From: an uncultured Chloroflexia bacterium
GTDB lineage: Bacteria > Chloroflexota > UBA6077 > JACCZL01
DNA length: 64,000 bases
Direction of reading: 5' to 3'
Assembly (NCBI GenBank): GCA_963765765.1
Contig: CAVXYC010000030.1
Location: forward strand, 64,001-128,000
Shown: in pieces, positions 1-64,000 of the stretch
Layout of the letters: the number at the start of each line of letters is the position of its first letter
Position numbering within the stretch: position 1 is the stretch's first letter
The notes under the pieces: generated by a model
Told to the model about the DNA's origin: nothing
The model's database searches: none
The model's input: only the letters and a program-made list of their open reading frames with translations
Program-made: the position numbers and the translations under genes

Positions 1-374
1 TACTGAACGTCCATTGGCCGCCTAACCAGCCGACGCCGAAGCGCTTTTACAACATTGGTCAGGCGGCCCGACGCGCGGTTGAGCAATGGCCGGATGACCT
101 GCGAGTGGCGGTCGTCGCGACTGGTGGATTGAGCGTGGGTCGTTTAGACGAAGAGCTGGACCGCCGCCTAGTGGAGGCGCTGCGAACGCATGACGTGGAT
201 GCGTTGTCCGAGCTGCCCGCGGGTTGGAGGCAACGCTCCACGGGTGAAGTCCACGCCTGGATGGCTGCCGCCGGCGCCACCGAGCATCTGCAAATGAGCT
301 TTCTGGAATACGTCCCGGGTTACCGTACTCCCGGCGGAACGGGCTGCGGACTTGGATTCGCGCTCTGGAGCTAA
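1..374 (+). CDS. LigB-type (class III) extradiol dioxygenase-like protein, C-terminal part (5' end outside window)
   Basis: Frame open from position 3: LNVHWPPNQPTPKRFYNIGQAARRAVEQWPDDLRVAVVATGGLS...DEELD...GEVHAW...GTGCGLGFALW, matching the LigB-family C-terminus. Confidence 0.75.
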   Translation, partial: LNVHWPPNQPTPKRFYNIGQAARRAVEQWPDDLRVAVVATGGLSVGRLDEELDRRLVEALRTHDVDALSELPAGWRQRSTGEVHAWMAAAGATEHLQMSFLEYVPGYRTPGGTGCGLGFALWS

Positions 375-468
375 AGGAGGCTACGCTTAGATCGCTCCGG
401 AGCGCGACTCCAACTCCGCACGACGAACAAGTAGTACAACCACTCGCTGTTAACAGAGGAGCAATAAC

Positions 469-2251
469 ATGACGCGGAGCCTCTCACGCCGTCGCTTCAT
501 CCGTGCTCTGGCGTTAGCAAGCGCGGCGCTGCCGGCCGGCCTGGCTGCCGCCTGCGCGCCGGCGGCTCCCGCCGCACCCACCAGCGTCCCCGCGACGTCC
601 GCTCCAGCGGCCGCCAAGGCGACCAGCGCACCCGCGGGTGCGCCAACCGCTGCCGCCGTCCAGGCGCCCGCCAAGCCCAGCGCGCAGCGCGTTATTCTGG
701 CGCTGGCTTCACCCAACATCGAGAGCAACAAGCCGAGCGACATCGGTCAACCCGAGGGTTGGCAGCTTCGCCCGATGTACGAGTACCTGACCGGCGTTTC
801 ACCCAGTGGCGAAGAAAATGTCCCACAGCTCGCAACGAGCTGGGCCGTGGAGCCCGACGGCAAGTCGTTCCGATTTCAGCTTCGCAAGGGTGTGCAGTTC
901 CACAAGGGCAAGGGCGAATTCACCGCCAAGGACGTGGTCTATTCCTGGAAGCACATCGCCGCGCCCGACTCACTCCATCGGCAGGCGCCGTACTTCCGGA
1001 CGGCTATCGAGGACATCGAGGTCGTGAACGACTACGAGGTCGTGTTCAAGATGGCCAAGACCGGATCCGGGTTTCTTGACGGCCCTCGGGGAAGCCGAGT
1101 GGGGATTCGAGATCCTGAGCAAGGCGGACGGCGAGTCACGCTCCCAGTGGCCGGGACTCACTGAGGAAGCGGTAGCCGGTACGGGGCCCTACCAGTACAA
1201 GGAGCGCGCCCAGGGCCAGTACATTCGCTTTGAGCGGGTGCCATACCAGCACTGGCGTGTCCAGCCGGACTTCCCGGAGTTCGAGTATCGGATGGTTCGC
1301 GAGCCGTCCACGCGCGCTGCGAGCCTGCAGGCTCGTGAGATCCAGATTGCCGCGCTCCCACCAGAGCTGGTCCCGCAGGCAGAGCAAGCCGGGGCAAAGA
1401 CGATCGTGGGGAAGGCGCCCGGCCTCCATGCGTTCATGGTCTTCTACGGCGTCTGGGCCAACAAGAGCATCTTCAACGAGGAGACGCTCAACCCCGATCC
1501 CTCCCAGAAGTTCGTCTTCCCGAATACGCCGATCGCCGATGTGCGCGTACGCAAGGCACTGAACAAGGCGATCAACAAGGATGAGCTGAACAAGGCGTTC
1601 GTGCGTGGCAAAGCGGACCCGATGCAACTTACCTTCTGGCACCCCACCCGTCCGGGCTGGAACCCTGCGTGGGAGCAACGGTTCCAGGATGAGTACGGGT
1701 ACGACCCGGCCGCGGCACGAACGCTGTTGACCGAGGCCGGATACGGCCCGAGCAAGCCGCTGAAGCACGCGATCATCCTGCGGCCCAACTCCTTCTTCAC
1801 AGCCGTGTTAGACATGGCCGAGGCGATCGCTGGCTACTGGCGGGCGATCGGCGTTGACGTAGAGCTGGTCCAGATGGATGGTCAGCAGATCGAGGTCAAG
1901 ACCCGCAAGCTGGAGTGGGACAACCACTCGGTGATCATCGTGAGCAGCGTGCGCCAGCTTCTCGGTTTCGGCGTCTACAACGCCGCTAGCAACATTGGCG
2001 CGCGGGCCGGCCTGGAGCTCCCCGAGACAGATGATCTCTACGAAAACCAGATCAGGCTCACGCTGGATCCGCAGAAATACGACGCTCTTTGGCGCCAGCT
2101 CGGGGACATGGCGTTCGAGCGGCACATGAACGTACCGCTGTTCTGGATTCCGGCCGAGGCGTCAGTGGATCCACGTATCGTTTCGGACTACCAATTCCCC
2201 GGCAACATCAGCGGTACGTACACGCATCCGGAGTACATCAAGTCGGTCTAG
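469..2251 (+). CDS. ABC transporter substrate-binding lipoprotein, family 5 (DppA/OppA-like), one frameshift near 1080
   Basis: RBS GAGGAG; SRRRFI Tat motif and LAAAC lipobox; PQLATSW...FQLRKGVQFH..GEFTAKDV, GTGPY and DVRVRKALNKAINK motifs across ORFs 469..1164 and 1076..2251. Confidence 0.85.
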
Positions 2252-2287
2252 TAGCAATTGGCGCGAAGCGCTTCATGCCACTGCTCC

Positions 2288-2776
2288 TCACGCGACTCTC
2301 GGCTCAGGAGCAGAGCGTGATTCGCTGGAGGCTGGGCGCCAGATTGAAGTCCACCACAGGATCCCTATGAACAACGCCTGCATCAGGATTCTCGGAATGA
2401 GCGGCGTGGGCGCTTCTCCGCGGAACGGAATGTCATTGATGGCGGCGTTCACATTGGCGGGAAATAGCGCCAACAGCATGAGCACTAGACCGATAGCGGC
2501 GGCTCGGCGCGTGGAACGCCGAAGCAAACCAAGAGCCCCAGCGATCTCCAGGACGCCAGTGATGTAGATCAGCCCTAGGCCTTGAGGGAATGGCGCCGGA
2601 ATCATCGCCGCGAGATCATGCTTCGTATCGGTGAAGTGTGCCGACGCCGTGAAGAGCAGCATCACCGCGATCCCCCAGCGAGCGGCGTCCCGCCAGGTGG
2701 ATAGGTGACGGACTCCAAGCCGACCGGCGAGTCTAAAGAGTAGTGTTCCGATTGCGAGCACGAATACGGGAATCAT
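2288..2776 (-). CDS. DoxX-like membrane protein
   Basis: Hydrophobic 162 aa; AHF...MIP..P...IYITGVLEIAGALGLL and LFPANVNAA motifs. Confidence 0.75.
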   Translation of the reverse strand: MIPVFVLAIGTLLFRLAGRLGVRHLSTWRDAARWGIAVMLLFTASAHFTDTKHDLAAMIPAPFPQGLGLIYITGVLEIAGALGLLRRSTRRAAAIGLVLMLLALFPANVNAAINDIPFRGEAPTPLIPRILMQALFIGILWWTSIWRPASSESRSAPEPRVA

Positions 2777-2962
2777 GACGGGATCCCTTTCTTATCAAAC
2801 TGCCCTTTGCGTCAGCCTGATGGAGATGAGAACGAACATGAGCCAACGTTTCTTCCCACAGCGGCCCTGGCAACTATCATGCGCGTACCGTCAGGTCATG
2901 TCGAGTCCTTGCGTCCTGAAAAATGAGCATTTTGAAGCGTCCTGCGCGCCATGGAGAGCGAA

Positions 2963-3391
2963 ATGTCACCAATACCTCAAGCTGTGAAGAATGTCATCGA
3001 AAGCGGACGCCTCGCCCACCTTGTCACACTCGATCCGGACGGCGGGCCGCAGATCACGTGCGTCTGGGTGGGCGTCGATGGTGACGAGATTGTCATGGCT
3101 CACCTCGGCGCGGGCCAGAAGATCAAGAACGCGATAAGAGATCCCCGTGTGAGTCTCTCCATGGAGACGGATTCACTCAACCGGATGGGGCTCATTGAAT
3201 ATCTCGTGATTCATGGCCGCGCTCGAGTGACCGAGGGAGGCGCCGCTGAGCTACTTCAGCAACTGGCGCACCGGTATCTTGGTCCAGACGTGAAGTTCCC
3301 GCCAATGCACAATCCACCGCCGGGTAGCATCTTGCACATCACTCCGGAGCGGTACGGCGGCATTGGCCCGTGGGCTGAGTCAGGAGGGTGA
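2963..3391 (+). CDS. PPOX-class (F420-dependent-like) oxidoreductase
   Basis: LAHLVTLDPDGGPQITCVW, KIKNAIRDPRVSLS, IHGRARV motifs. Confidence 0.85.
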   Translation: MSPIPQAVKNVIESGRLAHLVTLDPDGGPQITCVWVGVDGDEIVMAHLGAGQKIKNAIRDPRVSLSMETDSLNRMGLIEYLVIHGRARVTEGGAAELLQQLAHRYLGPDVKFPPMHNPPPGSILHITPERYGGIGPWAESGG

Positions 3392-3457
3392 GCGCGGTCT
3401 GGCAGGGGCTATTCAGAAGCTTCGGGCTAATCCGAGAAACCCTGATCCGCTCTGTCC

Positions 3458-4315
3458 CTATGCTTTCACGGTCAGCGTGATGCTTGCGGCGAGGCCCTTG
3501 GTCGTATTCTGAACCGCCAGCGTTGAATGTTGACCGCCGCTTGCATAGATCTCATCTGTCCGGTTCGTCGTGTCGCGCCCCGGGTGCGATGAGTAGGGTG
3601 CCTCGGTATAGATTTCACTGGAGAGCGCGTCGTCGAAGTAGAGCTGGCCGGTATGGACATCGTTCGCGCCGTTGTGGACCTTGACGTGTATGTGCACAGT
3701 GCGTCCGCGATACCAGCCGGGGTAGATAGTTTTGAAGGTCACGCGACCGTCGCGTCCAGTAACCTGGCCGCCGCGTAAGAATCGAAGACTATTATCAGGG
3801 CGCTGAGCATCAGAAGCTCGGGGTAGCGGTCCGTCGGGTCTCGCCGATGGGATACCAGTCGGACCGTCTGACGCAGGTCCAGACTGCTCGCCCAGACGCT
3901 GGGACGTTTCCTCGCCAAATCCCGAATATTGGCCCAGCGCATCGCAATGCCAGATCTCGACAGAGGCATCCGAAATTGGTTGACACTTGCCCGTGCTCTG
4001 CACCAGGAAATACAGCTCCAGCGGAATCCCGGGACGCCCCTCCGATATATTCGAGCGAATAAGTCCAAGGTCAATGTGGTAAGGCCCCTCAGTCTGCTCT
4101 GGACTCAGTAAGCAGCTACCCCTCGTTGCACCTGACTCCGCCTCGGACGAGCTTGAAGCCCTCGGGGCCGCCGCAATAGAGCTGGCAGCCGTATCGCTTA
4201 ACTGCTCCATTGACCTCCGGGCCCCGGGCTGACAACCGCTGAAGAGAAAAAGCGGACCGACTGACGCTAGCGTCCGCCCTATAGCGACTCTGCGTGTGAT
4301 ACGAAATGTCGTCAA
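3458..4315 (-). CDS. Intradiol ring-cleavage dioxygenase family protein, probably exported (start uncertain)
   Basis: CLLSPEQTEGPY, VEIWHCDALGQYS, FLRGGQVT, TIYPGWYRGRTVHIHVKV, TGQLYF; ITRR...SGC signal-like N-terminus. Confidence 0.8.
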   Translation of the reverse strand: MTTFRITRRVAIGRTLASVGPLFLFSGCQPGARRSMEQLSDTAASSIAAAPRASSSSEAESGATRGSCLLSPEQTEGPYHIDLGLIRSNISEGRPGIPLELYFLVQSTGKCQPISDASVEIWHCDALGQYSGFGEETSQRLGEQSGPASDGPTGIPSARPDGPLPRASDAQRPDNSLRFLRGGQVTGRDGRVTFKTIYPGWYRGRTVHIHVKVHNGANDVHTGQLYFDDALSSEIYTEAPYSSHPGRDTTNRTDEIYASGGQHSTLAVQNTTKGLAASITLTVKA

Positions 4316-4523
4316 AAGACGCCTCAGCAAAGCTGGAACTTGCGGACAGCAAGGCCGCCAGAGCTCGACTGCCGGCGGGAGGCCCTGGCAAACTGGCACG
4401 ATTGATGCCATTAGTGCACGCCAAGCTCCTGCGCGCCTACGCGGCCGGATGGAGACGACCTGGCTACCTTGAAGCGCGGCTTCGTTGGGTGAAGCGGAGC
4501 GCTTCACTTTTCTGAGAGCGATC

Positions 4524-7500
4524 ATGGCGAGAATACGCGAGCCCCGGGAAGGCTCCGAATGGACGGACATCATTTTTGCTCACGGCGGCGATATGGGGGA
4601 CTTGATGCGCCGCCACGACTGGGCGCGAACGCCGCTTGGACCCCCGGAGCAGTGGCCGCAAAGCCTGCGAACTGGCGTGCAGATCATGCTCGGCTCTCGC
4701 TACCCGATGTTCATCTGGTGGGGACCGCAGCTCTTTTCGTTTTACAACGACGCATATTGTCAGATCCTGGGATCCAAGCATCCTGACGCTCTAGGGCGGC
4801 CAGGGCGTGAGGTCTGGTCGGAGGTCTGGGACGTTGTTGGACCGCTCGCCCGGAAGGTCATGAATGATGGCGAGGCAACGTATTCCGATCGTCTGCTCTT
4901 GCTTATGGAGCGCAGCGGTTATGTAGAAGAGTCCTATTTCACCTTTTCTTACAGCCCCATGCCTGATGATTCCGACGAAATCGGCGGCGTCTTCTGTGCA
5001 GTTGCGGAAGACACCGCCCGAGTGGTGAGCGAGCGGCGCTTACGGACATTGCGTGAGCTTGCCACCGAGCTCCATCAGTCCGAGACCGGATCGGAAGCAT
5101 ATCGAGCCGCGGCTCGGGCGCTTGCCAAGAACCCGCACGATATTCCATTCGTCCTGCTCTACGAGTGTGGCCAGAGCAGCACGAACGCACGCCTCGCCGC
5201 GGCAGCCGGCGTTCCAAAAGACGGCCCGTGGAGCCCTCGGAACGTGCGCCTCAATTCGAGCTCGCCGACCGACTGGCCGTTTCACACGGTGTCTCGACAC
5301 GCGCCGAGTATCGTTGTCAGCAACCTCGACCAGCGCGAGCCGCCATTACCGGGCGGCCCCCTCGCTACTACCGCCGAGTCGGCTATCGTGTTGCCCATCA
5401 TGGGGCCCGGCGGGCTCGGGTATGAAGGCTTCCTCGTAGCGGGAATTAGTCCGCGGCGTGCCTTCGACGAAGGATATCGCGGGTTCACCGAGACCATCGC
5501 GGGAAATCTGGCCGCGGGTATTGCCACGGCGCGTGCGCACGAGCTCGAGCGCGAGCGTGCAAGAGCGCTCGTTGAGCTGGATCGTGCGAAGTCGATGTTC
5601 TTCAGCAACGCCAGCCACGAGCTGCGGACCCCTCTCACGCTCATGCTCGGGCCGCTGGAAACCCTGTTAGAGCAAGAGACGCCCAGTCAGAGCGACGTCC
5701 GATCGAAGATCGAACTGGCTCATCGAAATGGTCTGCGACTACTTCGACTGGTCAATAACTTATTGGACGTTTCGCGACTCGAAGGCGGCCGATTGATCGC
5801 GAATCGAGAATCCACAAATCTTGCGGCCTATACCGTTGAGCTCGTGAGTATGTTCGACTCTGCCTTCACGCAGGCCGGATTGAATCTTGTCATCGATTGT
5901 CCACCGCTTGAGGAACCAGTCTCGATCGATCGCGAGATGTGGGAGAAAATCGTCCTCAATCTCATTTCGAATGCTCTTAAGTTCACGCTTGATGGCCACA
6001 TTAAAGTATCGCTGCGAGAGACTTCGAAGGGGATCGAGCTGCAGGTTTCGGACACAGGTGTAGGAATTCCGGAAGACGAGCTGCCACACATCTTTGAGCG
6101 GTTCCATCGAGTTCGGACACCCGAGGCCCGTACGCAAGAGGGCGCTGGAATCGGCCTGGCGCTCGTTCAGGAGCTCGTGAGACTTCACGGTGGCAGCGTG
6201 CGTAGCGAGAGCACTATGGGCGCGGGCACCACCTTTTTCGTAACCATTCCACGAGTGTCATCGCTGGACGCTGGGCGGCCGCTTGAAGGCTCCAGTATGA
6301 GCGATTCAACGCGTCCATATCTGGAAGAGGCCTTGCGGTGGCTGCCTTCCACGTCAGACGTTTCGGACACTCGCGAACGTGCCAACGGACAAGCATTGGA
6401 AAGCGCTGGCGAACCGGCTCGCTCGGGTCCTGGTGGCCGATGACAATGCAGACATGCGCACCTATCTGCAACAGCTCTTCGCTGCCGATTACGAGGTGCG
6501 AACCGTGGCGGACGGGTCCGAGGCGCTGGACGTTGCACGGAGCTGGGCACCGTCGATCATCCTGGCGGACATCATGATGCCGAAGCTTGATGGCTTTGGG
6601 ATGCTGCGTGAGTTGCGATTAGATCCGCAAACGCGAGCGATACCGGTTATCTTCCTTTCGGCGCGCGCCAGTGAGAATACGCGAGTTGACGGATTGCGGG
6701 CCGGAGCCAATGACTACATGGTCAAGCCGTTTTCGACCCGGGAGCTCATTGCCCGAGTCGAAGGCCATGTCAAGCTTGCCGAGCTACGCACCGAAGTCGG
6801 GAAGCAGGAGAAGGATGCTCGGGATCGGCTCCAGCGGCTCTTTGAGCAAGCGCCCGCGGCGATCTGTGTCATGGACGGGCCCGAGCACATCGTCCGTCTG
6901 GCGAACTCGCGGTTCACAGACCTCGTCGGCTCCGAGCCGACACTTGGGTCGCCACTGCTTGAGACGCTGCCGAATCTTGGTGGCGGGATCATCGCGGAGC
7001 AGCTTGACAGCGTGTATGAGACCGGCGCGCCATTTATAGGTAGCGCCATCCCGGTGCGCGTCGATCACGGTGGCAGGAACGAGCAGGCCTTCTTCGATTT
7101 TGTCTACGTGCCCCTCACGGCCGCAAATGGGGACATCGAGGGAGTGTTTTTAAGCGCCTATGAAGTGACTTCACAGGTCCGCGCCAGGGGTGAAGCGGAG
7201 TCCGCGGTCAAGGTGCGTGACGAATTTCTTTCAATCGCCGCGCATGAGCTACGTACACCTGTAACAGGAATCAAGGGCGCCGCCCAGCTTGCCCTGAGGT
7301 CACATCAGCGAGGCACGCTGGATTCAGACCGTCTGGAAGCTACGCTGCGCACCATCGACCACGCCGCTGGCCGACTATCCGGACTCATCAGCGACCTGCT
7401 GGACGTCTCGCGTTTACAAGCCGGTCAAATGTCCGTGCGGCCCAAACCACTCGACATCGTTGGGCTGGTGCGCGAGGGCCTCGAACAAGGTGCGTTTGGC

Positions 7501-7950
7501 GGAACCTGCCAGATTCGACTCGAGACGGAGGCGGATAGGCTTAATGTGCTGGCCGACGAGGCGCGCATAGAGCAGATCATTGCCAACCTCCTGGAGAATG
7601 CCGAGAAATATTCGCCCGATGGCGGGATCATCGATGTGCGACTCTTGCGCAGCGATAGTGGGGTGACGCTGGAGGTTCAGGATCAAGGCATCGGCCTACC
7701 GGCCGGCTCAGAAGAGACTATTTTCAAACCGTTTGGTAGGGCCGCCAACGCTTCCGCGCAAAACATCCCCGGTATGGGGCTTGGCCTCTACGTCTGTCGC
7801 CGCATTGCCGAGCTGCACAATGGCCGACTCTGGGCGCAGAGCGAGGGTGAAGGTCGCGGAACCACGGTCTCACTCTGGCTGCCATGTACGGAGCAAGATT
7901 TAATGTCTCATGACGAATCCAACGATCGGTCTGGTGCGGTCAATGCTTGA
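4524..7950 (+). CDS. Multi-domain hybrid sensor histidine kinase (PAS-GAF-HisKA-HATPase-REC-PAS-HisKA-HATPase), frameshift near 6400
   Basis: HDWARTPLGPPEQWPQSL N-terminus; two H-boxes (SHELRTPL, AHELRTPV); N/G boxes; VLVADDN...DIMMPKLDG receiver domain. Confidence 0.85.
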
Positions 7951-8344
7951 ACGGGCTCGAATCCTGATTGTCGAAGACGACCAGGCGATTCGCGAGATAC
8001 TCCGAATCGCGCTCACCGATGAGTGCTACGAAGTGACGGTTGCAGGTAATGGCGAAGAAGCGCTGGAGCGACTCCAGGTCTGGACTCCGCACCTCATTAT
8101 TCTGGATATGATGATGCCGTTCATGGATGGCGTCACGTTTCGTCGCCGCCAGCGAGAGCTGAAGCTCGCTCCTGAAGCACGCCTCATCGTGTTGTCCGCG
8201 TCACGTGCGGCCATTCCTCAATCGCTCGAGCTTGGAGCGGATCTGAGCGTGGCGAAGCCGTTTGAGCTCGACGACCTTCTGGACGTTGTGGCGAGCACGC
8301 TTAAACGGTACTCCACGGTCACGGACATCGCGCGAACAATCTGA
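7943..8344 (+). CDS. Single-domain response regulator
   Basis: ILIVEDD, LDMMMPFMDG, KPF; start overlaps the kinase stop. Confidence 0.9.
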   Translation: MLERARILIVEDDQAIREILRIALTDECYEVTVAGNGEEALERLQVWTPHLIILDMMMPFMDGVTFRRRQRELKLAPEARLIVLSASRAAIPQSLELGADLSVAKPFELDDLLDVVASTLKRYSTVTDIARTI

Positions 8345-8428
8345 TCCGTCTACCGGCCGGGCGGATCTATTCCTGGACATGTCCGATTTGTTCAAGACTC
8401 GCGGCCACTCGCCGGGTATCGTTCAGCT

Positions 8429-8692
8429 ATGAGCGAGTCAGCGCTACGCGCACTACCGAATGTGGGTCCTAAGGTTGCACGCATGCTGATGCGCAGCGGC
8501 ATCGATAGCCCCGAACAACTGCGGGGAGAAGATGCGGATCGGCTGTACGCGAGGCTCTGCGATGTGGAAGGCCAACGCCTCGATCCATGCCTCCTGGATA
8601 CGCTGACCGCGATCGTCGACTACGCTAATGGCGCACCCGCGCGGCCCTGGTGGTACTACAGCCGAATTCGCAAAGCCGCTGTTACGCGCTGA
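8429..8692 (+). CDS. Helix-hairpin-helix protein (mitomycin resistance/Cdd1-like)
   Basis: LPNVGPKVA, LYARLC..G.RLDPCLLD, PWWYYS. Confidence 0.75.
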   Translation: MSESALRALPNVGPKVARMLMRSGIDSPEQLRGEDADRLYARLCDVEGQRLDPCLLDTLTAIVDYANGAPARPWWYYSRIRKAAVTR

Positions 8693-8711
8693 ATACAATG
8701 GAGACTTCGTC

Positions 8712-9104
8712 ATGCCGCCTAGATTGAATGTTATCGGCATAGTGGTGAAGGACATGCCACGCGCCTTGAGTTTCTACCGCGCCATGGGCCTGGCGATTCC
8801 AACAGCGTCTGACTCCGAGCCACACGTCGAGGCCGAGGTCAGCAGTGGACTGAAAATCGCCTGGGACCGCGAGGATGTCATTCGGTCGTTCGATCCCGAA
8901 TGGACCCCGCCAACGGGTGGCGCACGCGTTGGTCTGGCGTTCCAGATGGACTCACCCGATGAGGTGAATGCACTGTACAAGTCACTTGTTGAGGCCGGTT
9001 TCGAAGGCCACAAGGAGCCATGGGACGCCTTCTGGGGTCAGCGCTACGCACTCATCCGGGATCCGGATGGAAACAGCGTAGATCTGTACGCGCCGCTGAG
9101 TTGA
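8712..9104 (+). CDS. VOC/glyoxalase family protein
   Basis: IGIVVKDMPRALSFY...PWDAFWGQRYALIRDPDGNSVDL. Confidence 0.9.
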   Translation: MPPRLNVIGIVVKDMPRALSFYRAMGLAIPTASDSEPHVEAEVSSGLKIAWDREDVIRSFDPEWTPPTGGARVGLAFQMDSPDEVNALYKSLVEAGFEGHKEPWDAFWGQRYALIRDPDGNSVDLYAPLS

Positions 9105-9114
9105 CCGTACGTCA

Positions 9115-9140
9115 CTCCCTCGCCCCCGTGGGCGAGGGAG
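9115..9140. terminator. GC-rich hairpin between convergent genes
   Basis: CTCCCTCGCCC-ccgt-GGGCGAGGGAG perfect stem. Confidence 0.6.
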
Positions 9141-9150
9141 CTTTCTAGTG

Positions 9151-9915
9151 CTACGGGCTCTGAAGCCCTATTCGCTCCGCCAGTAGCTTCGCGGGCGGTA
9201 GTCCGGAAAGCTCTTTCACCTCACGCGTGAGATGCGACTGGTCGGCGTAGCCACATTCGGCTGCCATCTGAGCCATTGACTGACACTGAGAATTGGCAAG
9301 GGTCAGGAATCGCTGGAATCGAACAATGCGCGCCAGCATCTTTGGCCCATAACCCAATGCGTCGTGACAGCGTCTATTGAGCTGCCGTTCGCTCAGGCCC
9401 ACGGCGTCCGCGAGCTCATTGACTCGGAAGGATACTTCGGCATCGGAGCGCCAAATCCTGGTCGCGACATGCTGAACCGCGCGATCGACTTTCACCGACG
9501 CACCCAGGCGAGCGCGGAGAGAGGCCTGGATCTTCTCACCGATATCTTGAGCGGAGTCGGATTCACCGAGTCGCCGGTGAAGATCCTCGGCCCAATCCGG
9601 CGAGACGAGCTCCATTGCCACACGCTGGCTCACCAGCTCGGACGCTGGCAGGCCAAGTAGCGACGGCGCCACGCCGGAGTGGAATCGGACGCCAACGATC
9701 TCCTCGCCGGCGGCCAGTGGTGCGGCCCAGGCAACCCTGTCCGGACCCGCGATGGTGATCTCGTGCTCCACCCAGATGAGATCCATGCACCCGTCGGGCA
9801 GGATGCGAGCCGGCTGCTCCGCCTCCACGGGACTCACTCGCCGAAACCAGACGCTCTGAACGTAGTCCGCGAGATCCGCGGCTGGCGCTACTTCGAGGTA
9901 TCCATGGTCGTCCAC
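9151..9915 (-). CDS. AraC family transcriptional regulator
   Basis: RILPDGCMDLIW N-domain; LSERQLNRR..GYGPK and GYADQSHLTRE HTH motifs. Confidence 0.9.
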   Translation of the reverse strand: MDDHGYLEVAPAADLADYVQSVWFRRVSPVEAEQPARILPDGCMDLIWVEHEITIAGPDRVAWAAPLAAGEEIVGVRFHSGVAPSLLGLPASELVSQRVAMELVSPDWAEDLHRRLGESDSAQDIGEKIQASLRARLGASVKVDRAVQHVATRIWRSDAEVSFRVNELADAVGLSERQLNRRCHDALGYGPKMLARIVRFQRFLTLANSQCQSMAQMAAECGYADQSHLTREVKELSGLPPAKLLAERIGLQSP

Positions 9916-9937
9916 ACCTATATTGTGCCTGTTCCAG

Positions 9938-10282
9938 CTAGTCGTGGATTGCCAGACTGTCTGGTGGGGCCTGGTCACGATCAGTCATTCCGTAGTCTCG
10001 GATGACACCCGCTACGCGCAGTCGATAGTCCTTGAAGATGCCCGCTCGACCTTCGGCCTGGGCTTCGCGATGTATCTTGAGCGTGCGCCACTCCTCCACA
10101 GCTTGCTCGTCGCGCCAGATTGAAAGCGACAACAGCTTCCCCGGCTCGGCCAGGCTTTGGAACCGCTCAATGGAGATAAACCCGTCAATCTTCTCCAGTC
10201 GTGGGCGCAGCCCGGCGGCAATGCTCAGGTAGTCTTCCTTGCGGCCGTCGTTCGGCCAGACTTCGAAGATCACGGCGATCAT
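9938..10282 (-). CDS. Antibiotic biosynthesis monooxygenase (ABM) family protein
   Basis: MIAVIFEV..., IDGFISIERFQSL, HREAQAEGRAGIFKDYRLRVA. Confidence 0.9.
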   Translation of the reverse strand: MIAVIFEVWPNDGRKEDYLSIAAGLRPRLEKIDGFISIERFQSLAEPGKLLSLSIWRDEQAVEEWRTLKIHREAQAEGRAGIFKDYRLRVAGVIRDYGMTDRDQAPPDSLAIHD

Positions 10283-10298
10283 TAGATCGGGAGTCCTT

Positions 10299-11399
10299 TC
10301 AGGGTATGAAGACCACTTTGATGGGATCACCCTCACGCTCGCGCACCACCCGGAAACCTTCCTGAATCTGATCCAGAGGGAATCGATGCGTCACCAGCTC
10401 GCCGCACCGGAGCTTCCCCTGCGATGCCAATGAGAGCGCCCGACGTACCGCCGCCGCGCCTTCGCCACGAGTGGTGTAGAGCGTGACATCGTCACGAATC
10501 GCCGAGCTCAGATCAAACGTTACGGGCTCCGAATAAAAGGCCAGAAAGAGAATCTTCCCGCCGCGCTTCACCATCTCAATGCACTGTTGCGGCGTATCCA
10601 CCGATCCTGACGCCTCAATCACAAGGTCCGCGCCGCGCTCACCAAGGACTCGTCGAGTGGCGACGGCGGGATCTTCGTCGCGGGCATTGATGACGTGGTC
10701 TGCCCCAAGACGAAGGCCCATCTCCAGTCGGCTAGACCGGGTGCCAACCAATACGACCTGAGCGGCGCCCAGCGCCTTGCACGCTTGCACCGCCATAAGC
10801 CCCACCGGGCCGGGACCAATCACCACGACCGAGTCGCCGGCGATGTACCCGCCCACCGCGTCAAGTCCATACATGCTGGTGCCAGCGGTCATGATGAGCA
10901 CCGCGTCTTCCCAGGTGACGTGCTCGGGCATACGGTACAACGCGCTCACGTGATGTGTGACGTACTCCGCGAACCCTCCGTCCACGGTCATGCCGGTGGC
11001 GCGGTGCCCTTTGGCGACATTCCCGTAGTTCAAGCAGGCGGTGTACATGCCGAGGACGCAGTTCTCGCATCTACCGCAGCCCCGATGGGCGTGGATGGCA
11101 ACACGGTCACCAACACTGAGCTCGTCAACATTCGGCCCCAAACCAACCACCGTTCCGGTCCACTCGTGTCCTGGTGTGAACGCGCCGTATGGAGGCTGTC
11201 CCGGGAATGGATGCGATTGGATTTTCAGATCGGTGCCGCAGGTACCGCACATGGCCACCTTGACCAACACTTCACCTTCACCGGGCACCGGCACTGGTTT
11301 CTCGGTGATGCGCATGTCGTCCGGTCCGAACAGCACAGCCGCGCGCATGCGGTTTGGAAGTGAGGCCGTTGTCGTAATCAGGCTTGACTCGAGTGTCAT
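10299..11399 (-). CDS. Zinc-binding dehydrogenase (MDR family)
   Basis: CGTD, GHE, CGRCENC...C structural Zn site, GPGPVG NAD-binding motif. Confidence 0.9.
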   Translation of the reverse strand: MTLESSLITTTASLPNRMRAAVLFGPDDMRITEKPVPVPGEGEVLVKVAMCGTCGTDLKIQSHPFPGQPPYGAFTPGHEWTGTVVGLGPNVDELSVGDRVAIHAHRGCGRCENCVLGMYTACLNYGNVAKGHRATGMTVDGGFAEYVTHHVSALYRMPEHVTWEDAVLIMTAGTSMYGLDAVGGYIAGDSVVVIGPGPVGLMAVQACKALGAAQVVLVGTRSSRLEMGLRLGADHVINARDEDPAVATRRVLGERGADLVIEASGSVDTPQQCIEMVKRGGKILFLAFYSEPVTFDLSSAIRDDVTLYTTRGEGAAAVRRALSLASQGKLRCGELVTHRFPLDQIQEGFRVVREREGDPIKVVFIP

Positions 11400-11591
11400 G
11401 CGATACCTCTAGAGCCCACGCCGCGAGTGGTAAGTGATGCTTCGGATACTACATGGTCGCCCTCCATCGTTCGGCCAGAATTCAGCTCGGCGAGCGCAAA
11501 TGTTCCTAAAGATTCACGAGACCCAGGAATGCCAGGGGAACCAAATTTCCTCAGGCATTGATGTTGCACTACGGGGCGTAAGGAGACGACC

Positions 11592-12083
11592 ATGCAAGTT
11601 CCTAAGCCCACTCGCTATGGTGAAAAGTTCTACCGTTCACGATGGAACAACCTCGCCCTGATCCTGGCGGTTGGCGCCGCCATGTTGACGTACGCGTTCC
11701 TGACCTGGCCTATCGCGGTGCCACAGGGCCATGGTGATCTTGGCCCCGTCTGGGGGGTGCTTGCCTTCATTGCCGCGGCGACATACCTGTTCGCGGCGTG
11801 GAAAGCCGATACGAATTGGCGACTCTCACGGATGATCCTTCTGATCGCTGGTGGCATCCACGTAGCCTTCGGAATCTTAATGAGCCTGCTCATCGGCCCG
11901 GCGGGCGAAGGTCTATCCTGGCTCAGTGGCTTGTATGACATTATCCCGGGCGTTATCGCTATCGTGGCTGGAGTGTTGACCCACGCTCCGAGCGGGGAAC
12001 GACCAACCCCGGAGCATGTCTGGCAGCAGTTAGAAGAGCGTAAGGAAGCGGAAGAGCACCGCCAGCGAACTGAGGGTGCATAA
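11592..12083 (+). CDS. Hypothetical 4-TM membrane protein
   Basis: AGGAG RBS; four hydrophobic segments; charged C-terminus. Confidence 0.7.
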   Translation: MQVPKPTRYGEKFYRSRWNNLALILAVGAAMLTYAFLTWPIAVPQGHGDLGPVWGVLAFIAAATYLFAAWKADTNWRLSRMILLIAGGIHVAFGILMSLLIGPAGEGLSWLSGLYDIIPGVIAIVAGVLTHAPSGERPTPEHVWQQLEERKEAEEHRQRTEGA

Positions 12084-12284
12084 AAGGTACTCCGGGGAGT
12101 GTCTGGTGGGGGCACTCCAGAGGGCATGCAGAGGAATCGTGGGCGGTTACGACGGCATCTGGACTGACCCGGCGCCGCGAAGGCACCTGTCACTCTGGGC
12201 TTCTTGCCGCCGAGCACGGAAGCGCTTAAGCTGGCAAACGCCTGCTTCCCCGAGTAAAGAGAGTCGCTAGGTCCAGGAGTCGTC

Positions 12285-12398
12285 ATGCCCGAACGTCCCA
12301 GGTTCTACCTGCCTGATCCCGTCTTCAATGCCACTCCGTACCCGTTGCATACGCGGCTCAAACTCAAAGCCGTACCCGGCTTCCGGAATTGGGCTTGA
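12285..12398 (+). CDS. Possible 37-aa peptide coupled to downstream hydrolase
   Basis: AGGAG RBS, ATG at 12285, stop TGA overlaps the TTG at 12395 (TTGA). Confidence 0.35.
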   Translation: MPERPRFYLPDPVFNATPYPLHTRLKLKAVPGFRNWA

Positions 12399-13562
12399 GC
12401 AGTCTTCCGCCTCCTACCGGCTAGTATCGCGTTGGGCGACGCAGCTTTCATTGGGTTGATGCTCAACGGCACGAGCCCAACGGTGACCCGCGCGAGCTGA
12501 TCGTCTGGCTCTGGTACCCGGCGAATCCAGATGCGGCGGCAGCCGTGGCGGAGTATCTCCCTCCCGGGTGGGACACCGCTGCGCAGTTCTGGGGTTTTCG
12601 AACGGAGGGCGTCTCGAGTCACGCGTACGCTGAGGCGCCGGTCGCATCCGAGCGTGCGCGTTTTCCGGTCCTTCTCTTTTCGCCGTCAGGCTTTCCGCCG
12701 CTGCTTCTCTCGGCATTGCTCGAAGAGGTGGCGAGTCATGGATATATCGTCGCCGGCATCAATCACACCTATGAGTCAGCGGTCAGCGTATTTCCTGATG
12801 GACGGGTGGTGCCGATGGACTCCGTACGCATGCAGCCGGTGCTCGGTCCCTTCGATGGAATTCCAGAGCAGACACACCAGAAACGGGCGCAGGTTGCGGA
12901 ACGTCAAGCGGCCGACATCCAGTTTGTAGCCGCGCAGCTCGAAACGCTCAATCGCAGCGCCGATCCGCTGGCAGGCCGCATGGACCTTGATCGTCTGGCC
13001 GCGTTTGGCCACTCTCTGGGAGGGAACGCGGCGTTGGAGTTCGCTCAGGGAAACGAGCGCTGCCCGGGCAGTGGCAAATCTCGATGGAGGCATCTGGAGC
13101 GCCATAGGTCAAACGGGCCTAGAGCGACCGACGATGCAGATACTGGCGGACCACGCGGAGATGGCCATGCCCTGCCCGGACATCGTCAAGATGGGCGCCT
13201 ATCCGTCTGTGGAATGGTGCGAGGCGGAGCGGGCGCTCACCATCGGCGGGTGGCAGACCGTCTTCGAGCTTGGCGCGCCGGGGTATGGATTATTGGTACG
13301 AGGCAGCGGGCATATTAGCTTCATGGATCTTCCATTCCTACCAGCGGTGCCTGGATCTATGATCGAGGCCGGCCTGGCTCTCGTACGCATCGATGCAGCG
13401 CGCGCCTGGCGCGTGATTTGTGATTCGCTACTGGCGTTCTTCGACCGGCACGTTCGCGATGCAGATGCGCCATTGCTCCACGGGCCTTCTGCCGAGATGC
13501 CCGAGCTTCTGTTTGGACCGCCACGCGACCTCATCGCCGCGCTCGGACCGAGAGCAACCTAG
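12395..13562 (+). CDS. Alpha/beta hydrolase (PAF-acetylhydrolase/dienelactone hydrolase-like), with in-frame TAG at 12422 and frameshift near 13065
   Basis: LPPPTG*YRVG, RELIVWLWYPA, FPVLLFSP, ASHGYIVAGINH, GHSLGG nucleophile, NLDG, GHISFMD. Confidence 0.8.
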
Positions 13563-13723
13563 ACCCACTTTGGACTGCGGCGGTCTTTGCCGCTTTCCAA
13601 TAGGTTCTCACCGGCCGTTGACACCTCCTCAGGGTCGGCGCATAGTAGCGAGCAGGATGGGCGCAGAGAGAAGCGCCGTGGAGCATCAGCTACAGCCGAC
13701 CACGCTTGATACGCGACAGGAGG

Positions 13724-15028
13724 ATGCCCGTGAAAGCACCCAGTTTCGTCGGAGTCATGTTGGTTTCTGTGTTGATTGGCGGTGCGTGCAGCGCACCATC
13801 GGCGCCCGCGCCAGCCGCCGCGCCGGCCCAGAAGGCGCCAGCGACCGAAAAAGCCGCTGCCCCGGCCGCTGAAAAGGCATCAGCGGCCGCTCCCGCCACT
13901 GATGCCGAATGGGACCGCGTCGTGGAGGCCGGCAAGAAAGAAGGCCGCGTCACGATTTACGGCCGGCTCCTGTCCGGGCCTGAGGGCACGGTCCTGGCCG
14001 ATGCTTTCAAGCAGAAAACTGGCATAACGGTCGAGTTCATTGCCGGCGCAGGTAGCCCGATGTACTCGCGAATCAAAGAAGAGCTGAAAGCCGGGCGCCC
14101 GACCGCTGACCTGTATGAAGGTTCTCAGCCTTGGCCTGGCAACATCGAGCGTGAAGGGTACTTCGTCAATCTCAAAGATAAACCGATTCCGTCACTGAAG
14201 GATCCGGACAACGTCTGGCTTGTCGATCCATGGTTCATGAGCCCGGAGAAGAACTATCTGGGCACGCGCTTCGGCGACTACCTCGCCCACATCGCGGTGA
14301 ACACCGGCGTGATACCTGAAGCCGAGCTACCGAAAAGCTGGAGCGACTACGCAACGGACCCGCGCTTCAAGGGCAAGATCGGATGGGTAGATCCGAAGAC
14401 CACGCAGGATATCGGTACCGTCTGGGCACGCCACGGCTACACGGGTAAGGGCCTGACCATCGAGCATCTCTGGAGCATTTACAACGTTCAAAGTCCACAG
14501 CTCTTCGCCAATCCTGTGGAAGCCACCACGGCTATCGGTCGCGGCGAGGTGGGTCTCGGTACTGGCGCCACCTCATCGCTGTCACCGGCGGTGAAGGCCA
14601 GCGCACCGGTGAAGCTGGTGCTGTTCCCAGACACGCCGATCGTCTCACAGGCCAGCGGGATCGGCATCATCAAAGACACGCCCAATATGAACGCCGCGCT
14701 CGTCTTTATGAACTGGGTCATGAGTAAGGAGGGCATGGACCTGATCGCGCGGACCAACCAGGCGCGCACAGTCCGAACCGATGTCCACCCGGGCATCCCC
14801 GACGAGATGAAATCCGAAGTAGTAGGCGGCGGCAAACGCGGCCCGGAATATCTCCTGTCTGCGGCGCAGTCAGAGCTGGCGGGCGAGGTGGAAAACGCCG
14901 GCGTGATGCGCATGCTCACCGATGGCGCCTCGCTAGCCGACTTCAAGGCAGCCTACGACAAGTTCCTCATGGAGTGGGAGGCGAAGAAGGGCGGCCCGCA
15001 AGACACTCCGCTGAAGGCGCGTCAATAG
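13724..15028 (+). CDS. ABC transporter substrate-binding lipoprotein (Fe3+/thiamine-type, AfuA-like)
   Basis: GGAC lipobox, Ala/Pro linker, EWDRVVEAGKKEGRVTIY, PKSWSD..DPRFKGKI, PNMNAALVFMNWVMSKEG. Confidence 0.85.
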   Translation: MPVKAPSFVGVMLVSVLIGGACSAPSAPAPAAAPAQKAPATEKAAAPAAEKASAAAPATDAEWDRVVEAGKKEGRVTIYGRLLSGPEGTVLADAFKQKTGITVEFIAGAGSPMYSRIKEELKAGRPTADLYEGSQPWPGNIEREGYFVNLKDKPIPSLKDPDNVWLVDPWFMSPEKNYLGTRFGDYLAHIAVNTGVIPEAELPKSWSDYATDPRFKGKIGWVDPKTTQDIGTVWARHGYTGKGLTIEHLWSIYNVQSPQLFANPVEATTAIGRGEVGLGTGATSSLSPAVKASAPVKLVLFPDTPIVSQASGIGIIKDTPNMNAALVFMNWVMSKEGMDLIARTNQARTVRTDVHPGIPDEMKSEVVGGGKRGPEYLLSAAQSELAGEVENAGVMRMLTDGASLADFKAAYDKFLMEWEAKKGGPQDTPLKARQ

Positions 15029-15053
15029 AGCGGTAGATAACCCGGACCAGCAA

Positions 15054-15140
15054 AGCCGCATGCCGTGAGGGTGCGGTTCCCCTCGCGATATCTATGAATG
15101 AGGTGTTCGCGAAGGAGCCGCGCCCTCACGGCATGCGGCT
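15054..15140. repeat. REP-like long inverted repeat, family A copy 1
   Basis: AGCCGCATGCCGTGAGGGTGCGGTTCC ... GGAGCCGCGCCCTCACGGCATGCGGCT; similar to 17348..17438. Confidence 0.7.
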
Positions 15141-15144
15141 CTGC

Positions 15145-16383
15145 TCAGGAGGTCGCCGCCACCTCAAGCATGGCTTCCTGGATCGTGACTCGTCCGCTCT
15201 TGGGAAACGGCCTCGGCATCGGCTGGGCGATACCGTTGCAGTCAATTGTCCTGCAGACCAACCTGTATGTCCCGGGTTCCACCGCGGGTATCGCGGCTTG
15301 CCAGTGCACCACCGTGTAGCGCATCGGCCACTGAGTAGATGCTCCGGACGCGGGGTCGAAAAGAAGCGGCACGCCGGGCAGCCTGCCATCCGGCAGCATC
15401 GTTCCCCACTTCTCCGGCGGCGGAAGGATCTGGGCGTCCTGCCAGTTGGCGTTGCTAAATGTCGGATCATCCTCAGGAAGCGGGTCAGATTCGGGTTGGA
15501 GCGCGTACTGCACACGCGAGAGGCCGGACACGCCCACCTGGGCAACTCCTGAGATGCGGATCGGCTCGTTAGCTCGCGCCGTCGTGGGAATCTGAGCGAA
15601 GCGAGCGAATGTCTTCATCGCGCTGTCGATGTCGTTGTTCCCATCCTCATAGGTGTCGTTTGCCGCGTAGTGGTTGGTGAGCACCACTCGCTGAAGCCAC
15701 TTGACCGATTTGAATCCGTACGTTTCGGGTACCACCATGCGTACTGGCCCGCCGCGTTGGCCGGTGAGAAATTCGCCGTTGAGCTTGTAGCAAACAATGA
15801 CTGGCAGCTCGCCGGGCGGCTCCTCCAGCACCCGGCCGATCGGCAATGAGCTGCGGAACATCTGAGTCGGATCATCGTTGTGGTAGCCGTAATAGAAGAC
15901 TCGCCGCACATTGACGACCGGCCGAGTCATCCACACCAGCACTCGGAGTGGAACACCCTCCCATAGACCCATTCCCAGCGGCTCACCGATGTTGTTGCAC
16001 GAGAGTCCTTTCAAGAACTGCACTCCGTGCACCTGGCCGAGCTTCACGAGCGTCTCGAAGTCAATCGTCGAGCCAGACTCCCTGGAGAGCGGTTGCTCGA
16101 GCTTCGTATTGCTCTCGGGATCGGCAACGATCTCGAGCTGCCAGGTATCCCGTTCTAGCCCAAGCTCCAGGCGTCGACCCAACGGTAGGGTATAGGGCAA
16201 CGGGTTGCCCCGCTCTACGACACCGAAACGCTCTTGGGGCGTGAGGTAGCCGTGCTCAGCAATCGGATCTGGCTGTGAAGAATTCGGCTTGATTCGACCA
16301 TTGGGGTGTGTGCCAGTAAACACCGGGCGATCGCTCGATGGCTGCTTGTCCGCCGCCACGATACCTCCACAGCGATGACTCAT
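15145..16383 (-). CDS. Molybdopterin-dependent oxidoreductase (sulfite oxidase family)
   Basis: Mo-ligand Cys in LSCNNIG, GLWEGVPL, YKLNGEFL..RGGPVRMVVPETYGFKSVKWL. Confidence 0.85.
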   Translation of the reverse strand: MSHRCGGIVAADKQPSSDRPVFTGTHPNGRIKPNSSQPDPIAEHGYLTPQERFGVVERGNPLPYTLPLGRRLELGLERDTWQLEIVADPESNTKLEQPLSRESGSTIDFETLVKLGQVHGVQFLKGLSCNNIGEPLGMGLWEGVPLRVLVWMTRPVVNVRRVFYYGYHNDDPTQMFRSSLPIGRVLEEPPGELPVIVCYKLNGEFLTGQRGGPVRMVVPETYGFKSVKWLQRVVLTNHYAANDTYEDGNNDIDSAMKTFARFAQIPTTARANEPIRISGVAQVGVSGLSRVQYALQPESDPLPEDDPTFSNANWQDAQILPPPEKWGTMLPDGRLPGVPLLFDPASGASTQWPMRYTVVHWQAAIPAVEPGTYRLVCRTIDCNGIAQPMPRPFPKSGRVTIQEAMLEVAATS

Positions 16384-16464
16384 TGCTCGATTGGGACAAG
16401 CTTACCGGCTTACTAATCAACGGACAATGGGAACAGGGATGGCCGTCAGCAAGTCAGCACGAAA

Positions 16465-17283
16465 TCAAGCGTTCACTCGGTGCACGTCCCACTGAACCTC
16501 AGCGCAGAACTCCAGGATCGCATCACGAGCAGGCGGCCAATACTCCGAGACTGGATCCCGAATACCGAGGTGGTCTGCATTGTCGATTGTTATCAGGCGG
16601 ACAGGGTCACCGGAGGCCGATGCGATTTTGAAGTACGACGTACTCCAACTGATGTGCACGACCTGATCGGCGGTGCCGTGGATCAAGAGTTGGGGAATGC
16701 CAAGGGGAAGGAGATCCCTGGGAGATGTCGACCCGTAGCGCTCCGGGAACTCGTCGGGGCTCCCACCGAAGAGCTCCTTCCAGACGCCGCCGCCAGGGCT
16801 ATAAGCGAACGCGGCGCGCTGATCCAGTCCTCCCGCGCACGCGATGGCACCGACAATCGGCAGCGGGTCGTGGCGGTAGAGCGGGCTCGTGGGTGGCAGG
16901 CGGCGTCGGGCGGCAAGCCAGAAGGCGAGCGAAGTCCCCGCCGAATGCCCCAGAGCAACGACCCGATTCAAATCAAGGTCATGCTCCGCCTCGAGCTCAC
17001 GAAGCAGATCGGCAGCGGACGCGAGATCCTCCCAGGTACCGGGCCAACCTCCGCCCGAGTTCCCGACCCGGCGATACTCCACATTCCACACGGCCAGGCC
17101 GTGTTCCGCGAGCGCCGCGCACGCCGGCGCAATCCCCGCGAGCGTACGGTTCGCCAGGAATCCACCCCCGTGGATGACAATGAGCACGGCATGCGGCCCT
17201 TTTCCGTCAGGGAGGTACAGGTCTGCGAACTGCTCCGATTCCTGTCCGTACGCGTAGCGAACCGGTGACTTAACAAGCTCCAT
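16465..17283 (-). CDS. Alpha/beta hydrolase (esterase/lipase)
   Basis: IHGGGF, VWNVEYRR, GHSAG, IHGTAD, ADH catalytic triad motifs. Confidence 0.9.
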   Translation of the reverse strand: MELVKSPVRYAYGQESEQFADLYLPDGKGPHAVLIVIHGGGFLANRTLAGIAPACAALAEHGLAVWNVEYRRVGNSGGGWPGTWEDLASAADLLRELEAEHDLDLNRVVALGHSAGTSLAFWLAARRRLPPTSPLYRHDPLPIVGAIACAGGLDQRAAFAYSPGGGVWKELFGGSPDEFPERYGSTSPRDLLPLGIPQLLIHGTADQVVHISWSTSYFKIASASGDPVRLITIDNADHLGIRDPVSEYWPPARDAILEFCAEVQWDVHRVNA

Positions 17284-17347
17284 GCGATTTCTCCACGGAT
17301 GTCGAGGCGGCGTTACCGCGCGAGACAACGGGAATCATTGGGGACAA

Positions 17348-17438
17348 AGCTGCAACCGTGAGGTGCGGTTCCTGCTGACTCTCCCCGGATGAGGCGGGCG
17401 GTGTACGCGGGAACCGCCCGCCCTCACGGGTTGCGGCT
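17348..17438. repeat. REP-like long inverted repeat, family A copy 2
   Basis: AGCTGCAACCGTGAGGTGCGGTTCC ... GGAACCGCCCGCCCTCACGGGTTGCGGCT. Confidence 0.65.
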
Positions 17439-17448
17439 CTGTCGTTGA

Positions 17449-18303
17449 TTAGGAGATCCCCTCCCAGTATCGTCGGCCCTCAAGCCGAATCACGCGTCCA
17501 AAGCCGCTGCCCGGAAAATGGCAGACCACACCGATCATCCCGGACTCTTCCAGTCGATCGAGCATCTGCTTGCGGGTAGACACGGCCGTGGGAAGGTCGC
17601 CGTCGAAACCAAATGGCACGTCCGGCTCAGTCACCTGAAGTGGGTGACCCATGGTGTCACCCAGAATGATGGCGCGCTCGCTCCCGGAGGTGATCAGCAG
17701 CGCCATGTGTCCCGGGGTGTGGCCCGGCGCCGGGATCGCCGTGATCTCGGCCGTAAGTGCGCGTTCGCCGTTGAGCAGCTCCAGCGCTCCTAAGTCCTTC
17801 AGCGGGGTGATGGTCTGGTCCACGTACGGCATATGGAAGGCCGACTGGACCTCTGACGTATGGAACGCATCCCAGTCCGCCTGGTGCATGAAATACCGTG
17901 CGCGCGGAAACGTGGGCTTCCCATCCGAGGTCATGTTCCAACCGACATGGTCGGGGTGAGCGTGTGTGGTGAAGACCACGTCGATGTCCTCCGGACTCAC
18001 ACCCTGCGCGCGGAGATCATCGAGCAGCCCACCCGGTTGATTGTCGAAGAGGTCACGCGGAGTCGGCCCAAAGCCAGTATCCACGAGAATAGTCTGGCCG
18101 CTGGAGCGGACAAGCTGTCCGCCAAAGTGCCCGTGCCACGTATCAGGTCCATAGAACGCGTCCGGGTAACGTTCTTGATAGGTCGCCCAGCTCTCCTCGC
18201 TCACCCCGGGGAAGAGCTGTCGCAGCGGCATCGGAAAGCGAACATGGGCGTCCGTCAGCTCGATGATCTCGACGTTGCCAACGCGTAGCGTGCCCTCGGC
18301 CAT
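17449..18303 (-). CDS. MBL-fold metallo-hydrolase
   Basis: LVDTG, THAHPDHVGWN, PGHTPGH, GD, CHFP. Confidence 0.9.
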   Translation of the reverse strand: MAEGTLRVGNVEIIELTDAHVRFPMPLRQLFPGVSEESWATYQERYPDAFYGPDTWHGHFGGQLVRSSGQTILVDTGFGPTPRDLFDNQPGGLLDDLRAQGVSPEDIDVVFTTHAHPDHVGWNMTSDGKPTFPRARYFMHQADWDAFHTSEVQSAFHMPYVDQTITPLKDLGALELLNGERALTAEITAIPAPGHTPGHMALLITSGSERAIILGDTMGHPLQVTEPDVPFGFDGDLPTAVSTRKQMLDRLEESGMIGVVCHFPGSGFGRVIRLEGRRYWEGIS

Positions 18304-18408
18304 GACTCCCTCCTTCGTGTTCGTGGTTGGGGCTTTAGCCTTTTTCGGCGGTCGACTTACCTACCGAAAGCGGCAGAACAGTGCTAAAGCCCTCACTACA
18401 CGCGTCGC

Positions 18409-19806
18409 TTACTTAGGGTTGATGTTGGGATTCAGACGGAACAGGTTGTCAGGATCATACTTCCGCTTTACCGACACCAGTCGATCGTAATTGGAGCCGT
18501 ATGAGGCGCGAATGCGAAGCTGCCAGTCATCACCGCCCATATGGTTGGTATATGCGGTTCCGGTGGTGAGCGGCTCGACCTTCTCCCAGATGTCTCGCGT
18601 CCACTTCGCGTGCGCGTCCGAACCCCCTTCAACCCACTGTGAGATGACGTTTACGTCCCAGAGCTTCTCGCGAAGCGCATAGGCGGTGGCATCGGGGGCC
18701 ACTCGCGTGATCGCGCCGTGGAGCGGATACGCGATGATCGCGGACATAGGGGATGACATGTTGTTGGCGCCCTCGATCAGGAGATCGATGATGTCATCCG
18801 TGACCTCGCGTGCGAAGCCGGATTTCCAGTAGCGCTGGAGTCCATGGATAGCCATGGGATCATCCAAGATCTTCTGACGCGCGGTGTAGGGCATCGGCTG
18901 CACAAGATCCGCGATAGGGGTGCCGAACTTGCGGATTGGCTCCAGAATGCGCTCGCCTTCGTCCAAAGAGCCGCTGTGGGACAGAACAATCGCTGACAGA
19001 GGATCGCCATCTGGTGAATTGAGCAACCCTGCCAGCACGTACGTGCTGTCCGGCAGATCACGGCCGAAATCGGCCACTGCTTTCCACACGTCCTTCGCGG
19101 CGGCTCGCGGATGAAGCACGAGACCGCCCCACACGGTCGGACCTACCTCATGGAGCTGATAGTGGAATGATGTCGCTACGCCGAAGTTTCCGCCGCCTCC
19201 TCGCAGCGCCCAGAAGAGATCGGTGTTTTCCTCCGCACTGGCAGTGCGCGCCTCGCCGTCCGCGGTGACAACGTCTACGGAGATCAGGTTGTCGCAGCTT
19301 AGTCCGTGGAGACCGGAAAGGAATCCAGCGCCACCCCCTAGAGTGAGACCCGCGATGCCTGTGTTGGAGACGGTGCCACCAGGCGTAGCGAGGCCAAAAG
19401 CCTGCGTCTCGCGATCGAATCCCGACCACAGTACGCCGCCCTGCGCGCGTGCCGTGCGAGCACTCGGGTCCACATGAACGCCCTTCATTCCCGAAAGGTC
19501 GATCACTAATCCGCCGTCGCAGGTCGCGTGGCCCGCGGCGTTATGACCACCGCCCCGCACGGCCAGTCGAAGGTTCTGCTCAACGGCGAACCGCACCGCG
19601 GCCTGCACATCCGGCGTACCCGTGCAGCGAGCGATCAACGCCGGCCGCCGGTCGATATTACCGTTCCAGACTCGGCGAGCATCGTCGTACGCATCGTCCG
19701 AGTCGCTCAAAAGCACCCCGGCTAGCTGTTCCCGTAGTCGCTCCACGGCAGTCTCGTTGATCTCGGTGGCTTCTCCAACGAGGGTCCTGGCATTGATGGC
19801 GGCCAT
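18409..19806 (-). CDS. FAD-binding oxidoreductase (BBE/VAO family)
   Basis: RGGGHN, GLTLGGG, DLFWALRGGGGNFG, KRKYDPDNLFRLN. Confidence 0.92.
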   Translation of the reverse strand: MAAINARTLVGEATEINETAVERLREQLAGVLLSDSDDAYDDARRVWNGNIDRRPALIARCTGTPDVQAAVRFAVEQNLRLAVRGGGHNAAGHATCDGGLVIDLSGMKGVHVDPSARTARAQGGVLWSGFDRETQAFGLATPGGTVSNTGIAGLTLGGGAGFLSGLHGLSCDNLISVDVVTADGEARTASAEENTDLFWALRGGGGNFGVATSFHYQLHEVGPTVWGGLVLHPRAAAKDVWKAVADFGRDLPDSTYVLAGLLNSPDGDPLSAIVLSHSGSLDEGERILEPIRKFGTPIADLVQPMPYTARQKILDDPMAIHGLQRYWKSGFAREVTDDIIDLLIEGANNMSSPMSAIIAYPLHGAITRVAPDATAYALREKLWDVNVISQWVEGGSDAHAKWTRDIWEKVEPLTTGTAYTNHMGGDDWQLRIRASYGSNYDRLVSVKRKYDPDNLFRLNPNINPK

Positions 19807-19977
19807 TGCTTGCTCCTTCGATCCAATCGTCGCGAAATCCTACGATGCGTCATCGCGCCGATGATAGTCTCTGCCAGCTTGTGATGGATTGCGATGCTTA
19901 TTGTCATCACAGAGGTAGGCATTGCTTCGACATCCTGTTGCCTGCCTCATTTCCAACGAATCAGATTCGACACAGAC

Positions 19978-20769
19978 CTAAGCGGCTTGTCCGCGCACTG
20001 CCCAGGCCCTAGCGATGAGACTGATGGACCCGTCCGCTGCGACGGGAACGCTGGACTGAAGCCGCTGGCGCAGGGCTGCCTGAGCGGCAGGACTGAGCGA
20101 AGCCGTGTACGATCCGGCTGGGCCGGCGCCGCCAAGAAACGGCTGCCACAGATCATCGAGATCGCGAAACTTCGTCGGTACGTCGATTGCGCGAACTTTG
20201 ACGGAGGCGAGGCCGGCGTCGCGAAACCGCGACTCTAGAGCCTCTGGCTGACACAGGGGAAAGCGCCTGCCCTCATCAAGCTCGGCCGCGCCCGAGGCCA
20301 CGGCGGCGGCCGCGTCCCAGAAGAACCGCAGAAGCTGCATCCCGTCGGCGTAGTCCCAGACGTACGCGGCAATCACGCCTCCCGGCTTGACCACTCTGGC
20401 CATCTCGACAAGTCCCTGCGAGACGTCCGGAATGAAATTCAGCACCAGACCGCTGACGATCACGTCAAATCGTCCGCTGTCATAAGGAAGCCGCCCAGCG
20501 TCACCCACCCGGAAATTTGCGCGCGGATCGACAGCGTGCGCTCGTGCGAATGGAAGCATCGCTTCAGATGGATCGCAGCCATCGACCGTCAACGGATCGG
20601 ACCGCTCCAGAATCGCTGAGCTCAATGCACCAGTGCCGCAACCGACGTCCAGCCATCGCAGTCTCGTCGGCATGTCGAGCCAATCGAGGAGCTCGGGTGC
20701 CACCAGGCGACTCCATCGTCCGATGAACGCTTCGTATGGATCGTCTGTCCATTCGTGCATCGCGCTCAT
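19978..20769 (-). CDS. Class I SAM-dependent methyltransferase
   Basis: WLDVGCGTG, RVVKPGG, AYVWDY. Confidence 0.9.
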   Translation of the reverse strand: MSAMHEWTDDPYEAFIGRWSRLVAPELLDWLDMPTRLRWLDVGCGTGALSSAILERSDPLTVDGCDPSEAMLPFARAHAVDPRANFRVGDAGRLPYDSGRFDVIVSGLVLNFIPDVSQGLVEMARVVKPGGVIAAYVWDYADGMQLLRFFWDAAAAVASGAAELDEGRRFPLCQPEALESRFRDAGLASVKVRAIDVPTKFRDLDDLWQPFLGGAGPAGSYTASLSPAAQAALRQRLQSSVPVAADGSISLIARAWAVRGQAA

Positions 20770-20776
20770 GAATACT

Positions 20777-21922
20777 CTATGCGCCTTTCGTGATGGCGGG
20801 CATCACATCGCGGGCAAACCAGCGGAGCTGTTCTTTGAACTCTTCGGGCGGCATGCCCTCGGCCCAATGGATCATGAGCTGATCCAGACCGGGATACTTC
20901 TCCTGGTACTCGCGAATCTGATCGATCACCAGTGATGGGGGACCGCACAGCCAGGCCTTCTGCCTGACGCCGTCATGAATACTTGGCGTGCGGGCTGGAG
21001 CGCCCGGCGTGCCCCAGGTACGACCGTTTTCGTCTGCGTAACGGACGAAACCAAACGGTCCAAACCACTTGTATCGCTCGTCGTGATACGGCTCTACGCG
21101 ACGCACCGCCTCCTCCTGCGAATCGGCCAGGTAGAGACCAACGCCGAGACACAGGTCCTCTCCAAGCTGAAGCTGTCGGCCGGCCTTTGCCGCCTCTTCC
21201 TGGTAGGCGCGGAACACCTGGTCTGTGATCAGCTCACCGTTGAGGGTCACCATTCCCTTGATGCCATTCTGAGCCATGAACGGAATGGACTTGCCGCTGG
21301 CGATTGGCTGCCAGATCTCGACCGGTTGATGGATCGGCCGCGGGACGAGCGTGATGTCTTCTGGGACGTAGCCGCGAAAGGGAAGCTGCGCGGGGATCTG
21401 GTAGTGCTTGCCGTGATGCGAGAACGATTCCTGGTGGAAGGCTTTAAAGAGCACTTCCATCTGCTCTTCGAACAGCTCCATATTCGCCTGGCCGTCGAGC
21501 AGAGGCGCGCCGAGCGTTTCCACCTCGCGCGTCTGATAGCCACGCCCTACGCCGAAGACAATACGTCCGTCCGTCAGGATGTCGGCCAGGGCGTAGTCCT
21601 CAGCGATCCGAAGCGGGTGCCAGATGGGCAGCACATTGAACGCACATCCGAACTTGAGCTTGCGCGTCTGGGAGGCCAGCCAGGTTCCAAAGAGGATCAG
21701 GTTGGGGATGACTTCATAGGCTTCACGCTGAAAGTGATGCTCAGCCATCCACAAGCAGTAGTAGTCAAGCTCATCCATGAGCTGGGACAGTTCGGTGGCG
21801 GTGCGATAGGCCTGAACAATCTGGTCGTTCGAGTAGCGACGGTCGTCAGCCGGCGTGCCCTGCAGCCCGACGTTCTCGAGCTCGATCTGACCCACGTATA
21901 ACACCGAGACCTTGGTGATCAT
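20777..21922 (-). CDS. LLM-class flavin-dependent oxidoreductase
   Basis: WMAEHHF, WHPLRIAEDYA, GRIVFGVGRGY. Confidence 0.9.
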   Translation of the reverse strand: MITKVSVLYVGQIELENVGLQGTPADDRRYSNDQIVQAYRTATELSQLMDELDYYCLWMAEHHFQREAYEVIPNLILFGTWLASQTRKLKFGCAFNVLPIWHPLRIAEDYALADILTDGRIVFGVGRGYQTREVETLGAPLLDGQANMELFEEQMEVLFKAFHQESFSHHGKHYQIPAQLPFRGYVPEDITLVPRPIHQPVEIWQPIASGKSIPFMAQNGIKGMVTLNGELITDQVFRAYQEEAAKAGRQLQLGEDLCLGVGLYLADSQEEAVRRVEPYHDERYKWFGPFGFVRYADENGRTWGTPGAPARTPSIHDGVRQKAWLCGPPSLVIDQIREYQEKYPGLDQLMIHWAEGMPPEEFKEQLRWFARDVMPAITKGA

Positions 21923-21967
21923 GCCGACCTCCACTGTGACGCAGGATATCGGGTCATGGTGATCACC

Positions 21968-22789
21968 TCAACTCATCCGGTCCGCAACGTACCACGCCTG
22001 GACAACGCGGTTCTCATCTGTATTTCGTGTGCCCACGAGCCGTCCTACGTCCACGTGGCGCACCAGCTCGGCAGCTTTTGACCCGGGGTTTACGCCATCG
22101 CGAGGCGTTGTGCTGGGATTGATCTCCCAGTGAACAATGCGGAATCCAGCGGCTTCTACCATGCTTCGCGTCTCCGACTCGCTGCAGAGGAAGCTCATCG
22201 AAGCGTCGTGCGCCCAGGGGACCGGGAACAGAATCGGCTGCACGGGGCCGGCGAGGACGTCCTGGATCGCCATCCGGCCGCCCGGTCGGAGAATGCGGTG
22301 TATCTCCTGGAATAACCGTGGTTTATCGCTAATGTTCATCGTGGCATTCTGTGACCAGGCCACATCGAAGGTGGAGTCGGGGAAAGGCATGTTCAGCGCA
22401 TCGCCGTGCCGATGACTTACGTGCTCGCCAAGGCCGGTGAGCTGGGTGAGCCGCTCACCAACGCGGATGAACTCCTCGGTGAGATCCAGCACGGTAACCT
22501 GGGCGTCCAGGAGCTCGGCAAGTGTGCGAGCGGGACCGCCGTAGCCGCCGCCCACATCCAGAATGCTCGCCCTCCGCGGCAGGTCTGCCAGGTCTAGGAG
22601 TCCCAGAGTGGCCGTCTTGCCGCCGCCATGGAATTGGTCGAACCCGGCCAGATCGTCAGTTGACGGATGAGCTGAGTCGATTCCGGCCTTCTCCAGCTCC
22701 TCTAGGATGACCTCGTACAGATCATGACGGCCGTAATGCTCGTTGATGCGTTGCCAGCGATCTTCGGAGTTCGTCATGGTTGCCTCCAT
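21968..22789 (-). CDS. SAM-dependent methyltransferase (sarcosine/dimethylglycine N-methyltransferase-like)
   Basis: DQFHGGG..AT, LDVGGGYGGPAR, GDALNMPF, RILRPGGR. Confidence 0.85.
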   Translation of the reverse strand: MEATMTNSEDRWQRINEHYGRHDLYEVILEELEKAGIDSAHPSTDDLAGFDQFHGGGKTATLGLLDLADLPRRASILDVGGGYGGPARTLAELLDAQVTVLDLTEEFIRVGERLTQLTGLGEHVSHRHGDALNMPFPDSTFDVAWSQNATMNISDKPRLFQEIHRILRPGGRMAIQDVLAGPVQPILFPVPWAHDASMSFLCSESETRSMVEAAGFRIVHWEINPSTTPRDGVNPGSKAAELVRHVDVGRLVGTRNTDENRVVQAWYVADRMS

Positions 22790-22844
22790 GGAGCCTTCCG
22801 AGTAGCTCCCCCGCTTCCTGCCTGCGGAGCGATGTTCTCATTGT

Positions 22845-22884
22845 GCTCGCGGGAAGGGCTGGGGTAGGGTCCCTTCCCGCGAGC
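22845..22884. repeat. Intergenic hairpin
   Basis: GCTCGCGGGAAGGG ... CCCTTCCCGCGAGC perfect 14-bp stem. Confidence 0.6.
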
Positions 22885-22922
22885 TCTAATCCCGCCCCGA
22901 CATACGTATTCGCAGAAGCGTG

Positions 22923-24128
22923 TCACCACACCTCGTCCACTGACAGACCGAGCGCACTCCGCCCAGCGTACACCAGGGTCTTCTCCGGAGGAAGCGGATG
23001 GTACTTGCCCCCGCGAACATCGCGGTAAGCACGCTCAAGAGGCGATCGCTTGAAGTACGATGATCCGCCCGCCGCTTCCATCGCCAGGTCCACGACCTCT
23101 TCGGCCTCGGTGATGACGCAGCGCTTGGCGATGAGAGCCGCGTTCGTGTTCTGCTCATTCAAGGAGTAGTCGAAGTCTTCGCCAAGCTCAGTCAGGCTGC
23201 CCATGAGCGTCCACCAGGCTACACGAAGCTTGTAGTCCATGAGACCCACGAGCCGAATCAAGGCAGAATCCTCGGTCGGCACATCACCGTTGCGCGCGGG
23301 ACGGCGAGAAGCTACACGGACGGCTTCATTCCGAGCGCCCGCCGCGATTCCGAAGTAGACGCTGGCCATGGTCGGTCCGAAGTGGGTCAGCGCATTGTGG
23401 AATGCGGCGTCCCACCGGCCCCAGGGTCGACGCGCCGCGATCTGCGCCTCTGAGACGAATACGTCGTCAAGCTGAATGTCATGACTACCCGTGCCACGCA
23501 TGCCCAACGCATCCCACGTCTCCAGCACCTGAAAGCCTTCGCTGTTACGCGGAATGCCCATGGCCAGGACGATGCGTCCCTCCTGTGGATCGTCATACGC
23601 TGCCATCGTGCTCAGCACATTGGCGACCGGTGCCTGGCTGCAGAACGCCTTGCGCCCCGTGACTCGGTAGCCGCCCTCAACTCTTACGGCGGTGGCACTG
23701 GGCCACAGACTGTCAGAGCCACCGCTGGTCATCAAGATCAGGCCATCGTTGGCGACGCGTTTAAGAAGTCCATCCGCGCCAGGCGCTCCATGCTTCCACC
23801 GATACACGTTGGTCGTCACCAGGTACAGGTGCATGTTTACCGCGAGGGCCGTGGAGCCACAGTACCGGGCCAGCTCGGCCTGAGCGTAACATGTCTGACG
23901 AAGTGACGCGCCGAGGCCACCAAGCTCCTCAGGAACAATAAGCCGCGTATACCCAGATTCCCGCAGGGCCGAGTAGTGCTCAGACACGAAGGACCCATCG
24001 CGATCATGCTCCGCCGCGAGGGGCGCAATTCGCGCCCCAAGCTCGGCGGCCAGCGGCACGAAACGATCGTCTCCTTCGTGTAACGGCGACGGTCGGAACT
24101 CAGTGGTGCGAGTCATAGTCTGAATCAT
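22923..24128 (-). CDS. Acyl-CoA dehydrogenase family protein
   Basis: VPEELGGLG, GRKAFCS, WDALGMRGTGSHD, LERAYRDVR; GGAGG RBS before MIQTMT. Confidence 0.88.
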   Translation of the reverse strand: MIQTMTRTTEFRPSPLHEGDDRFVPLAAELGARIAPLAAEHDRDGSFVSEHYSALRESGYTRLIVPEELGGLGASLRQTCYAQAELARYCGSTALAVNMHLYLVTTNVYRWKHGAPGADGLLKRVANDGLILMTSGGSDSLWPSATAVRVEGGYRVTGRKAFCSQAPVANVLSTMAAYDDPQEGRIVLAMGIPRNSEGFQVLETWDALGMRGTGSHDIQLDDVFVSEAQIAARRPWGRWDAAFHNALTHFGPTMASVYFGIAAGARNEAVRVASRRPARNGDVPTEDSALIRLVGLMDYKLRVAWWTLMGSLTELGEDFDYSLNEQNTNAALIAKRCVITEAEEVVDLAMEAAGGSSYFKRSPLERAYRDVRGGKYHPLPPEKTLVYAGRSALGLSVDEVW

Positions 24129-24196
24129 GTCTCTACCTCCGTGAGCGTCACATTTGCTCGCTCGCTGGCAGACTACATCCCGACACATGGGCCGCC

Positions 24197-24248
24197 ATCC
24201 GGGGTTTCCGTGATTCTCAGTTTGGTCACGGTGAGGGAATTCCCTCAT
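24197..24248. promoter_or_regulatory. Two 18-bp dyad boxes, candidate LuxR-type regulator sites
   Basis: TGAGGGAATTCCCTCA perfect palindrome (24232-24247) and weaker ATCCGGGGTTTCCGTGAT (24197-24214), between the regulator and the acyl-CoA dehydrogenase gene. Confidence 0.5.
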
Positions 24249-24279
24249 CCATCAGGGTGCGTGAGAACAGCTCTTGCGC

Positions 24280-27238
24280 TCAGTCGCCCATCCCGTGGCG
24301 GAGCGCCCAGGCGATCGCTTCCGCTCGGCTGCGCACACCGAGCTTGGTATAGATGTGCGTCAGATGCCGGTCAACGGTCGCTACGCTGACCACCAGAGCG
24401 TCGGCAATCTCCCTGGTGGTAGCTCCGGTCACGAGGTGCTCGAGAACGGTGCGCTCGCGTGTGCTCAACCTATCGGACGCTTCGCTGGAGGGGACGGAGT
24501 CTGTCTCGGACACGGGTATCTGGAAGGCAATTGCCTCGTCGATGGCCTGGTCAATGGACATCGCTCGTCCGGTGGTCCAGGCTTTCTCAAAATCGTCCGA
24601 TGCCAGCCGCGCCCGAGCAGATTCCGTCGTCTCCGTAATGACCGACTCGGCTAGAGGTATCGGCATGACGTCGATGGCCGCGCTGAACGCATGGACGGCG
24701 CTGATCAGTCGGACCGCCCGCTCTGGATCGCCGAGTGCATTGATCAGAGCTGCCCAGGTAGCCAGGCCATTGTGAACGGTCCATGGTGTGCCCAGGCCCT
24801 GAAGCTGTGTGACGCCTGAGCGTACGAGCTCCAGCGCCGGACGATAGTCTCCGCGCCGAAACGCTACCAGGCCCTTGAGGTGGGAACAGATCGCTTCACC
24901 TTCCAGGAACCCGATCTCCTGCCGAATCGCGACAGCGCGGCCGTAGTGCTCCCACGCGGCGTCCAGATCATTGCCAATGTGCGCGGCCAGCGCCAGCAGG
25001 TGCACTGACCAGCCCATCAGCCACCGATCGCCGCACGCCTCGGCCACGCTCAGACTTCGCTGCCCCAGGCGCCTGGCGGCCTCGGCATCGTTTTCGAAAT
25101 ACCGAACACGCCCCATGACGTGAAGAACCCAGGCGTCAGCCCACTGATTGTGATGCTCCCGAGCGAGAGGCAGGGCCTCCTCGAGGAAGTGTTCAGCCGC
25201 GGCGCTATCGCGTTGGATGTGTGCCAACCAGGCTGCCCCGTAGAGCGCCTTGAGTCTCGCCTCGCCACCCGCCAGGATCGCTCAAGCGCCTGCTGCAACC
25301 AGCGCCGCCCTTCACTAATATGACCCCGCTGTGGCCAGAACCAGGCCAGCGCACCCGTTAAGCGAAGCTGCTCATCGTGGGCACGATCATCGGCGAAAAA
25401 GTAAGTGAGCGCAGCCCGCAGGTTATCGTGCTCGGCCTGCAGGCGGTCCAACCAGGCCAGTTGTGCTCGGCCACGCAGGAGCGGCTCCGCCACCTCCGCA
25501 AGCTGTAAAAAGTAGCCTGCCTGCCACCTTCGCATCGAAGCCAGCTCAGCCTCACTTTCGAGCTGCTCAATGCCGTATTCCCGAATGGTCTCGAGCATGG
25601 TGAAGCGCGGCTCGCCCGATGCCGCGTCCATGGGTCTGATCAGGCTCTGACTGATGAGCGACTCGACCCCATCGACGACTTCGTTCTCGACGATTGACCA
25701 ACGTTGATTACCAACGGTCGCGGCAGCCGCTGCTTCGGCGGACTCGAGCGTGAACCCGCCAACGAAGATTGCCAATCGTCGAAACAACAATTGTCCTCCG
25801 ATGGGAGCAGGTTGTAGCTCCAGGCGATAGTATTACGAAGCGTGCGCTGCCGATCGGGCAAATCCACGTTCCCACCGGTCAGGAGCTGCAGCCGCGGCGG
25901 CGATTGGGTCTCCTGAGGAGCGCCCGCAATCGTCGTCGCGTCGGGATCGGTAAGCGTGCCTCCGAGCCGAACGAGCATCGACTCAGCGGAGAAGATTCGG
26001 ACACGAGCCGCTGCCAGCTCCACGGCCAATGGCAGTCCATCGAGCCGGTGACAGATCTGTGCGACAGTCGCCGCGTTCTCCGAAGTGAGCATAAAGTCCG
26101 GCCGCACGGCGCGAGCGCGGTCTACAAATAGACGGACCGCCTCGGAGGCGGCGAAGCGATCGAGCGTCGTGAGTGACCCTGCGTCGGTCGGTTGCACGCT
26201 CGGCAGGTCAAGTGGCGGGACCGTCCGCTCACGCTCACCCGAGATTCGGAGTGCTATGCGACTTGTCACTAACAGGGTGCACCCGGAACAGCGCGTCAGG
26301 AGAGCCGCCAGGGCCGCGCCGGCAGCGTGCACCTGCTCGAAGTTGTCAAGTATCAAGAGCATGCGCTTGCTGCCCAGGTGATCGGCTAGCACCTCAATCG
26401 AAGGTCGTCCCTGCACGTCTGGCAGACCGAGCGCCTGCACCACCGTTGGAATGACGAGATCGGGATCCACGATGGGTGCCAGGGGTACAAAGCACAACCC
26501 ATCGGCGTAGCGGTCCGCGGTCAGCGCGGCGAGCTGAATGGCAAAGCGCGTCTTGCCCGTCCCGCCGGGTCCGGTGAGCGTCATCAACCGACAGTCAGTC
26601 AGGGCAGCGCATGCCTCCGCCAGCTCGCGCTCGCGTCCGATAAACGTCGTTAACTGCTCCGGCAGGCTCGGAGCGTGATGTCCGCCGGTACGGAGCGCTG
26701 GAAATTCTTCCGGCATTCCAGCCACGATGAGCTGAGCTAGGTGCTCCGCGCGCGGCAGATCCTTGAGCCAGTATTCGCCCAGATCGCGAAGCGCGACGCC
26801 GTTAGGAAGATCCGCTTCTATGAGCTCACGCGTGGATCGCGAGACGAGAATCTGCCCGCCATGGCCGGCGGCGCCGATACGCGCGGCCCGGTGCACGTCG
26901 AGCCCGATGTAGTTGCCGCCGACCACATCGGGCTGTCCCGTGTGGATGCCCATACGCGCGCGTATGGGACCCGCCGCCGCTGCCAATGCCGCGGCCAACG
27001 CCCGCTGGATGTCCAGTGCCGCGTTTACCGCATCGAGCGCACGGGCGAAGACCAAGAGGAAGCCATCGCCCTCGTTGCTGACTTCGTGGCCCCGACGCTC
27101 CGCGAGCGTCGCCCGAACCAGGGAGTGATACGACTGAAGCACGTCGCTGTAAGCATCGCCAAGCGCATGCAGCAGGCGAGTGGAGCCTTCAATATCGATC
27201 ACCAGGAACGTCACAGTCCCTGCGGGAATTGCGGTCAA
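24280..27238 (-). CDS. Adenylate/guanylate cyclase-STAND ATPase-TPR-LuxR regulator, two frameshifts (near 25790 and 25245)
   Basis: TFLVIDIEGST/EGDGF/RMGIHTG cyclase; GPGGTGKT Walker A; LILDNFE; LDGLPLAVELAA; LSTRERTVL...IYTKLGVRSR HTH. Confidence 0.88.
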
Positions 27239-27382
27239 GCCGCTCGCTCCTCGCGAGTCTTGAAAGGATGGTTACTCAGATTATCTCGCATTCAGAGTCG
27301 ATCGTCAGTGGCCTCATCTAACAATAGAGCAGAAGCAAACCAAGCGAATCGATCGTGTGGGGAAAAGAGGAGAGACACAACC

Positions 27383-27727
27383 ATACGCATGGTTTTTGTG
27401 AGTCTGCCGGTCAAAGGCCTGAACGCCTCCAAGGAGGTTTTTCCCAAACTCGGCTTCACCTTTAACAACGACTTCACAAATGATGAGGGAGCCTGCATGG
27501 TCGTGGATGAGAACATCTTCTGCATGCTACTCACCGAGCCGCACTTCAAGGGCCTCATCACCGGCGACATCAGTGATGCTCACAAGTCCATGGAAGTGAT
27601 CAACTGCCTTTCATGCCAGAGCTGGGAGGAAGTGGACGATATGGTAGCCACGGCACTCGCCGCGGGCGGCAAAGAGTGGAAGCCGAAGATAAAGCAGCAT
27701 GTATGGCTGGAGCCTCCAGGACCCTGA
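27383..27727 (+). pseudogene. VOC/glyoxalase family gene remnant
   Basis: MVFVSLPVKGL..SK..F.KLGFTFN..FT...ACMVV; C-terminal DPDGH motif lost. Confidence 0.65.
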
Positions 27728-27892
27728 CGGGCACGTATGGCAGCTGACGTATATGGAACAGCAGTAGCGAGCGACGTCCGGTCGGCGATGAACCAGACTT
27801 GATTACAGTGAGGAATTCGGCGCGTCTTTAAGGCAAGATGCGCAGAGTTCAATGTTCACCGCGCGTGACTGAGCACATCGGGGTTGACCACA

Positions 27893-28129
27893 TTAATGGG
27901 CGTAACTTCCGCGTACGCGTTGACCAACGTTGTCCGCCTGCTGTTGCGTGCTCAAGCGAGCCTGGAAATAGGGCTTCTCAAAGGTTCGCTCGAGCTCCAC
28001 GATGATGGGCTCCGAGACGATTAGTTCCCATTCACCAATTAGCCACAGGCGCAACAGGCGATCGGGGATGCTATCGCGCACAGTGAAGCCTGAAGCCAGG
28101 ACATTCGTGTCCAGGACAGCGCATTTCAC
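27893..28129 (-). pseudogene. PIN-domain toxin, C-terminally truncated
   Basis: AVLDTNVLAS...LIVSEPIIVEL motifs; only 78 aa; start overlaps the antitoxin stop (GTGA). Confidence 0.75.
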
Positions 28130-28455
28130 CCGCGATCGGAACTCAGAGTGGTCCTGCGGTTCTCAGCTCTGACTTCGGCGATCGCTCTGGAGATCTCACG
28201 CTCTACCTGCTCACCTGGGGCATCAGCAAACGCCGCCTGGCTGGCATCAAGGATCGCTAGATCCTTCTGGCGCTCGGCGTCCATTTGGTTTAGTCGATCC
28301 AGATCTTGAGCGGAGACAATGGCCGCGACAGGGATACCGCTTTTCTCAACGAGCACTCGCGCCTGGCGGCGAAAGACTCGGTTGAGCAGATCGCTGCATT
28401 GGGCTCGGGCTTCGGATGCTTTGATCGTTTGAGTCATAGGTTCACGCTCCGACAT
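28126..28455 (-). CDS. Phd/YefM family antitoxin
   Basis: TIKASEARAQCSDLLNRV...VLVEKSGIPVAAIVS; AAGGAGG RBS. Confidence 0.85.
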   Translation of the reverse strand: MSEREPMTQTIKASEARAQCSDLLNRVFRRQARVLVEKSGIPVAAIVSAQDLDRLNQMDAERQKDLAILDASQAAFADAPGEQVEREISRAIAEVRAENRRTTLSSDRG

Positions 28456-28483
28456 GGCACCTCCTTTCCAAGTGTCATAGTCC

Positions 28484-28526
28484 GTACAAATTTGTACAGA
28501 GTAGACGAAACTTGACAGAATGTCAA
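28484..28526 (-). promoter_or_regulatory. Sigma70 promoter and palindromic operator of the TA operon
   Basis: Minus strand TTGACA (28526-28521), 17 bp, TACTCT (28503-28498), followed by palindrome GTACAAATTTGTAC (28484-28497). Confidence 0.7.
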
Positions 28527-28581
28527 TAGGGCAATCGAGCCGCGGTGCCGATAACCATATAAACTCTTCATTGGATCATGG

Positions 28582-29652
28582 ATGCGAAGTCTCCGAATTG
28601 ACGACAAGCTGCCTTCCTGGGACAAGACTGAACCGCGGCATGAATGGAAAGGCATTCTAGTTGGCAACGGGGCTAGTCGTGCAGTTTGGGACGACTTCCA
28701 ATACACCTCTCTCTATGAAACGTCTCTATCAGGTGGTCCATATGGGAAGGTGAATAAGTATTTGAGACCCTATGCTGAAGAGCGTGGTCTGTGGCATTCG
28801 CTAACCAAAACTGACCAGGTCATATTCGAGTCAATGAAGACTCAGAATTTTGAACAAGTATTATCAGCACTGATGACTGCCAGGACCGTATGCGAATCAC
28901 TAAACATAGAAACTGCAACGATACAATCGTGCTACAAGAGCGTTCAAAATGCACTGATACACGCTGTTAAACATGTTCATATACCACATAATCTTGCTAA
29001 ACCTATGTTTGAGAATATAAGAGAATCACTCAGAATGCATTCAGTAATATTCTCAACGAACTACGATTTAATAATATATTGGGCTATTATGGATGGTTAG
29101 TATAAAGATTTTCCAGACTACTTCTGGGGGAAGGACAGTAGATTTAACAACACAGATACTAATACAAGACGAGTTGACGTAACGCGACTTCTATTTCTTC
29201 ATGGAGCTCTGCACCTGTATCGTGCTCAGGACGGTGAAACGTTTAAGTCCAAGAGTGACTTTGGCAGTACACTGTTAGATCAATTTGGAACATTGATGGG
29301 TGATGACTACACCCCGTTGTTTATAACCGAGGGAACAGCTCAAAATAAGCTTGCGTCCATTCACCATTCTGATTATCTGTCTTTTGCTTATCGAGAGTTT
29401 GAGCAGCACGATGGCCCGCTGGTGGTGTTCGGACAGGCACTTGGAGATAGTGACAAGCATTTGGTTGAAGCGATCGACGGCTGGGGAAAGAGGCCCATAG
29501 CAATTGGGATGTTGCCCAGCGACTCTGAGAGTATCAGGAAGCGGAAACTTGCTCTCCATCAGCAATTACCAAAGGCTGAGCTGCTTTTCTTCAATGCAAC
29601 AACGCATCCTCTGGGGTCGCCGAACCTTAAGGTTGCGCGGCCGACTCCCTAA
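28582..29652 (+). CDS. DUF4917 / SIR2-like domain protein interrupted by in-frame TAG at 29098
   Basis: ILVGNGAS, IFSTNYDLIIYWA, FLHGALHL, PLFITEG..K..I..SDYL, LVVFG.AL..D.HL; both halves in one frame; visibly AT-richer than flanks. Confidence 0.75.
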
Positions 29653-29656
29653 TGAT

Positions 29657-29938
29657 TCAGGGTTTATAAGAGCACCAGGAGCCATCGTCGTTCCTTTGAT
29701 GGCAGCTCCAGAAGGGGCCGCGGCGACTATGCATCAGCGTCATGGGAAGCTGATGCACCGCGCAGACGGGTGCGCGCAGCGGTTGTGATTCGGGATCAGC
29801 TTCAGGAAGCATTGATTCAGGCTTGCTCGCGGCGCGCTGGATGACCTGCTCGACTGTTTCTGATGGGTCTTTGGTTTGGCCCACCATCGCAAAATTTCCA
29901 GCCATCTTGGCAATCACCAGGTACGTGGTTTTACCCAT
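29657..29938 (-). CDS. Small hypothetical protein with C-terminal Zn-finger-like motif
   Basis: 93 aa from MGKTT; CAVH-x16-C-x9-C; GGGAG RBS; 37 bp downstream of recombinase. Confidence 0.6.
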   Translation of the reverse strand: MGKTTYLVIAKMAGNFAMVGQTKDPSETVEQVIQRAASKPESMLPEADPESQPLRAPVCAVHQLPMTLMHSRRGPFWSCHQRNDDGSWCSYKP

Positions 29939-29975
29939 CAGCTCACCACTCCCTTCTGTGAGGATGGGGTGGCGC

Positions 29976-30864
29976 TCATAGGCTGGTTTTCTCCATGGCC
30001 TTTCGGCCGCTTCGCTTGGCCAGGTGCACATAGATCTGGGTCGTGTCCAGTCGCGCGTGCCCCAGCCAATCCTTGAGCTGAAAGGCACTCACCCCGTGCT
30101 GAGCCTTATAGGTCGCGAAGGTATGCCTGAAGGAATGGCACCCTGCCCGCTTGGTGATCTGAGCACCCCGACGGTACTTGGTCACGAGTTTCTGCACTCC
30201 ACGCTGGCCGAGTGGCTCACCATACTGGTTCAAGAAGAGATGGTCATCGGACACGTCAGGTCGGACCTTCAGCCAGCTCCTGATGGCTTGCATGCCTTTC
30301 TTCTCCAGCTCGATCTGACGGGTCACCATGCCTTTACCCACCACAGTGATGAGCTGGTGCTCCAGGTCGACCGCTTCAAGCCGTAGGCTACACAGCTCGG
30401 ACACCCTGATCCCTGTCTGCAAGAACAGCTGGAGAATGGCAAAGTCCCTGGGGTTGCCCCCAGCTTGCGCCAACATTCTGGAATATTCATCGGGTGCCAG
30501 GATGGAGCGGGAGTTCTTCTCTTTCTTGGGTGTGTCCAAGCCTTCAGCAGGGGAGTGGGCGATGACTTGCAGATCTTCCCGCGCGAAACGGAAATATTCT
30601 CGGATCGCGGCCAGCTTGCGGGCTCGAGAGACCGCCCGAGAGTTTCTTCTCGCCCAGGCAGGCCAAATACTCCCGCACATCCACCCGAGCTACGTGATCC
30701 ACCGCGGCGATGGTGGCGTTGTTGGCGTGGATCCAGTCAATGAACTGACTCAGATCCGTGCGATAGGCACTCTGGGTGAGCTCGCTCCTGTTTCTGGCCT
30801 GCAACCAGCGGAGGAATTGCTCAAGCGCGAGTTCTAACGTGGGGGCTGTGGTGGTGATGGTCAT
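29976..30864 (-). CDS. XerC/XerD-like tyrosine recombinase, one frameshift near 30632
   Basis: SAM-like N-domain (TQSAYRTDLSQF, SRARKLAAIREYFRF); catalytic R (TGIRVSE), K (GKG), HSFRH, LGH, Y (TTQIY). Confidence 0.9.
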
Positions 30865-30967
30865 AGAGCTGGCTGGTGTCCTTCCAGGAACGATCACCAA
30901 AGAATGATCGACCTGACCCCAGAGTCTCACGACGGGCCCCGCGGCACAACAGCCTTTCTCCAGTAAA

Positions 30968-31109
30968 ACATGGTTCGCATAACCATGTCAATCGGGAGTT
31001 ATTGCGACCCCAAAGTAAGCGGGGTTGAGATCAGCTTGGGAAGCTCTGGTTCGCAGAAGAAGCGTTATGAGACCCGCGAGTCAGTCCGATAATGGGGGTT
31101 ATCGGAACG
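30968..31109. other. Cluster of dif-like recombination sites upstream of the recombinase
   Basis: GGTTCGCATAA half-site (30972); GGTTCGCAGAA-GAAGCG-TTATGAGACCC (31048-31075); CAGTCCGATAA-TGGGGG-TTATCGGAACG (31082-31109). Confidence 0.7.
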
Positions 31110-31125
31110 AAAAAAGCGGGCCTTG

Positions 31126-32135
31126 CTACTGGATGACTTCGGTGGCCTGCGTCAGGATGGACGGCGGGATGGTCAGCCCCAGGGCCTGCGCTGTTTTGAG
31201 ATTGATGACGAAGTCAAACCGTGGGCCGCTCCATCGGCAGGTCGCCGGGGCGAGCGCCGCGCAGGATCTTGTCCACGTATGGCGACGCACTCCGGTAGAC
31301 CTCGGATCGACTCAGCCCATATGCCAGCAAGCCTCCGGCCCGAGCGAACCCGGATTTTCTGCTGATCGACGGCAGCCGATACTGGAGCGCTAACTCGGCG
31401 AGGCGTCCCCACGCAGAGTCGAACTGAGGGTTGGTGAGAATCTTGAGGGCATCGGCGCCGTCTGCGGACATGGCCGCGAACGCTTCGTCGAGGCCGCTGA
31501 GGTCCGGGATGGGACGATGTGAAGCTGTAGCCCAGCCCAGGGCGCGGCCTCCTGGAGCGCCCGCTCGCGCGCGCTCCGCGGCGGTGGGGTGGGCGCGGGC
31601 TGAGCGGAGCACGGCTACGCGGGAGGCGAGCGGGACCGCTTCCTTCAAGAGTTGAAGCTGCTTGCCTTCCAGCTGCGCCCGCTCACGCCGGCCATCCCGG
31701 TGATATTCCCGCCGGGCGCGCGATGTTGTCGACGAGCCCGATCTCAATCGCTCGCCGCAGACGAGGATCGCCACGAGGGGGAGGGTGACTGGTCGCCTGC
31801 TTGGCGGCGGCGCTAGCCTTCGAGGCCGTACGCAACCAGCTCGACGTTCCGCGCACGAGCTCGTTCGCGAGGGCCCGTACCGTTGAGAGTCCCCTCGGAC
31901 CAGCGGGACTCCACGGCGAGGTTGCGCCCCTCGACCCAGCCCAGCTCCGCATCTCATCCCAGAACGCGTCCCAACGGGCGCTAGGCGAATCACCGAGGAC
32001 GCCGATCAGGCGCACCGGCTCGGACGTTGGGGCCTGGGGAGGGAGCAGCCCGCAGCCGGCCAGCAGAGCGAGGCCTGACACGGACAGGCCGCCGCGCAGG
32101 AAATCGCGTCGCTGTAGAACGTGGAACAAGGTCAC
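31126..32135 (-). pseudogene. Orphan ABC substrate-binding protein paralog B (ABC_sub_bind type), many frameshifts
   Basis: RRDFLRGGLSVSGLALLAGCG signal; GKQLQLLKE, AGGLLAYG, YVDKILRGARPGDLPMERP, ATEVIQ* end. Confidence 0.8.
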
Positions 32136-33143
32136 TGGATTAGTTCCGTTGCCTCGGCAAGGACCGACTGAGGAATCGTAGATTCCGAGCATCTGAGCGG
32201 TCTTGAGATTGATCACCAGGTCAAATTTCTCCGGCCGCTCCACCGGTAGCTCCGCGGGATTGGCGCCCTTCAGAATCTTGTCCACATAGGTGGCGGCGCG
32301 TCGCTCCTGGGCGGGACGATTTGCCCCGTAGGCGATCAGTCCGCCGACTGCCACAAATCGCCGATCGGCCGACATCATGGGCAACCGGTGCGTGAGCGCC
32401 AGCGCGCCGACACGCGCCACATTGCTCGCCAGCACGAGATTGTCCACCAGGGTCAGCGCATCCACGCGCTCCTGCACCGCTCGCTCGAACGCGCCCTCGA
32501 TGGCGGCGGGCTCACGCACCTCCAGAGGCACAGCGTCAGCCCCAGGGGGCCGGCCGCGGCCTCCGCTATCTGCACCTGGCCGGCCTGGTTGAGATCAGGG
32601 TCAGGGTTCCAGATAACGCCCACCGTGACACGGACGGGAGTGTCTTTCGCAGGACTTCCAACCGCTTCCCAATCAGCTCGCGGGCGATGCTGGTCTGCCC
32701 GGTGACGTTGCCTCCTGGCCGGGCGAGACTGGCCACAAAGCCGTCCGCCACCGGGTTGTTCGTCTGTGCCATCACAATGGGGATGGTGCTGGTGGCACGC
32801 ATCGCGGCCCGGATAGGGCCTGCCCCGGAGGCTACGATCACGTCGACGGGCATGTTCACGAGCTCGGCGGCCAGCCGGGGAGGCGATCGAGCTGCCCATC
32901 GGCGCCTCGCCACTCCACGGTGACCGTACTGCCCTCGATGTAGCCCAGCTCTGCCAGGCCCTCCCGCAAGGCGTCGGCCCCTTCCTGCTCGCCGACCGAC
33001 AGATAGCCGATACGAGGTGTCCGAACCGCCGGCTGAGAGCGTGGCGATACCAGCCCGCAGCCGGCCAGCAGACCGAGGCCGGCCACGGACAGGCCACCCC
33101 TCAGGAAGCGGCGACGGGTGCTCGATGGTCCGAGTGGCGTCAT
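32132..33143 (-). pseudogene. Orphan ABC substrate-binding protein paralog A, several frameshifts
   Basis: RRRFLRGGLSVAGLGLLAGCG; LGYIEG; GFVASLARPGGNVTG; YVDKILKGANPAELPVERPEKFDLVINLKTA; ATELIQ* overlaps GTG of paralog B. Confidence 0.8.
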
Positions 33144-33293
33144 GATGGCGCTAGTGTACGCCCCGAAGTGAGGGCGCTATGGTACTCGGAACTGGGCGGG
33201 CTCTCCGCTAGCTGCTCGCGCAATCATGGTAGGGACGCAGTGGCAGTTGGAACCGTGGCGTAGCGCTCTTAGGAACCAGGTTAGTGACCTGTT

Positions 33294-33344
33294 CCGTTCG
33301 ATAATGGGGGGTTATAGGAACGAGCGGTGGGGGTTATCGGAACT
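33294..33344. other. Second dif-like site plus tandem partial copy
   Basis: CCGTTCGATAA-TGGGGGG-TTATAGGAACG (33294-33322) then TGGGGG-TTATCGGAAC (33328-33343); direct repeat of the 31082 site. Confidence 0.7.
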
Positions 33345-33375
33345 TGGCGGCCGGGATGCTCGCCGACCCAGTCTG

Positions 33376-33570
33376 CTACTGGATAACCTCGGTCGCCTCA
33401 GCCAGGACGGACTGTGGGATGGTGAGCCCGAGCCCCTGTGCGGCCTTGAGGTTGATCACGAAGTCCAAGGTCGTGGGCTCTTCGACGGGGAGATCGGCCG
33501 GTTTGGCCCCTTTGAGGATCTTGTCCACGTAGGCGGCGCCGCGTCCGAGTCGCCCTTTCCATCTAGAGAG
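33376..33570 (-). pseudogene. C-terminal fragment of ABC substrate-binding paralog C
   Basis: AAYVDKILKGAKPADLPVEEPTTLDFVINLKAAQGLGLTIPQSVLAEATEVIQ*. Confidence 0.8.
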
Positions 33571-33604
33571 CAGCGCTCTGGCGAATCCCGGCTGCCTCCT
33601 CGAA

Positions 33605-34210
33605 TCATGCGTTGGCGTCAAGCGGCGGGTGCTCGAGAACGCTGGGCCGGTACTCGACCAGCTGGATACGGCCGTCGAAGGTGCGGTTGTCGATCATCTC
33701 GAGGGCGACGTCCGGGTAGCCGTCGTAGATGCGTTCTGCGCCCGTGGCGCCGGTGATCACCGGGAACATGACGACCCGGAAGCGATCGACGAGTCCGGCT
33801 CGCAGCAGCGACCGGCACAGGCTGATGCTCCCGATCGTGCTCAGGAGGCCCGAGCCGTCCTCCTTCATCGCCCGGACGACTTCGACCGCCTCGTCGCGCA
33901 CGAGCGTGGTGTTTGCCCACGTGAGCGGCTCCTCGAGAGAAGCAGAGAACACCACCTTCGACGCTTGCGTGAGTTCGTCGACGGAGGCCTCCTCGTCGGC
34001 GGTGAACTCGTCCGTCCCCGCTGGGGTCTCTCCGGCGGCGAAGCCCGACATCAGTCGGTAGGTGTTCGCTCCCATCAGGTACGTGACCTCAGGTTGCTCG
34101 CCGAGCCAGGCGAGGTACTCGGGTCCTTCCAGCCCCCACCATCCTGGCCAGCCATCCGCCGACGCGTAGCCGTCGAGGGAGGTGATGAAATCGACGAGGA
34201 GTTCTGGCAT
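33605..34210 (-). CDS. Dihydrofolate reductase / RibD C-terminal family protein
   Basis: FITSLDGY, YLMGANTY, KVVFS.SL, GSISLCRSLLRAGLVD, FPVITG; intact, strongly G/C-ending codons. Confidence 0.88.
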   Translation of the reverse strand: MPELLVDFITSLDGYASADGWPGWWGLEGPEYLAWLGEQPEVTYLMGANTYRLMSGFAAGETPAGTDEFTADEEASVDELTQASKVVFSASLEEPLTWANTTLVRDEAVEVVRAMKEDGSGLLSTIGSISLCRSLLRAGLVDRFRVVMFPVITGATGAERIYDGYPDVALEMIDNRTFDGRIQLVEYRPSVLEHPPLDANA

Positions 34211-34239
34211 GGTCGTGTCCTTGTCCTTGGATGTCAGGT

Positions 34240-34322
34240 ACCGGCTTCTGCCGACGCGACCCGCAGCCGGCGAGCAGGCCGAGGCCGGCGCGCAGGAAGT
34301 CTCGACGACTCCACGGATCCAT
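34240..34322 (-). pseudogene. N-terminal signal-peptide fragment of an ABC substrate-binding paralog
   Basis: MDPWSRRDFLRAGLGLLAGCG, near-identical to the signals of paralogs A and B. Confidence 0.6.
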
Positions 34323-34349
34323 GCCGGCCAGTATAGACCTGGCGGCCGT

Positions 34350-34581
34350 AACCTACAGCGGAACAAAGACACTCGCGCTCATCCCCCTCGACTTAGATGG
34401 TTACTTGTTCAGTGGTAGGTGGACGAGCGGCAAGGCAGTTGAGGTCAGGACGCGGTTCGCAGCCGACTTCATGGGCTGGGAGCAGGACAACGCCAAGTTC
34501 GAGCGGGAGTTCGAGCGCTTGGTTGCGGCGCTCAAATCAGGAGATGCTGGGCGCGAGACCGCGCCTATCCCGAAATTGTGA
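34350..34581 (+). pseudogene. C-terminal fragment of a TIR-domain protein
   Basis: LALIPLDLDGYLF..W.SGKA..V..R.AADF.GWE.DNAKFE.EFERLV.AL resembles the end of bacterial pentapeptide/TIR proteins; no N-terminus. Confidence 0.55.
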
Positions 34582-34815
34582 TCACCTGGGTTGTGGCTGT
34601 CTGATTTGATGTGCTCCATCGTTCGTTCACCCCCTTTCCAGCGTGCCTTTGAGCATTGATGTCGGAAGGCTTGCTTGCCTTCCTTACTGGCTCAGAGAGC
34701 GAGCGGGGGTGAAGGGCGCACAGGGCGAGCGGAGCGAGTTCATCGTGACCCTTGCGCGCGAGGGGCGAAGGGCCCCTGGTATTGTGCGAGGAAACTTTTT
34801 ACTGACGAGAGCTGT
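34580..34815 (-). mobile_element. Possible IS/plasmid end remnant with structured leader
   Basis: GCGAGCGGAGCGAG tract, AGGGGCGAAGGGCCCCT hairpin, strong RBS GGGGGTGA before an ATG (34619) whose frame runs into unrelated sequence. Confidence 0.3.
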
Positions 34816-34894
34816 AGAGGCTCCCCGTGAAACGCCCCGCGCTCTCCCGATCGCCGTATGCTCACATCGATCATCGAAAGCGGTGGGGGAATCA

Positions 34895-35104
34895 ATGCGT
34901 CGATGGACTGGCATCATTGGTGGTGGCATCCTGGCCTTTTTGGGGGCCGTCTGGATGTTGCAGGGTTTCAATGTCCTCGGGGGTAGTCGCATGTCCGGCG
35001 AATCGTTTTGGGCCGGCGCTGGGTTCGTGGCGCTCATTTCGGGCCTTGGGATTCTCGCCCTCAGTCTGCGGACTGCACCTGCCGAGACTAGGGGGAAACG
35101 ATGA
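34895..35104 (+). CDS. Small two-TM membrane protein
   Basis: GAVWMLQGFNVLGGSRMSG.SFW motif; GGGGGA RBS. Confidence 0.7.
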   Translation: MRRWTGIIGGGILAFLGAVWMLQGFNVLGGSRMSGESFWAGAGFVALISGLGILALSLRTAPAETRGKR

Positions 35105-35316
35105 CCTCAACAGAACCATGGAGCGAAGATCAGTTCACGCGCCTGCTTGATGATCCGAGCTCCTCAGCCGAGGACATTGCGCTACAGGTCGGTCGTTCCG
35201 TTGGCGCGGTCGAAACCGTCCGAGCCGGGCTGCACGCGCACCACCGTTGCGGTGACCAGTCCTTGCTTTCGGCGATGATGTGTCGCGTCATCGAGCAGCG
35301 GCAGGGTGCAACCTGA
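35101..35316 (+). CDS. Hypothetical protein, HTH-like
   Basis: ATGA overlap with upstream gene; WSEDQF..L...EDIALQVGRSVGAV. Confidence 0.5.
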   Translation: MTSTEPWSEDQFTRLLDDPSSSAEDIALQVGRSVGAVETVRAGLHAHHRCGDQSLLSAMMCRVIEQRQGAT

Positions 35317-36215
35317 TCGAAGGTGTCGCTGAACTGAACCTCGTATTCATCGCGGGTCACGTACCGATATGCGGCGTACAGATTACGTCCCCCATATTCA
35401 GTAGCGGATGACCGGAGCCCGACAGCGGCTCCTTTTCGAAGACATCAACGGCGACCATGCCAGGTCGGCCCGTCCTGACAGCCGATTCCAGCGCTCCAGG
35501 CTCGATGAGGGGCGCTCGACTGGTGTTCACCAGCAATGACGTGGGCTTCATACGGAATAGATCCGCGGCCGTAACGATGCCGCGTGTGGCAGGCACAGTC
35601 GCATGTGCAGCGAAAGCACATCGCAACCGTCGAAGAAGGCCTTTTGCTCGTTGCGGACTCGTAACCGTCCGCAACGGCCCGATTCCGCGATGGCTCGCGT
35701 GCCCAGACGAGCACGCGCATACCAAACGCCCGCCCGTAACCTGCCACGACTTCGCCAATACGCCCATAGCCAGAAATTCCGAGCGTCTACCCTCGTAGCG
35801 TGCTGCCCTCCTCGTTTGCCAGGTGCCAGTCTGAGCGCAGCGACCTGCTTGGGGATCTGGCGGACGGCAGCCAGAATGAGGCCCCAGGTCATCTCGGCCG
35901 CGGCGTAAGATGGCGTACCGGCGCGCTGGTCAGATGAGACGATGATCCTCAGACGTGTGCAAGTGTCCACGTCGATGTGTGGATAGACGCTTCGCTAACT
36001 GATGAGGCGCAAACCTGGAAGCCGCTCGAGCAGCGGCGCTCGAATCTCAGTGCGCTCGCGGATGAGGACAAGGGCCTCGCAGGCTGTAGACGCTCGGCGA
36101 GCATGTCGACGTCCTGCACATGATCGTTCCAAACGCTCACATCGTGCTCATCGAGCTTGGAAAAACACGGGAGGGCGCGCAGGATGTCGAAGTAGTCGTC
36201 CAGAATGGAGACTCC
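35313..36215 (-). pseudogene. D-2-hydroxyacid dehydrogenase family pseudogene
   Basis: [61 protein letters not shown] spread over at least five frame changes; C-terminus truncated. Confidence 0.8.
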
Positions 36216-36322
36216 CAGATCGCCTCCATCGAGCAGGGACTCCCCGATCGCCCTCTCTTGCCATACTTGACGACCTTTTGCCAAACGCACGGCTCACTTC
36301 AGACGGAGGACAATTGTCAACC

Positions 36323-36358
36323 GACCTGTTTGCTCGGTCTGACCTGTTTGCTCGGTCT
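36323..36358. repeat. Perfect 18-bp tandem duplication
   Basis: GACCTGTTTGCTCGGTCT x2. Confidence 0.85.
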
Positions 36359-36415
36359 ATTCCTGGACAGTTTCCGCACGTATCGCGATTCTCTCATTCG
36401 GGATCTTGATACAAA

Positions 36416-36445
36416 AGACTCTCCCGAACGAGACTCTCCCGAACG
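36416..36445. repeat. Perfect 15-bp tandem duplication
   Basis: AGACTCTCCCGAACG x2. Confidence 0.85.
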
Positions 36446-36863
36446 GCAGCTCACGAAGGCTTCGTGAGCTCCGCTGTCAGCGACAATATTCTGAATTGGT
36501 TTTCAGCGTCGTCGACAAGCCAGTAGAGCTCGAGCTCGTTTCCAGCATCCTAGCCGTTGATAGCTTTAGAGTCTCTCGTCAACTCGGCGGCACAACAGCG
36601 TCCGGCGGCATCGCAAAACCGTCACCGGGCATAACCGTTTCATAAACGTAACGACTCTCTTGCATGACGTAGTTAAGGCTGTCACACAGAGGGTCTTATA
36701 GCCCGACCCGTTCTTGGCTCGCGGGCACACATTCTCATCTCAAACGAGTTGGCGATTGCCCTCACGCGATGCAATTTGGCCTCATTTTGGTTAAATTGTG
36801 TAACGTATTCGCCCACGTCGTGCTGCAAACAGAGGAGTCTCATCCGTTGGTCATCCTGCGCCA

Positions 36864-39800
36864 GTGATCCCTAGAGCTCGGTGGGTGCGTCATAGCGCAA
36901 GCGTAGGATTGGCCCTCGGCGTGCTGGTTGCAACCAACGCAGCTCTGCCTTCGGCCACCTCGGCGCGTGAGCCGCTGCACACCGTGCCGCTGCAGGTCAC
37001 ATCCCCGGGCACGGCGGGCAGCCCTACGGCTGCCGCTCCTACCAACATCATCGAAGCCCAGAAACCTCAGGCATCGGCAACGGTCCCGCCAACAGTGACT
37101 CCGAGCGCCGCTGACATCGAGGCCCTGCGGCGTCTGAACGCCGGAACACAACCATCGGCAACGCCTCGCGCGGCCACCCGTACTGCCACTCCGCGCGCCG
37201 GGGCACGCGGTGCTACGCTTACATCAACCCCCACGAGCACGGTCACGTCAATTCCATCAATGACCGCCTCCGCGACGGCCAGCCCAACGTCGGCAGTGCA
37301 GGCTGTATCGTCACCGGAAGCTTCCGCGACGCCCTCGCCCACTGCTACACCCCCGACGGCGACCCCGACGCCAACGTCAACCGCGCAAGCTGCGCAGTTC
37401 CGGGCCGCGTCCAGCGGAACTGTGTCGTACGGCCAGGATGCCTGCTTGCGTCCCTTCCAGTATTGGGACACGTTGGAGGCGGCTGCGCGGGCTGCCGGTG
37501 TCGACCCTGAGATCGTGGGCGCACTCATGATTGTGGAAGGGTCCGGGGAGCAAGCGGTATCGCCAGCTGGGGCGATGGGCCTGATGCAGCTTATGCCGGA
37601 CAAGTTTCGAACGGGTGACGATCCATTTGACGTCACCACGAATCTCCGCCGAGCAGCCGAGCACATCAGCCTTTTGCGCGCCCGTTGGGGCAGCACCGAT
37701 CGCATTGCCGCCGCGTATTTCGGCGCGATCGATGGCGGAGGCAACATCACCGGCGCGTCTGACGGAAATGTGGATGGCTACGAATACGTTCGGCGATTCC
37801 AGGGCGCCACCGATTGTCTGCGCACGGGCCTCGGCCGCGGCGGCGCCGCCGTCGCACGTCTCGCTTCGCCGCTCGGCATCTCGCTCGCGCGAACGAATGT
37901 CTCATTGGACTACTGGGGCGACGTCAGCAAATCGCCCGGCGAGCCAGCCCGCACCGCCGCGGAGCAACAGCGATTCGGAACACGCCACCTGGCCTGGGAC
38001 GTGATCATCCCCGACGCGCCGAGCAACGGTCGCGGCTCGCCGGTGTTCGCTCCCGTCGAGGGAACCCTACAGCGCACCAACGATCCGGCCGGCGGACCGA
38101 ATGGCCTGGTGATCGAGAATCGATCATCTGATCTCCGCGTGCGACTTCTGCACATGGATCGGCTCGCGCCCAATATCGCCACGGCCACGCAGGTGCAGGC
38201 GGGCCAGTGGGTGGGCGTCCTGGGCGGACAGGGGACCGAACAATTCCCGCATCTGCACGTCTCGCTGGAGCGGCTTTCCAACGGTGATCGCCTCGACCCG
38301 GCGCGGTTTTTCTTCCGACCAAATTCAGATGCGCGTATGTCCGGCAGTGGAAGCTCTGCCATGTTAGCGATACCTTCCGCGGACCTCATGGGAGCGATTC
38401 GCGTGCCAGCCAGCGGCGATGTGACCAGCGCAAATATTGTCGGCGATATCGTGGCGTGGTCCGAGGTAGACGGCGACCAGCGACACGTTCGTGGCTACGA
38501 CTCCGAGGTGGGTCTCGCTTTCCAGGTTGGAGATGCCAGCCAGGGTGAGCAGTTCAGCCCGGCGCTCGGGGTCAATCACCTGGCGTGGGTGGACACGCGC
38601 AATGCCTGGAACAGCGGCAAAAGCATCCAGGACGGTTCATTCGGTGACGTCTACATCTATGACCTGTCCACTGGCGACGAGCGCCGACTCACAAGTGTTC
38701 CAGGTGAATACTCAGATCTCGTTGTGGCCGGTGATCGCGTACTCTGGGTAAGCGCCGCGGGCAATCTTCAGGCGCTTCACCTCATGGAGCTAACCACTGG
38801 AGCGCATCAGGTGGTGGATTGGACGATCGGATCCATCTCGAGAGTCTCCGCTTCCGACAACGCCATTACCTACGTCGTGCAGCAAGCCACGGCCCAGTCA
38901 GACGGCCGTGAGATCCACCAGTACGATCTCGGCTCAGGACAAGTCACAAGCCTCTTCCGGGGGGCAGTGGGACAGCCGGTCCAGGTTGGACAGATGGTGG
39001 CCTGGGACGAGCAGCTTGGTAACGGTAAGCAAAGCATTATCCGCGCACTGGATACGCGCACGGGCGATATTCAGCTCTGGGCGGGGGACCCGGCTGTGCG
39101 GAGCGACCTTCAGGCGTTCGATCACACGCTGCTCTGGCATGAAAAGAGCCCTGACGGCTCACAGGTGCTGGTGATTTACGGCTTGAGCTCGAATACACTG
39201 ACTCGCATCGCCGATTCGTCGATCGACACTCGAGTAGCGGCATCGCTGGGGCAGGGCACGGTGCTCTGGAAGGCGGCAAGTGGAGAGCTGGTCGTCTCAC
39301 ATCTACGCGACTGGGACATTGGCGGCGGCCGCTACTTCGGTGAAGATGACGCCCAGCGCCGGCTGGCCGGTCAGACGGGCTACCGCGTGACCGATGACGG
39401 CGGAATCCCGATGTGGAGCGAGTATCAGCGCCTGGGAGGCGAGGCGGAGCTCGGCCGGCCGCTCTCCGGTCGCCTCCAGCTTTCGGACGGTGGCGTGTAT
39501 CAGCTCACCGAGCACGCACTGCTTCACTGGCAGCCAGAGCGAGGGCAAGTTGAGCGTGCAAGTGCATTTGAGATTCTCTCTCGACTGGGCTACGACGGCT
39601 GGATGCACGCGGTGAGGCAGGTTCCATTGCCCGCGAGTGTCGTGGCAAACGGTGATCCGGAGCGGGCTCGCCAGGTGCGCCTGAGCTGGCTCACCGATCC
39701 ATCGCTGAAGGCAGCCTACCTGGCGCCACCGGACGGTGTGGCGGCGCGAGCCTGGGGACTGGAATCCGCTATCAACCGCTACGGATTGCCAGCTTCTCCA

Positions 39801-40070
39801 CCGGAGAGCTTCGGTCCCTTCGTGGCCCAGAGGTTTGAGCGGGCTGTGCTCCAACACTGGGTGGTCGCCCAGCCCGGGCAGCCCGAGAATGTCGTCACGA
39901 CAGCTCTGGTTGGATCGCTCATCCGAGAGCTAATTCAGGATGGACTTGGCGTGGCGGACACCAACGGCAGTCCGCTCGACGCGCCCGTTGCCACGCTGAG
40001 TGCCGACCTGACGAATCGTTGGGTGTCACCCCGCGGCGTATCCGGGGCGGACGTGCCCAGTGGTGAGTAA
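36864..40070 (+). CDS. Secreted multidomain peptidoglycan hydrolase: SLT lytic transglycosylase + M23 peptidase + beta-propeller + C-terminal wall-associated repeats
   Basis: Signal peptide; Thr/Pro/Ala linker; IVEGS..AVSPAGAMGLMQLMP, AAAYFG; HLAWD and PHLH Zn motifs; WVDTRN..DVYIYDL repeats; LGGEAELGRPLS / YGLP..QRFERAVLQ repeats. Confidence 0.85.
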   Translation: MIPRARWVRHSASVGLALGVLVATNAALPSATSAREPLHTVPLQVTSPGTAGSPTAAAPTNIIEAQKPQASATVPPTVTPSAADIEALRRLNAGTQPSATPRAATRTATPRAGARGATLTSTPTSTVTSIPSMTASATASPTSAVQAVSSPEASATPSPTATPPTATPTPTSTAQAAQFRAASSGTVSYGQDACLRPFQYWDTLEAAARAAGVDPEIVGALMIVEGSGEQAVSPAGAMGLMQLMPDKFRTGDDPFDVTTNLRRAAEHISLLRARWGSTDRIAAAYFGAIDGGGNITGASDGNVDGYEYVRRFQGATDCLRTGLGRGGAAVARLASPLGISLARTNVSLDYWGDVSKSPGEPARTAAEQQRFGTRHLAWDVIIPDAPSNGRGSPVFAPVEGTLQRTNDPAGGPNGLVIENRSSDLRVRLLHMDRLAPNIATATQVQAGQWVGVLGGQGTEQFPHLHVSLERLSNGDRLDPARFFFRPNSDARMSGSGSSAMLAIPSADLMGAIRVPASGDVTSANIVGDIVAWSEVDGDQRHVRGYDSEVGLAFQVGDASQGEQFSPALGVNHLAWVDTRNAWNSGKSIQDGSFGDVYIYDLSTGDERRLTSVPGEYSDLVVAGDRVLWVSAAGNLQALHLMELTTGAHQVVDWTIGSISRVSASDNAITYVVQQATAQSDGREIHQYDLGSGQVTSLFRGAVGQPVQVGQMVAWDEQLGNGKQSIIRALDTRTGDIQLWAGDPAVRSDLQAFDHTLLWHEKSPDGSQVLVIYGLSSNTLTRIADSSIDTRVAASLGQGTVLWKAASGELVVSHLRDWDIGGGRYFGEDDAQRRLAGQTGYRVTDDGGIPMWSEYQRLGGEAELGRPLSGRLQLSDGGVYQLTEHALLHWQPERGQVERASAFEILSRLGYDGWMHAVRQVPLPASVVANGDPERARQVRLSWLTDPSLKAAYLAPPDGVAARAWGLESAINRYGLPASPPESFGPFVAQRFERAVLQHWVVAQPGQPENVVTTALVGSLIRELIQDGLGVADTNGSPLDAPVATLSADLTNRWVSPRGVSGADVPSGE

Positions 40071-40373
40071 AACGCTCACCGGACTCATGAGCCGTCTTAA
40101 GTAAGCACCATATGCGCTAGCTCTAGCGTCAAATTCCTCAATTAGGAAGAACAATCGTTGTGATCTCGGAGTCCAGCGCTGCCCCGTAGCGCTTAAGAAG
40201 CACGCCCCAGGGGACGGCTGCTGAATGTCTCCGGCCTCTCTGACAGTCCACTCAAGGCTATAAGCGGTACGATCAGCTCGTGTCGATACGCTTCTAGAGC
40301 GGTCATCACGTATGCATGAACGGCGATTGACATTGTGTCGAGCGGCGGCAAATGCAACTGGAACGGTCACGTC

Positions 40374-41645
40374 CTACCGGCGGCGTTCACCCATCTGCAC
40401 TACTTGCCGATCGGCGCTGCCGTTCTCCAACATGGGCTCACTTTCGCCCTGGAGCTCACTCGTGGAAACTGGTACTGACTCCGAGCCCTCCTCGATTGCC
40501 GGCCGAAGGGTGTGATTGAGAATCACCTGGATTGCCGCAGCCACGGGTACCGCAAGGAAGGCCCCGGCGGCGCCGTACAAAATTGAGCCGATCAGGATTC
40601 CCAAAATCACGGTGAGGGGGCTGACGCCAACGGTACGGCTCATGATGCGCGGTACGAGAAAATTGCCCTCGATCTGCTGGATCACAACGGCAATTGGAAT
40701 CAGTATCAGCGCCTTCACGGGATCCTCCGTCACAGCCACAAGAATGGCCGGAACAAAGGCCAGGAATGGCCCGATCATGGGAATCAGCTCAAAGAGGCCC
40801 GCCAACGCGGCCAGCAGCAGCGGATTGGGAAGGTCAAGAGCCACAAATGCCACACCCGCCATGGCGGCAACAGCCAACATGACCAGAAGCTGACCGCGGA
40901 CCCAGGCGCCCAGGCGATCCTCCACGTCCAGCCAGGTAGCGTTCACCTTACGCGCCCGATCCGAGGGTACCAGCCTGAGCAGCCCGCGCTTGATGGCGGC
41001 ACGCTCCGTCAGCCAATAAAACGCCAAAAGGAAGACCGTCACAACGCTCAAAAGTGAATGGGCAGCCACGCCACCGACGGCCTTGAGCTGCTCAGGCTCA
41101 GCCACGGTGGTCGGCTCCTGAATGCTCCGAGTGATGGACGGTGTAACTTCGTCGAGTGCTCGAAGGAGCACCAGCCGGAGTGGACGTACCTCGATTTGAT
41201 CCGCGAGCAAGCGCAGCGACGCGATATTGCTCGGGATCGCATCGACTAATTGCGCACTCTGGGTAACCAGACTGGGAACGCCAAACAGGCCGATGATCAC
41301 CAGAATCGAGAAAATCGTGGTGTACACGATGATGATCCCCTGGCTTCGACTGAACGGTCCACGCCGCAATCCGTTCACTATTGGCTCGATGGCTGTTGCC
41401 AGGAGGATTGCCAGAACAAGAAGCAGTAGCACTTCTTGAATGGTCCAGAGCAGATAGAGGAATGCGAGGGTCAATGCGACGACGAGCGTATAGCGCGCCA
41501 GGGCCCAGCTCGAGAGCGTGAACGACGTGCGCTGCTGTCCGTCTTGCGTGGCGGTCGCGGCCGTGCCCAGGGCCCCCGCAAAGGCCCCTTGATGCTCGTC
41601 CGGCATGGGTGGCGGCGCCGGGGCAGTATTGCTGTCTGTATTCAC
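40374..41645 (-). CDS. AI-2E family transporter
   Basis: WVRGQL, IPMIGP, QQIEGNFLVPRIM, GAFLAVPVAA. Confidence 0.9.
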   Translation of the reverse strand: MNTDSNTAPAPPPMPDEHQGAFAGALGTAATATQDGQQRTSFTLSSWALARYTLVVALTLAFLYLLWTIQEVLLLLVLAILLATAIEPIVNGLRRGPFSRSQGIIIVYTTIFSILVIIGLFGVPSLVTQSAQLVDAIPSNIASLRLLADQIEVRPLRLVLLRALDEVTPSITRSIQEPTTVAEPEQLKAVGGVAAHSLLSVVTVFLLAFYWLTERAAIKRGLLRLVPSDRARKVNATWLDVEDRLGAWVRGQLLVMLAVAAMAGVAFVALDLPNPLLLAALAGLFELIPMIGPFLAFVPAILVAVTEDPVKALILIPIAVVIQQIEGNFLVPRIMSRTVGVSPLTVILGILIGSILYGAAGAFLAVPVAAAIQVILNHTLRPAIEEGSESVPVSTSELQGESEPMLENGSADRQVVQMGERRR

Positions 41646-41763
41646 CCTTGCATTACTCGTGCGTGAGGATAAAGCAGACTTCGTGCCGCGATTCCGCCAA
41701 GCTCACGCTCACACGGTGGAGTCGAGTCCTTGAGGTCCAGGGAAATAATCTGTTGGCTGACCG

Positions 41764-43785
41764 TCAGTTGGAGCTACGCTCCCGGGGCGGGACTACAACC
41801 TGGCCAGGGGCTTCACCGTGATTCAGGCGACGTGACAGACAGGCCGACGGGCAGGATCCGGCTCGTTGGCTCTGAAGCACCTCGTGGGTCACAGGCGGAA
41901 CGTCGCCTTCACCAAAAAGTAGGAAGCGAAAGACCTGGATCAACGGCGGAGTCTCGGCCCAGGAGAAGTAAACGTTGGGAATCTTTCCCGTCATATCGCG
42001 AATGTGGAGCAGAATCGCGGCAATGGCGTTCGGTACGGTGCTACTCCGAGCCCGCAACACGGGATAGCCGGCGACCTCTACGCCCTCGATGGTGATCTCG
42101 CCTGAGAACTCGGATGGATCCACCACGGTCACTTCCAGAAACAGCACCGGGTCGTGCTCTGGGATGCGATTGCAGGAGCGCTGCTCCTGCACCTTCTGCT
42201 CGTAGTGCTGTGGCGTGCGGATATCCGTGTCATGCGCAATGATTCGCAACTCGCCGCGGGCCACATCTCTTGTAATGAAGCGTTCTGCCGTTTCATCCAT
42301 GACCACGCTTGAGACTCGTAGCTCCGTGGACCGTGAGATCCGCGAAATGATGGACACTACCACGATCGCTAGGATGAAGAGCGCCGCGATCTTCACGCCC
42401 TCGGGTCGTTCCATGATGGTCACGACGGTGGTGAACACAAAGATGATGGCGATAACCGTGAACCAGACGGTTGCCCTGCGCTCACCGTGGCGGTGTGCTG
42501 AGAGCGCCACCGCCACGGTGGCCGAAGTCATGAGGGCGAGGACGCCGGTGGCATAGGCGCCGGCCTGCGCTTCTACGTCTGCCCTGAAGATCAGCGTGAT
42601 GACGGCGCAGACCGCTGTGAAGATCAGCACGAGCGGGCGTGTGGCCCGCGCCCAGTCGGGTGCCATGCCGTAGCGCGGCAGGTACCGTGGCACGATATTC
42701 AAGAGACCCGCCATGGCGGAGGCCCCAGCGAACCACAGGATGAGGATTGTGCTGAGGTCGTACAGCGTGCCGAAGCCGTCGCCGAAGAGCTGATGCGCGA
42801 GATAGGCGAGAGCACGCCCGTTGGCTTCGCCACCCTCCTGAAATTCATGTGCGGGTATCAGCACCGTGGTCACCAAACTGCTGGTGATTAACATGATGCT
42901 CATGATGCCCGCGGCGGCGGCCAGCAGCTTGCGTGTATTTCGTATTCGGCCTTCCGGATGCTCCGGATCATCCTGCGGATCGCCGCGGACCGACGGCATC
43001 ACGACGACACCCGTTTCGAAGCCGGAGAGACCCAGCGCGAGTCGCGGGAACGCCAGCAGTGCTGCCCCAATCATGGCCATCGGACTCCCGTATTCGCGAA
43101 ACAGCGCGGCCTGCCAGGACAACAGGCTGATGGGATGATCAATGATTTGAAACAGGCCGGCGCCAATGACAATCACGTTCAGCACGAGGTACGTCACCAC
43201 CAGCCCCACGGCTAGGCCGATGGCCTCGGTGAGACCCTTCAGAAATACACCGCCAAGGAAGCTGATGAGGATCAGCGTGAGCAGCACTTGATGGCCGCGC
43301 GTGAAGCGCATGTACGGGTTTTCCATAATGTGCGCCGTGGCATCGGCCGCTGAAAGCGTGATGGTGATGATGAATCCCGTGGCAACGAACCCGATGAGGC
43401 ACAACACGAACAGCTTGCCATGCCACCAGGAGAGTAGCCGCTCCAGCATGGAGATCGACCCGTCACCGTGCGGGCTTTCCGCCGCCACGCGCTGGTACAT
43501 GGGCAGCGCGCCAAGAAGGGTGATAGCCACGAGGATCAGCGTGGCGATAGGGGACACGGCGCCGGCGGCAAGCGCCGCGATACCGGGCTGGTAGCCCAGG
43601 GTGGAAAAGTAGTCCACTCCCGTGAGACACATGACCCGCCACCAAGGATGCCCTCGGTGCGGATCCCGTTTCTCGTACGGGCCCGCCCGCATCTCGACCC
43701 CCGGGGTTTTCAAAAGCCACTGCTTGAGCGGGCCCGAGGAGTGGGACGTTGAGGTGGAGGCTGACGCCATCACGACCCTTTGCAT
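41764..43785 (-). CDS. APC-superfamily amino acid/ion transporter (frameshift near C-terminus)
   Basis: [42 protein letters not shown]; multiple TM segments. Confidence 0.85.
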
Positions 43786-43907
43786 GTTGTAACTATGATT
43801 GTTGAGGCACGCGCCGTGCCCGGTTGATACTCGCTCATCAAGATGTTACTCGTCTACTAAGGCGCCCGATCGCGCGAACCCTGCTGGCGCCGATTCTGTC
43901 TTCCGCG

Positions 43908-44723
43908 CTACTTGAACAAACCCTCGGCGTTCCCGAATGCAATCCGCTCGGCCAGGTCGCGCGGCAGCTGATCGAGCCAGCCACGCACGGCCGCCATGAG
44001 CTGGGGTAAACGCGTCCATTGCGGCGTGATCCACGTGTCCGTCCCGATCATGAATCGATCCGGGTGCTGCTGAAATGCGGCCGACCAGCGTGGATCCAGG
44101 CGACCGCCCGGTGCCACGTCGGATCGGAGCGCAAGCTCCACCCACACATTCGGATAGCTGGTCAGAACCTGGCTCACGGTGGATGCATCGGCGCTCATAC
44201 CCGCATGGGCCCAGAGGATTGATGCATCGGGATAGGTGAGCGCGAGCTGCCGCACGCCTATGGAATCGGTGTGAGCGTGGAGAAAGAGCCCGCGCTCGGC
44301 GCTGACCTGACCGAACGCTTGAACGACTGGGGCGCTCGTGTCGCCGGCACTCAGATGAAATTCTCCGAGACCTACATACGCGTGCTGATTCAGACGCTGC
44401 ATGGAGTACTCGAGGACATCCGCGTCGTACATCCAGGTCGTCATGTCTGCGCGCGTGCGATACGGTCGCAGCACCGGAAGGATCCGCTCAGGATCGCGCT
44501 CCCACAGCATGAGCGTGCCATCATCCGGCGTGCTCGACACTAGTGCTCGATACACGCCGGCCTGGTCAAGCAGCGCCATGATCTCCTCCGGGGCATAGAC
44601 GGTCCATGCATCGGAGCTGTAGTGAAGATGCGTGTCGAAGATAGGCAGGTCTTGACTATGAGCAGACGAGGAGGATAGTGCCCAACCGACCGCGAATGCG
44701 ATGGCGAATAGCAATCGATGCAT
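43908..44723 (-). CDS. Exported amidohydrolase family protein
   Basis: Signal peptide; DTHLHY, GLGEFH, HAH, WAHAG, FMIGTD. Confidence 0.85.
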   Translation of the reverse strand: MHRLLFAIAFAVGWALSSSSAHSQDLPIFDTHLHYSSDAWTVYAPEEIMALLDQAGVYRALVSSTPDDGTLMLWERDPERILPVLRPYRTRADMTTWMYDADVLEYSMQRLNQHAYVGLGEFHLSAGDTSAPVVQAFGQVSAERGLFLHAHTDSIGVRQLALTYPDASILWAHAGMSADASTVSQVLTSYPNVWVELALRSDVAPGGRLDPRWSAAFQQHPDRFMIGTDTWITPQWTRLPQLMAAVRGWLDQLPRDLAERIAFGNAEGLFK

Positions 44724-44829
44724 GTCAGTCTCTCCTCTAGCGCAAAAGAGCGGCCTCCATCACGTATTCCAATTCAGGAAAACATCAGGAAGACCGCTCT
44801 GTATCGAACCTCGGATCGGGTGTTGCCGG

Positions 44830-45855
44830 TTAGTGGCTAAGTCGGCCCTTCTCCTCCACGATGTCGTAGGCCAGCGCGGAGTAGCGCATGAGTTTATCGA
44901 AGTGGTGGACCGACTGAATACGTCGAACCGTCCCAGAGCGTGATCGCATAGCGAGCGTCTCGGTGGTGGCGCCGTTTGGAATGTACTGTACGCCTTGTAC
45001 AAGCTCACCATGGGTGACACCGGTGAGCGAAAAGAAAACATCGTCGCCCTTGACCAGGTCATCAATGCTCAGGACCCTGGTTAGCGGCAGGTCGAGCTTC
45101 TCCGCCGCCTCCCGCTCGCCGTCATTGCGTGGCCAGAGTCGGCATTGGATGTCTCCACCCAAACACTTGAGCGCGCACGCTGAGGTTACGGCCTCTGGCG
45201 AGCCGCCGATGCCCAGGAGGAGATCGACGCCAGTGTCGGGCATGGCGGCCATGAGGCTGCCGGCGATGTCGCCGTCACTGATCATTTTGATTCGGGCGCC
45301 CGTGTCGCGGATCTCCTGGATGAGCCCCGCGTGCCGATCGCGATCCAGCACTACCACCGTGATGTCGTCCGGATCCACGTGCTTGGCGGAGGCGAGAGCT
45401 CGGATGTTTTCGGCAACGCTGAGCTCCAGCGAGACGTGTCCCTTGCCTTCTGGACCTACGGCGAGCTTCTCCATGTAGACGATCCCTGGCGGGTAGTACA
45501 TGGTGCCGCGCTCGGCCAACGCGACCACCGCTACGGCGTTGTTTAAGCCTTTGGATAGCAGGGTGGTTCCGTCAACAGGATCCACGGCGATATCTACTCG
45601 GGGCGGATTGCCGTTGCCGATCTCTTCGCCGATGTAGAGCATCGGCGCCTCGTCCTTATCTCCTTCCCCGATGACAACAATGCCGTCCATATCGACGTTG
45701 TTGAGGGTCACGCGCATGGCGTTGACGGCGGCCTGGTCAGCGGCGTTTTTATCGCCCTTACCCATCCAACGCGCGGCGGAAAGAGCGGCTGCCTCGGTGA
45801 CCCGAGCCAGCTCAAACGAGATGTTGCGATCGAGATTATGTGGGTTGTCGGACAT
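44830..45855 (-). CDS. glpX: Class II fructose-1,6-bisphosphatase
   Basis: ELARVTEAAAL, VIGEGDKDEAPML, DPVDGT, YMEKL, ISDGD, GIGGSPE, RSRSGTVR. Confidence 0.95.
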   Translation of the reverse strand: MSDNPHNLDRNISFELARVTEAAALSAARWMGKGDKNAADQAAVNAMRVTLNNVDMDGIVVIGEGDKDEAPMLYIGEEIGNGNPPRVDIAVDPVDGTTLLSKGLNNAVAVVALAERGTMYYPPGIVYMEKLAVGPEGKGHVSLELSVAENIRALASAKHVDPDDITVVVLDRDRHAGLIQEIRDTGARIKMISDGDIAGSLMAAMPDTGVDLLLGIGGSPEAVTSACALKCLGGDIQCRLWPRNDGEREAAEKLDLPLTRVLSIDDLVKGDDVFFSLTGVTHGELVQGVQYIPNGATTETLAMRSRSGTVRRIQSVHHFDKLMRYSALAYDIVEEKGRLSH

Positions 45856-46028
45856 ACGGTGATTCCTCCTCGAATCCTGCTCGCCATTGAGCGTGCCCGG
45901 TGCTGGGCGGACGATGTTCTAAAGCATAGCAGCGTCCAATTCCGGCGTAAATCGGCGGAGCGGACAGCTCAGCTCGTCACAATGTATCGCATCGTTAAAC
46001 GACTGTCACATGCGCGCATAATGAAGGC

Positions 46029-46889
46029 ATGACTGACAAGCCGCTTACGATCATGGCCGTTCACGCTCATCCAGACGATGAATCGAGCAGCACGGGGGGC
46101 ATCCTTGCCCGCTACGGGGCCGAAGGAAAACGCACGGTGCTGGTCACGTGCACGGGCGGCGAGCTGGGTGAGATCGGCGATCCATCACTAGCCACGCCGG
46201 AGAATTTGGGCGAAGTGCGCCGACGCGAGCTCGAGGCTGCCTGTTCGATCCTGGGCGTAAGTCAGCTTTACCTTCTGGGCTATCGCGATTCCGGCATGCT
46301 GGGCCTGCCTGAGAACGAGCATCCGGATTCGTTCCACAAGGCCGATCTCGACGAGGCCGTCGGCCGTCTCGTTGCGCTCATCCGCGCCGAGCGGCCAGAG
46401 ATTTTGGTTACGTATGACGACAACGGCTTCTATGGGCACCCGGACCATGTGCGAGCCAATCAGATCACCGTGGCAGCCTGGGAGGCAGCCGGCGATCCAC
46501 GTCGTTACACGGAGCCTGGTTTAGATCCATGGACGCCGCTCAAGCTGTACTACACAACCGTTGCTCGCTCCGGCTTCAAGACCTTCGGCGAAAAAATGCG
46601 CGCGGCAGGACTGGAGCCGCCATTCGAGGGTGAGGAGCCCGTGTTCGGCGTGGAGGACGACGTGGTCACGGCGACGATCGACATCTCGCGCTGGGTAGAG
46701 ATCAAACACGCCGCGCTCATGGCTCACAAGACCCAGATGGGCGCAGACGTATTCTTTTCCCAGCTTCCACCGTCGCTCTTCGCAGAGCTGTTCGATAGAG
46801 AGTCCTTTATTCGCTTCGCATCACGGATAGACGCGGCGGAGAAGGAAGCGGATCTGTTTGAGGGTCTCACCCCACAACATATGAACTAG
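46029..46889 (+). CDS. PIG-L family deacetylase (MshB/Mca-like)
   Basis: VHAHPDDE, TGGELGE, YRDSGM, YGHPDH, AHKTQ. Confidence 0.9.
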   Translation: MTDKPLTIMAVHAHPDDESSSTGGILARYGAEGKRTVLVTCTGGELGEIGDPSLATPENLGEVRRRELEAACSILGVSQLYLLGYRDSGMLGLPENEHPDSFHKADLDEAVGRLVALIRAERPEILVTYDDNGFYGHPDHVRANQITVAAWEAAGDPRRYTEPGLDPWTPLKLYYTTVARSGFKTFGEKMRAAGLEPPFEGEEPVFGVEDDVVTATIDISRWVEIKHAALMAHKTQMGADVFFSQLPPSLFAELFDRESFIRFASRIDAAEKEADLFEGLTPQHMN

Positions 46890-46980
46890 ACATCAAGGCC
46901 GGCGGGTCGGAGTTCGCCTGACCTCGTGCTACAGTACTGGCCATTCCGCGCCGCAAGCACGTCTCGCCGGGGAGGGTGTC

Positions 46981-47932
46981 ATGGAGTCGGTTGGTTTCAT
47001 TGGTCTGGGAAACATGGGCGGCCATATGGCCCGACACGTTCAAGAAGCTGATTGTCCGATCATCGTTTCTGATCTGCGGATAGAGCTCACGCAGCCATTC
47101 GTTGAGCGTGGCGGACGCGCCTCTGCCAGCCCCGCCGAGGTGGCTCGTGAGAGCGAAGTGATCTTTACATCCCTGCCCGGCCCAAAGGAAGTGGAAGCGG
47201 TAGCGCTGGGCCCAGGTGGAATCCTGGAAGGCATCCGGCCGGGCTGTGTCTACATTGACATGTCCACCAGCCGTCCCACGCTTATCCGAGAGATCGAGCC
47301 CAAGTTCCGCGCGAAGGGTGCGCACGTGCTGGACGCGCCCATCAGCGGCGGAAAATCGGGCGCGGCCACGCGAAATCTGGCGGTCATGGTGGGTGGGGAT
47401 CGGCGATGTTTTCGACCGCGTCAAACCGATCCTGGACGCCATCGGTGACAAGGTCTTCTACGCCGGTGCTATCGGCGCCGGCAGCGTGGCCAAGCTGGTC
47501 CACAACATGATCGGCCACGGTGTTCGCCAGGCAATCGCCGAGGGTCTGACGCTGGGTGTGAAGGCTGGCGTCGATGCGGACGCGCTCTGGGAATGCATCC
47601 GACGCGGAAGCCTGGGACGCATGAACTCGCTGCACGAGGGCATTCCGCGCACGACGTTTCGCGATACGTATGAACCGGCCAGCTTTGCCCTGGCATTGGC
47701 GCACAAGGACATCATGCTGGCCACCGAGCTCGGTCGAGAGTTCAATGTGCCGATGCCGGTGGCCAACCTGGCGCTCCAGATCGCCGTCCAGGCAATGAAT
47801 CGCGGTTGGGCGGAGATGGATAACAGCATCACGGTCAAATTGCAGGAAGAGGCCGCCGGCGTGGAAGTTCGTGCGCCGCAGGTTGACCCAGCATACGGCG
47901 CCAGGTTTATCAGCACGCATCCAGACGCTTAG
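46981..47932 (+). CDS. NAD(P)-dependent beta-hydroxyacid dehydrogenase (3-hydroxyisobutyrate/tartronate semialdehyde reductase family), frameshift near 47400
   Basis: GFIGLGNMG, LDAPISGG, VAKLVHN, LAHKD. Confidence 0.88.
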
Positions 47933-48022
47933 CGTCAGCTCGCTCGGTTGAAGGGACGTGAGCGACCTCGGGAACTTCGAGGACGGTCCCTGATGTCCTT
48001 TGATCAATAGAGAGGAACCCCA

Positions 48023-49688
48023 ATGCCACGGATGACCGGCTCACGCTATTTCGCGGAGATGATGCAGGGCTACGGCGTGACCCACATTTTCTTTGTGCCG
48101 ACCATGCTCTTGCCGGCGCTTGCCGAGATGGAGGACATGGGCATCCGGCGCGTGATGACGCATGGTGAGAAGGCCGCCGCGTATATGGCAGACGGTTATG
48201 CACGGGCGTCCCATCGGCCCGGGTATCTGTATGGCTCAGGCGATCGGCGCGGCCAATCTGGCGGCCGGTCTGCGCGATGCGTACATGGCTGGCTCGCCGG
48301 TAATCGCGCTCACCGGCGGTCAGGACGCGAGCTCGCGCTATCGACATCTCTACCAGGAGATCGAAGACTTCCCGATGTTCGAGCCGGTCACCCATGCAAA
48401 CATGTATCTGGATGCTCTTCCGCGTCTCCCGGATACCTTGCGGCAGGCATTCCGGGCTGCAACCACCTCGCCTGGGCCTGTTCACATTCAGATGCGTGGC
48501 ACGCACGGTCAGGTGCTGGAAAGCGAAGCCGATCTGGAGCTCGTCGTTGAAGACGCGTATCGCGTGTATCCGCCGTATCGGCCATCCGCTGATCCCGAGA
48601 TGGTGCGGCGGGCGCTACGGGTTCTGGCCGAAGCCGAGCGCCCGATTATCGTCGCTGGCGGTGGGGTGAGCGCGTCGGGCGCAGAAGCCGAGCTCGTAGA
48701 GCTGGCTGAGAAGCTCAACATCCCCGTGGCCACATCGCTCCAGGCGAAAGCCAGCATAGCGGGTGATCACCCACTTTCGGTCGGCGTCCCCGGCACTTAC
48801 TCACGCTGGTGCGCGAATCGGAGTATCGCCGAAGCCGATCTCGTGTTCTTTGTAGGAAGCCATACCGGGAGCCAGGTCACTAACAACTGGAAGATTCCCC
48901 GCCCGGGTACCACCGTCATCCAACTCGACATTGACGCGGCGGAGCTCGGACGCAACTATCCCAATCAAGTCTCACTCCACGGCGATGCCAGGGCCGTGCT
49001 GCGCCAGCTCATTGATGCGGCCGAGCCGCGTGCGGCTCGCGCCGAATGGCTTGACCTCATTCAGGGATACGTTCTCGAGTACCGGTCGGAGATGGAGCTG
49101 CAACGCACTTCAAACGCCGTGCCCATGCGACCCGAGCGGATCATGAAGGAGATCGGCGACTCGCTTCCAGACGAGGCAGTGGTGGTTGTGGACACCGGAC
49201 ATTCGGGGATGTGGGGAGCTCAGGCGCTGGAGCTCGACAAGCCGGGCCAGCGCTTCCTGCGCGCGGCGGGATCGCTCGGCTGGGCATTCCCGGCATCGCT
49301 CGGCGCAAAATGCGCTCTTCCAGATACACCAGTGATCTGCTTCACTGGCGACGGCGGCTTCTACTACCACTTAGCCGAGCTGGAGACTGCGGCGCGATTC
49401 GGCATCAACGCGGTGATTGTGGTGAACAACAATGCCTCCCTCAACCAGGAGACGCACTTATTCAATGAGGCATATGGCGGTCAGCAGCGCGGCCGCGCCG
49501 GCGAGATGTGGAAGTTCCATCCCACGAACTTGGTCCAGGTGGCCGAAGGTCTCGGCTGCCGCGGTGTTCGTGTGGAGCAGCCCGGCGACCTGGCCGACGC
49601 CCTACGTGATGCCCTGGCAGCGGACGGCCCGGTAGTGATCGACGCGATCAGCGATATCGAGGCGATGGCCGCGAGGGCCTGGGGATAA
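48023..49688 (+). CDS. Thiamine pyrophosphate-binding enzyme (acetolactate synthase-like), frameshift near 48222
   Basis: HGEKAAAYMADGYAR, PIIVAGGG, GDGGF...NN TPP motif. Confidence 0.88.
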
Positions 49689-49704
49689 GTGCCAACGGTT
49701 TACT

Positions 49705-49792
49705 CTGTCATCTTGAGTGCAGCGAAAGATCTTCCCGCAACGAGCTCATTGACGCCGGCGGGAAAGATCTTTCGCTGCACTCAAGATGACAG
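49705..49792. repeat. REP-like long inverted repeat, family B copy 1
   Basis: CTGTCATCTTGAGTGCAGCGAAAGATCTT ... AAGATCTTTCGCTGCACTCAAGATGACAG. Confidence 0.8.
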
Positions 49793-49825
49793 GGAGATCC
49801 GTATCGTCTCTCTAGGTGTATAGGG

Positions 49826-50813
49826 CTAACTCGACATCCACGCCACAGACGACACCTCGCTGAACTCGCGCCAGAGCTTGGTCCACGTGTCGCCGCCGTC
49901 ATTGCTTCGATAGAGGTAGCCATAACGCGTCGCGGCGAGCATGTGGTCCGGGTTCTCCGGGTGCATGGTGACGGTCCACATCGCCGAGTTAGGCTGCTCG
50001 GGAAACGTGAGTGCTTCCCAGGTGTCACCCGCGTCGCGGGAGCGCATGATGGTGCCAATGCGTCCGGGCGTGGTGTCCCCGATACACACATAGACCGTCT
50101 TCGGATCGTCCGGCCGCGCCACGATGGTGCGCGGGTACTGGTATGGAAAGACGGTGCGCATTCCTACGGGGCGCCAGCTTTCGCCATCGTCACGGCTCAG
50201 CCAGACCTCATTGTTGACCACCCCGAATACCGTTTTCGGTGGACCCAGCCGTTACCAGCACGCTGTGGAAGTCGGGATTTGGTATCTGCTCTGACGCGGC
50301 CGACCAGCTTTCGCCGCCGTCAGTGCTGCTGCGCATGCCGTCCACTTCAAGGCCGGCCCAGATACGCCGAGTGTCGGTGGGATCGATTGCGATGCCTGTG
50401 AACCTCGGGACCCCGACGGCCGGGCAATCTTCGGCTACCTCCATCGGTCGCTGTTCCCAGCGTTGGCCACCGTCCGTGGATCGATAGATCCCGGCTGGAT
50501 TGGGGGTCCCTGTCCCTGCGTAGAGTCGTGTCGGATCGGCTGGATCAACGCTCAACACCCAGACGGCTTTGCCATTCATGGCCGTATCCAATAGCGTCCA
50601 GGTGATGCCGGCATCCTCTGACCGATAGAGTCCGCGATCAGATCCGGCGAAGACCGCGCCGGATTGAGCGCGATCTGGCGCCAAACAACGAATGATCGCG
50701 TCCGAGTGCATGCCCTGACCGATGCCAACGCGCGCCCATGTGTCGCCATCGTCTCGACTTGCCAGGATGCCTTGACCCACGGTTCCTACCAGAATGGCCT
50801 CTGTATCTGCCAC
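49826..50813 (-). CDS. BNR/Asp-box beta-propeller protein, frameshift near 50240
   Basis: Repeated SxDxGxTW boxes; GGAGG RBS before GTG. Confidence 0.85.
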
Positions 50814-51033
50814 GGTCTCACCTCCCGCACAGCCAGGCGGCCGGATCGCCGCCAGCACCGGACATGGTAGTGCGGCAGGGCAGGATGTCAAGGACTAGTT
50901 TTGGCTGCAGTGGCTTTTCCCGCTTTTCGGCCGGTTGGAAGCCGATCTCACGGACCGCTCCAATCTGGATTTAAAGGGCGAAGACCGCCGCAGTACAAAT
51001 TCATCGGCTGGAACTCGTTCTACGAGGGTCGCC

Positions 51034-51708
51034 TCACCAGCGCCTGAATGCTTCCCGCTTCTGTAGCGTGTCGGCCAGGTTGTCCTTCTTGCTGTTGCGC
51101 AGGAACATCGCGTGCTGGGTCACGTGGCACTCGGCCGCGGCGAGCTTCTTATCGAACCAGGATGTGATGTCCAGTGAAAAGCTGGCCGGGTCGCCCTGAT
51201 TTGTCACTCGATCGCGCTCGTTGCGACTGTCCTTGGCGCACCAGGTGAGTAGCTCGTCGGGTTGCCAGGGCGCCAGGTCGCGGATGGCCTGAAAGACGCA
51301 CTGATGCGTGTAAACGTGTTGCGGATGGCCGTACTCACCGTTGGTTCCATGGGTCACGATGATATTCGGCCGCAAGCGATCAAGCTGCTCGCGGAGCGCG
51401 GCCGTGAACTGAGTGGGCGTGGCGTCGATTTTCTGTGCCACCCCATCGATCTCCATATGCGGATCGACGAAGTCGAGGAAATAGACGTCCACTGCGCCAA
51501 GGGCTGCCGCCGCTCGGCGCTGCTCCTGCTCACGCACCTCCCCCAGACGATCCTTGGTGCAAAGCGGGGGCTCACCCACCTCGCCACCCTCGCCGCGCGT
51601 GGTCACGAGCAGATGAAGCTCATTCCCTTCGCTCGCGAGCTTGGCCAGATATCCGCCGCCAAAAAGCTCATCATCAGGATGTGCCGAGATCGCCAGCACG
51701 CGCGCCAT
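51034..51708 (-). CDS. PIG-L family deacetylase
   Basis: SAHPDDE, TRGEGGE, GEYGHPQH, CHVTQ. Confidence 0.88.
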   Translation of the reverse strand: MARVLAISAHPDDELFGGGYLAKLASEGNELHLLVTTRGEGGEVGEPPLCTKDRLGEVREQEQRRAAAALGAVDVYFLDFVDPHMEIDGVAQKIDATPTQFTAALREQLDRLRPNIIVTHGTNGEYGHPQHVYTHQCVFQAIRDLAPWQPDELLTWCAKDSRNERDRVTNQGDPASFSLDITSWFDKKLAAAECHVTQHAMFLRNSKKDNLADTLQKREAFRRW

Positions 51709-51924
51709 GTAAGTCTCCTCCAAGGTTATCCGCTGAGTACGCGGCGCCTCCAAAATGCTACCGAATCCCCGTCCTTACTGGTCGCTATTCCCACCGCACG
51801 TAGTGCACTCAACGCTCACTCGTGAGGGCGACTCACGGAAAGCGGTGTACGAGGAGGCTTATCGTTGTCCCCGACCCCGCCGGGGCGTACGATGCCCAGG
51901 AATCCCCTGCGTTGGGAGGCGAAG

Positions 51925-53098
51925 ATGCAGACCACATCGACCGAGACGCGACGCGGCGAAGAGACCTGGAACATGCGACTGGTGGGCCACACGGACATGA
52001 ACGGCCACGGTGACGGCATGCACATCAATCTGAAGGATGGCTTCGCCTTCGTGGCGCACATGGGTGACAGCCGCGTGGGCACGTCAATTGTGGACGTGAG
52101 CGATCCGACTAAGCCACGGGTCGTGAACGAGATCCTCACCCCGCCAGGGACCCATTCTCACAAGGTCCAGATCGTTGGCGACATTCTGGTGGTCAATAAC
52201 GAGCGCAACCCCGAGGAGCGCGACGCAAAGGAATGGGCGCACGGGCTGCGACTCTTCGATGTTTCGAAGGCCGATCAGCCCCGAGAAGTGGGATTCTTCA
52301 ACACGCCCGGCAAGGGCGTGCATCGCATGACCTACTGGCATGAGCCATTCGTCACGATGAGCGGAAGCGACGAGGGCTACACCGACCAGTTCTTCATCGC
52401 CGCGGACCTCTCCGATCCGTCCAATCCGAAGGAGGTTGGCCGTTGGTGGAATGCCGGGCATGAATGCCGCCGCGGGTGAAGAGCGAACCTGGCCGCAGGG
52501 TCGACGCTGCGCCATGCACCACGCCATCTTCCGTGGCGATCGTGCGTATGTCGGTTGGTGGGATTCCGGCCTGGTGATCCTGGACGTTTCCGATCTCACC
52601 AAGCCGTCGCTAGTCAGCCATCTCGACTTCGGCGCAGACGTCAGTGGTTGTACCCACACGGCGCTACCCATCGCCGATTCCAATTACCTGGTTGTGACCG
52701 ATGAATCCACGCGTGATCCTGGTCAGGAAGTCCAGAAACAGGTGTGGGTGGTGGATATCGCTGACGAGCGCAATCCTAAGGTGGCGGCTCAGTTCCCAGT
52801 ACCTGAAGGTGATTTTGCTACGCGCGGCGGCCGGTTCGGCCCTCATAACATTCACGAGGGCAGGCCGGGGACGTTTCAGGATCCCAATACGATTTATTTG
52901 ACCTACTTCAATGCGGGCGTGCGAGTGGTGGACATCTCAAATCCGCTTGAGCCTAGAGAGATCGCCTACTACGTGCCCGAGGCGCCGACCGGGCAGAAGG
53001 CGCCCGCGTTCAACGACATCCTGGTGGGAGCTGACGGACTGGTCTACGTGACTGATCGGTACCATGGCGGGCTCTACATCCTGGAGCACACGCGCTGA
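51925..53098 (+). CDS. LVIVD repeat beta-propeller protein, frameshift near 52452
   Basis: IVDVSDPTKP, LVILDVSDLTKP, GRFGPHN, VVDISNPLEP repeats. Confidence 0.85.
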
Positions 53099-53106
53099 CG
53101 TGACTA

Positions 53107-53147
53107 AACATGCGAATGGCGGGCGATTCGCCCGCCATTCGCATGTT
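53107..53147. terminator. Bidirectional terminator-like hairpin
   Basis: AACATGCGAATGGCGGGCGA-t-TCGCCCGCCATTCGCATGTT between convergent genes. Confidence 0.75.
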
Positions 53148-53164
53148 GTTGTGCCCAGAGAAGG

Positions 53165-53621
53165 CTAGACGTACCGCGGGCGAACGTGGATATGAATCCA
53201 GACCAACGCCAGCGTGATGATCAGACCGAGTATGGAGAATGAGACGAGATCGTTCAGTAGGCCGACGGCCAGACCTATGCCGTAGATCCACCAGCCGGTG
53301 GCGCTCATGTGCCTTCATCTTCCATCCGCCAACGAAGCTCAAAGCGCTGCCGATGCCACCCAGTACGATGGCGAAGACACTACCCATGCCGGCACGGAGG
53401 CCTTCTGCTCCGGCGAGGACAAGAAACGGACTGAGCACGGCGCCGAATAGACCGAACACCACGGTGAAGATGAAGCCGATAGCGCCAAAGATGATGGCGA
53501 TCCAGGGGATCCACTTCACGTAAGCGTCCATGATCCCGGGAGGCGGCTCCGGGAGTTTTTCACGAGCTTGCTCTACGTAGTCCTCCCACCGTCCGCGAGA
53601 ACCGCTACTGCTCGAACTCAT
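53165..53621 (-). CDS. Hypothetical membrane protein, frameshift near 53310
   Basis: Hydrophobic frame continues as MSATGWWIYGIGLAVGLLNDLVSFSILGLIITLALVWIHIHVRPRYV*. Confidence 0.7.
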
Positions 53622-53785
53622 CATTGTGAGGCCTCCACAACTATCGAGCTCGCCGGCAGGTCGGTTGCGTTATGTCAGCGAGTTAACCGAAGCCTATGCT
53701 TTCCGCAAATCCACGGCAAGGATCTAATTTGCTAACCGCATTACGATGGATTCACAGTTTGCGAATGTCGCTGAGGTGAGCGCTT

Positions 53786-54266
53786 GTGACGCGTTCGATC
53801 GGGTCCATATTGCCCACCGTGTTGGTGGAGTTTCTGGATGGAGAGCGTCTGGAGACCAAGGTGGGCGATGCCATTCACTGCATCACCGTATCCGATGACG
53901 GCTGGCCCTACCTGGCATTGATCAGCGTCGGCGAGCTGCTAGCAACCGCACCGTCAAAGATGCGTCTAGCCGTCTGGCCCACCAGTACGACACGAAAAAA
54001 TCTGGATCGAGACGGTCGATGCGCATTGGCCCTGGTGCACGCGGAAATCAGCTACGTCATTCGCTGTCTGACCAGCCCCGCGGGTAGCATCGATCAACTT
54101 GACGGGCCTCCACTGAGTGTCTTCGACCTCGCCGTTGTGGACGTGCTCGGAGGACGTGGCGCCATATGCCACGCTCACTTCTGGCGTGACCTATGAGCTG
54201 CATAATCCGGACGCGGTCGTCGCGCGGTGGAAACGGACGATCGGTTTGCTGCGGTCGGAGTTGTAG
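53786..54266 (+). CDS. Pyridoxamine 5'-phosphate oxidase-like protein, frameshift near 54150
   Basis: TVSDDGWPYLALISVGE, TTRKNLDRDG, continues DVAPYATLTSGVTY. Confidence 0.75.
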
Positions 54267-54340
54267 CTTCGATTGCGAGCCCCTCACCCAACACTTGCAC
54301 CTCCAAGTAGCCCGCTCGTCGAGTATGCGACCATAGTCGA

Positions 54341-55183
54341 ATGCTGCCTTTGTTCCTGGCATTTCTCGCCAGCATCTCCTGGGGAGTCGGTGATTTTCTT
54401 GGTGGGCTGAAGTCACGAGTATTGCCGTTACTGGTGGTCTTGTCTGTGGCTCAGTTAGTCGGTCTGCTGGCGATCGGTATCATTGTCATGATCCGCGGCA
54501 GTGGTCCGCCCGATTCGGACTTCGTCCCCTTTGCAGTGGCCGGCGGCGTGGCCGTCTCGGTTGGCATTGGCGCGTTCTTCCGAGCCCTGGCGATTGGCAC
54601 GATGAGTGTCGTGGCGCCCATCTCGGCCGTGGGGTCCGCCGTTCCCGTTGTCTACGGCATTCTGTTAGGTGAACGCCCAGGCACCGGGCAGATCTTCGGA
54701 ATCGTCTTGGCCATCCTGGGCGTTGTCCTGGCGGCGCGTGAGCCGCCCAAGCCCGGTGAATCAAGTGGAACCGTGGCGACGGGGGCCGGCCTTGCCGTAG
54801 TGGCGGCGCTGGGCTTCGGACTGTTTCTCACGACGATGCACCGAGCGAGTGAGGACGATGCTTTTTGGGCGACGCTGGTCCAGCGCGCCACGGCCATGGC
54901 TATATTCGCAGTACTGCTGCTGGCGAGGCGGCCGTCGTTCAAGACGGCCCGGCCACATACAGTCGGGCTGATTGCCATTGGCCTGTTGGATGTGACCGCG
55001 GCCGTGCTCTTCGCCGTGGCTTCATCGCAAGGGCTGGTCAGTTTAATCGCGGTTATGGCATCGCTGTATCCCATCGTCACGGTTCTTCTGGCACACGTCA
55101 TTCTGGGGGAGCGTTTGGCGCTGAGCCAACGGGTTGGTGCTGGCGCGGCGTTCGCCGGCGTAGGACTGATCTCACTCGCTTAG
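54341..55183 (+). CDS. DMT/EamA family transporter
   Basis: WGVGDFLGG, GTMSVVAPIS, SLYPIVTVLLA..ILGERL; about 10 TM segments. Confidence 0.9.
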   Translation: MLPLFLAFLASISWGVGDFLGGLKSRVLPLLVVLSVAQLVGLLAIGIIVMIRGSGPPDSDFVPFAVAGGVAVSVGIGAFFRALAIGTMSVVAPISAVGSAVPVVYGILLGERPGTGQIFGIVLAILGVVLAAREPPKPGESSGTVATGAGLAVVAALGFGLFLTTMHRASEDDAFWATLVQRATAMAIFAVLLLARRPSFKTARPHTVGLIAIGLLDVTAAVLFAVASSQGLVSLIAVMASLYPIVTVLLAHVILGERLALSQRVGAGAAFAGVGLISLA

Positions 55184-55194
55184 GAGCTACACCA

Positions 55195-56103
55195 ATGGGT
55201 CACATCGGACTGACCTTACCTATCTCCACACCGGATCATTCGCCAGACACGGTGCTTCGCTGCGCGCGGTTGGCTGAGGACGCCGGTGCTCATTCCCTCT
55301 GGACCATCGATCGACTGACCTTCGGCAATCAGGAGCCGTTACTCGGGTTGGCCGCGGCCGCGGCAATCACTACCAGCGTCAAGCTGGGAACCAGCGTGCT
55401 CCTGGGCACGTTGCGCGGTCCCGCGATGCTGGCCAAGCAAATCGCCACGCTGGATCAGCTCTCAGGCGGTCGCGTCATCCTGGGCCTCGGGGTAGGGAGC
55501 CGTACGGATGATTTTGAGGCCGCCGGCGTGCCGTTCGAGCATCGCGGCACCCGAGCCGAGGAGATGGTGGACATCTTGCGACTGGCCTGGTCCGGCGAGC
55601 CGGTGAAGTATCAGGGCCAGTTCTATTCCATGGATGTCGGGCCCATCGGACCCCGCCCGATCCAGTCACGCATTCCCATCTGGTTCGGGGGCAGCGCCCA
55701 GCCGGCGCTGCGGCGCGCCGGCCGCATTGCCGATGGGTTCATCGGCGGCTCCAGTCGCGGCGCCGAGGGTTTTCGAGAGAGTATGGAGACCGTCAAAGAT
55801 TCGGCGGCGTCAGCGGGACGCGATCCCGAAGCGCTGAGCGGCGCGACGCTCATGATGGTGAGCCTGGATGACGATCGAGAGCGAGCTCGACAGCGAGCCT
55901 TCGACTACCAGGCAAATTACTACAGCGCGGCGCGAGCAAATCCGGACCAGTGCGTGCTGGGCTCGGTGGACGAATGCGCCGCGCAGGTACGTCCGTATCT
56001 CGAGGTCGGGGCGGACGTTCTGATCATCAGCCCGGTCACGTCAGATATCGACCACTACGCGCGCATTTGCTCTGAGCTCTTACCCAAGCTCTCCGATTAT
56101 TAG
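55195..56103 (+). CDS. LLM-class flavin/F420-dependent oxidoreductase
   Basis: LAKQIATLDQLSGGRVILGLGVG, PIWFGG, ALRRAGRIADG; AGGAG RBS. Confidence 0.9.
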   Translation: MGHIGLTLPISTPDHSPDTVLRCARLAEDAGAHSLWTIDRLTFGNQEPLLGLAAAAAITTSVKLGTSVLLGTLRGPAMLAKQIATLDQLSGGRVILGLGVGSRTDDFEAAGVPFEHRGTRAEEMVDILRLAWSGEPVKYQGQFYSMDVGPIGPRPIQSRIPIWFGGSAQPALRRAGRIADGFIGGSSRGAEGFRESMETVKDSAASAGRDPEALSGATLMMVSLDDDRERARQRAFDYQANYYSAARANPDQCVLGSVDECAAQVRPYLEVGADVLIISPVTSDIDHYARICSELLPKLSDY

Positions 56104-56237
56104 GCCGAAAAGTTCAGGGGGTTTTCAGGTCCTCCGAATCTCCATCGCGGCATGAGACGTGCGTGACTATCAAGCCGACTAGATTGACCGTGCGAAGCGG
56201 CTCGGACTGGATCTCAGGAATTTTGTGGAGGGACATC

Positions 56238-56450
56238 ATGGGTCGTGGCCCAATAGTGTTTCTGGTAATCATGGCAGCAGTCGTGGCGGCGGCGCAATTT
56301 TTCATACGGCGCAGGCGCCAACAAAAAAAGGACCTCGTCGGTCGTATGAGCAACCAGCTTGGAGGCCTTTCGCGGAGTAAGCCGGTTGAGAAGCTCGTGG
56401 ACGACGCTGATGTCCTCCTCAAGGAGATCCGTAGGCAACTCAAGCGGTAG
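56238..56450 (+). CDS. Small single-TM hypothetical protein
   Basis: GGAGG RBS; N-terminal hydrophobic helix then basic stretch; followed by terminator. Confidence 0.6.
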   Translation: MGRGPIVFLVIMAAVVAAAQFFIRRRRQQKKDLVGRMSNQLGGLSRSKPVEKLVDDADVLLKEIRRQLKR

Positions 56451-56486
56451 TTGAAAAGAGCGCTTCCGTGGGACGCGCTCAATGTG

Positions 56487-56522
56487 ACGGGGATCGATCG
56501 GTCTATCGATCCCCGTTTTTTG
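56487..56522 (+). terminator. Rho-independent terminator
   Basis: ACGGGGATCGAT-cggtct-ATCGATCCCCGT followed by a T run. Confidence 0.85.
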
Positions 56523-56778
56523 TTGCGCTCAGCTCAAGCCTTCCCACCCATTCACTTCTGTGCAATCTATTGGCCGTATGTCACCTCATGCCAGAATCTG
56601 GCATAGAAGGTGCTTCAGGCGTCACCACGAATGTCAGAGGAGTGGGTCATGTCTCGGTGTCAGCATTGCAAAGGTGATGATTTGGTGTGGTTCACACCAC
56701 GACGTTTCGGTCGTCCAGGCATCGTTCTGTGTCGGTTGTGCGATCGCGTAAGTGTGCTTCTAAGCCGCATGTAGTGGC

Positions 56779-59403
56779 TCAGGGCGTCGGAGGAGCGGAC
56801 GCTTGCTCCGACGGTTTCGTACCAACGAGTATCCGGCCACGGGCCGGGGCGTACCTGCTGGTGAGATTGAGCGTCCGTGGGCTCGTCTCGCCCGATGCGA
56901 TCACCGAGCGTTGAAGACTTACACTGAAGCCATCTGACCGATCCTCGATCCACGCCTCCTGACCCATGGGAGCCGACGGATCTTCGTGCCGTTCCGGTTC
57001 GTCATCCGGCGGCGTCGTTGCGGTGATCACAGGCTCCAGGACTTGCACGGTCCAGGTGGGCCTGGTGCCGTACAGCGCCACAATGGCGTTGTCTCCGTAT
57101 ATGGAGGACTGAATCAGTAACGGCTGCGGGGTGTTGTTCGTGAATCGGAAGTCCCGGTTCTCCGCCGCGTCCACTACCGCGTCAAGGCCTGGCTGGCCGC
57201 GCGGTGGTTCGCCTGCCCGAACGGTCCAGTGGGCCGGAGCCTGACGCTCTTCAATGCCGTAACCGGTCCAGAAGACGACCTGGGCAAGTGACGACGCGAC
57301 CAGGTTCACTCCGCGCGCGATCACGGATGCATCATCCGGCGCCGATCGGTATCCTCGGCCCTCATTCACGGTACCCAGCGCGTCCAGTAAGGAGAAGGTC
57401 TGGCCCGGCAAGACGAGTCGACCGTGCAGGTCGCCCAGCGCCCGATCCGTATTGGCTCGAGTCCACTGATCGAGCCCGCCAAGCGGCAGCGACGCGTCCA
57501 GTACAAGCTCACGAATATTGAGCGTACCCGGCGTCGTCCAGGCCCAGGGCATGTACCGGCTGTGGGGGGAGTGTCGCGGGTCCGCCCTGAATCAGCACCT
57601 GCTGCTCCAGGGCAGCAGCCGCTGTGCTGAGATCGAGCTGCTGGCCGTCAGCTCCTGGCACGGCCACGCTCAGACCACCCGGTGACCAGTTGAATCGCGC
57701 GTGGACGGGAGGGCGCGCCACGCGCTCAGCGAGTGGCCGCAGTAGTCGGCTTGTCTCACCATCCAGCAGATGGAGCGACACCTGTGAGCGACCGTCGACG
57801 TGCGCTTTTCGCACACTCAAGATGGATGCAATTTGGGATCGATCCAATTGAATCGATTCATTGCCGGAGGTCACCGTGAGAGGTTGCGCCAGCATTCGCT
57901 CTGCCATGGCTCGGGGGGCGGCCAGGTCAGCCTCTGACACGTTGGGAGGAACCTCAGCGGTAGGAAGGCGAAGTGTTCCCGCGCCCAGCGCCTGCAACCG
58001 ATCACGGATTACTTCGGCGCTGGCGGATCGATCCAGTGTTCGACCGGCCCTGCTCGCCTGGATTCGAACGGTTCCAGATGGCTCAATGAGCATGGCCGCG
58101 TCCTGGGCCACGCCGGTGGTGGACTCCACCCGCTCAGCCAGGGGCGTGAGCGCGGCCTCCATTCGGGCATCATCTACCTGATAGACCAACGGAGTATCGC
58201 GCTCCAGAACCAGTCCACGGGCCTGTTCAAAAAGCTGTCGAGCCAGAGTGCCGCTGCGGCCAATCTGGAGTGCGCGTTGAGCCGTTGCGGCCGCGTCGAA
58301 CCGGACACCCAGCTCGCCGGCCGCGAGGTAGAACTCCTGCCCGGCAATTTCCAGCGTGATCGCCTGGCGGGCGTATTCAGCGAATTGTGTTTCCAGAGCC
58401 CGCGTAGCCTCGTCCACGGAGCGTCCGCCCAGGTCCACACTCAAGGCGTGCACGCCCGGGTAGATACGCTGATTGAACGCGAGCTGGTAGAGCCAGATGG
58501 CCCCCAGCCCAACAAGAACAACGGCTAACGCGACGATGCCCGCGAACTTGGCCGGGCTACTCCAGATTGGTTCGGGTAAAGCAGCTTCAACGGAGCTTGG
58601 CTGACTGGCCACCGACGGCGCGGGAGTGTCCGTGGCCTGCACCACTGGCTCGACGATCAGGACGATGACGCTAATGTCGTCGCTGCTCCCGGCCGTACGT
58701 GCCGCGCGCACGAGTCGATCCGCCGCGCCACGAGCGTCTTCACCGTGACAGCTCTAGCAATGGCGGCATCGTCGAGCGTAGCGCTGAGCCCATCGGTGCA
58801 CAGCACAATCACATCACCGTCCTGGAGCGGCTCCTCTAGAAGGTCCACCGCCACATCCGCCGCTGCGCCAAGTAGACGGGTTGGAGCACTTTTGAGTGGG
58901 TGATCCTGAAGCCGCGATCGGTCAAGGCCCTGCAACTCTTGCTCCCCGGCCCACGTGTGATCCTGAGTTAGCTGCCGCGCCCGGCCATGGCGAATGAGAT
59001 ATGCGCGACTGTCGCCCACATGGCCGATGATGAGTCGACTGTTATGCACCACGGCCGCGGTGCACGTGGATGCCATGCCTCGTAGCGATGCGTCGTTGGC
59101 CGCGAGGCCCAGGATGGATTGACCGGCCTCCCGTAACGATCGATCCAGTGTGGCCGTAGGTGAGCCGTCGAACGCACGCCGATAGGTCTCGAGCGTGGAT
59201 TCCACGGCTGTCTGGCTGGCCACCTGGCCGCTGTCGCGCGGACCAACGCCATCGGCCACCACGTAGACCACGCCCATGCGCGCCCGCGTGGTCATCAGGT
59301 CAGGCGCCCATCGACCCACGGCGTCCTGGTTGACTTCGCGCCCCGGCGCCACGATGGATACCTGCGCGCTGGCCGCCACTCCGAGCGCGCCTGTCTCAGG
59401 CAC
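56779..59403 (-). CDS. PP2C phosphatase - TM - peptidoglycan-binding (PG_binding_4/YoaR-like) - VanW-like - G5-like fusion protein, two frameshifts (near 58720 and 57550)
   Basis: PP2C motifs GREVNQD, VADGVG, HVGDSRAY, LTQDH, LCTDGL, with the terminal motif AARTAGSSDDISVIVL at the start of the next ORF; TM then RIYPGV...VDLGG; VanW-like LVLPGQTFSL, GLDAVV, DFRFTN. Confidence 0.75.
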
Positions 59404-59407
59404 GATT

Positions 59408-59519
59408 GCGAGTGAAGAGTGAACAGTGAAGAGTGAACAGTGGACAGAGTCCCGGTGATTCCTGGGATCGTGCTCGCCAGATCCCGCGTTTCACTCTTAA
59501 CTCTTCACTCTTCACTCGC
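59408..59519. repeat. Heptamer tandem repeats arranged as an inverted pair
   Basis: (GAGTGAA/CAGTGAA)n at 59410-59445 and (TTCACTC)n at 59490-59517. Confidence 0.75.
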
Positions 59520-59573
59520 CCGAAGGCACTCTGTCCTATAATCGGCAGGTCCTGTCCGCGTCCCGGGGATTCA

Positions 59574-60209
59574 ATGACAGCGCGTCGCGCAATACTCTTG
59601 ATCGTAGTCATAGAAGCGGTGTTTTGCGCGGCAGTTGCAAAGGCCGGGGGCAATCGTCCCAACCTCCACTTCGTTGAGGGTGGCATTGTCACCTGGGTGA
59701 ACGCCTTTCAGATCTTTGCGCTAAGTGTCGTTGCGGTCGCAGTGTACCGTGCGCGTAAAGACGAGAACGACTCAATGGGCGCCGCGTTCTGGCTCGTCGC
59801 CGCCGCCGGCGCCATCTTCTTGACGCTCGACGAAACATTCGAGTTTCACGAGCAGCTCGGCAACTATTTTCAAACCCACCGCTTCCCTCGTCCTCCGCTC
59901 CTGAACGGCTGGGGCGATGTCGTACTCATCGCGTACGCATTTCCGGTGCTCGGCATCTGCTGGTGGTTTCGCCGGGAGATCCTTGCGGATCCAGAAGTCC
60001 TCCGCTACCTGCTCCTGGGCGGCGGCGTTCTCGTGCTCTCGCAGCTCGTCGATACCTTCGGCGTACATCAGGGGCGAGAGCGCTTCTGGTGGTCCGTGTC
60101 CGAAGAATCGTCCAAGCTTATCGGATTTGGGATCCTCTTCGGCGCGGTGATCCTGAAGTGGTCCAAGGTCCGCCTCGCGCACCGGCAAGCCGCCCACGCG
60201 GCGAGCTAA
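59574..60209 (+). CDS. Hypothetical multi-pass membrane protein
   Basis: About 5 TM helices; FLTLDETFEFHE and SEESSKLIG motifs. Confidence 0.75.
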   Translation: MTARRAILLIVVIEAVFCAAVAKAGGNRPNLHFVEGGIVTWVNAFQIFALSVVAVAVYRARKDENDSMGAAFWLVAAAGAIFLTLDETFEFHEQLGNYFQTHRFPRPPLLNGWGDVVLIAYAFPVLGICWWFRREILADPEVLRYLLLGGGVLVLSQLVDTFGVHQGRERFWWSVSEESSKLIGFGILFGAVILKWSKVRLAHRQAAHAAS

Positions 60210-60259
60210 TTATCCGCCCAGCTGCCACAGTCGACGGCTACCTAACATGATCAGGGTTC

Positions 60260-60348
60260 TTGTCATCCTGGAGCGCAGCGAAGGATCTTGCCCAACGGAT
60301 TCCAGGGCCCCGGCGGGGAAGATCCTTCGCTGCGCTCCAGGATGACAA
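60260..60348. repeat. REP-like long inverted repeat, family B copy 2
   Basis: TTGTCATCCTGGAGCGCAGCGAAGGATCTT ... AAGATCCTTCGCTGCGCTCCAGGATGACAA. Confidence 0.8.
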
Positions 60349-60425
60349 CCAGGCGTAAACCGTAACCAGAACTCCTCGCTTCGGGTGCGCCCAGATCACA
60401 AGTCCCGCGCTCACAGCTACGGCAA

Positions 60426-60700
60426 TCAGCGGCGGAACGTCCGCACTCGTTTGAACTCCAGCGGCTCACCCCGAATTGTGCTCAGCGCAATCGCTGCCAG
60501 ACCGAGTAAGTAAAGCTGAATCGCCGCCGTCCGCTCCAGCGGCGTCCGGCTCGCATTGAAAGGCGCCACCACCGGCGCCACGAACCACAACGAGATCATG
60601 TAGTTCTGCATGTGGCCAATCGGCTCAGCTATGCTCCACCTCCAGCTACCCGGTGCAAAAGAACCCCACGACCAGCAGAAAGAGCCTAGATGACCGCGTC
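60426..60700 (-). pseudogene. Possible membrane protein gene fragment
   Basis: Hydrophobic HMQNYMISLWFVAPVVA...IQLYLLGLAAIALS stretch with no credible start. Confidence 0.3.
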
Positions 60701-60827
60701 GATGCGCAGCGCCAGCTTGAGCCTCGCGTCCAAGTCCAGCCCCCGGTGTGCGCGAAATCCGTTTAGAAGAATACATCCGTCAGTAGTCTCGATTGACAGC
60801 CGGCCATTTTTACAGAAAAATACTCGC

Positions 60828-61097
60828 ATGAAGACCACCGTGGAATTCCCAGACGAGCTGATGGAGGAAGTGAAGATCGAGGCGGCAAGGCGTCGAAAGA
60901 AGCTGAAAGATCTTGTGCCAGAGCTTGTTCGCGCCGGTTTGGAGTCGCATCGGAAGAATGAGTCAACGAAGCGACACATGACACCCGACGAGGCCGCGGC
61001 TTGGGTAGTGAATCTCAGAGCTATGGGAGACGAGATGCAGCGTCATTCGCAGGATCCGCGGACTCTGGTTCAGATCCTCAACGATGATCGCCGTTGA
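60828..61097 (+). CDS. VapB-like (RHH) antitoxin
   Basis: MKTTVEFPDELMEEVKIEAARRRKKLKDLV; stop overlaps toxin start (TTGA). Confidence 0.75.
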   Translation: MKTTVEFPDELMEEVKIEAARRRKKLKDLVPELVRAGLESHRKNESTKRHMTPDEAAAWVVNLRAMGDEMQRHSQDPRTLVQILNDDRR

Positions 61098-61489
61098 GTC
61101 TCACGGTCGATGCAAACATCTGGCTTGCCGCCGCTGATCCGCACGAGCCAAGTCAGGATATATGCGCGCGCTTCCTCACACTTGCGCTTAGCACGAATGA
61201 GTCCTCTTGAGTCTCCGCTGCTGTTACAGGTCGAGATCGCCGGGGCAACTTCCCGAAAGACAGGTAACAGCGACGACGCTCGCAACGTCACGCTCGAGAT
61301 CGTGAGCATCGCGGCGCATCGATGGCACGCCCTAGACGAGTACCTCGCATCTGCTGCTTCGGCGCTTGCGGGAGAACTGGGCTGCGAGGTGCTGACGCAG
61401 TTTACGCAGCCGTCGCAGCATATACGGGCAGCACGCTTATCACCCTGGATAGTCAGCCCAGGCGCGGACTAACCAACACATTTCCGTGA
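61094..61489 (+). CDS. VapC PIN-domain toxin, frameshifted
   Basis: MSLTVDANIW, LLQVEIAGA, RGADAVYAAVA, LITLD motifs across frames. Confidence 0.75.
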
Positions 61490-61592
61490 TGACACCCGAT
61501 GGCTGGATCGCGGCACGCACGACTTGACTTCGGCCATCATCTCATCAAAGATTCTCGCCGCGCAGTGAAGCAAGCAGCGTGAATGCGATCGC

Positions 61593-63972
61593 ATGAACAA
61601 AAAAGAGCTCACCGAAACAGACATACGCACCAAGTTCATCACGCCCGCCATCTGCGGTGCCGATGGAACGAAGTGGGACAAGATGACCCAGTTGCGCGAG
61701 GAGTTCTACTTCACGCGCGGCCGTGTCATCGTGCGCGGAAAGAAAGTGAGTCGCGGCGCGGCCAAAAAGGTCGATTACATCCTCTATTACAAGCCCGGCA
61801 TTCCGCTCGCCCTTGTTGAAGCGAAGGACAACAACCACGCGGTCGGCGCGGGGATGCAACAGGCCCTCGAGTACGCGGAGTTCCTCGATATCCCCTTCGC
61901 GTACAGCAGCAATGGCGACGCGTTCCTGGAGCACGATCGGACCGGCACAGGGCCAACCGTTGAGCGCGAGATTCCGCTGGATCAATTCCCTTCACGGATG
62001 AGCTCTGGTCACGCTACAGCAAAGCGAGAGGACTCACGCCAGCCGAAGAAGAGGTAGCGACTCAGGAATACTACGAGGATGGCTCAGGCAAGGTGCCGCG
62101 CTACTACCAGCAGATCGCCATCAACCGGACCGTCGAGGCCATCGCCCGCGGCGAGAATCGCATTCTCCTCGTCATGGCCACCGGCACCGGCAAGACCTAC
62201 ACCGCGTTCCAGATCATCTGGCGGCTATGGAAGGCCGGTGCCAAGAAGCGGATCCTCTTCCTCGTCGATCGCAACATCCTGGCCGATCAGACAAAGACGA
62301 ACGACTTCAAACCGTTCGGTCAGGCGATGACCAAGATCACCAATCGCACGGTCGACAAGGCGTTTGAGATCTACCTCGCGCTGTATCAGGCGGTCACGGG
62401 AACTGAAGAAGAGCAGAACATCTACAAGGAGTTCTCGCCCGACTTCTTCGACCTGGTGGTGGTGGACGAGTGTCATCGCGGGAGCGCGGCCGACGACGCT
62501 TCGTGGCGAAAGATCCTCGAGTACTTCTCCTCGGCCACGCAGATTGGTTTGACGGCCACGCCCAAGGAGACGAAAGACGTTTCCAACATCGAGTACTTCG
62601 GCGATCCGATCTACACCTACTCGCTCAGGCAGGGAATCGACCGACGGATTCCTCGCCCCCTATAAGGTCATCCGCATCGGAATCGACAAGGACTTGGAAG
62701 GGTGGCGGCCTGAGAAAGGACAAGACGGATAAGTACGGCCAGCTCATCGAAGATCGCGAGTACAACGAGACGGATTTCGACCGAATCGCTCATCCTGGAG
62801 AAGCGCACCGAGGTCGTCGCCGCCAAGATCACCGAGTTCCTGAAGGCCACCGATCGCTTCGCCAAGACCATCGTCTTCTGCGAGAACATCGATCACGCCG
62901 AACGCATGCGGCAGGCGCTGGTGAACGCCAATCCGGACCTCGCCGCCGCGAACAGCAAGTACGTCATGCGGATCACGGGCGACAACGATGAAGGCAAGGC
63001 GCAGCTCGACAATTTCATCGACCCGGAGTCCACATTCCCGGTCATCGCCACCACCTCGCAGCTGATGACGACGGGCGTCGATGCGCAGACGTGCCGACTG
63101 ATCGTTCTCGACAAGCACATCGGCTCGATGACCGAGTTCAAGCAGATCATCGGTCGTGGCACGCGCATCAACGAGGACTACAACAAGCTCTACTTCACCA
63201 TCATGGACTTCCGCCGCGCCACGGCGCTGTTTGCCGATCCGAACTTCGATGGCGATCCGGTGCAAATCTACGAGCCAAGGCTGGCGATCCGCCCGTGCCG
63301 CCTGACGAACGCCAGACGGCCGGCAGCGAGACCCGGCGACGAGGGCGCAGACCTCCGGATGACGGCGGTGGACCTGTCGCTCCGACGGACCGCGCCAGCG
63401 AAGTACTACGTCAACGACGTGGAAGTCTCGCGTTGTCTCCGAGCGCGTCCAGTATCTCGATGCCGACGGCAAGCTCATCACCGAATCGCTCACGGACTAC
63501 ACGCGCAAGACGGTCCGCAAGGAATACGCGTCGTTGAACGCGTTCCTGAACGCCTGGAATGATGCCGACCGCAAGCAAACCATCATCGACGAACTCGCCA
63601 GCCAGGGCGTATTCCTCGATGAACTGGCGGAGCAGGTCGGGCCACGACTATCGATGCCTTCGATCTCGATCTGCCACGTCGCATTCGATCAGCCGCCGCT
63701 CACGCGGCGGGAGCGGGCCGAAAGGGTCCGCAAGCGCAACGTGTTCGCCAAGTACGGCGACAAAGCGCGCGCCGTACTCGATGCCCTGCTAGAGAAATAC
63801 GCCGACGCGCGGCATCGAAGAGCGTCGAGTCGCTCGAAATTCTCAAGGTGGACCCGCTGACGCACGTTTGGGACACCGGTCGAGATCGTCAATCTGTTCG
63901 GCGGCAAGGCAGCAAGTATCTCACTGCCATCCACGAACTCGAAATCGCAGCTCTATCAAGGAAGCAGCCTGA
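61593..63972 (+). CDS. hsdR: Type I restriction enzyme R subunit (EcoAI/EcoEI-like), many frameshifts
   Basis: [23 protein letters not shown] nuclease motif, [43 protein letters not shown]. Confidence 0.92.
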
Positions 63973-63976
63973 GTCT

Positions 63977-64000
63977 ATGGCCAACGTCTCCAACTCGTCA
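63977..64000 (+). CDS. Start of next gene, probably type I methyltransferase (HsdM)
   Basis: ATG 4 bp after the hsdR stop; identity inferred from the usual hsdR-hsdM order only. Confidence 0.4.

Follow-up and report, generated by a model that had tools for sequence, protein, structure and literature searches.

Recombinase gene, sites and binding-protein genes

The window analysed here, a stretch of 64,000 nt from the genome (G000) of a soil bacterium of the Chloroflexia, carries on its minus strand (29976-30866) a gene for an Xer-family tyrosine recombinase that would be about 297 aa long if read through. In the present assembly a one-base frameshift near 30634 splits the gene, so that the catalytic domain lies in the ORF 29976-30680 and the N-terminal part runs from the ATG at 30866 in another frame; a single soil metagenome contig (n = 1, depth 4.8) has one base fewer than the assembly at 30634. 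An earlier reading of the sequence alone had reported a full catalytic set without mentioning the frameshift, and the R..K..HxxR..H..Y residues are indeed all present in an alignment with archaeal XerA, to which the nearest solved structures also belong. The protein matches PF00589 with 121 bits and misses the cut-off of every Xer equivalog model, scoring 162.4 bits for XerC (cut-off 335), 161 for XerA (220), 150.7 for XerD (330) and 105.9 for XerS (NF003462; 267). Identity as an integron integrase fails likewise (TIGR02249, 79.6 bits, cut-off 265; NF011946, 59.9 bits, cut-off 435). It is best read as a dedicated Xer-family enzyme, nearest to archaeal XerA and bacterial XerC/D, and the genome holds one copy of it.

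Immediately 3' of the recombinase gene, on the same strand, lies a companion ORF of 96 aa (29657-29947), which has no match in Pfam or NCBIfam and whose C-terminal Cys/His pattern (C..H...C..C) looks zinc-ribbon-like by eye. It is kept beside the recombinase at two loci of G001, from the same genus (72% and 91% identity), and directly 3' of the recombinase in G089 (36% identity), and is absent from the adjacent sequence examined beside the G112 copies. The window neighbourhood also contains two mobile-element-like genes, one for a 1068-aa SLT+M23 protein and one for a DUF4917 protein.

On the other side of the recombinase are two kinds of palindrome. The core site, B, follows the pattern CGTTCCGATAA-TGGGGG-TTATCGGAACG. 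The dif consensus is a 28-bp site of 11-6-11 layout with ATAA/TTAT inner ends, and site B has both the layout and the inner ends. Site B1, CAGTCCGATAA-TGGGGG-TTATCGGAACG (31082-31109, plus strand), scores 49.7 bits with covariance model (CM) R1; B2, CCGTTCGATAA-TGGGGGG-TTATAGGAACG (33294-33322, plus strand), scores 26.2 bits, has a 7-nt spacer, arm mismatches and a degenerate right arm, and is oriented as B1. The two dif-like sites in direct orientation proposed earlier are therefore real, although that list overlooked two further elements. One is half-site B3, TGGGGG-TTATCGGAAC (33328-33343, plus strand), with exact spacer and right arm but no left arm; it is the third of three window occurrences of the 15-mer GGGGGTTATCGGAAC (up to two mismatches), against 0.07 expected. 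The other is an accessory palindrome between the recombinase gene and B1, A', GGTTCGCATAA-N16-TTATTGCGACC (30972-31009, plus strand), a variant of the site A consensus GGTTCCGATAA-N16-TTATCTGGAACC, whose right arm is one base longer. Homology to the paralogous locus C20:552055-550908 starts at 30969, the left edge of site A. A degenerate A-like element, GTTGGAACC...TTAGGAACCAGG (33246-33280, plus strand), weak and recognized by eye against the A consensus, lies 13 nt left of B2. The recombinase, A' and B1 make up the recombinase-proximal end of the system in the window, and this proximal site is bipartite, A plus B.

Exactly two genes lie between B1 and B2, as the sequence-only reading had it. 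SBP1 (about 31129-32120) and SBP2 (32135-33143), both on the minus strand, are adjacent paralogues for PF04392 ABC substrate-binding lipoproteins, and no more than about 15 nt separate the stop of SBP2 from the start of SBP1. SBP1 ends in ATEVIQ, and B1 lies just past its stop codon (31126-31128), ending 16 nt short of it, again as proposed; paralogues of SBP1 with 83-87% nucleotide identity occur at eight other loci. Both genes are broken in the present assembly, SBP1 by two frame changes (near 31219 and 31750) and SBP2 by four (near 32180, 32535, 32623 and 32878). Related soil contigs have one base more in SBP2 at 32179, 32530/31, 32623 and 32874; the sequencing runs that hold the window region are all soil metagenomes, with contigs of about 150 nt, and neither a circle from excision nor a deleted allele nor any other product of recombination appeared in them. 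A third PF04392 gene follows on the minus strand in two remnants: a 3' fragment of about 55 codons recognized by SBP homology (33376-33545), whose stop (33376-33378) is 32 nt past B3, and a 5' signal-peptide region (34250-34346) with 78-88% identity to the 5' ends of SBP paralogues. Its expected middle is occupied by a RibD_C/dihydrofolate-reductase-family gene (33605-34213, minus strand; PF01872, 73 bits), and SBP homology restarts at 34250. The order in the window is thus recombinase-A-B, then a module, then a second site, in which SBP1 and SBP2 are one module from B1 to B2 and the decayed third SBP gene with its RibD_C gene lies beyond B2.

Distribution of the sites and of the recombinase

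The motif is not unique to the window: a genome-wide scan gave 44 matches against none in a reversed control, and G000 holds 51 unique B-type sites in 28 loci on many contigs. By CM there are 45 in G000 and 0-3 in each of 65 class relatives, 52 of which have none. The earlier idea of an SBP array beside one recombinase does not survive this count, since only 18 of the 51 sites have an SBP match at a distance of 300 nt or less. Furthermore, the large SBP array at C1:274-282 kb has no B site, and that at C17:124-132 kb has a single one, at its edge. Nor is the cargo restricted to SBP genes, as ars, cydAB and pfk modules are bounded by sites as well as PF04392 modules, with genes in mixed orientation. 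The notion of a cassette system held in part: sites share one orientation within 10 of the 11 clusters of at least two sites and bound modules, but membership among integrons fails. By our own reading of the site maps, A+B composites stand at the left end of seven arrays or loci. Most clusters have no recombinase nearby, and 27 of the other 28 loci lack one of this kind; a host Xer gene lies at C29:41097-41969. The GC skew of G000 gave no terminus signal.

Among 35 full sites in G000 the spacer TGGGGG is exact in 15, most of the remainder having one change, and it is conserved as much as the arms. Nine of the 35 have a spacer of 5 or 7 nt, which is bad for a tyrosine recombinase unless those sites are decayed or carry homopolymer errors. 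Between genomes the arms are kept, whereas the spacer is near-uniform inside a genome and different from one to the next: GCATCG in G089; GCGGCG, GCGGGG, GCGCCG and GCGCGG in G112; GAGGGG and TCGGGG in G029. It behaves like a crossover region, as far as such comparisons can indicate.

Of 401 Chloroflexota genomes, five have a homologue of the recombinase (E<=1e-60). Two of the five are distant and belong to other families: G089, with one copy, and G112, with three, one of which runs off its contig. Directly upstream of the G089 copy and of the other two G112 copies lie the best genome-wide matches to the site-B model. At these three gene copies A begins 82-87 nt upstream of the predicted start, with B another 36-37 nt out, in the same order as in the window; overall, the A-to-B distance is 36-72 nt. 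Three of the 401 genomes (G000, G089 and G112) contain the exact A pattern; all three are carriers of the recombinase, and none of the 396 non-carriers has it. Within the class, B matches (E<=1e-3) occur in both recombinase-positive relatives, G001 and G029, against 3 of 63 negatives; G029 carries an A+B composite. The G001 gene has an in-frame TAG, and that of G029 lacks its N-terminal part. Even in genomes far apart, then, the motif goes with this clade of recombinase, and the gene, A and B make up a single unit.

Module content varies between relatives. Two co-oriented sites bound an ArsR/MerA-like module in G007 and a Zn-ADH gene in G001. Where G000 has 4.7 kb with three sites and cydAB, G001 has 440 nt, although the boundaries of this insertion could not be mapped to B sites. 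In metagenome contig L085, a Rieske-gene flank (92% identity to C27:88419-89285) and a GNAT gene are followed by a perfect B site, beyond which the sequence matches the flank to the right of C27:45983 (83-93% identity); the two flanks so joined are 42 kb apart in G000. This related contig thus has a different gene at an orthologous site, though at a length of 2.4 kb and from short reads it could be a chimera.

The core as a junction and the alternative explanations

Comparison of flanks points to the core itself as the place of exchange. Among 50 in-register site pairs, drawn from families of 3-8 members and hence not independent, 19 have the left flank alone in common, and homology stops at 414-420 in 18 of these (the core ends at 417). 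Nine have the right flank alone in common, with homology beginning at 387-404. Of the 28 one-sided pairs, 27 therefore have their homology break at the core; one non-trivial pair of the 50 shares both flanks, and left-flank and right-flank families combine freely. Moreover, the right-arm variants GGACC and GGAAC accompany right-flank family TSTTTSAAA at 4 of 5 and 1 of 34 sites, respectively, and the left arms GGCC, GCCG and TGCC are confined to the SBP(+) 3' flank family, being present at 4 of the 7 sites flagged by flank pattern. As arm variants travel with their own flank, the exchange falls between the arms, inside the core. Crossovers at the dif-like sites bounding modules are, by this measure, apparent.

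The same breaks show that the repeat is more than an old tandem duplication. That the window sites are a functionless part of duplicated SBP genes would fit the paralogy of SBP1, SBP2 and SBP3 and the 74-79% similar sequence at B1 and B2, each of which precedes an SBP 3' end. Yet the site is kept while the linker between site and stop differs among loci, it occurs at many loci without SBP genes, and tandem SBP arrays elsewhere lack it; by these results the duplication reading is already contradicted, and we give it the least credence of all. Only slightly less improbable is an operator role, in which a transcription factor for SBP and other genes would bind the palindromes, with half-site spacings of 6 or 16-17 bp, about one helical turn apart. 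The arm GTTCCGATAA does recur in palindromes of these two spacings, and some of the half-sites fall within promoter regions, as does one ahead of the gene at C11:72861, read by eye as a carboxymuconolactone-decarboxylase-type protein. However, many sites lie between convergent stop codons (C1:192527, for instance), the supposed regulon is not conserved, given the 52 of 65 class relatives without a match, a conserved spacer would be unexpected, and the linked gene is a recombinase and not a regulator.

It is improbable, though less so, that the 28-bp palindrome belongs among the REP-like extragenic repeats, acting as an mRNA 3'-end or terminator hairpin or spread by an HUH/RAYT enzyme or replication errors, with the recombinase nearby by chance. 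The sites examined sit near gene ends, often just 3' of stop codons or between convergent genes, the repeat is lineage-specific, the genome has three Y1 transposase (PF01797) matches, and B1 as single-stranded DNA folds better than all 200 shuffles. Against this, no copy of the motif lies within 1.5 kb of any of the three Y1 genes, and the arms covary no more than in shuffled controls (paired cells 86.8%, in shuffles 85.6%), which lends no support to a hairpin-only element. A terminator scan did not call the sites, no T-run follows them by eye, and they are found with both gene orientations. A REP-like repeat also sits badly with a spacer conserved as much as the arms and with an A-B unit kept beside the recombinase in genomes of other families; no REP family is known to stay linked to a recombinase in this way.

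A stronger competitor, which we still consider unlikely, sees in the recombinase with A and B no more than a module by which a mobile element, be it an integrated plasmid, an ICE or a transposon, resolves its multimers or integrates, and in the B copies relics of serial integration and of SBP duplications carrying the site, with no ongoing capture or shuffling. A gene with an adjacent site is the layout of XerS/difSL (PMC2731167) and TnpI/IRS (PMC2847244). The single site of G089 adjoins the recombinase gene, a Tn3 transposase fragment abuts the A+B composite of G112, the SLT+M23 and DUF4917 genes lie in the window neighbourhood, and the paralogous modules are old (83-91% identity). Relic integrations would nevertheless leave unexplained why there are 28 scattered loci, why flank families combine freely at the core and why modules of ordinary metabolic genes lie between co-oriented sites, and tblastn with the G112 Tn3 fragment found no Tn3 transposase in G000.

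Proposed mechanism and comparison with known systems

We put somewhat better than even chances on site-specific shuffling of modules by a system that has its own dedicated recombinase and is neither an integron nor SBP-specific. Recombinase protomers would occupy both B arms, with strand exchange taking place across the 6-bp spacer, while site A would take further protomers or a partner and so set synapsis or directionality, by analogy with the accessory motifs of TnpI at the Tn4430 IRS. As A lies some 85-105 nt upstream of the start, it may also auto-regulate the recombinase gene. Core-only B sites elsewhere in the chromosome would recombine with one another, a step whose consequences are visible in the sequence; co-oriented sites would free a circle able to enter another B site, and B-bounded modules would thus be moved, lost and recombined. 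The outcome would be the roughly 40-50 B sites in 28 loci of G000 that bound PF04392 SBP, ars, cydAB, pfk and other modules. At clusters without a recombinase, the host Xer is a candidate for the acting enzyme. The activity may also be long past, given that paralogous modules share no more than 83-91% identity. The earlier interpretation as a whole is partly supported, and its suggestion of a single Xer-type recombinase on near-symmetric arms is plausible.

Such a system would resemble integrons in principle, with other parts: core copies at the borders of gene blocks. As in integrons, a tyrosine recombinase gene stands beside a primary site with extra binding motifs, co-oriented secondary sites bound modules whose content varies between relatives, and recombination of co-oriented sites would free circles. 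Unlike in integrons, the recombinase is not IntI (79.6 bits against the cut-off of 265), modules are often multi-gene with their own upstream regions and mixed orientation, and one genome contains many arrays, of which most lack a recombinase. Integron attC sites are hairpins of 55-140 nt, long imperfect palindromes that act as folded single strands and conserve structure and not sequence, whereas the sites here are 28-bp 11-6-11 palindromes with a conserved spacer and arms without covariation.

XerS/difSL, XerH/difH and archaeal XerA/dif likewise pair one Xer-type recombinase with a near-palindromic dif-like site, and XerS is genetically linked to its difSL (PMC2731167). Those systems are housekeeping, with one site per chromosome; here the site is multi-copy and the recombinase is found in 5 of 401 genomes. 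XerC/XerD-dif dimer resolution was rejected on that distribution, the 51 sites and model scores under the cut-offs, and an XerS/difSL-type module on the NF003462 score (105.9 bits against 267).

The dif modules of Acinetobacter (PMC13141974) are bounded by 28-bp pdif sites with 6-bp spacers and shuffled between contexts, with crossovers centred on sites whose spacer identity matters. Our sites also bound modules, with crossovers at them inferred from sequence. The pdif sites, as described there, alternate in orientation (C and D modules), use host XerC/XerD and occur mainly on Rep_3 plasmids; by comparison, orientation is shared in 10 of 11 clusters here, the arms are near-symmetric, and a dedicated recombinase with accessory site A is found on a Chloroflexota chromosome. 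TnpI (PMC2847244) is a small tyrosine recombinase with a composite site: exchange takes place in a core formed by two inverted motifs, and adjacent accessory motifs repeat their sequence. Core-only sites allow relaxed recombination that yields deletions, inversions and intermolecular products. A composite of core and accessory motifs that share one sequence, beside the recombinase gene, is common to both systems. The IRS has a pair of direct repeats as its accessory motifs and a core spacer of 4 bp, and it serves a Tn3-family transposon; in G000, which lacks a Tn3 transposase by tblastn, the accessory element is an inverted pair with a 16-nt spacer and the core has been amplified genome-wide.

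The recombinase locus and its substrate-binding-protein genes

The tyrosine recombinase gene lies on the minus strand at 29976-30866, with an open reading frame for the catalytic domain at 29976-30680 that matches PF00589. In family-model searches the protein is closest to XerC, archaeal XerA and XerD, with a score under every curated cut-off, and the closest solved structures are those of archaeal XerA. Because the motifs GIRVSEL, GKG, HSFRH, GHA and QIY all align with these structures, the full R-K-H-R-H-Y catalytic set described in the sequence-only reading is indeed complete. The N-terminal part runs from the ATG at 30866 in a different frame, and one extra base near 30634 divides the two frames; a single soil contig (depth 4.8) in which a base is absent at exactly 30634 provides weak evidence for this extra base. 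Directly after the gene is a 96-amino-acid open reading frame (29657-29947), which also follows the recombinase gene in a second genome of the same genus (G001) and in G089, a member of the Chloroflexota from another family. Nearby, the window encodes an adenylate-cyclase/STAND-ATPase protein (25640-27238), a truncated DUF4917 protein (28582-29100) and a 1068-amino-acid SLT+M23 peptidase protein (36864-40070), and this neighbourhood resembles an accessory or mobile DNA island. A promoter scan of 30700-33500 returned no sigma-70-like site.

Both dif-like sites noticed previously in the window (site B, an 11-6-11 core) are present as first read or close to it, B1 at 31082-31109 and B2, with a 7-nt spacer, at 33294-33322, and a half-site follows at 33328-33343. 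The two substrate-binding-protein (SBP) genes that had been placed between B1 and B2 were found there as genes for PF04392 ABC substrate-binding lipoproteins. In this assembly, SBP1 contains two frame changes and SBP2 four, and each of the latter falls where related soil contigs have a single extra base. Beyond B2, a RibD_C (dihydrofolate-reductase-family) gene fills the interior (33546-34249) of a third SBP gene, of which the 3' end (33376-33545) and the 5' end (34250-34346) remain. Split matches in adjacent frames are frequent in this 33-contig genome (67 PF04392 pieces and several recombinases) and extend to PhoX (L031:12502-13990, on another piece of this genome) and a MIP channel (aquaporin; L031:5411-6251). 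As they are so common, assembly indels and true decay are inseparable here; the assembly may carry indel errors that make 'pseudogene' labels unsafe. The SBP 5' leader and Tat/lipoprotein signal-peptide region (window 33051-33188 and nine other loci in the genome) has 84-97% identity between loci, reaching 92-97% in seven of the nine, compared with 83-91% for the gene bodies, a difference that would point to either gene conversion or a conserved leader element.

Distribution of sites A and B and their linkage to the recombinase

Searching the 6.49-Mb genome that holds the window (G000) with the right half of site B, at up to two mismatches, gave 44 matches, as against none for the reversed control. 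Merging both halves yielded 51 unique sites, with at least 7 of the 11 arm positions complementary in 35, and the consensus CGTTCCGATAA-TGGGGG-TTATCGGAACG, in which the right arm, spacer and inner left arm are near-invariant and the outer left arm is variable. A covariance model of site B had 45 matches in this genome; 65 genomes of the same class gave three at most apiece, and 52 of them had none at E<=0.05. An exact 22-mer of the site occurred at no locus in the species-representative genome collection and at two loci in metagenome contigs. The motif is genome-wide and lineage-specific. An 88%-identical recombinase is encoded on a contig of a named Chloroflexota metagenome-assembled genome, and this places the organism in the Chloroflexota.

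The B sites are dispersed over 28 loci, 11 of which hold at least two sites; orientation is uniform within 10 of those 11. Enrichment of the motif beside SBP genes had been put forward as a check, and a PF04392 match indeed stands no more than 300 nt from 18 of the 51 sites, where 0.41 would be expected; the rest are elsewhere. The link to SBP genes is thus real but partial. An array of about eight SBP genes (C17:124-132 kb) has a single site B, at its edge, and another of about five (C1:274-282 kb) has none. The segments between co-oriented sites carry ArsC-type phosphatase and aquaporin genes, AurF-like oxygenase and ECF sigma factor genes, cydAB, or phosphofructokinase and SnoaL-like genes. 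The few sites of the relatives also occur as co-oriented pairs: in G007, of the same class, one bounds an ArsR/MerA-like/Clp_N block, and others stand around a Zn-dependent dehydrogenase gene in G001 and a 0.7-kb segment in G029, also of the same class. Accordingly, of the SBP cassette array originally proposed, a recombinase with dif-like sites bounding gene modules stands, but the modules are neither restricted to SBP genes nor confined to one place on the chromosome.

Two sets of these loci merit separate description. At C4:24540, C5:26172 and C11:72881, at least 806 nt around a half-site are common to all three at 97-98.5% identity; they may represent a single locus in different strains, in keeping with an estimated contamination of 6.85%. 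At C20:548061-549445, a tRNA-Thr gene precedes a phage-type integrase with a frameshift, and two B sites are 1.3-2.5 kb away; this is a separate integrated element beside an SBP/site module.

Site A, a second palindrome and putative accessory element, has the form GGTTCCGATAA-N15/16-TTATCTGGAACC in seven loci of the genome, with one extra base in its right arm; it stands to the left of B, the two starts being 74-76 nt apart. The window holds the variant GGTTCGCATAA-N16-TTATTGCGACC (30972-31009), between the recombinase start and B1. In the variant shared by the window and C20, and in G089, changes in both arms of A correspond; with so few sequences, this match is suggestive only. The left arm of the window copy sits within a short palindrome, ACATGGTT-CGCAT-AACCATGT (30968-30988), which is the preferred single-strand fold, and the GGTT...AACC symmetry recurs in other copies of A. 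Most of the seven loci place A inside a non-coding repeat of about 270 nt, which ends in site A and usually also in site B (copies at C23:468619-469087, C1:3070-3365, C1:191046-191279 and C32:296750-296907). This repeat holds the further arm-like motifs TATTGCCCGGTGATAAACCGG and TTCCGGGTAACCG, is in tandem on C23 and is adjoined by a 35-nt inverted repeat on C1. A search for a gene common to the leftward side of the loci with A and B together (the A+B composite) found none.

Close homologues of the recombinase (E<=1e-60) were present in 5 of 401 sampled Chloroflexota genomes (G000, G001, G029, G089 and G112). G089 and G112 are from other families, and their recombinases have 59-62% protein identity; in both, the top genome-wide matches of the B model trained on G000 sit immediately upstream of the recombinase genes. 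G089 and two of the three G112 copies have one and the same order, gene start, 82-87 nt, A, 36-37 nt, B (the third copy runs off its contig). The exact A pattern occurred in 3 of the 401 genomes, every one a recombinase carrier, and in none of the 396 others, relatives being non-independent samples. The predicted linkage of the motif to this recombinase clade is therefore borne out. In G029 the recombinase gene is truncated, and an A+B composite lies elsewhere with two more B sites; G001 carries degenerate sites and several recombinase copies that lie at the ends of contigs, one of them interrupted by an in-frame stop. That the recombinase-A-B unit recurs in three separate lineages, and in none that lacks the gene, is difficult to put down to chance. 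This linkage is the central result, and we regard the unit as very probably real.

Two contigs of the relatives deserve mention. A 4.2-kb contig of G001 (C9; L049 and L050) has each end inside a recombinase copy, one of which adjoins transposase-like sequence by eye. On C378 of G112 (L098), an open frame at 2490-4049, in which the C-terminal portion of a Tn3-family DDE transposase runs into a tyrosine recombinase distinct from the first, directly adjoins the A-B composite of the recombinase homologue. In metagenomes, 5942 candidates yielded 1745 proteins of the family (E<=1e-30), about 297 amino acids long; most lie on contigs only a few kilobases in length, which fits a repeated or mobile context.

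Signs of crossover at B and alternative explanations

The arms of B are common to genomes but its spacers are genome-specific: TGGGGG in G000, GCATCG in G089, GCGGCG, GCGGGG, GCGCCG and GCGCGG in G112, and GAGGGG and TCGGGG in G029. This is to be expected if partner sites must share an overlap region. When the 400-nt flanks of all sites were compared all-against-all, 50 pairs were in register through the core, drawn from families of three to eight members, with fewer independent events than pairs. The left flank alone was in common in 19 pairs, 18 of which end at 414-420 (core end, 417); the right flank alone in nine, starting at 387-404; and the core alone in 18. Both flanks were in common only between B1 and C20:551919 and in three pairs drawn from C4, C5 and C11 that resemble strain duplicates. 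The flank families combine freely, with an SBP(+) 3' end, the A composite or the recombinase leader on the left and an SBP(-) 3' end in two forms or an SBP(+) 5' region on the right; at least six different right contexts follow one left family. Furthermore, a GGACC right arm goes with a TSTTTSAAA flank in four of five sites, as against 1 of 34 for GGAAC, and left arms of the GGCC, GCCG and TGCC types are confined to the SBP(+) 3' family. As arm variants stay with their own flank, the break falls between the arms. The repeat in the window is thus not just the relic of an old tandem duplication, since homology between loci stops at the core in nearly all one-sided pairs. Judged from these alignments, B is probably a recombination junction that has moved modules.

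Relatives also differ at these loci. From the Rieske-protein gene to the P-type ATPase gene there are 440 nt in G001 and 4.7 kb in G000, where the extra DNA comprises an A+B composite, cydAB, a half-site and a further B site; the intergenic DNA is not alignable and the insertion borders are unplaceable. In L085, a metagenome contig from a related strain, the Rieske flank (92% identity) leads into three motifs resembling arms and a gene for a GNAT acetyltransferase that G000 lacks, and beyond a perfect B site comes the right flank of C27:45983 (83-93% identity), which joins two flanks that lie 42 kb apart and co-oriented in G000. This arrangement indicates an orthologous B site with a different gene on its left, in a contig of 2.4 kb that could be chimeric. 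Window synteny in G001 is limited to fragments on short contigs. The best-matching read runs covered at most 0.17 of sampled words, and in four soil/rhizosphere contig sets (pieces of about 90-270 nt) no contig bridged a site pair; apparent 'joints' in these sets were rejected, having short sides of 21-30 nt (one of 76 nt) and 88% likeness that fit cross-matches between SBP paralogues.

Several known systems do not fit these sites. The arrangement had been called integron-like, but it is not an integron, as the recombinase scores far below the cut-offs of the integron-integrase models and there are no attC-type sites. Housekeeping Xer/dif was rejected because the recombinase is sporadic, the sites are multi-copy and a better Xer candidate is found at C29; as for a dif at the replication terminus, the 20-kb GC-skew profiles of nine contigs neither switch clearly at any of the sites nor follow site orientation consistently. 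A REP/RAYT origin was set aside with three PF01797 matches in G000, none near a site, and hairpin covariation in site B not above that of shuffles. Nor is a known RNA family indicated: Rfam gave nothing in the window at gathering thresholds and, at E<=1 in five composite loci, only tRNA and chance microRNA matches. A Tn3 module was rejected for G000, and so was tRNA-targeted integration, with only five site entries (four sites, three loci) within 5 kb of any of 51 tRNA genes.

An Xer-like recombinase with cognate dif-like sites bounding gene modules, the core of the earlier interpretation, survives; the system is wider than SBP genes and dispersed over the chromosome, and its primary site is bipartite. 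We lean slightly towards this whole statement, including this recombinase as the putative catalyst, on the sequence comparisons. No recombination event was seen in these data, and the activity may be past.

Comparison with known gene-module systems

Gene-module shuffling by site-specific recombination is known chiefly from integrons and, more recently, Acinetobacter dif modules. We tentatively propose, as possible rather than probable, a third kind of platform beside these. A dedicated XerA/XerC-like recombinase and a small zinc-ribbon-like partner would act at a bipartite primary site (palindrome A with a conserved extra base and the 11-6-11 core B), and, through double-stranded, core-only B sites, modules with their own promoters would be captured, excised and reshuffled between numerous arrays on the chromosome. 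Such a platform would have spread horizontally among Chloroflexota and, among other effects, driven the expansion of the SBP family in this soil genome. If true, a little-studied soil phylum would use a different recombinase clade, a different site architecture and a layout of many arrays on the chromosome, and the module-shuffling principle would therefore have arisen more than once. It would also explain in concrete terms how accessory genes (for transport, metal resistance and respiration) expand and turn over in large soil genomes, and a single small recombinase with its 28-bp site would be a candidate tool for genome engineering. Given the abundance of the family in metagenomes (1745 relatives at E<=1e-30), the finding can be tested directly and at scale.

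Within the terms and library searched, we found no description of this recombinase and its A-B sites in the literature. The B-site modules are similar in logic to the Acinetobacter dif modules, although alternating site orientation and the action of the host XerC/D belong to the latter (PMC13141974). In site design, A-B resembles TnpI/IRS, where accessory motifs of the same sequence flank the core and recombination between core-only sites is relaxed (PMC2847244).

Follow-up and report, generated by a model that had tools for sequence, protein, structure and literature searches.

To our knowledge, Ser/Thr signalling at the bacterial cell wall is understood almost wholly through the PASTA kinases, whereas the phosphatases that act as their partners are commonly regarded as constitutive. 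As reported in PMC6213207, PASTA kinases bind peptidoglycan and carry an ectodomain derived from the peptidoglycan-synthesis machinery. For the phosphatase PstP of M. tuberculosis (Rv0018c), a cytoplasmic PP2C domain is followed by a juxtamembrane linker, one transmembrane (TM) helix and an extracellular domain that the source describes by its length, 191 residues (PMC3052367). Among the VanW L,D-transpeptidases, which include Ldt4 and Ldt5 of C. difficile and YoaR-type proteins of B. subtilis, VanW is the catalytic domain with a proposed triad of Cys, His and Asp, and the Ldt4 layout runs in the order TM helix, PG_binding_4, VanW and G5 (PMC11348318). According to the same source, cross-linking was lost in the variants Ldt4 C286A and Ldt5 C298A, both of which still yielded disaccharide-tripeptide, i.e. 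some carboxypeptidase activity was left (PMC11348318).

The gene described here lies on the minus strand of a 64-kb stretch of Chloroflexota DNA that was analysed as a whole (the window). Read from the N-terminus, its product consists of a PP2C domain and a flexible linker, then one TM helix and, beyond it, two PG_binding_4 modules, VanW and a G5-like tail. The arrangement up to the membrane is that of PstP, whereas the ectodomain comprises ~570 residues with PG_binding_4, VanW and G5-like parts. From the membrane onwards, the order is that of the VanW transpeptidases, with 25-36% identity to canonical VanW representatives over ~580 residues and a confidently shared fold; the short N-terminal cytoplasmic tail of those proteins is, in contrast, a PP2C domain of 250 residues here. 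Like the PASTA kinases PknB, PrkC and Stk1, the protein is single-pass and receptor-like with an ectodomain derived from wall machinery, and it would work in the opposite direction within the same pathway. Unlike these kinases, it has neither a PASTA repeat nor a kinase domain and its output is that of a phosphatase, so that the likeness is one of functional analogy only.

Gene structure and the two frame breaks

The gene spans positions 56779..59403 of the window, from a GTG start at 59403 to a stop at 56781-56779, as derived from the ORF list and a collinear alignment to homologues. It is distributed over three overlapping minus-strand ORFs, i.e. 59403..58657 (248 aa), 58711..57509 (400 aa), and 57552..56779 (257 aa). 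These matched the Pfam profiles PP2C_2 (E = 1.9e-19), PG_binding_4 (E = 4.5e-11) and VanW (E = 4.1e-15), respectively, in each case above the curated cut-off. Six homologues, each with an unbroken frame (806-874 aa), align collinearly with the three ORFs, and all of them contain PF13672, PF12229 and PF04294 (6/6).

Two frame breaks separate the ORFs. At 58744..58745, one base is missing in the window (G on the plus strand, C in the gene), and at 57530 there is one surplus base. In the alignment to the six homologues, the first break falls between AIARAVT and GEDARG and the second between LGLDDA and TLNIRELV. As the missing and the extra base cancel each other, the span of 2625 nt (875 codons) corresponds to a corrected product of ~874 aa, which agrees with the ~870 aa estimated initially. 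The initial annotation was also right that a second frameshift exists but placed it at the junction of the VanW and G5-like parts. It is located upstream of VanW, after the PG_binding_4 region, and both the VanW and the G5-like parts are contained in the third ORF.

Short-read metagenome contigs were available at both sites. After the G at 58744, an inserted base restored the frame in 2/2 covering contigs (X3 and X4, one each), and at 57530 one base was omitted in 2/2 (X1 and X4, one each). The sequencing runs cover small shares of the 64-kb stretch (0.07-0.29). Near-identical pieces of the stretch occurred in soil and urban metagenomes and were used for the indel test only. At least five other genes of the window are split in a similar manner, and the source assembly consists of 33 contigs with an N50 of 382 kb. 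Given the agreement of both contigs at each site, the intact orthologues and the other split genes, the two breaks are most likely assembly errors.

The deposited window nevertheless carries both breaks, and the intact contigs stem from other samples, differ by 0.7-8% elsewhere, and possibly represent other strains. The gene might therefore be a true pseudogene in this strain, with both frameshifts real and the protein not made. Several observations speak against this reading: each break amounts to a change in length by one base at a short run, neither occurs in any covering contig across three different sequencing runs, the 64 kb contain many unrelated genes that are split likewise, and the alignment to homologues revealed no further lesion, stop or deletion over 874 codons. 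We rejected it as the main explanation based on the homologue alignment, the metagenome contigs and the other split genes, and consider it very unlikely.

The fusion of phosphatase and ectodomain can be read within a single ORF, as the initial annotation had proposed. The last PP2C motif, RAARTAGSSDDISVIVL, opens the second ORF and is in frame with the linker, the hydrophobic segment and PG_binding_4. A stop between the PP2C domain and the TM segment had been named beforehand as an observation that would speak against a fusion; none was found in the accurate sequence obtained from orthologues and metagenome contigs. An open frame of 884 aa with the same domains is also present in a genome of the same genus (G001). 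In total, seven independent, uninterrupted full-length orthologues of 806-884 aa were collected from NCBI, JGI and Logan. The alternative that assembly or gene calling has merged what are really separate, neighbouring PP2C and YoaR-like genes can draw on the broken window frames and nothing more. It is refuted by these seven intact ORFs together with the one unbroken window ORF that contains the PP2C end motif, linker, TM helix and PG_binding_4, and its probability is practically negligible.

The fusion is very rare. In a collection of 1.84 billion representatives, it was confined to one cluster at 50% identity, whose members all came from Chloroflexota metagenome-assembled genomes (MAGs) or from metagenomes. 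A search of genome contigs for related loci returned 60 pattern matches, which yielded one relative (L016). Among the 80 listed matches of generic PP2C patterns in metagenome contigs, which were PP2C genes of 30-42% identity, none showed similarity to the ectodomain (0/80 at E 1e-3). The architecture was nowhere described in the literature that we searched, in line with the earlier statement that it is not known from characterised proteins.

Phosphatase domain and membrane anchor

The PP2C (PPM) Ser/Thr phosphatase domain (58658..59337, minus strand) is cytoplasmic and ends in a DDISVIVL motif. The first ORF scored 70.5 bits with PP2C_2 (cut-off 24) and 43.6 bits with PP2C (E = 3.8e-11, cut-off 20.3), and the PP2C profile scores of the orthologues were above the cut-off as well. 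The motifs NxD, ADG, GDSR, DGL and D-D/N-I/V-T/S are all present and invariant in six orthologues; we take the Asp residues of these motifs to be those that bind metal. The closest solved relative was the PstP catalytic domain from M. tuberculosis (1TXO, 2CM1; E = 1e-21 with the orthologue P0004 as query), and the ADG, GDSR, DGLS and D(D/N)I/V motifs of P0004 aligned with it. Judging from the profile scores and this alignment, the motifs are intact and the domain looks catalytically competent. In human PP2C, the His of the GGH motif serves as general acid. The GGH found in relatives (PstP, P0137) is replaced by G-[PTA]-[RE] in the fused PP2C, and the activity may be lowered due to this replacement.

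Following the PP2C domain, a juxtamembrane linker rich in Pro, Ser and Ala (58547..58657, minus strand) varies among orthologues (unconserved alignment columns ~255-295) and was modelled with pLDDT values below 50 (P0004 residues 251-281). The single TM helix, FAGIVALAVVLVGLGAIWLYQLAF (58475..58546, minus strand), corresponds to the only segment with a Kyte-Doolittle value above 1.6 across the three window ORFs (windows starting at residues 49-62 of the second ORF); one such segment was likewise found in each of seven orthologues, and the model predicted a helix at P0004 residues 281-307. The product is thus a single-pass membrane protein with its N-terminus inside, a cytoplasmic PP2C domain and all remaining parts outside.

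All nine of the nearest PP2C-only relatives that were examined possess one hydrophobic segment C-terminal to the PP2C domain, with 1-452 residues beyond it. In light of these relatives and of the 191 residues of PstP, the view taken initially, that PP2C partners of PASTA kinases usually lack a membrane anchor or have an ectodomain of small size, holds only in part. As the linker is variable and was modelled as disordered, conformational signalling across the membrane appears doubtful, and targeting or clustering of the phosphatase fits better than rigid allostery.

Ectodomain and loss of the transpeptidase active site

Beyond the PP2C domain, a full-length AlphaFold model built from six sequences was of low quality (mean pLDDT 58.7), and it was superseded by an ectodomain model built from 100 sequences (mean pLDDT 94.1, pTM 0.76), according to which the transpeptidase fold is kept. 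The extracytoplasmic part begins with a motif next to the membrane (RIYPGV..DLGG) and two modules of the PG_binding_4 type (57531..58474, minus strand), which were assigned from profile and model. The Pfam match covers residues 131-242 of the second ORF, and a second stretch was also detected. The non-catalytic domain of Ldtfm from E. faecium superimposed on model residues 221-346 (Z 9.1-9.5, rmsd 2.4-2.5 Å over 96-98 residues).

At the C-terminus, a beta domain (56815..57024, minus strand) resembles G5. This assignment, made in the initial annotation, is weak by sequence, as the Pfam G5 profile (PF07501) matched at positions 5-75 of 75 with 12.8 bits, below the cut-off of 23 (E = 0.15). The region aligns with the C-terminal ends of canonical paralogues, among which L003 scored E = 3.4e-5 with G5. 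At the level of fold, the assignment held: Foldseek matched the G5 domains of HP0197 (E = 2.3e-4), RpfB (9.9e-4) and IgA1 protease (1.1e-3), and VIA-align gave modest Z values for model residues 508-594 with RpfB G5 (4.9) and with Aap and SasG (3.3-4.4).

The VanW domain (57070..57456, minus strand) scored 55.9 bits with PF04294 (cut-off 27), compared with 44-71 bits for the orthologues and 107-142 bits for canonical paralogues (107-121 bits in a set of 12). The ectodomain is homologous to VanW L,D-transpeptidases of the YoaR/Ldt4 type and probably descends from one. Since VanW is an L,D-transpeptidase domain, the ectodomain acquires a meaning different from the one it had initially. In 12/12 canonical paralogues, one column holds Cys (motif GGICQV); this Cys presumably corresponds to the published catalytic Cys, as the segment has no other and its distance from the domain start is 61 residues (58 in Ldt4). 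In the fused proteins, this column holds Asn (6/8), Asp (1/8) or Thr (1/8), and no Cys occurs anywhere in the last 257-300 residues (0/8). The His column holds Pro in 7/8, including the window, and His in 1/8 (P0006). The window protein therefore has Asn in place of the catalytic Cys and Pro in place of the His.

A comparison of 50%-cluster representatives gave the same picture. The canonical proteins (n = 93) retained Cys (90/93), Gln (93/93), His (93/93), and Tyr (93/93), whereas the fused proteins (n = 7) had no Cys, no Gln (Leu in all), no Tyr, and His in two cases. In addition, ~10 residues are deleted in the fused proteins just before the Cys motif, and this shortened loop was the only one of lower confidence in the model. 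Three columns that hold Asp without exception among canonical proteins do so in 7-8 of 8 fused proteins too, and many residues nearby are likewise conserved in this clade.

With the Cys nucleophile and the His lost, peptidoglycan cross-linking by the thioester route would no longer be possible, and these replacements (Cys in 8/8, His in 7/8) lend new support to a non-enzymatic role in binding or sensing. Alternatively, the protein could be bifunctional, with an ectodomain that is still catalytic through other residues, e.g. as L,D-carboxypeptidase or endopeptidase, and a PP2C domain that provides a second, independent or regulatory activity. The conserved Asp columns and active-site neighbours would be compatible with this, as would the His retained in P0006 and in the representative P0007 of the set of seven; moreover, Ldt4 and Ldt5 are reported to keep some hydrolysis without the Cys (PMC11348318). 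Such an enzyme would have to work with Cys, Gln, His and Tyr, all invariant or nearly so in the canonical set, replaced in most fused proteins, with the loop before the Cys motif truncated and with a VanW score halved relative to the canonical paralogues. We therefore consider it unlikely.

Searches with the ectodomain sequence gave no match in the PDB at E 0.01. In the fold search, no listed match extended over the VanW part; with a model of 594 residues, such a search can overlook individual domains, and the result is thus no evidence for a new fold.

Proposed role and genome context

Having lost its active site, the ectodomain would be a plausible cell-wall-binding counterpart of the wall-sensing kinases. 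Our main reading, to which we assign a probability of about 0.55, is that a wall-binding pseudo-transpeptidase targets or regulates a Ser/Thr phosphatase that opposes PASTA kinases. The dead transpeptidase would still bind peptidoglycan via PG_binding_4, G5 and a remnant of the stem-peptide groove; binding would place, cluster or gate the phosphatase at particular wall sites, and the phosphatase would there remove phosphates added by Hanks-type kinases, PASTA kinases included. We infer that the ectodomain binds peptidoglycan and that binding is coupled to the activity of the phosphatase, and likewise which ligand and which substrates are concerned; the same applies to the 'sensing' that the initial annotation had attributed to the ectodomain.

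A more specific version is possible but tentative. It assumes that the pseudoenzyme reads a defined feature of peptidoglycan, e.g. donor stems with a tetrapeptide or strands that are not cross-linked, and switches, by ligand-dependent clustering or localisation, a PP2C that erases PASTA-kinase phosphorylation. If true, no Ser/Thr phosphatase that senses the cell wall would have preceded it, and the 'writer' and the 'eraser' of one pathway would both respond to wall status. A peptidoglycan transpeptidase is likewise reused as the extracellular domain of a transmembrane signalling protein in BlaR1/MecR1-type sensors. In these, by contrast, the penicillin-binding fold is still acylated by the ligand, the membrane region is multi-pass and the output is a protease.

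The ligand may also be something other than mature peptidoglycan, e.g. lipid II or a wall-active antibiotic such as a glycopeptide, or the ectodomain may act as pseudoenzyme partner or decoy of a canonical VanW transpeptidase, with the phosphatase reporting on that ligand or partner. The genome indeed keeps an intact canonical paralogue with TM helix, PG_binding_4, VanW and the Cys (C27:186114-188387, 757 aa), and VanW genes are reported from atypical vancomycin-resistance clusters (PMC11348318). The paralogue is nonetheless encoded on a different contig from the fused gene, no van genes or antibiotic clusters were found near the latter in the window, and the PG_binding_4 and G5 modules suggest a glycan or the sacculus as ligand. 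In sum, we regard this alternative as rather unlikely.

Under the main reading, i.e. a wall-binding pseudo-transpeptidase that targets or regulates the phosphatase, a phosphatase with its own large wall-related ectodomain provides a concrete instance in which regulation or targeting of erasure can be put to the test. The protein also represents a natural example of a VanW domain predicted to be unable to act as transpeptidase, and its ectodomain offers a clean ligand-binding scaffold for studying VanW recognition. As the clade is tiny and uncultured, the immediate biological reach is limited.

PASTA-repeat kinase frames with Pkinase matches are present in the same genome (C20:814734-816377 and C32:189323-191850), and another PP2C gene (C31:6341-6979) adjoins a kinase gene (C31:7284-7952). 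Whereas PstP is described as co-transcribed with PknB, no kinase, FHA or cell-wall gene was detected beside the fused gene, either in the flanks within the window or in the 13.3-kb locus L016. Genes common to both flanks were restricted to a divergent membrane protein gene and downstream EamA and luciferase-like genes. A wider conserved operon was rejected, as the small downstream ORFs of the window and L016 are unrelated. The divergent gene (59574..60209, plus strand) encodes a multi-pass membrane protein with 69% identity over 211 residues to the product of the ORF divergently upstream of the L016 orthologue; it matched no Pfam family and, in the Atlas, only clusters annotated as 'hypothetical protein'.

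Regarding fusions of VanW to a kinase, no Pfam domain was found N-terminal of PG_binding_4 in 12 canonical paralogues (frames of 633-862 aa). One representative (P0049) has a dCTP-deaminase-like N-terminus on a VanW protein, which is probably a join introduced by gene calling.

Reading frame of the fused gene

The fused gene was located, as the initial annotation had claimed, at 59403..56779 on the minus strand, where it is distributed over three ORFs whose ends overlap successively: ORF1 (59403..58657, minus, 248 aa; Pfam PP2C_2 1.9e-19, PP2C 3.8e-11), ORF2 (58711..57509, minus, 400 aa; PG_binding_4 4.5e-11), and ORF3 (57552..56779, minus, 257 aa; VanW 4.1e-15). ORF2 starts with the terminal PP2C motif (…RAARTAGSSDDISVIVL) and continues through a Pro/Ser-rich linker and a hydrophobic segment into the PG_binding_4 region. 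The claim that PP2C end motif, linker, transmembrane (TM) helix, and ectodomain share one ORF was thus borne out. Fusion as an artefact is barely conceivable: the gene is broken into three ORFs, and the fusion is seen within a single one of them. The segment FAGIVALAVVLVGLGAIWLYQLAF in ORF2 is the sole strongly hydrophobic one across ORF1-ORF3. No signal peptide is present and a single hydrophobic segment follows the cytoplasmic enzyme domain, so the protein has an N-in, single-pass topology. After correction the gene comprises 875 codons, stop included.

Alignment to six uninterrupted homologues placed break 1 between …AIARAVT and GEDARG… and break 2 between …LGLDDA and TLNIRELV…. At the DNA level, one base is missing near 58744-58745 and one is extra near 57527-57530, each in a short run. 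Logan contigs from four metagenome runs were placed on window 56700-59500. At 57530, one base was absent in the sole covering contig of run X1 and the sole one of run X4 (2/2), and behind 58744 a G was inserted in the sole covering contigs of runs X3 and X4 (2/2). These are precisely the two changes that restore the frame. The covering contigs (151-403 bases, depth 2.3-3.8, 1 to 33 further letters unlike the window) stem from close relatives and are no proof for the window's own strain. In addition, when the window's 85 other long ORFs were scanned against Pfam, at least five other genes proved to be split across overlapping same-strand ORFs: (i) SBP_bac_5 (454-1164 and 1028-2251, two pieces); (ii) a cyclase-AAA-TPR-LuxR regulator (24280-27271, three pieces); (iii) DUF4917 (28555-29100 and 29101-29652, with an in-frame stop at 29100/29101); (iv) a tyrosine integrase (29976-30987, two pieces); and (v) the type I restriction subunit HsdR (61569-63860, five pieces). 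The assembly consists of 33 contigs with an N50 of 382 kb. Because of the frame-restoring contigs and the other split genes, both breaks are most likely assembly errors; that they are real is improbable, and the same holds for the gene being a true pseudogene in the window's strain. Other frameshift-dependent findings from this assembly warrant equal suspicion.

Distribution of the PP2C-VanW architecture

With ORF2 as query, a word-indexed search in which 8000 candidates were scored yielded six proteins at E ≤ 0.001 (P0001-P0006; 806-874 aa, 56-74% identical), all containing PF13672, PF12229, and PF04294. One is named at NCBI as a protein of a Chloroflexota MAG. P0002 and P0003 bear JGI names that combine 'PrpC' and 'YoaR', so both halves were recognised by automatic annotation. 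Among 31 related genomes, ORF2 was matched in 30, but closely only in the window's genome and in a genome of the same genus, G001 (64% identity, 884-aa open frame). The remaining matches showed 25-38% identity in open frames of 124 to 1072 aa. PP2C was absent from the 12 paralogues scanned with Pfam (open frames of 633-862 aa), all of which have PG_binding_4 and VanW.

An exhaustive HMMER search of 1.84 billion 50%-cluster representatives with P0004 gave 44,438 matches at E ≤ 0.001 and 417 at E ≤ 1e-30. The best 150 included a single full-length fused representative, P0007 (866 aa, 949 bits; domains confirmed), and five short fragments of 57-73% identity (P0008, P0009, P0080, P0091, and P0128). 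The query ranges of P0008 (400 aa) and P0009 (240 aa) equal those of window ORF2 and ORF1, respectively. A second, more distant lineage is represented by P0092 (525 aa), which has PP2C, a single TM helix, and PG_binding_4, with identities of 37% and 35% in its two parts. It terminates at the end of its PG_binding_4; the record may therefore be truncated and stem from another PP2C-VanW protein, or the architecture may be a shorter one. The rest of the best 150 matched by ectodomain alone or PP2C alone. Among them, P0049 (833 aa) is a canonical PG_binding_4 (PG4)-VanW protein with a dCTP-deaminase/dUTPase-like N-terminal piece and may represent two genes called as one.

Since a protein with both halves should outscore single-half matches, the fusion seems restricted to a single small clade. 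A pattern scan of species-representative genomes gave one relative, and the 80 PP2C loci that a metagenome pattern scan retained all lack ectodomain similarity. The architecture seems limited to a few uncultured Chloroflexota from soil. We found no description of a PP2C-VanW protein among the publications listed in the literature searches; VanW architectures may be included in dataset S01 of the PNAS paper. A PG4-VanW protein of C. glutamicum is described in PMC7775120.

A transpeptidase fold without the transpeptidase nucleophile

According to Bollinger et al. (PMC11348318), VanW, whose function was long unknown, is the catalytic domain of a second L,D-transpeptidase family, for which a Cys/His/Asp triad was proposed. 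Ldt4 is laid out there as TM, PG4, VanW, G5, and a disordered tail, and the window protein shows the same layout behind its TM helix. Canonical TM-PG4-VanW proteins of the YoaR/Ldt4 type among the best 150 HMMER matches share 25-36% identity with the window protein across about 580 residues.

We aligned the last 257-300 residues of eight fused proteins (window ORF3, G001, and P0001-P0006) with 12 canonical paralogues from the window's genome and relatives, comprising the best matches of the 31-genome search and five picked for long open frames. Each canonical paralogue has exactly one Cys, within an invariant GGICQV (12/12). In the fused proteins this column holds Asn (6/8), Asp (1/8), or Thr (1/8), Cys is absent from the whole aligned segment (8/8), and about 10 residues are deleted directly before the motif. 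The invariant His column is occupied by Pro in 7/8 and by His in 1/8 (P0006); in the three columns with invariant Asp, this residue is retained in 8/8, 7/8, and 8/8. From sequence comparison we infer that the GGICQV Cys corresponds to the published nucleophile, because it is the sole Cys of the segment and is positioned similarly to Ldt4 C286: it lies 61 residues past the point where the domain match begins in the paralogue of the window's genome, and C286 lies 58 residues into the VanW domain, given as 228-357 in a review (PMC12729407).

The count was widened to 93 canonical 50%-cluster representatives hand-picked from the best 150 HMMER matches (leaving out fragments, PP2C-only matches, and some shorter or oddly fused entries), aligned with seven fused proteins. 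Canonical proteins kept Cys in 90/93, Gln, His, and Tyr in 93/93 each, and Asp in 92/93. The fused proteins kept Cys in 0/7, Gln in 0/7 (all Leu), His in 2/7, Tyr in 0/7, and Asp in 7/7. The three canonical representatives lacking Cys carry Ser in its place, with Gln, His, and Tyr retained, and may constitute a Ser-nucleophile VanW enzyme variant.

VanW profile scores were 44-71 bits for the fused proteins (window ORF3 55.9) versus 107-121 for the 12 canonical paralogues. By homology the fused protein belongs to the VanW family. It was not classed as an L,D-transpeptidase because it lacks the defining catalytic features of VanW transpeptidases; its transpeptidase domain is predicted to be catalytically dead. 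Ldt4 C286A and Ldt5 C298A lost cross-linking and retained some carboxypeptidase activity (PMC11348318), and the ectodomain might likewise keep residual hydrolase activity; with Gln and Tyr also replaced throughout, we consider this unlikely.

When six sequences were used to model the full-length protein, only the PP2C domain and the TM helix came out well (mean pLDDT 58.7). An ectodomain model built from a 100-sequence alignment was confident (mean pLDDT 94.1, pTM 0.76), and its confidence dips at a single place, blocks 41-42, where the loop preceding the former Cys motif is shortened. Within this model, residues 221-346 overlay the non-catalytic N-terminal domain of E. faecium Ldtfm, with Z 9.1-9.5 and an rmsd of 2.4-2.5 Å across 96-98 residues. 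Residues 508-594 match G5 domains in Foldseek (HP0197-G5 E 2.3e-4, RpfB 9.9e-4, IgA1 protease G5 1.1e-3) and in VIA (Z 3.3-4.9), so the annotated G5-like label is supported by fold, although by sequence alone this region falls below the Pfam threshold (E 0.15). No solved structure among the listed fold matches, in which individual domains of long models may be overlooked, covers the VanW part; this agrees with the statement in PMC11348318 that the VanW fold has no known relatives.

Phosphatase half, genomic context, and proposed working

The motifs ADG, GDSR, DGLS, and D-D-I-S aligned with PstP and were invariant across six orthologues, and REVNQD is present upstream; these are the metal-binding Asp motifs of PP2Cs. 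The PP2C motifs are thus intact and the protein is a PP2C family member, with G-[PTA]-[RE] in the fused clade where typical bacterial PP2Cs have GGH. All nine nearest PP2C-only representatives (among the best 150 matches, including P0129, P0131, P0135, P0137, P0140, P0142, P0145, and P0149) have one hydrophobic segment directly after PP2C, followed by 1 to 452 residues; in P0129 these include PD40 repeats, and P0137 has about 450 that match no Pfam family. A scaffold of PP2C, TM, and variable ectodomain is therefore common among them, with the VanW-type ectodomain as a rare variant, and these relatives seem to form a receptor-type PP2C family in which ectodomains have been swapped. The fused protein resembles M. 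tuberculosis PstP in topology, a membrane enzyme in which a juxtamembrane region and a single TM helix connect a catalytic domain of 237 residues to an extracellular one of 191 residues (PMC3052367). It combines a receptor-type PP2C with a VanW protein, to which the present analysis adds the predicted loss of transpeptidase catalysis.

Neither a kinase, an FHA protein, nor a cell-wall gene adjoins the fused gene in the window or in the 13.3-kb orthologue locus L016. Divergent from it lies a multi-pass membrane protein gene (59574-60209, plus strand) with a 69% identical counterpart at the same position in L016; it belongs to no known family, and an Atlas search gave only 'hypothetical protein' clusters. 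On the other side, both loci share an EamA transporter and a luciferase-like oxidoreductase; in L016 a response regulator and a histidine kinase are inserted between these two. Pkinase was matched 19 times in the window's genome, several of these matches being split, and PASTA-repeat frames at C20:814734-816377 and C32:189323-191850 are among them. One of its three PP2C_2 matches (C31:6341-6979) adjoins a kinase (C31:7284-7952) in the classical arrangement, so the fused phosphatase is an additional PP2C rather than the operon partner.

Given the dead transpeptidase domain, a wall-binding or, as proposed in the initial annotation, wall-sensing role of the phosphatase is a reasonable and directly testable hypothesis. 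The ectodomain would bind peptidoglycan via PG4, G5, and a remnant groove, in which the Asp columns and many surrounding residues are conserved. Wall binding would position, cluster, or gate the phosphatase, which may then oppose Hanks-type kinases, PASTA ones included, at those sites. We assign this combined reading, a wall-binding dead transpeptidase steering a phosphatase against Hanks-type kinases, a probability of roughly 0.55. Localisation or clustering is favoured over rigid transmembrane allostery, because the linker is variable and disordered. The logic would be that of PASTA kinases with opposite sign, and BlaR1/MecR1 provide a precedent for a sensor domain derived from a transpeptidase. 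The window's genome also encodes an intact canonical VanW protein with Cys (C27:186114-188387). A doubtful alternative to wall binding is that the ectodomain recognises another ligand, or that it serves this canonical enzyme as a partner or a decoy.

Elsewhere in the window, a 1088-aa open frame (36804-40070, plus strand) with SLT lytic transglycosylase and Peptidase_M23 domains represents a large predicted peptidoglycan hydrolase; the ORFs next to it (41764-44759) match no Pfam family. A PIN_3 and PhdYefM toxin-antitoxin pair (27893-28575, minus strand) lies next to the DUF4917 and integrase remnants, and together these may form a small mobile island at ~27.3-31 kb.
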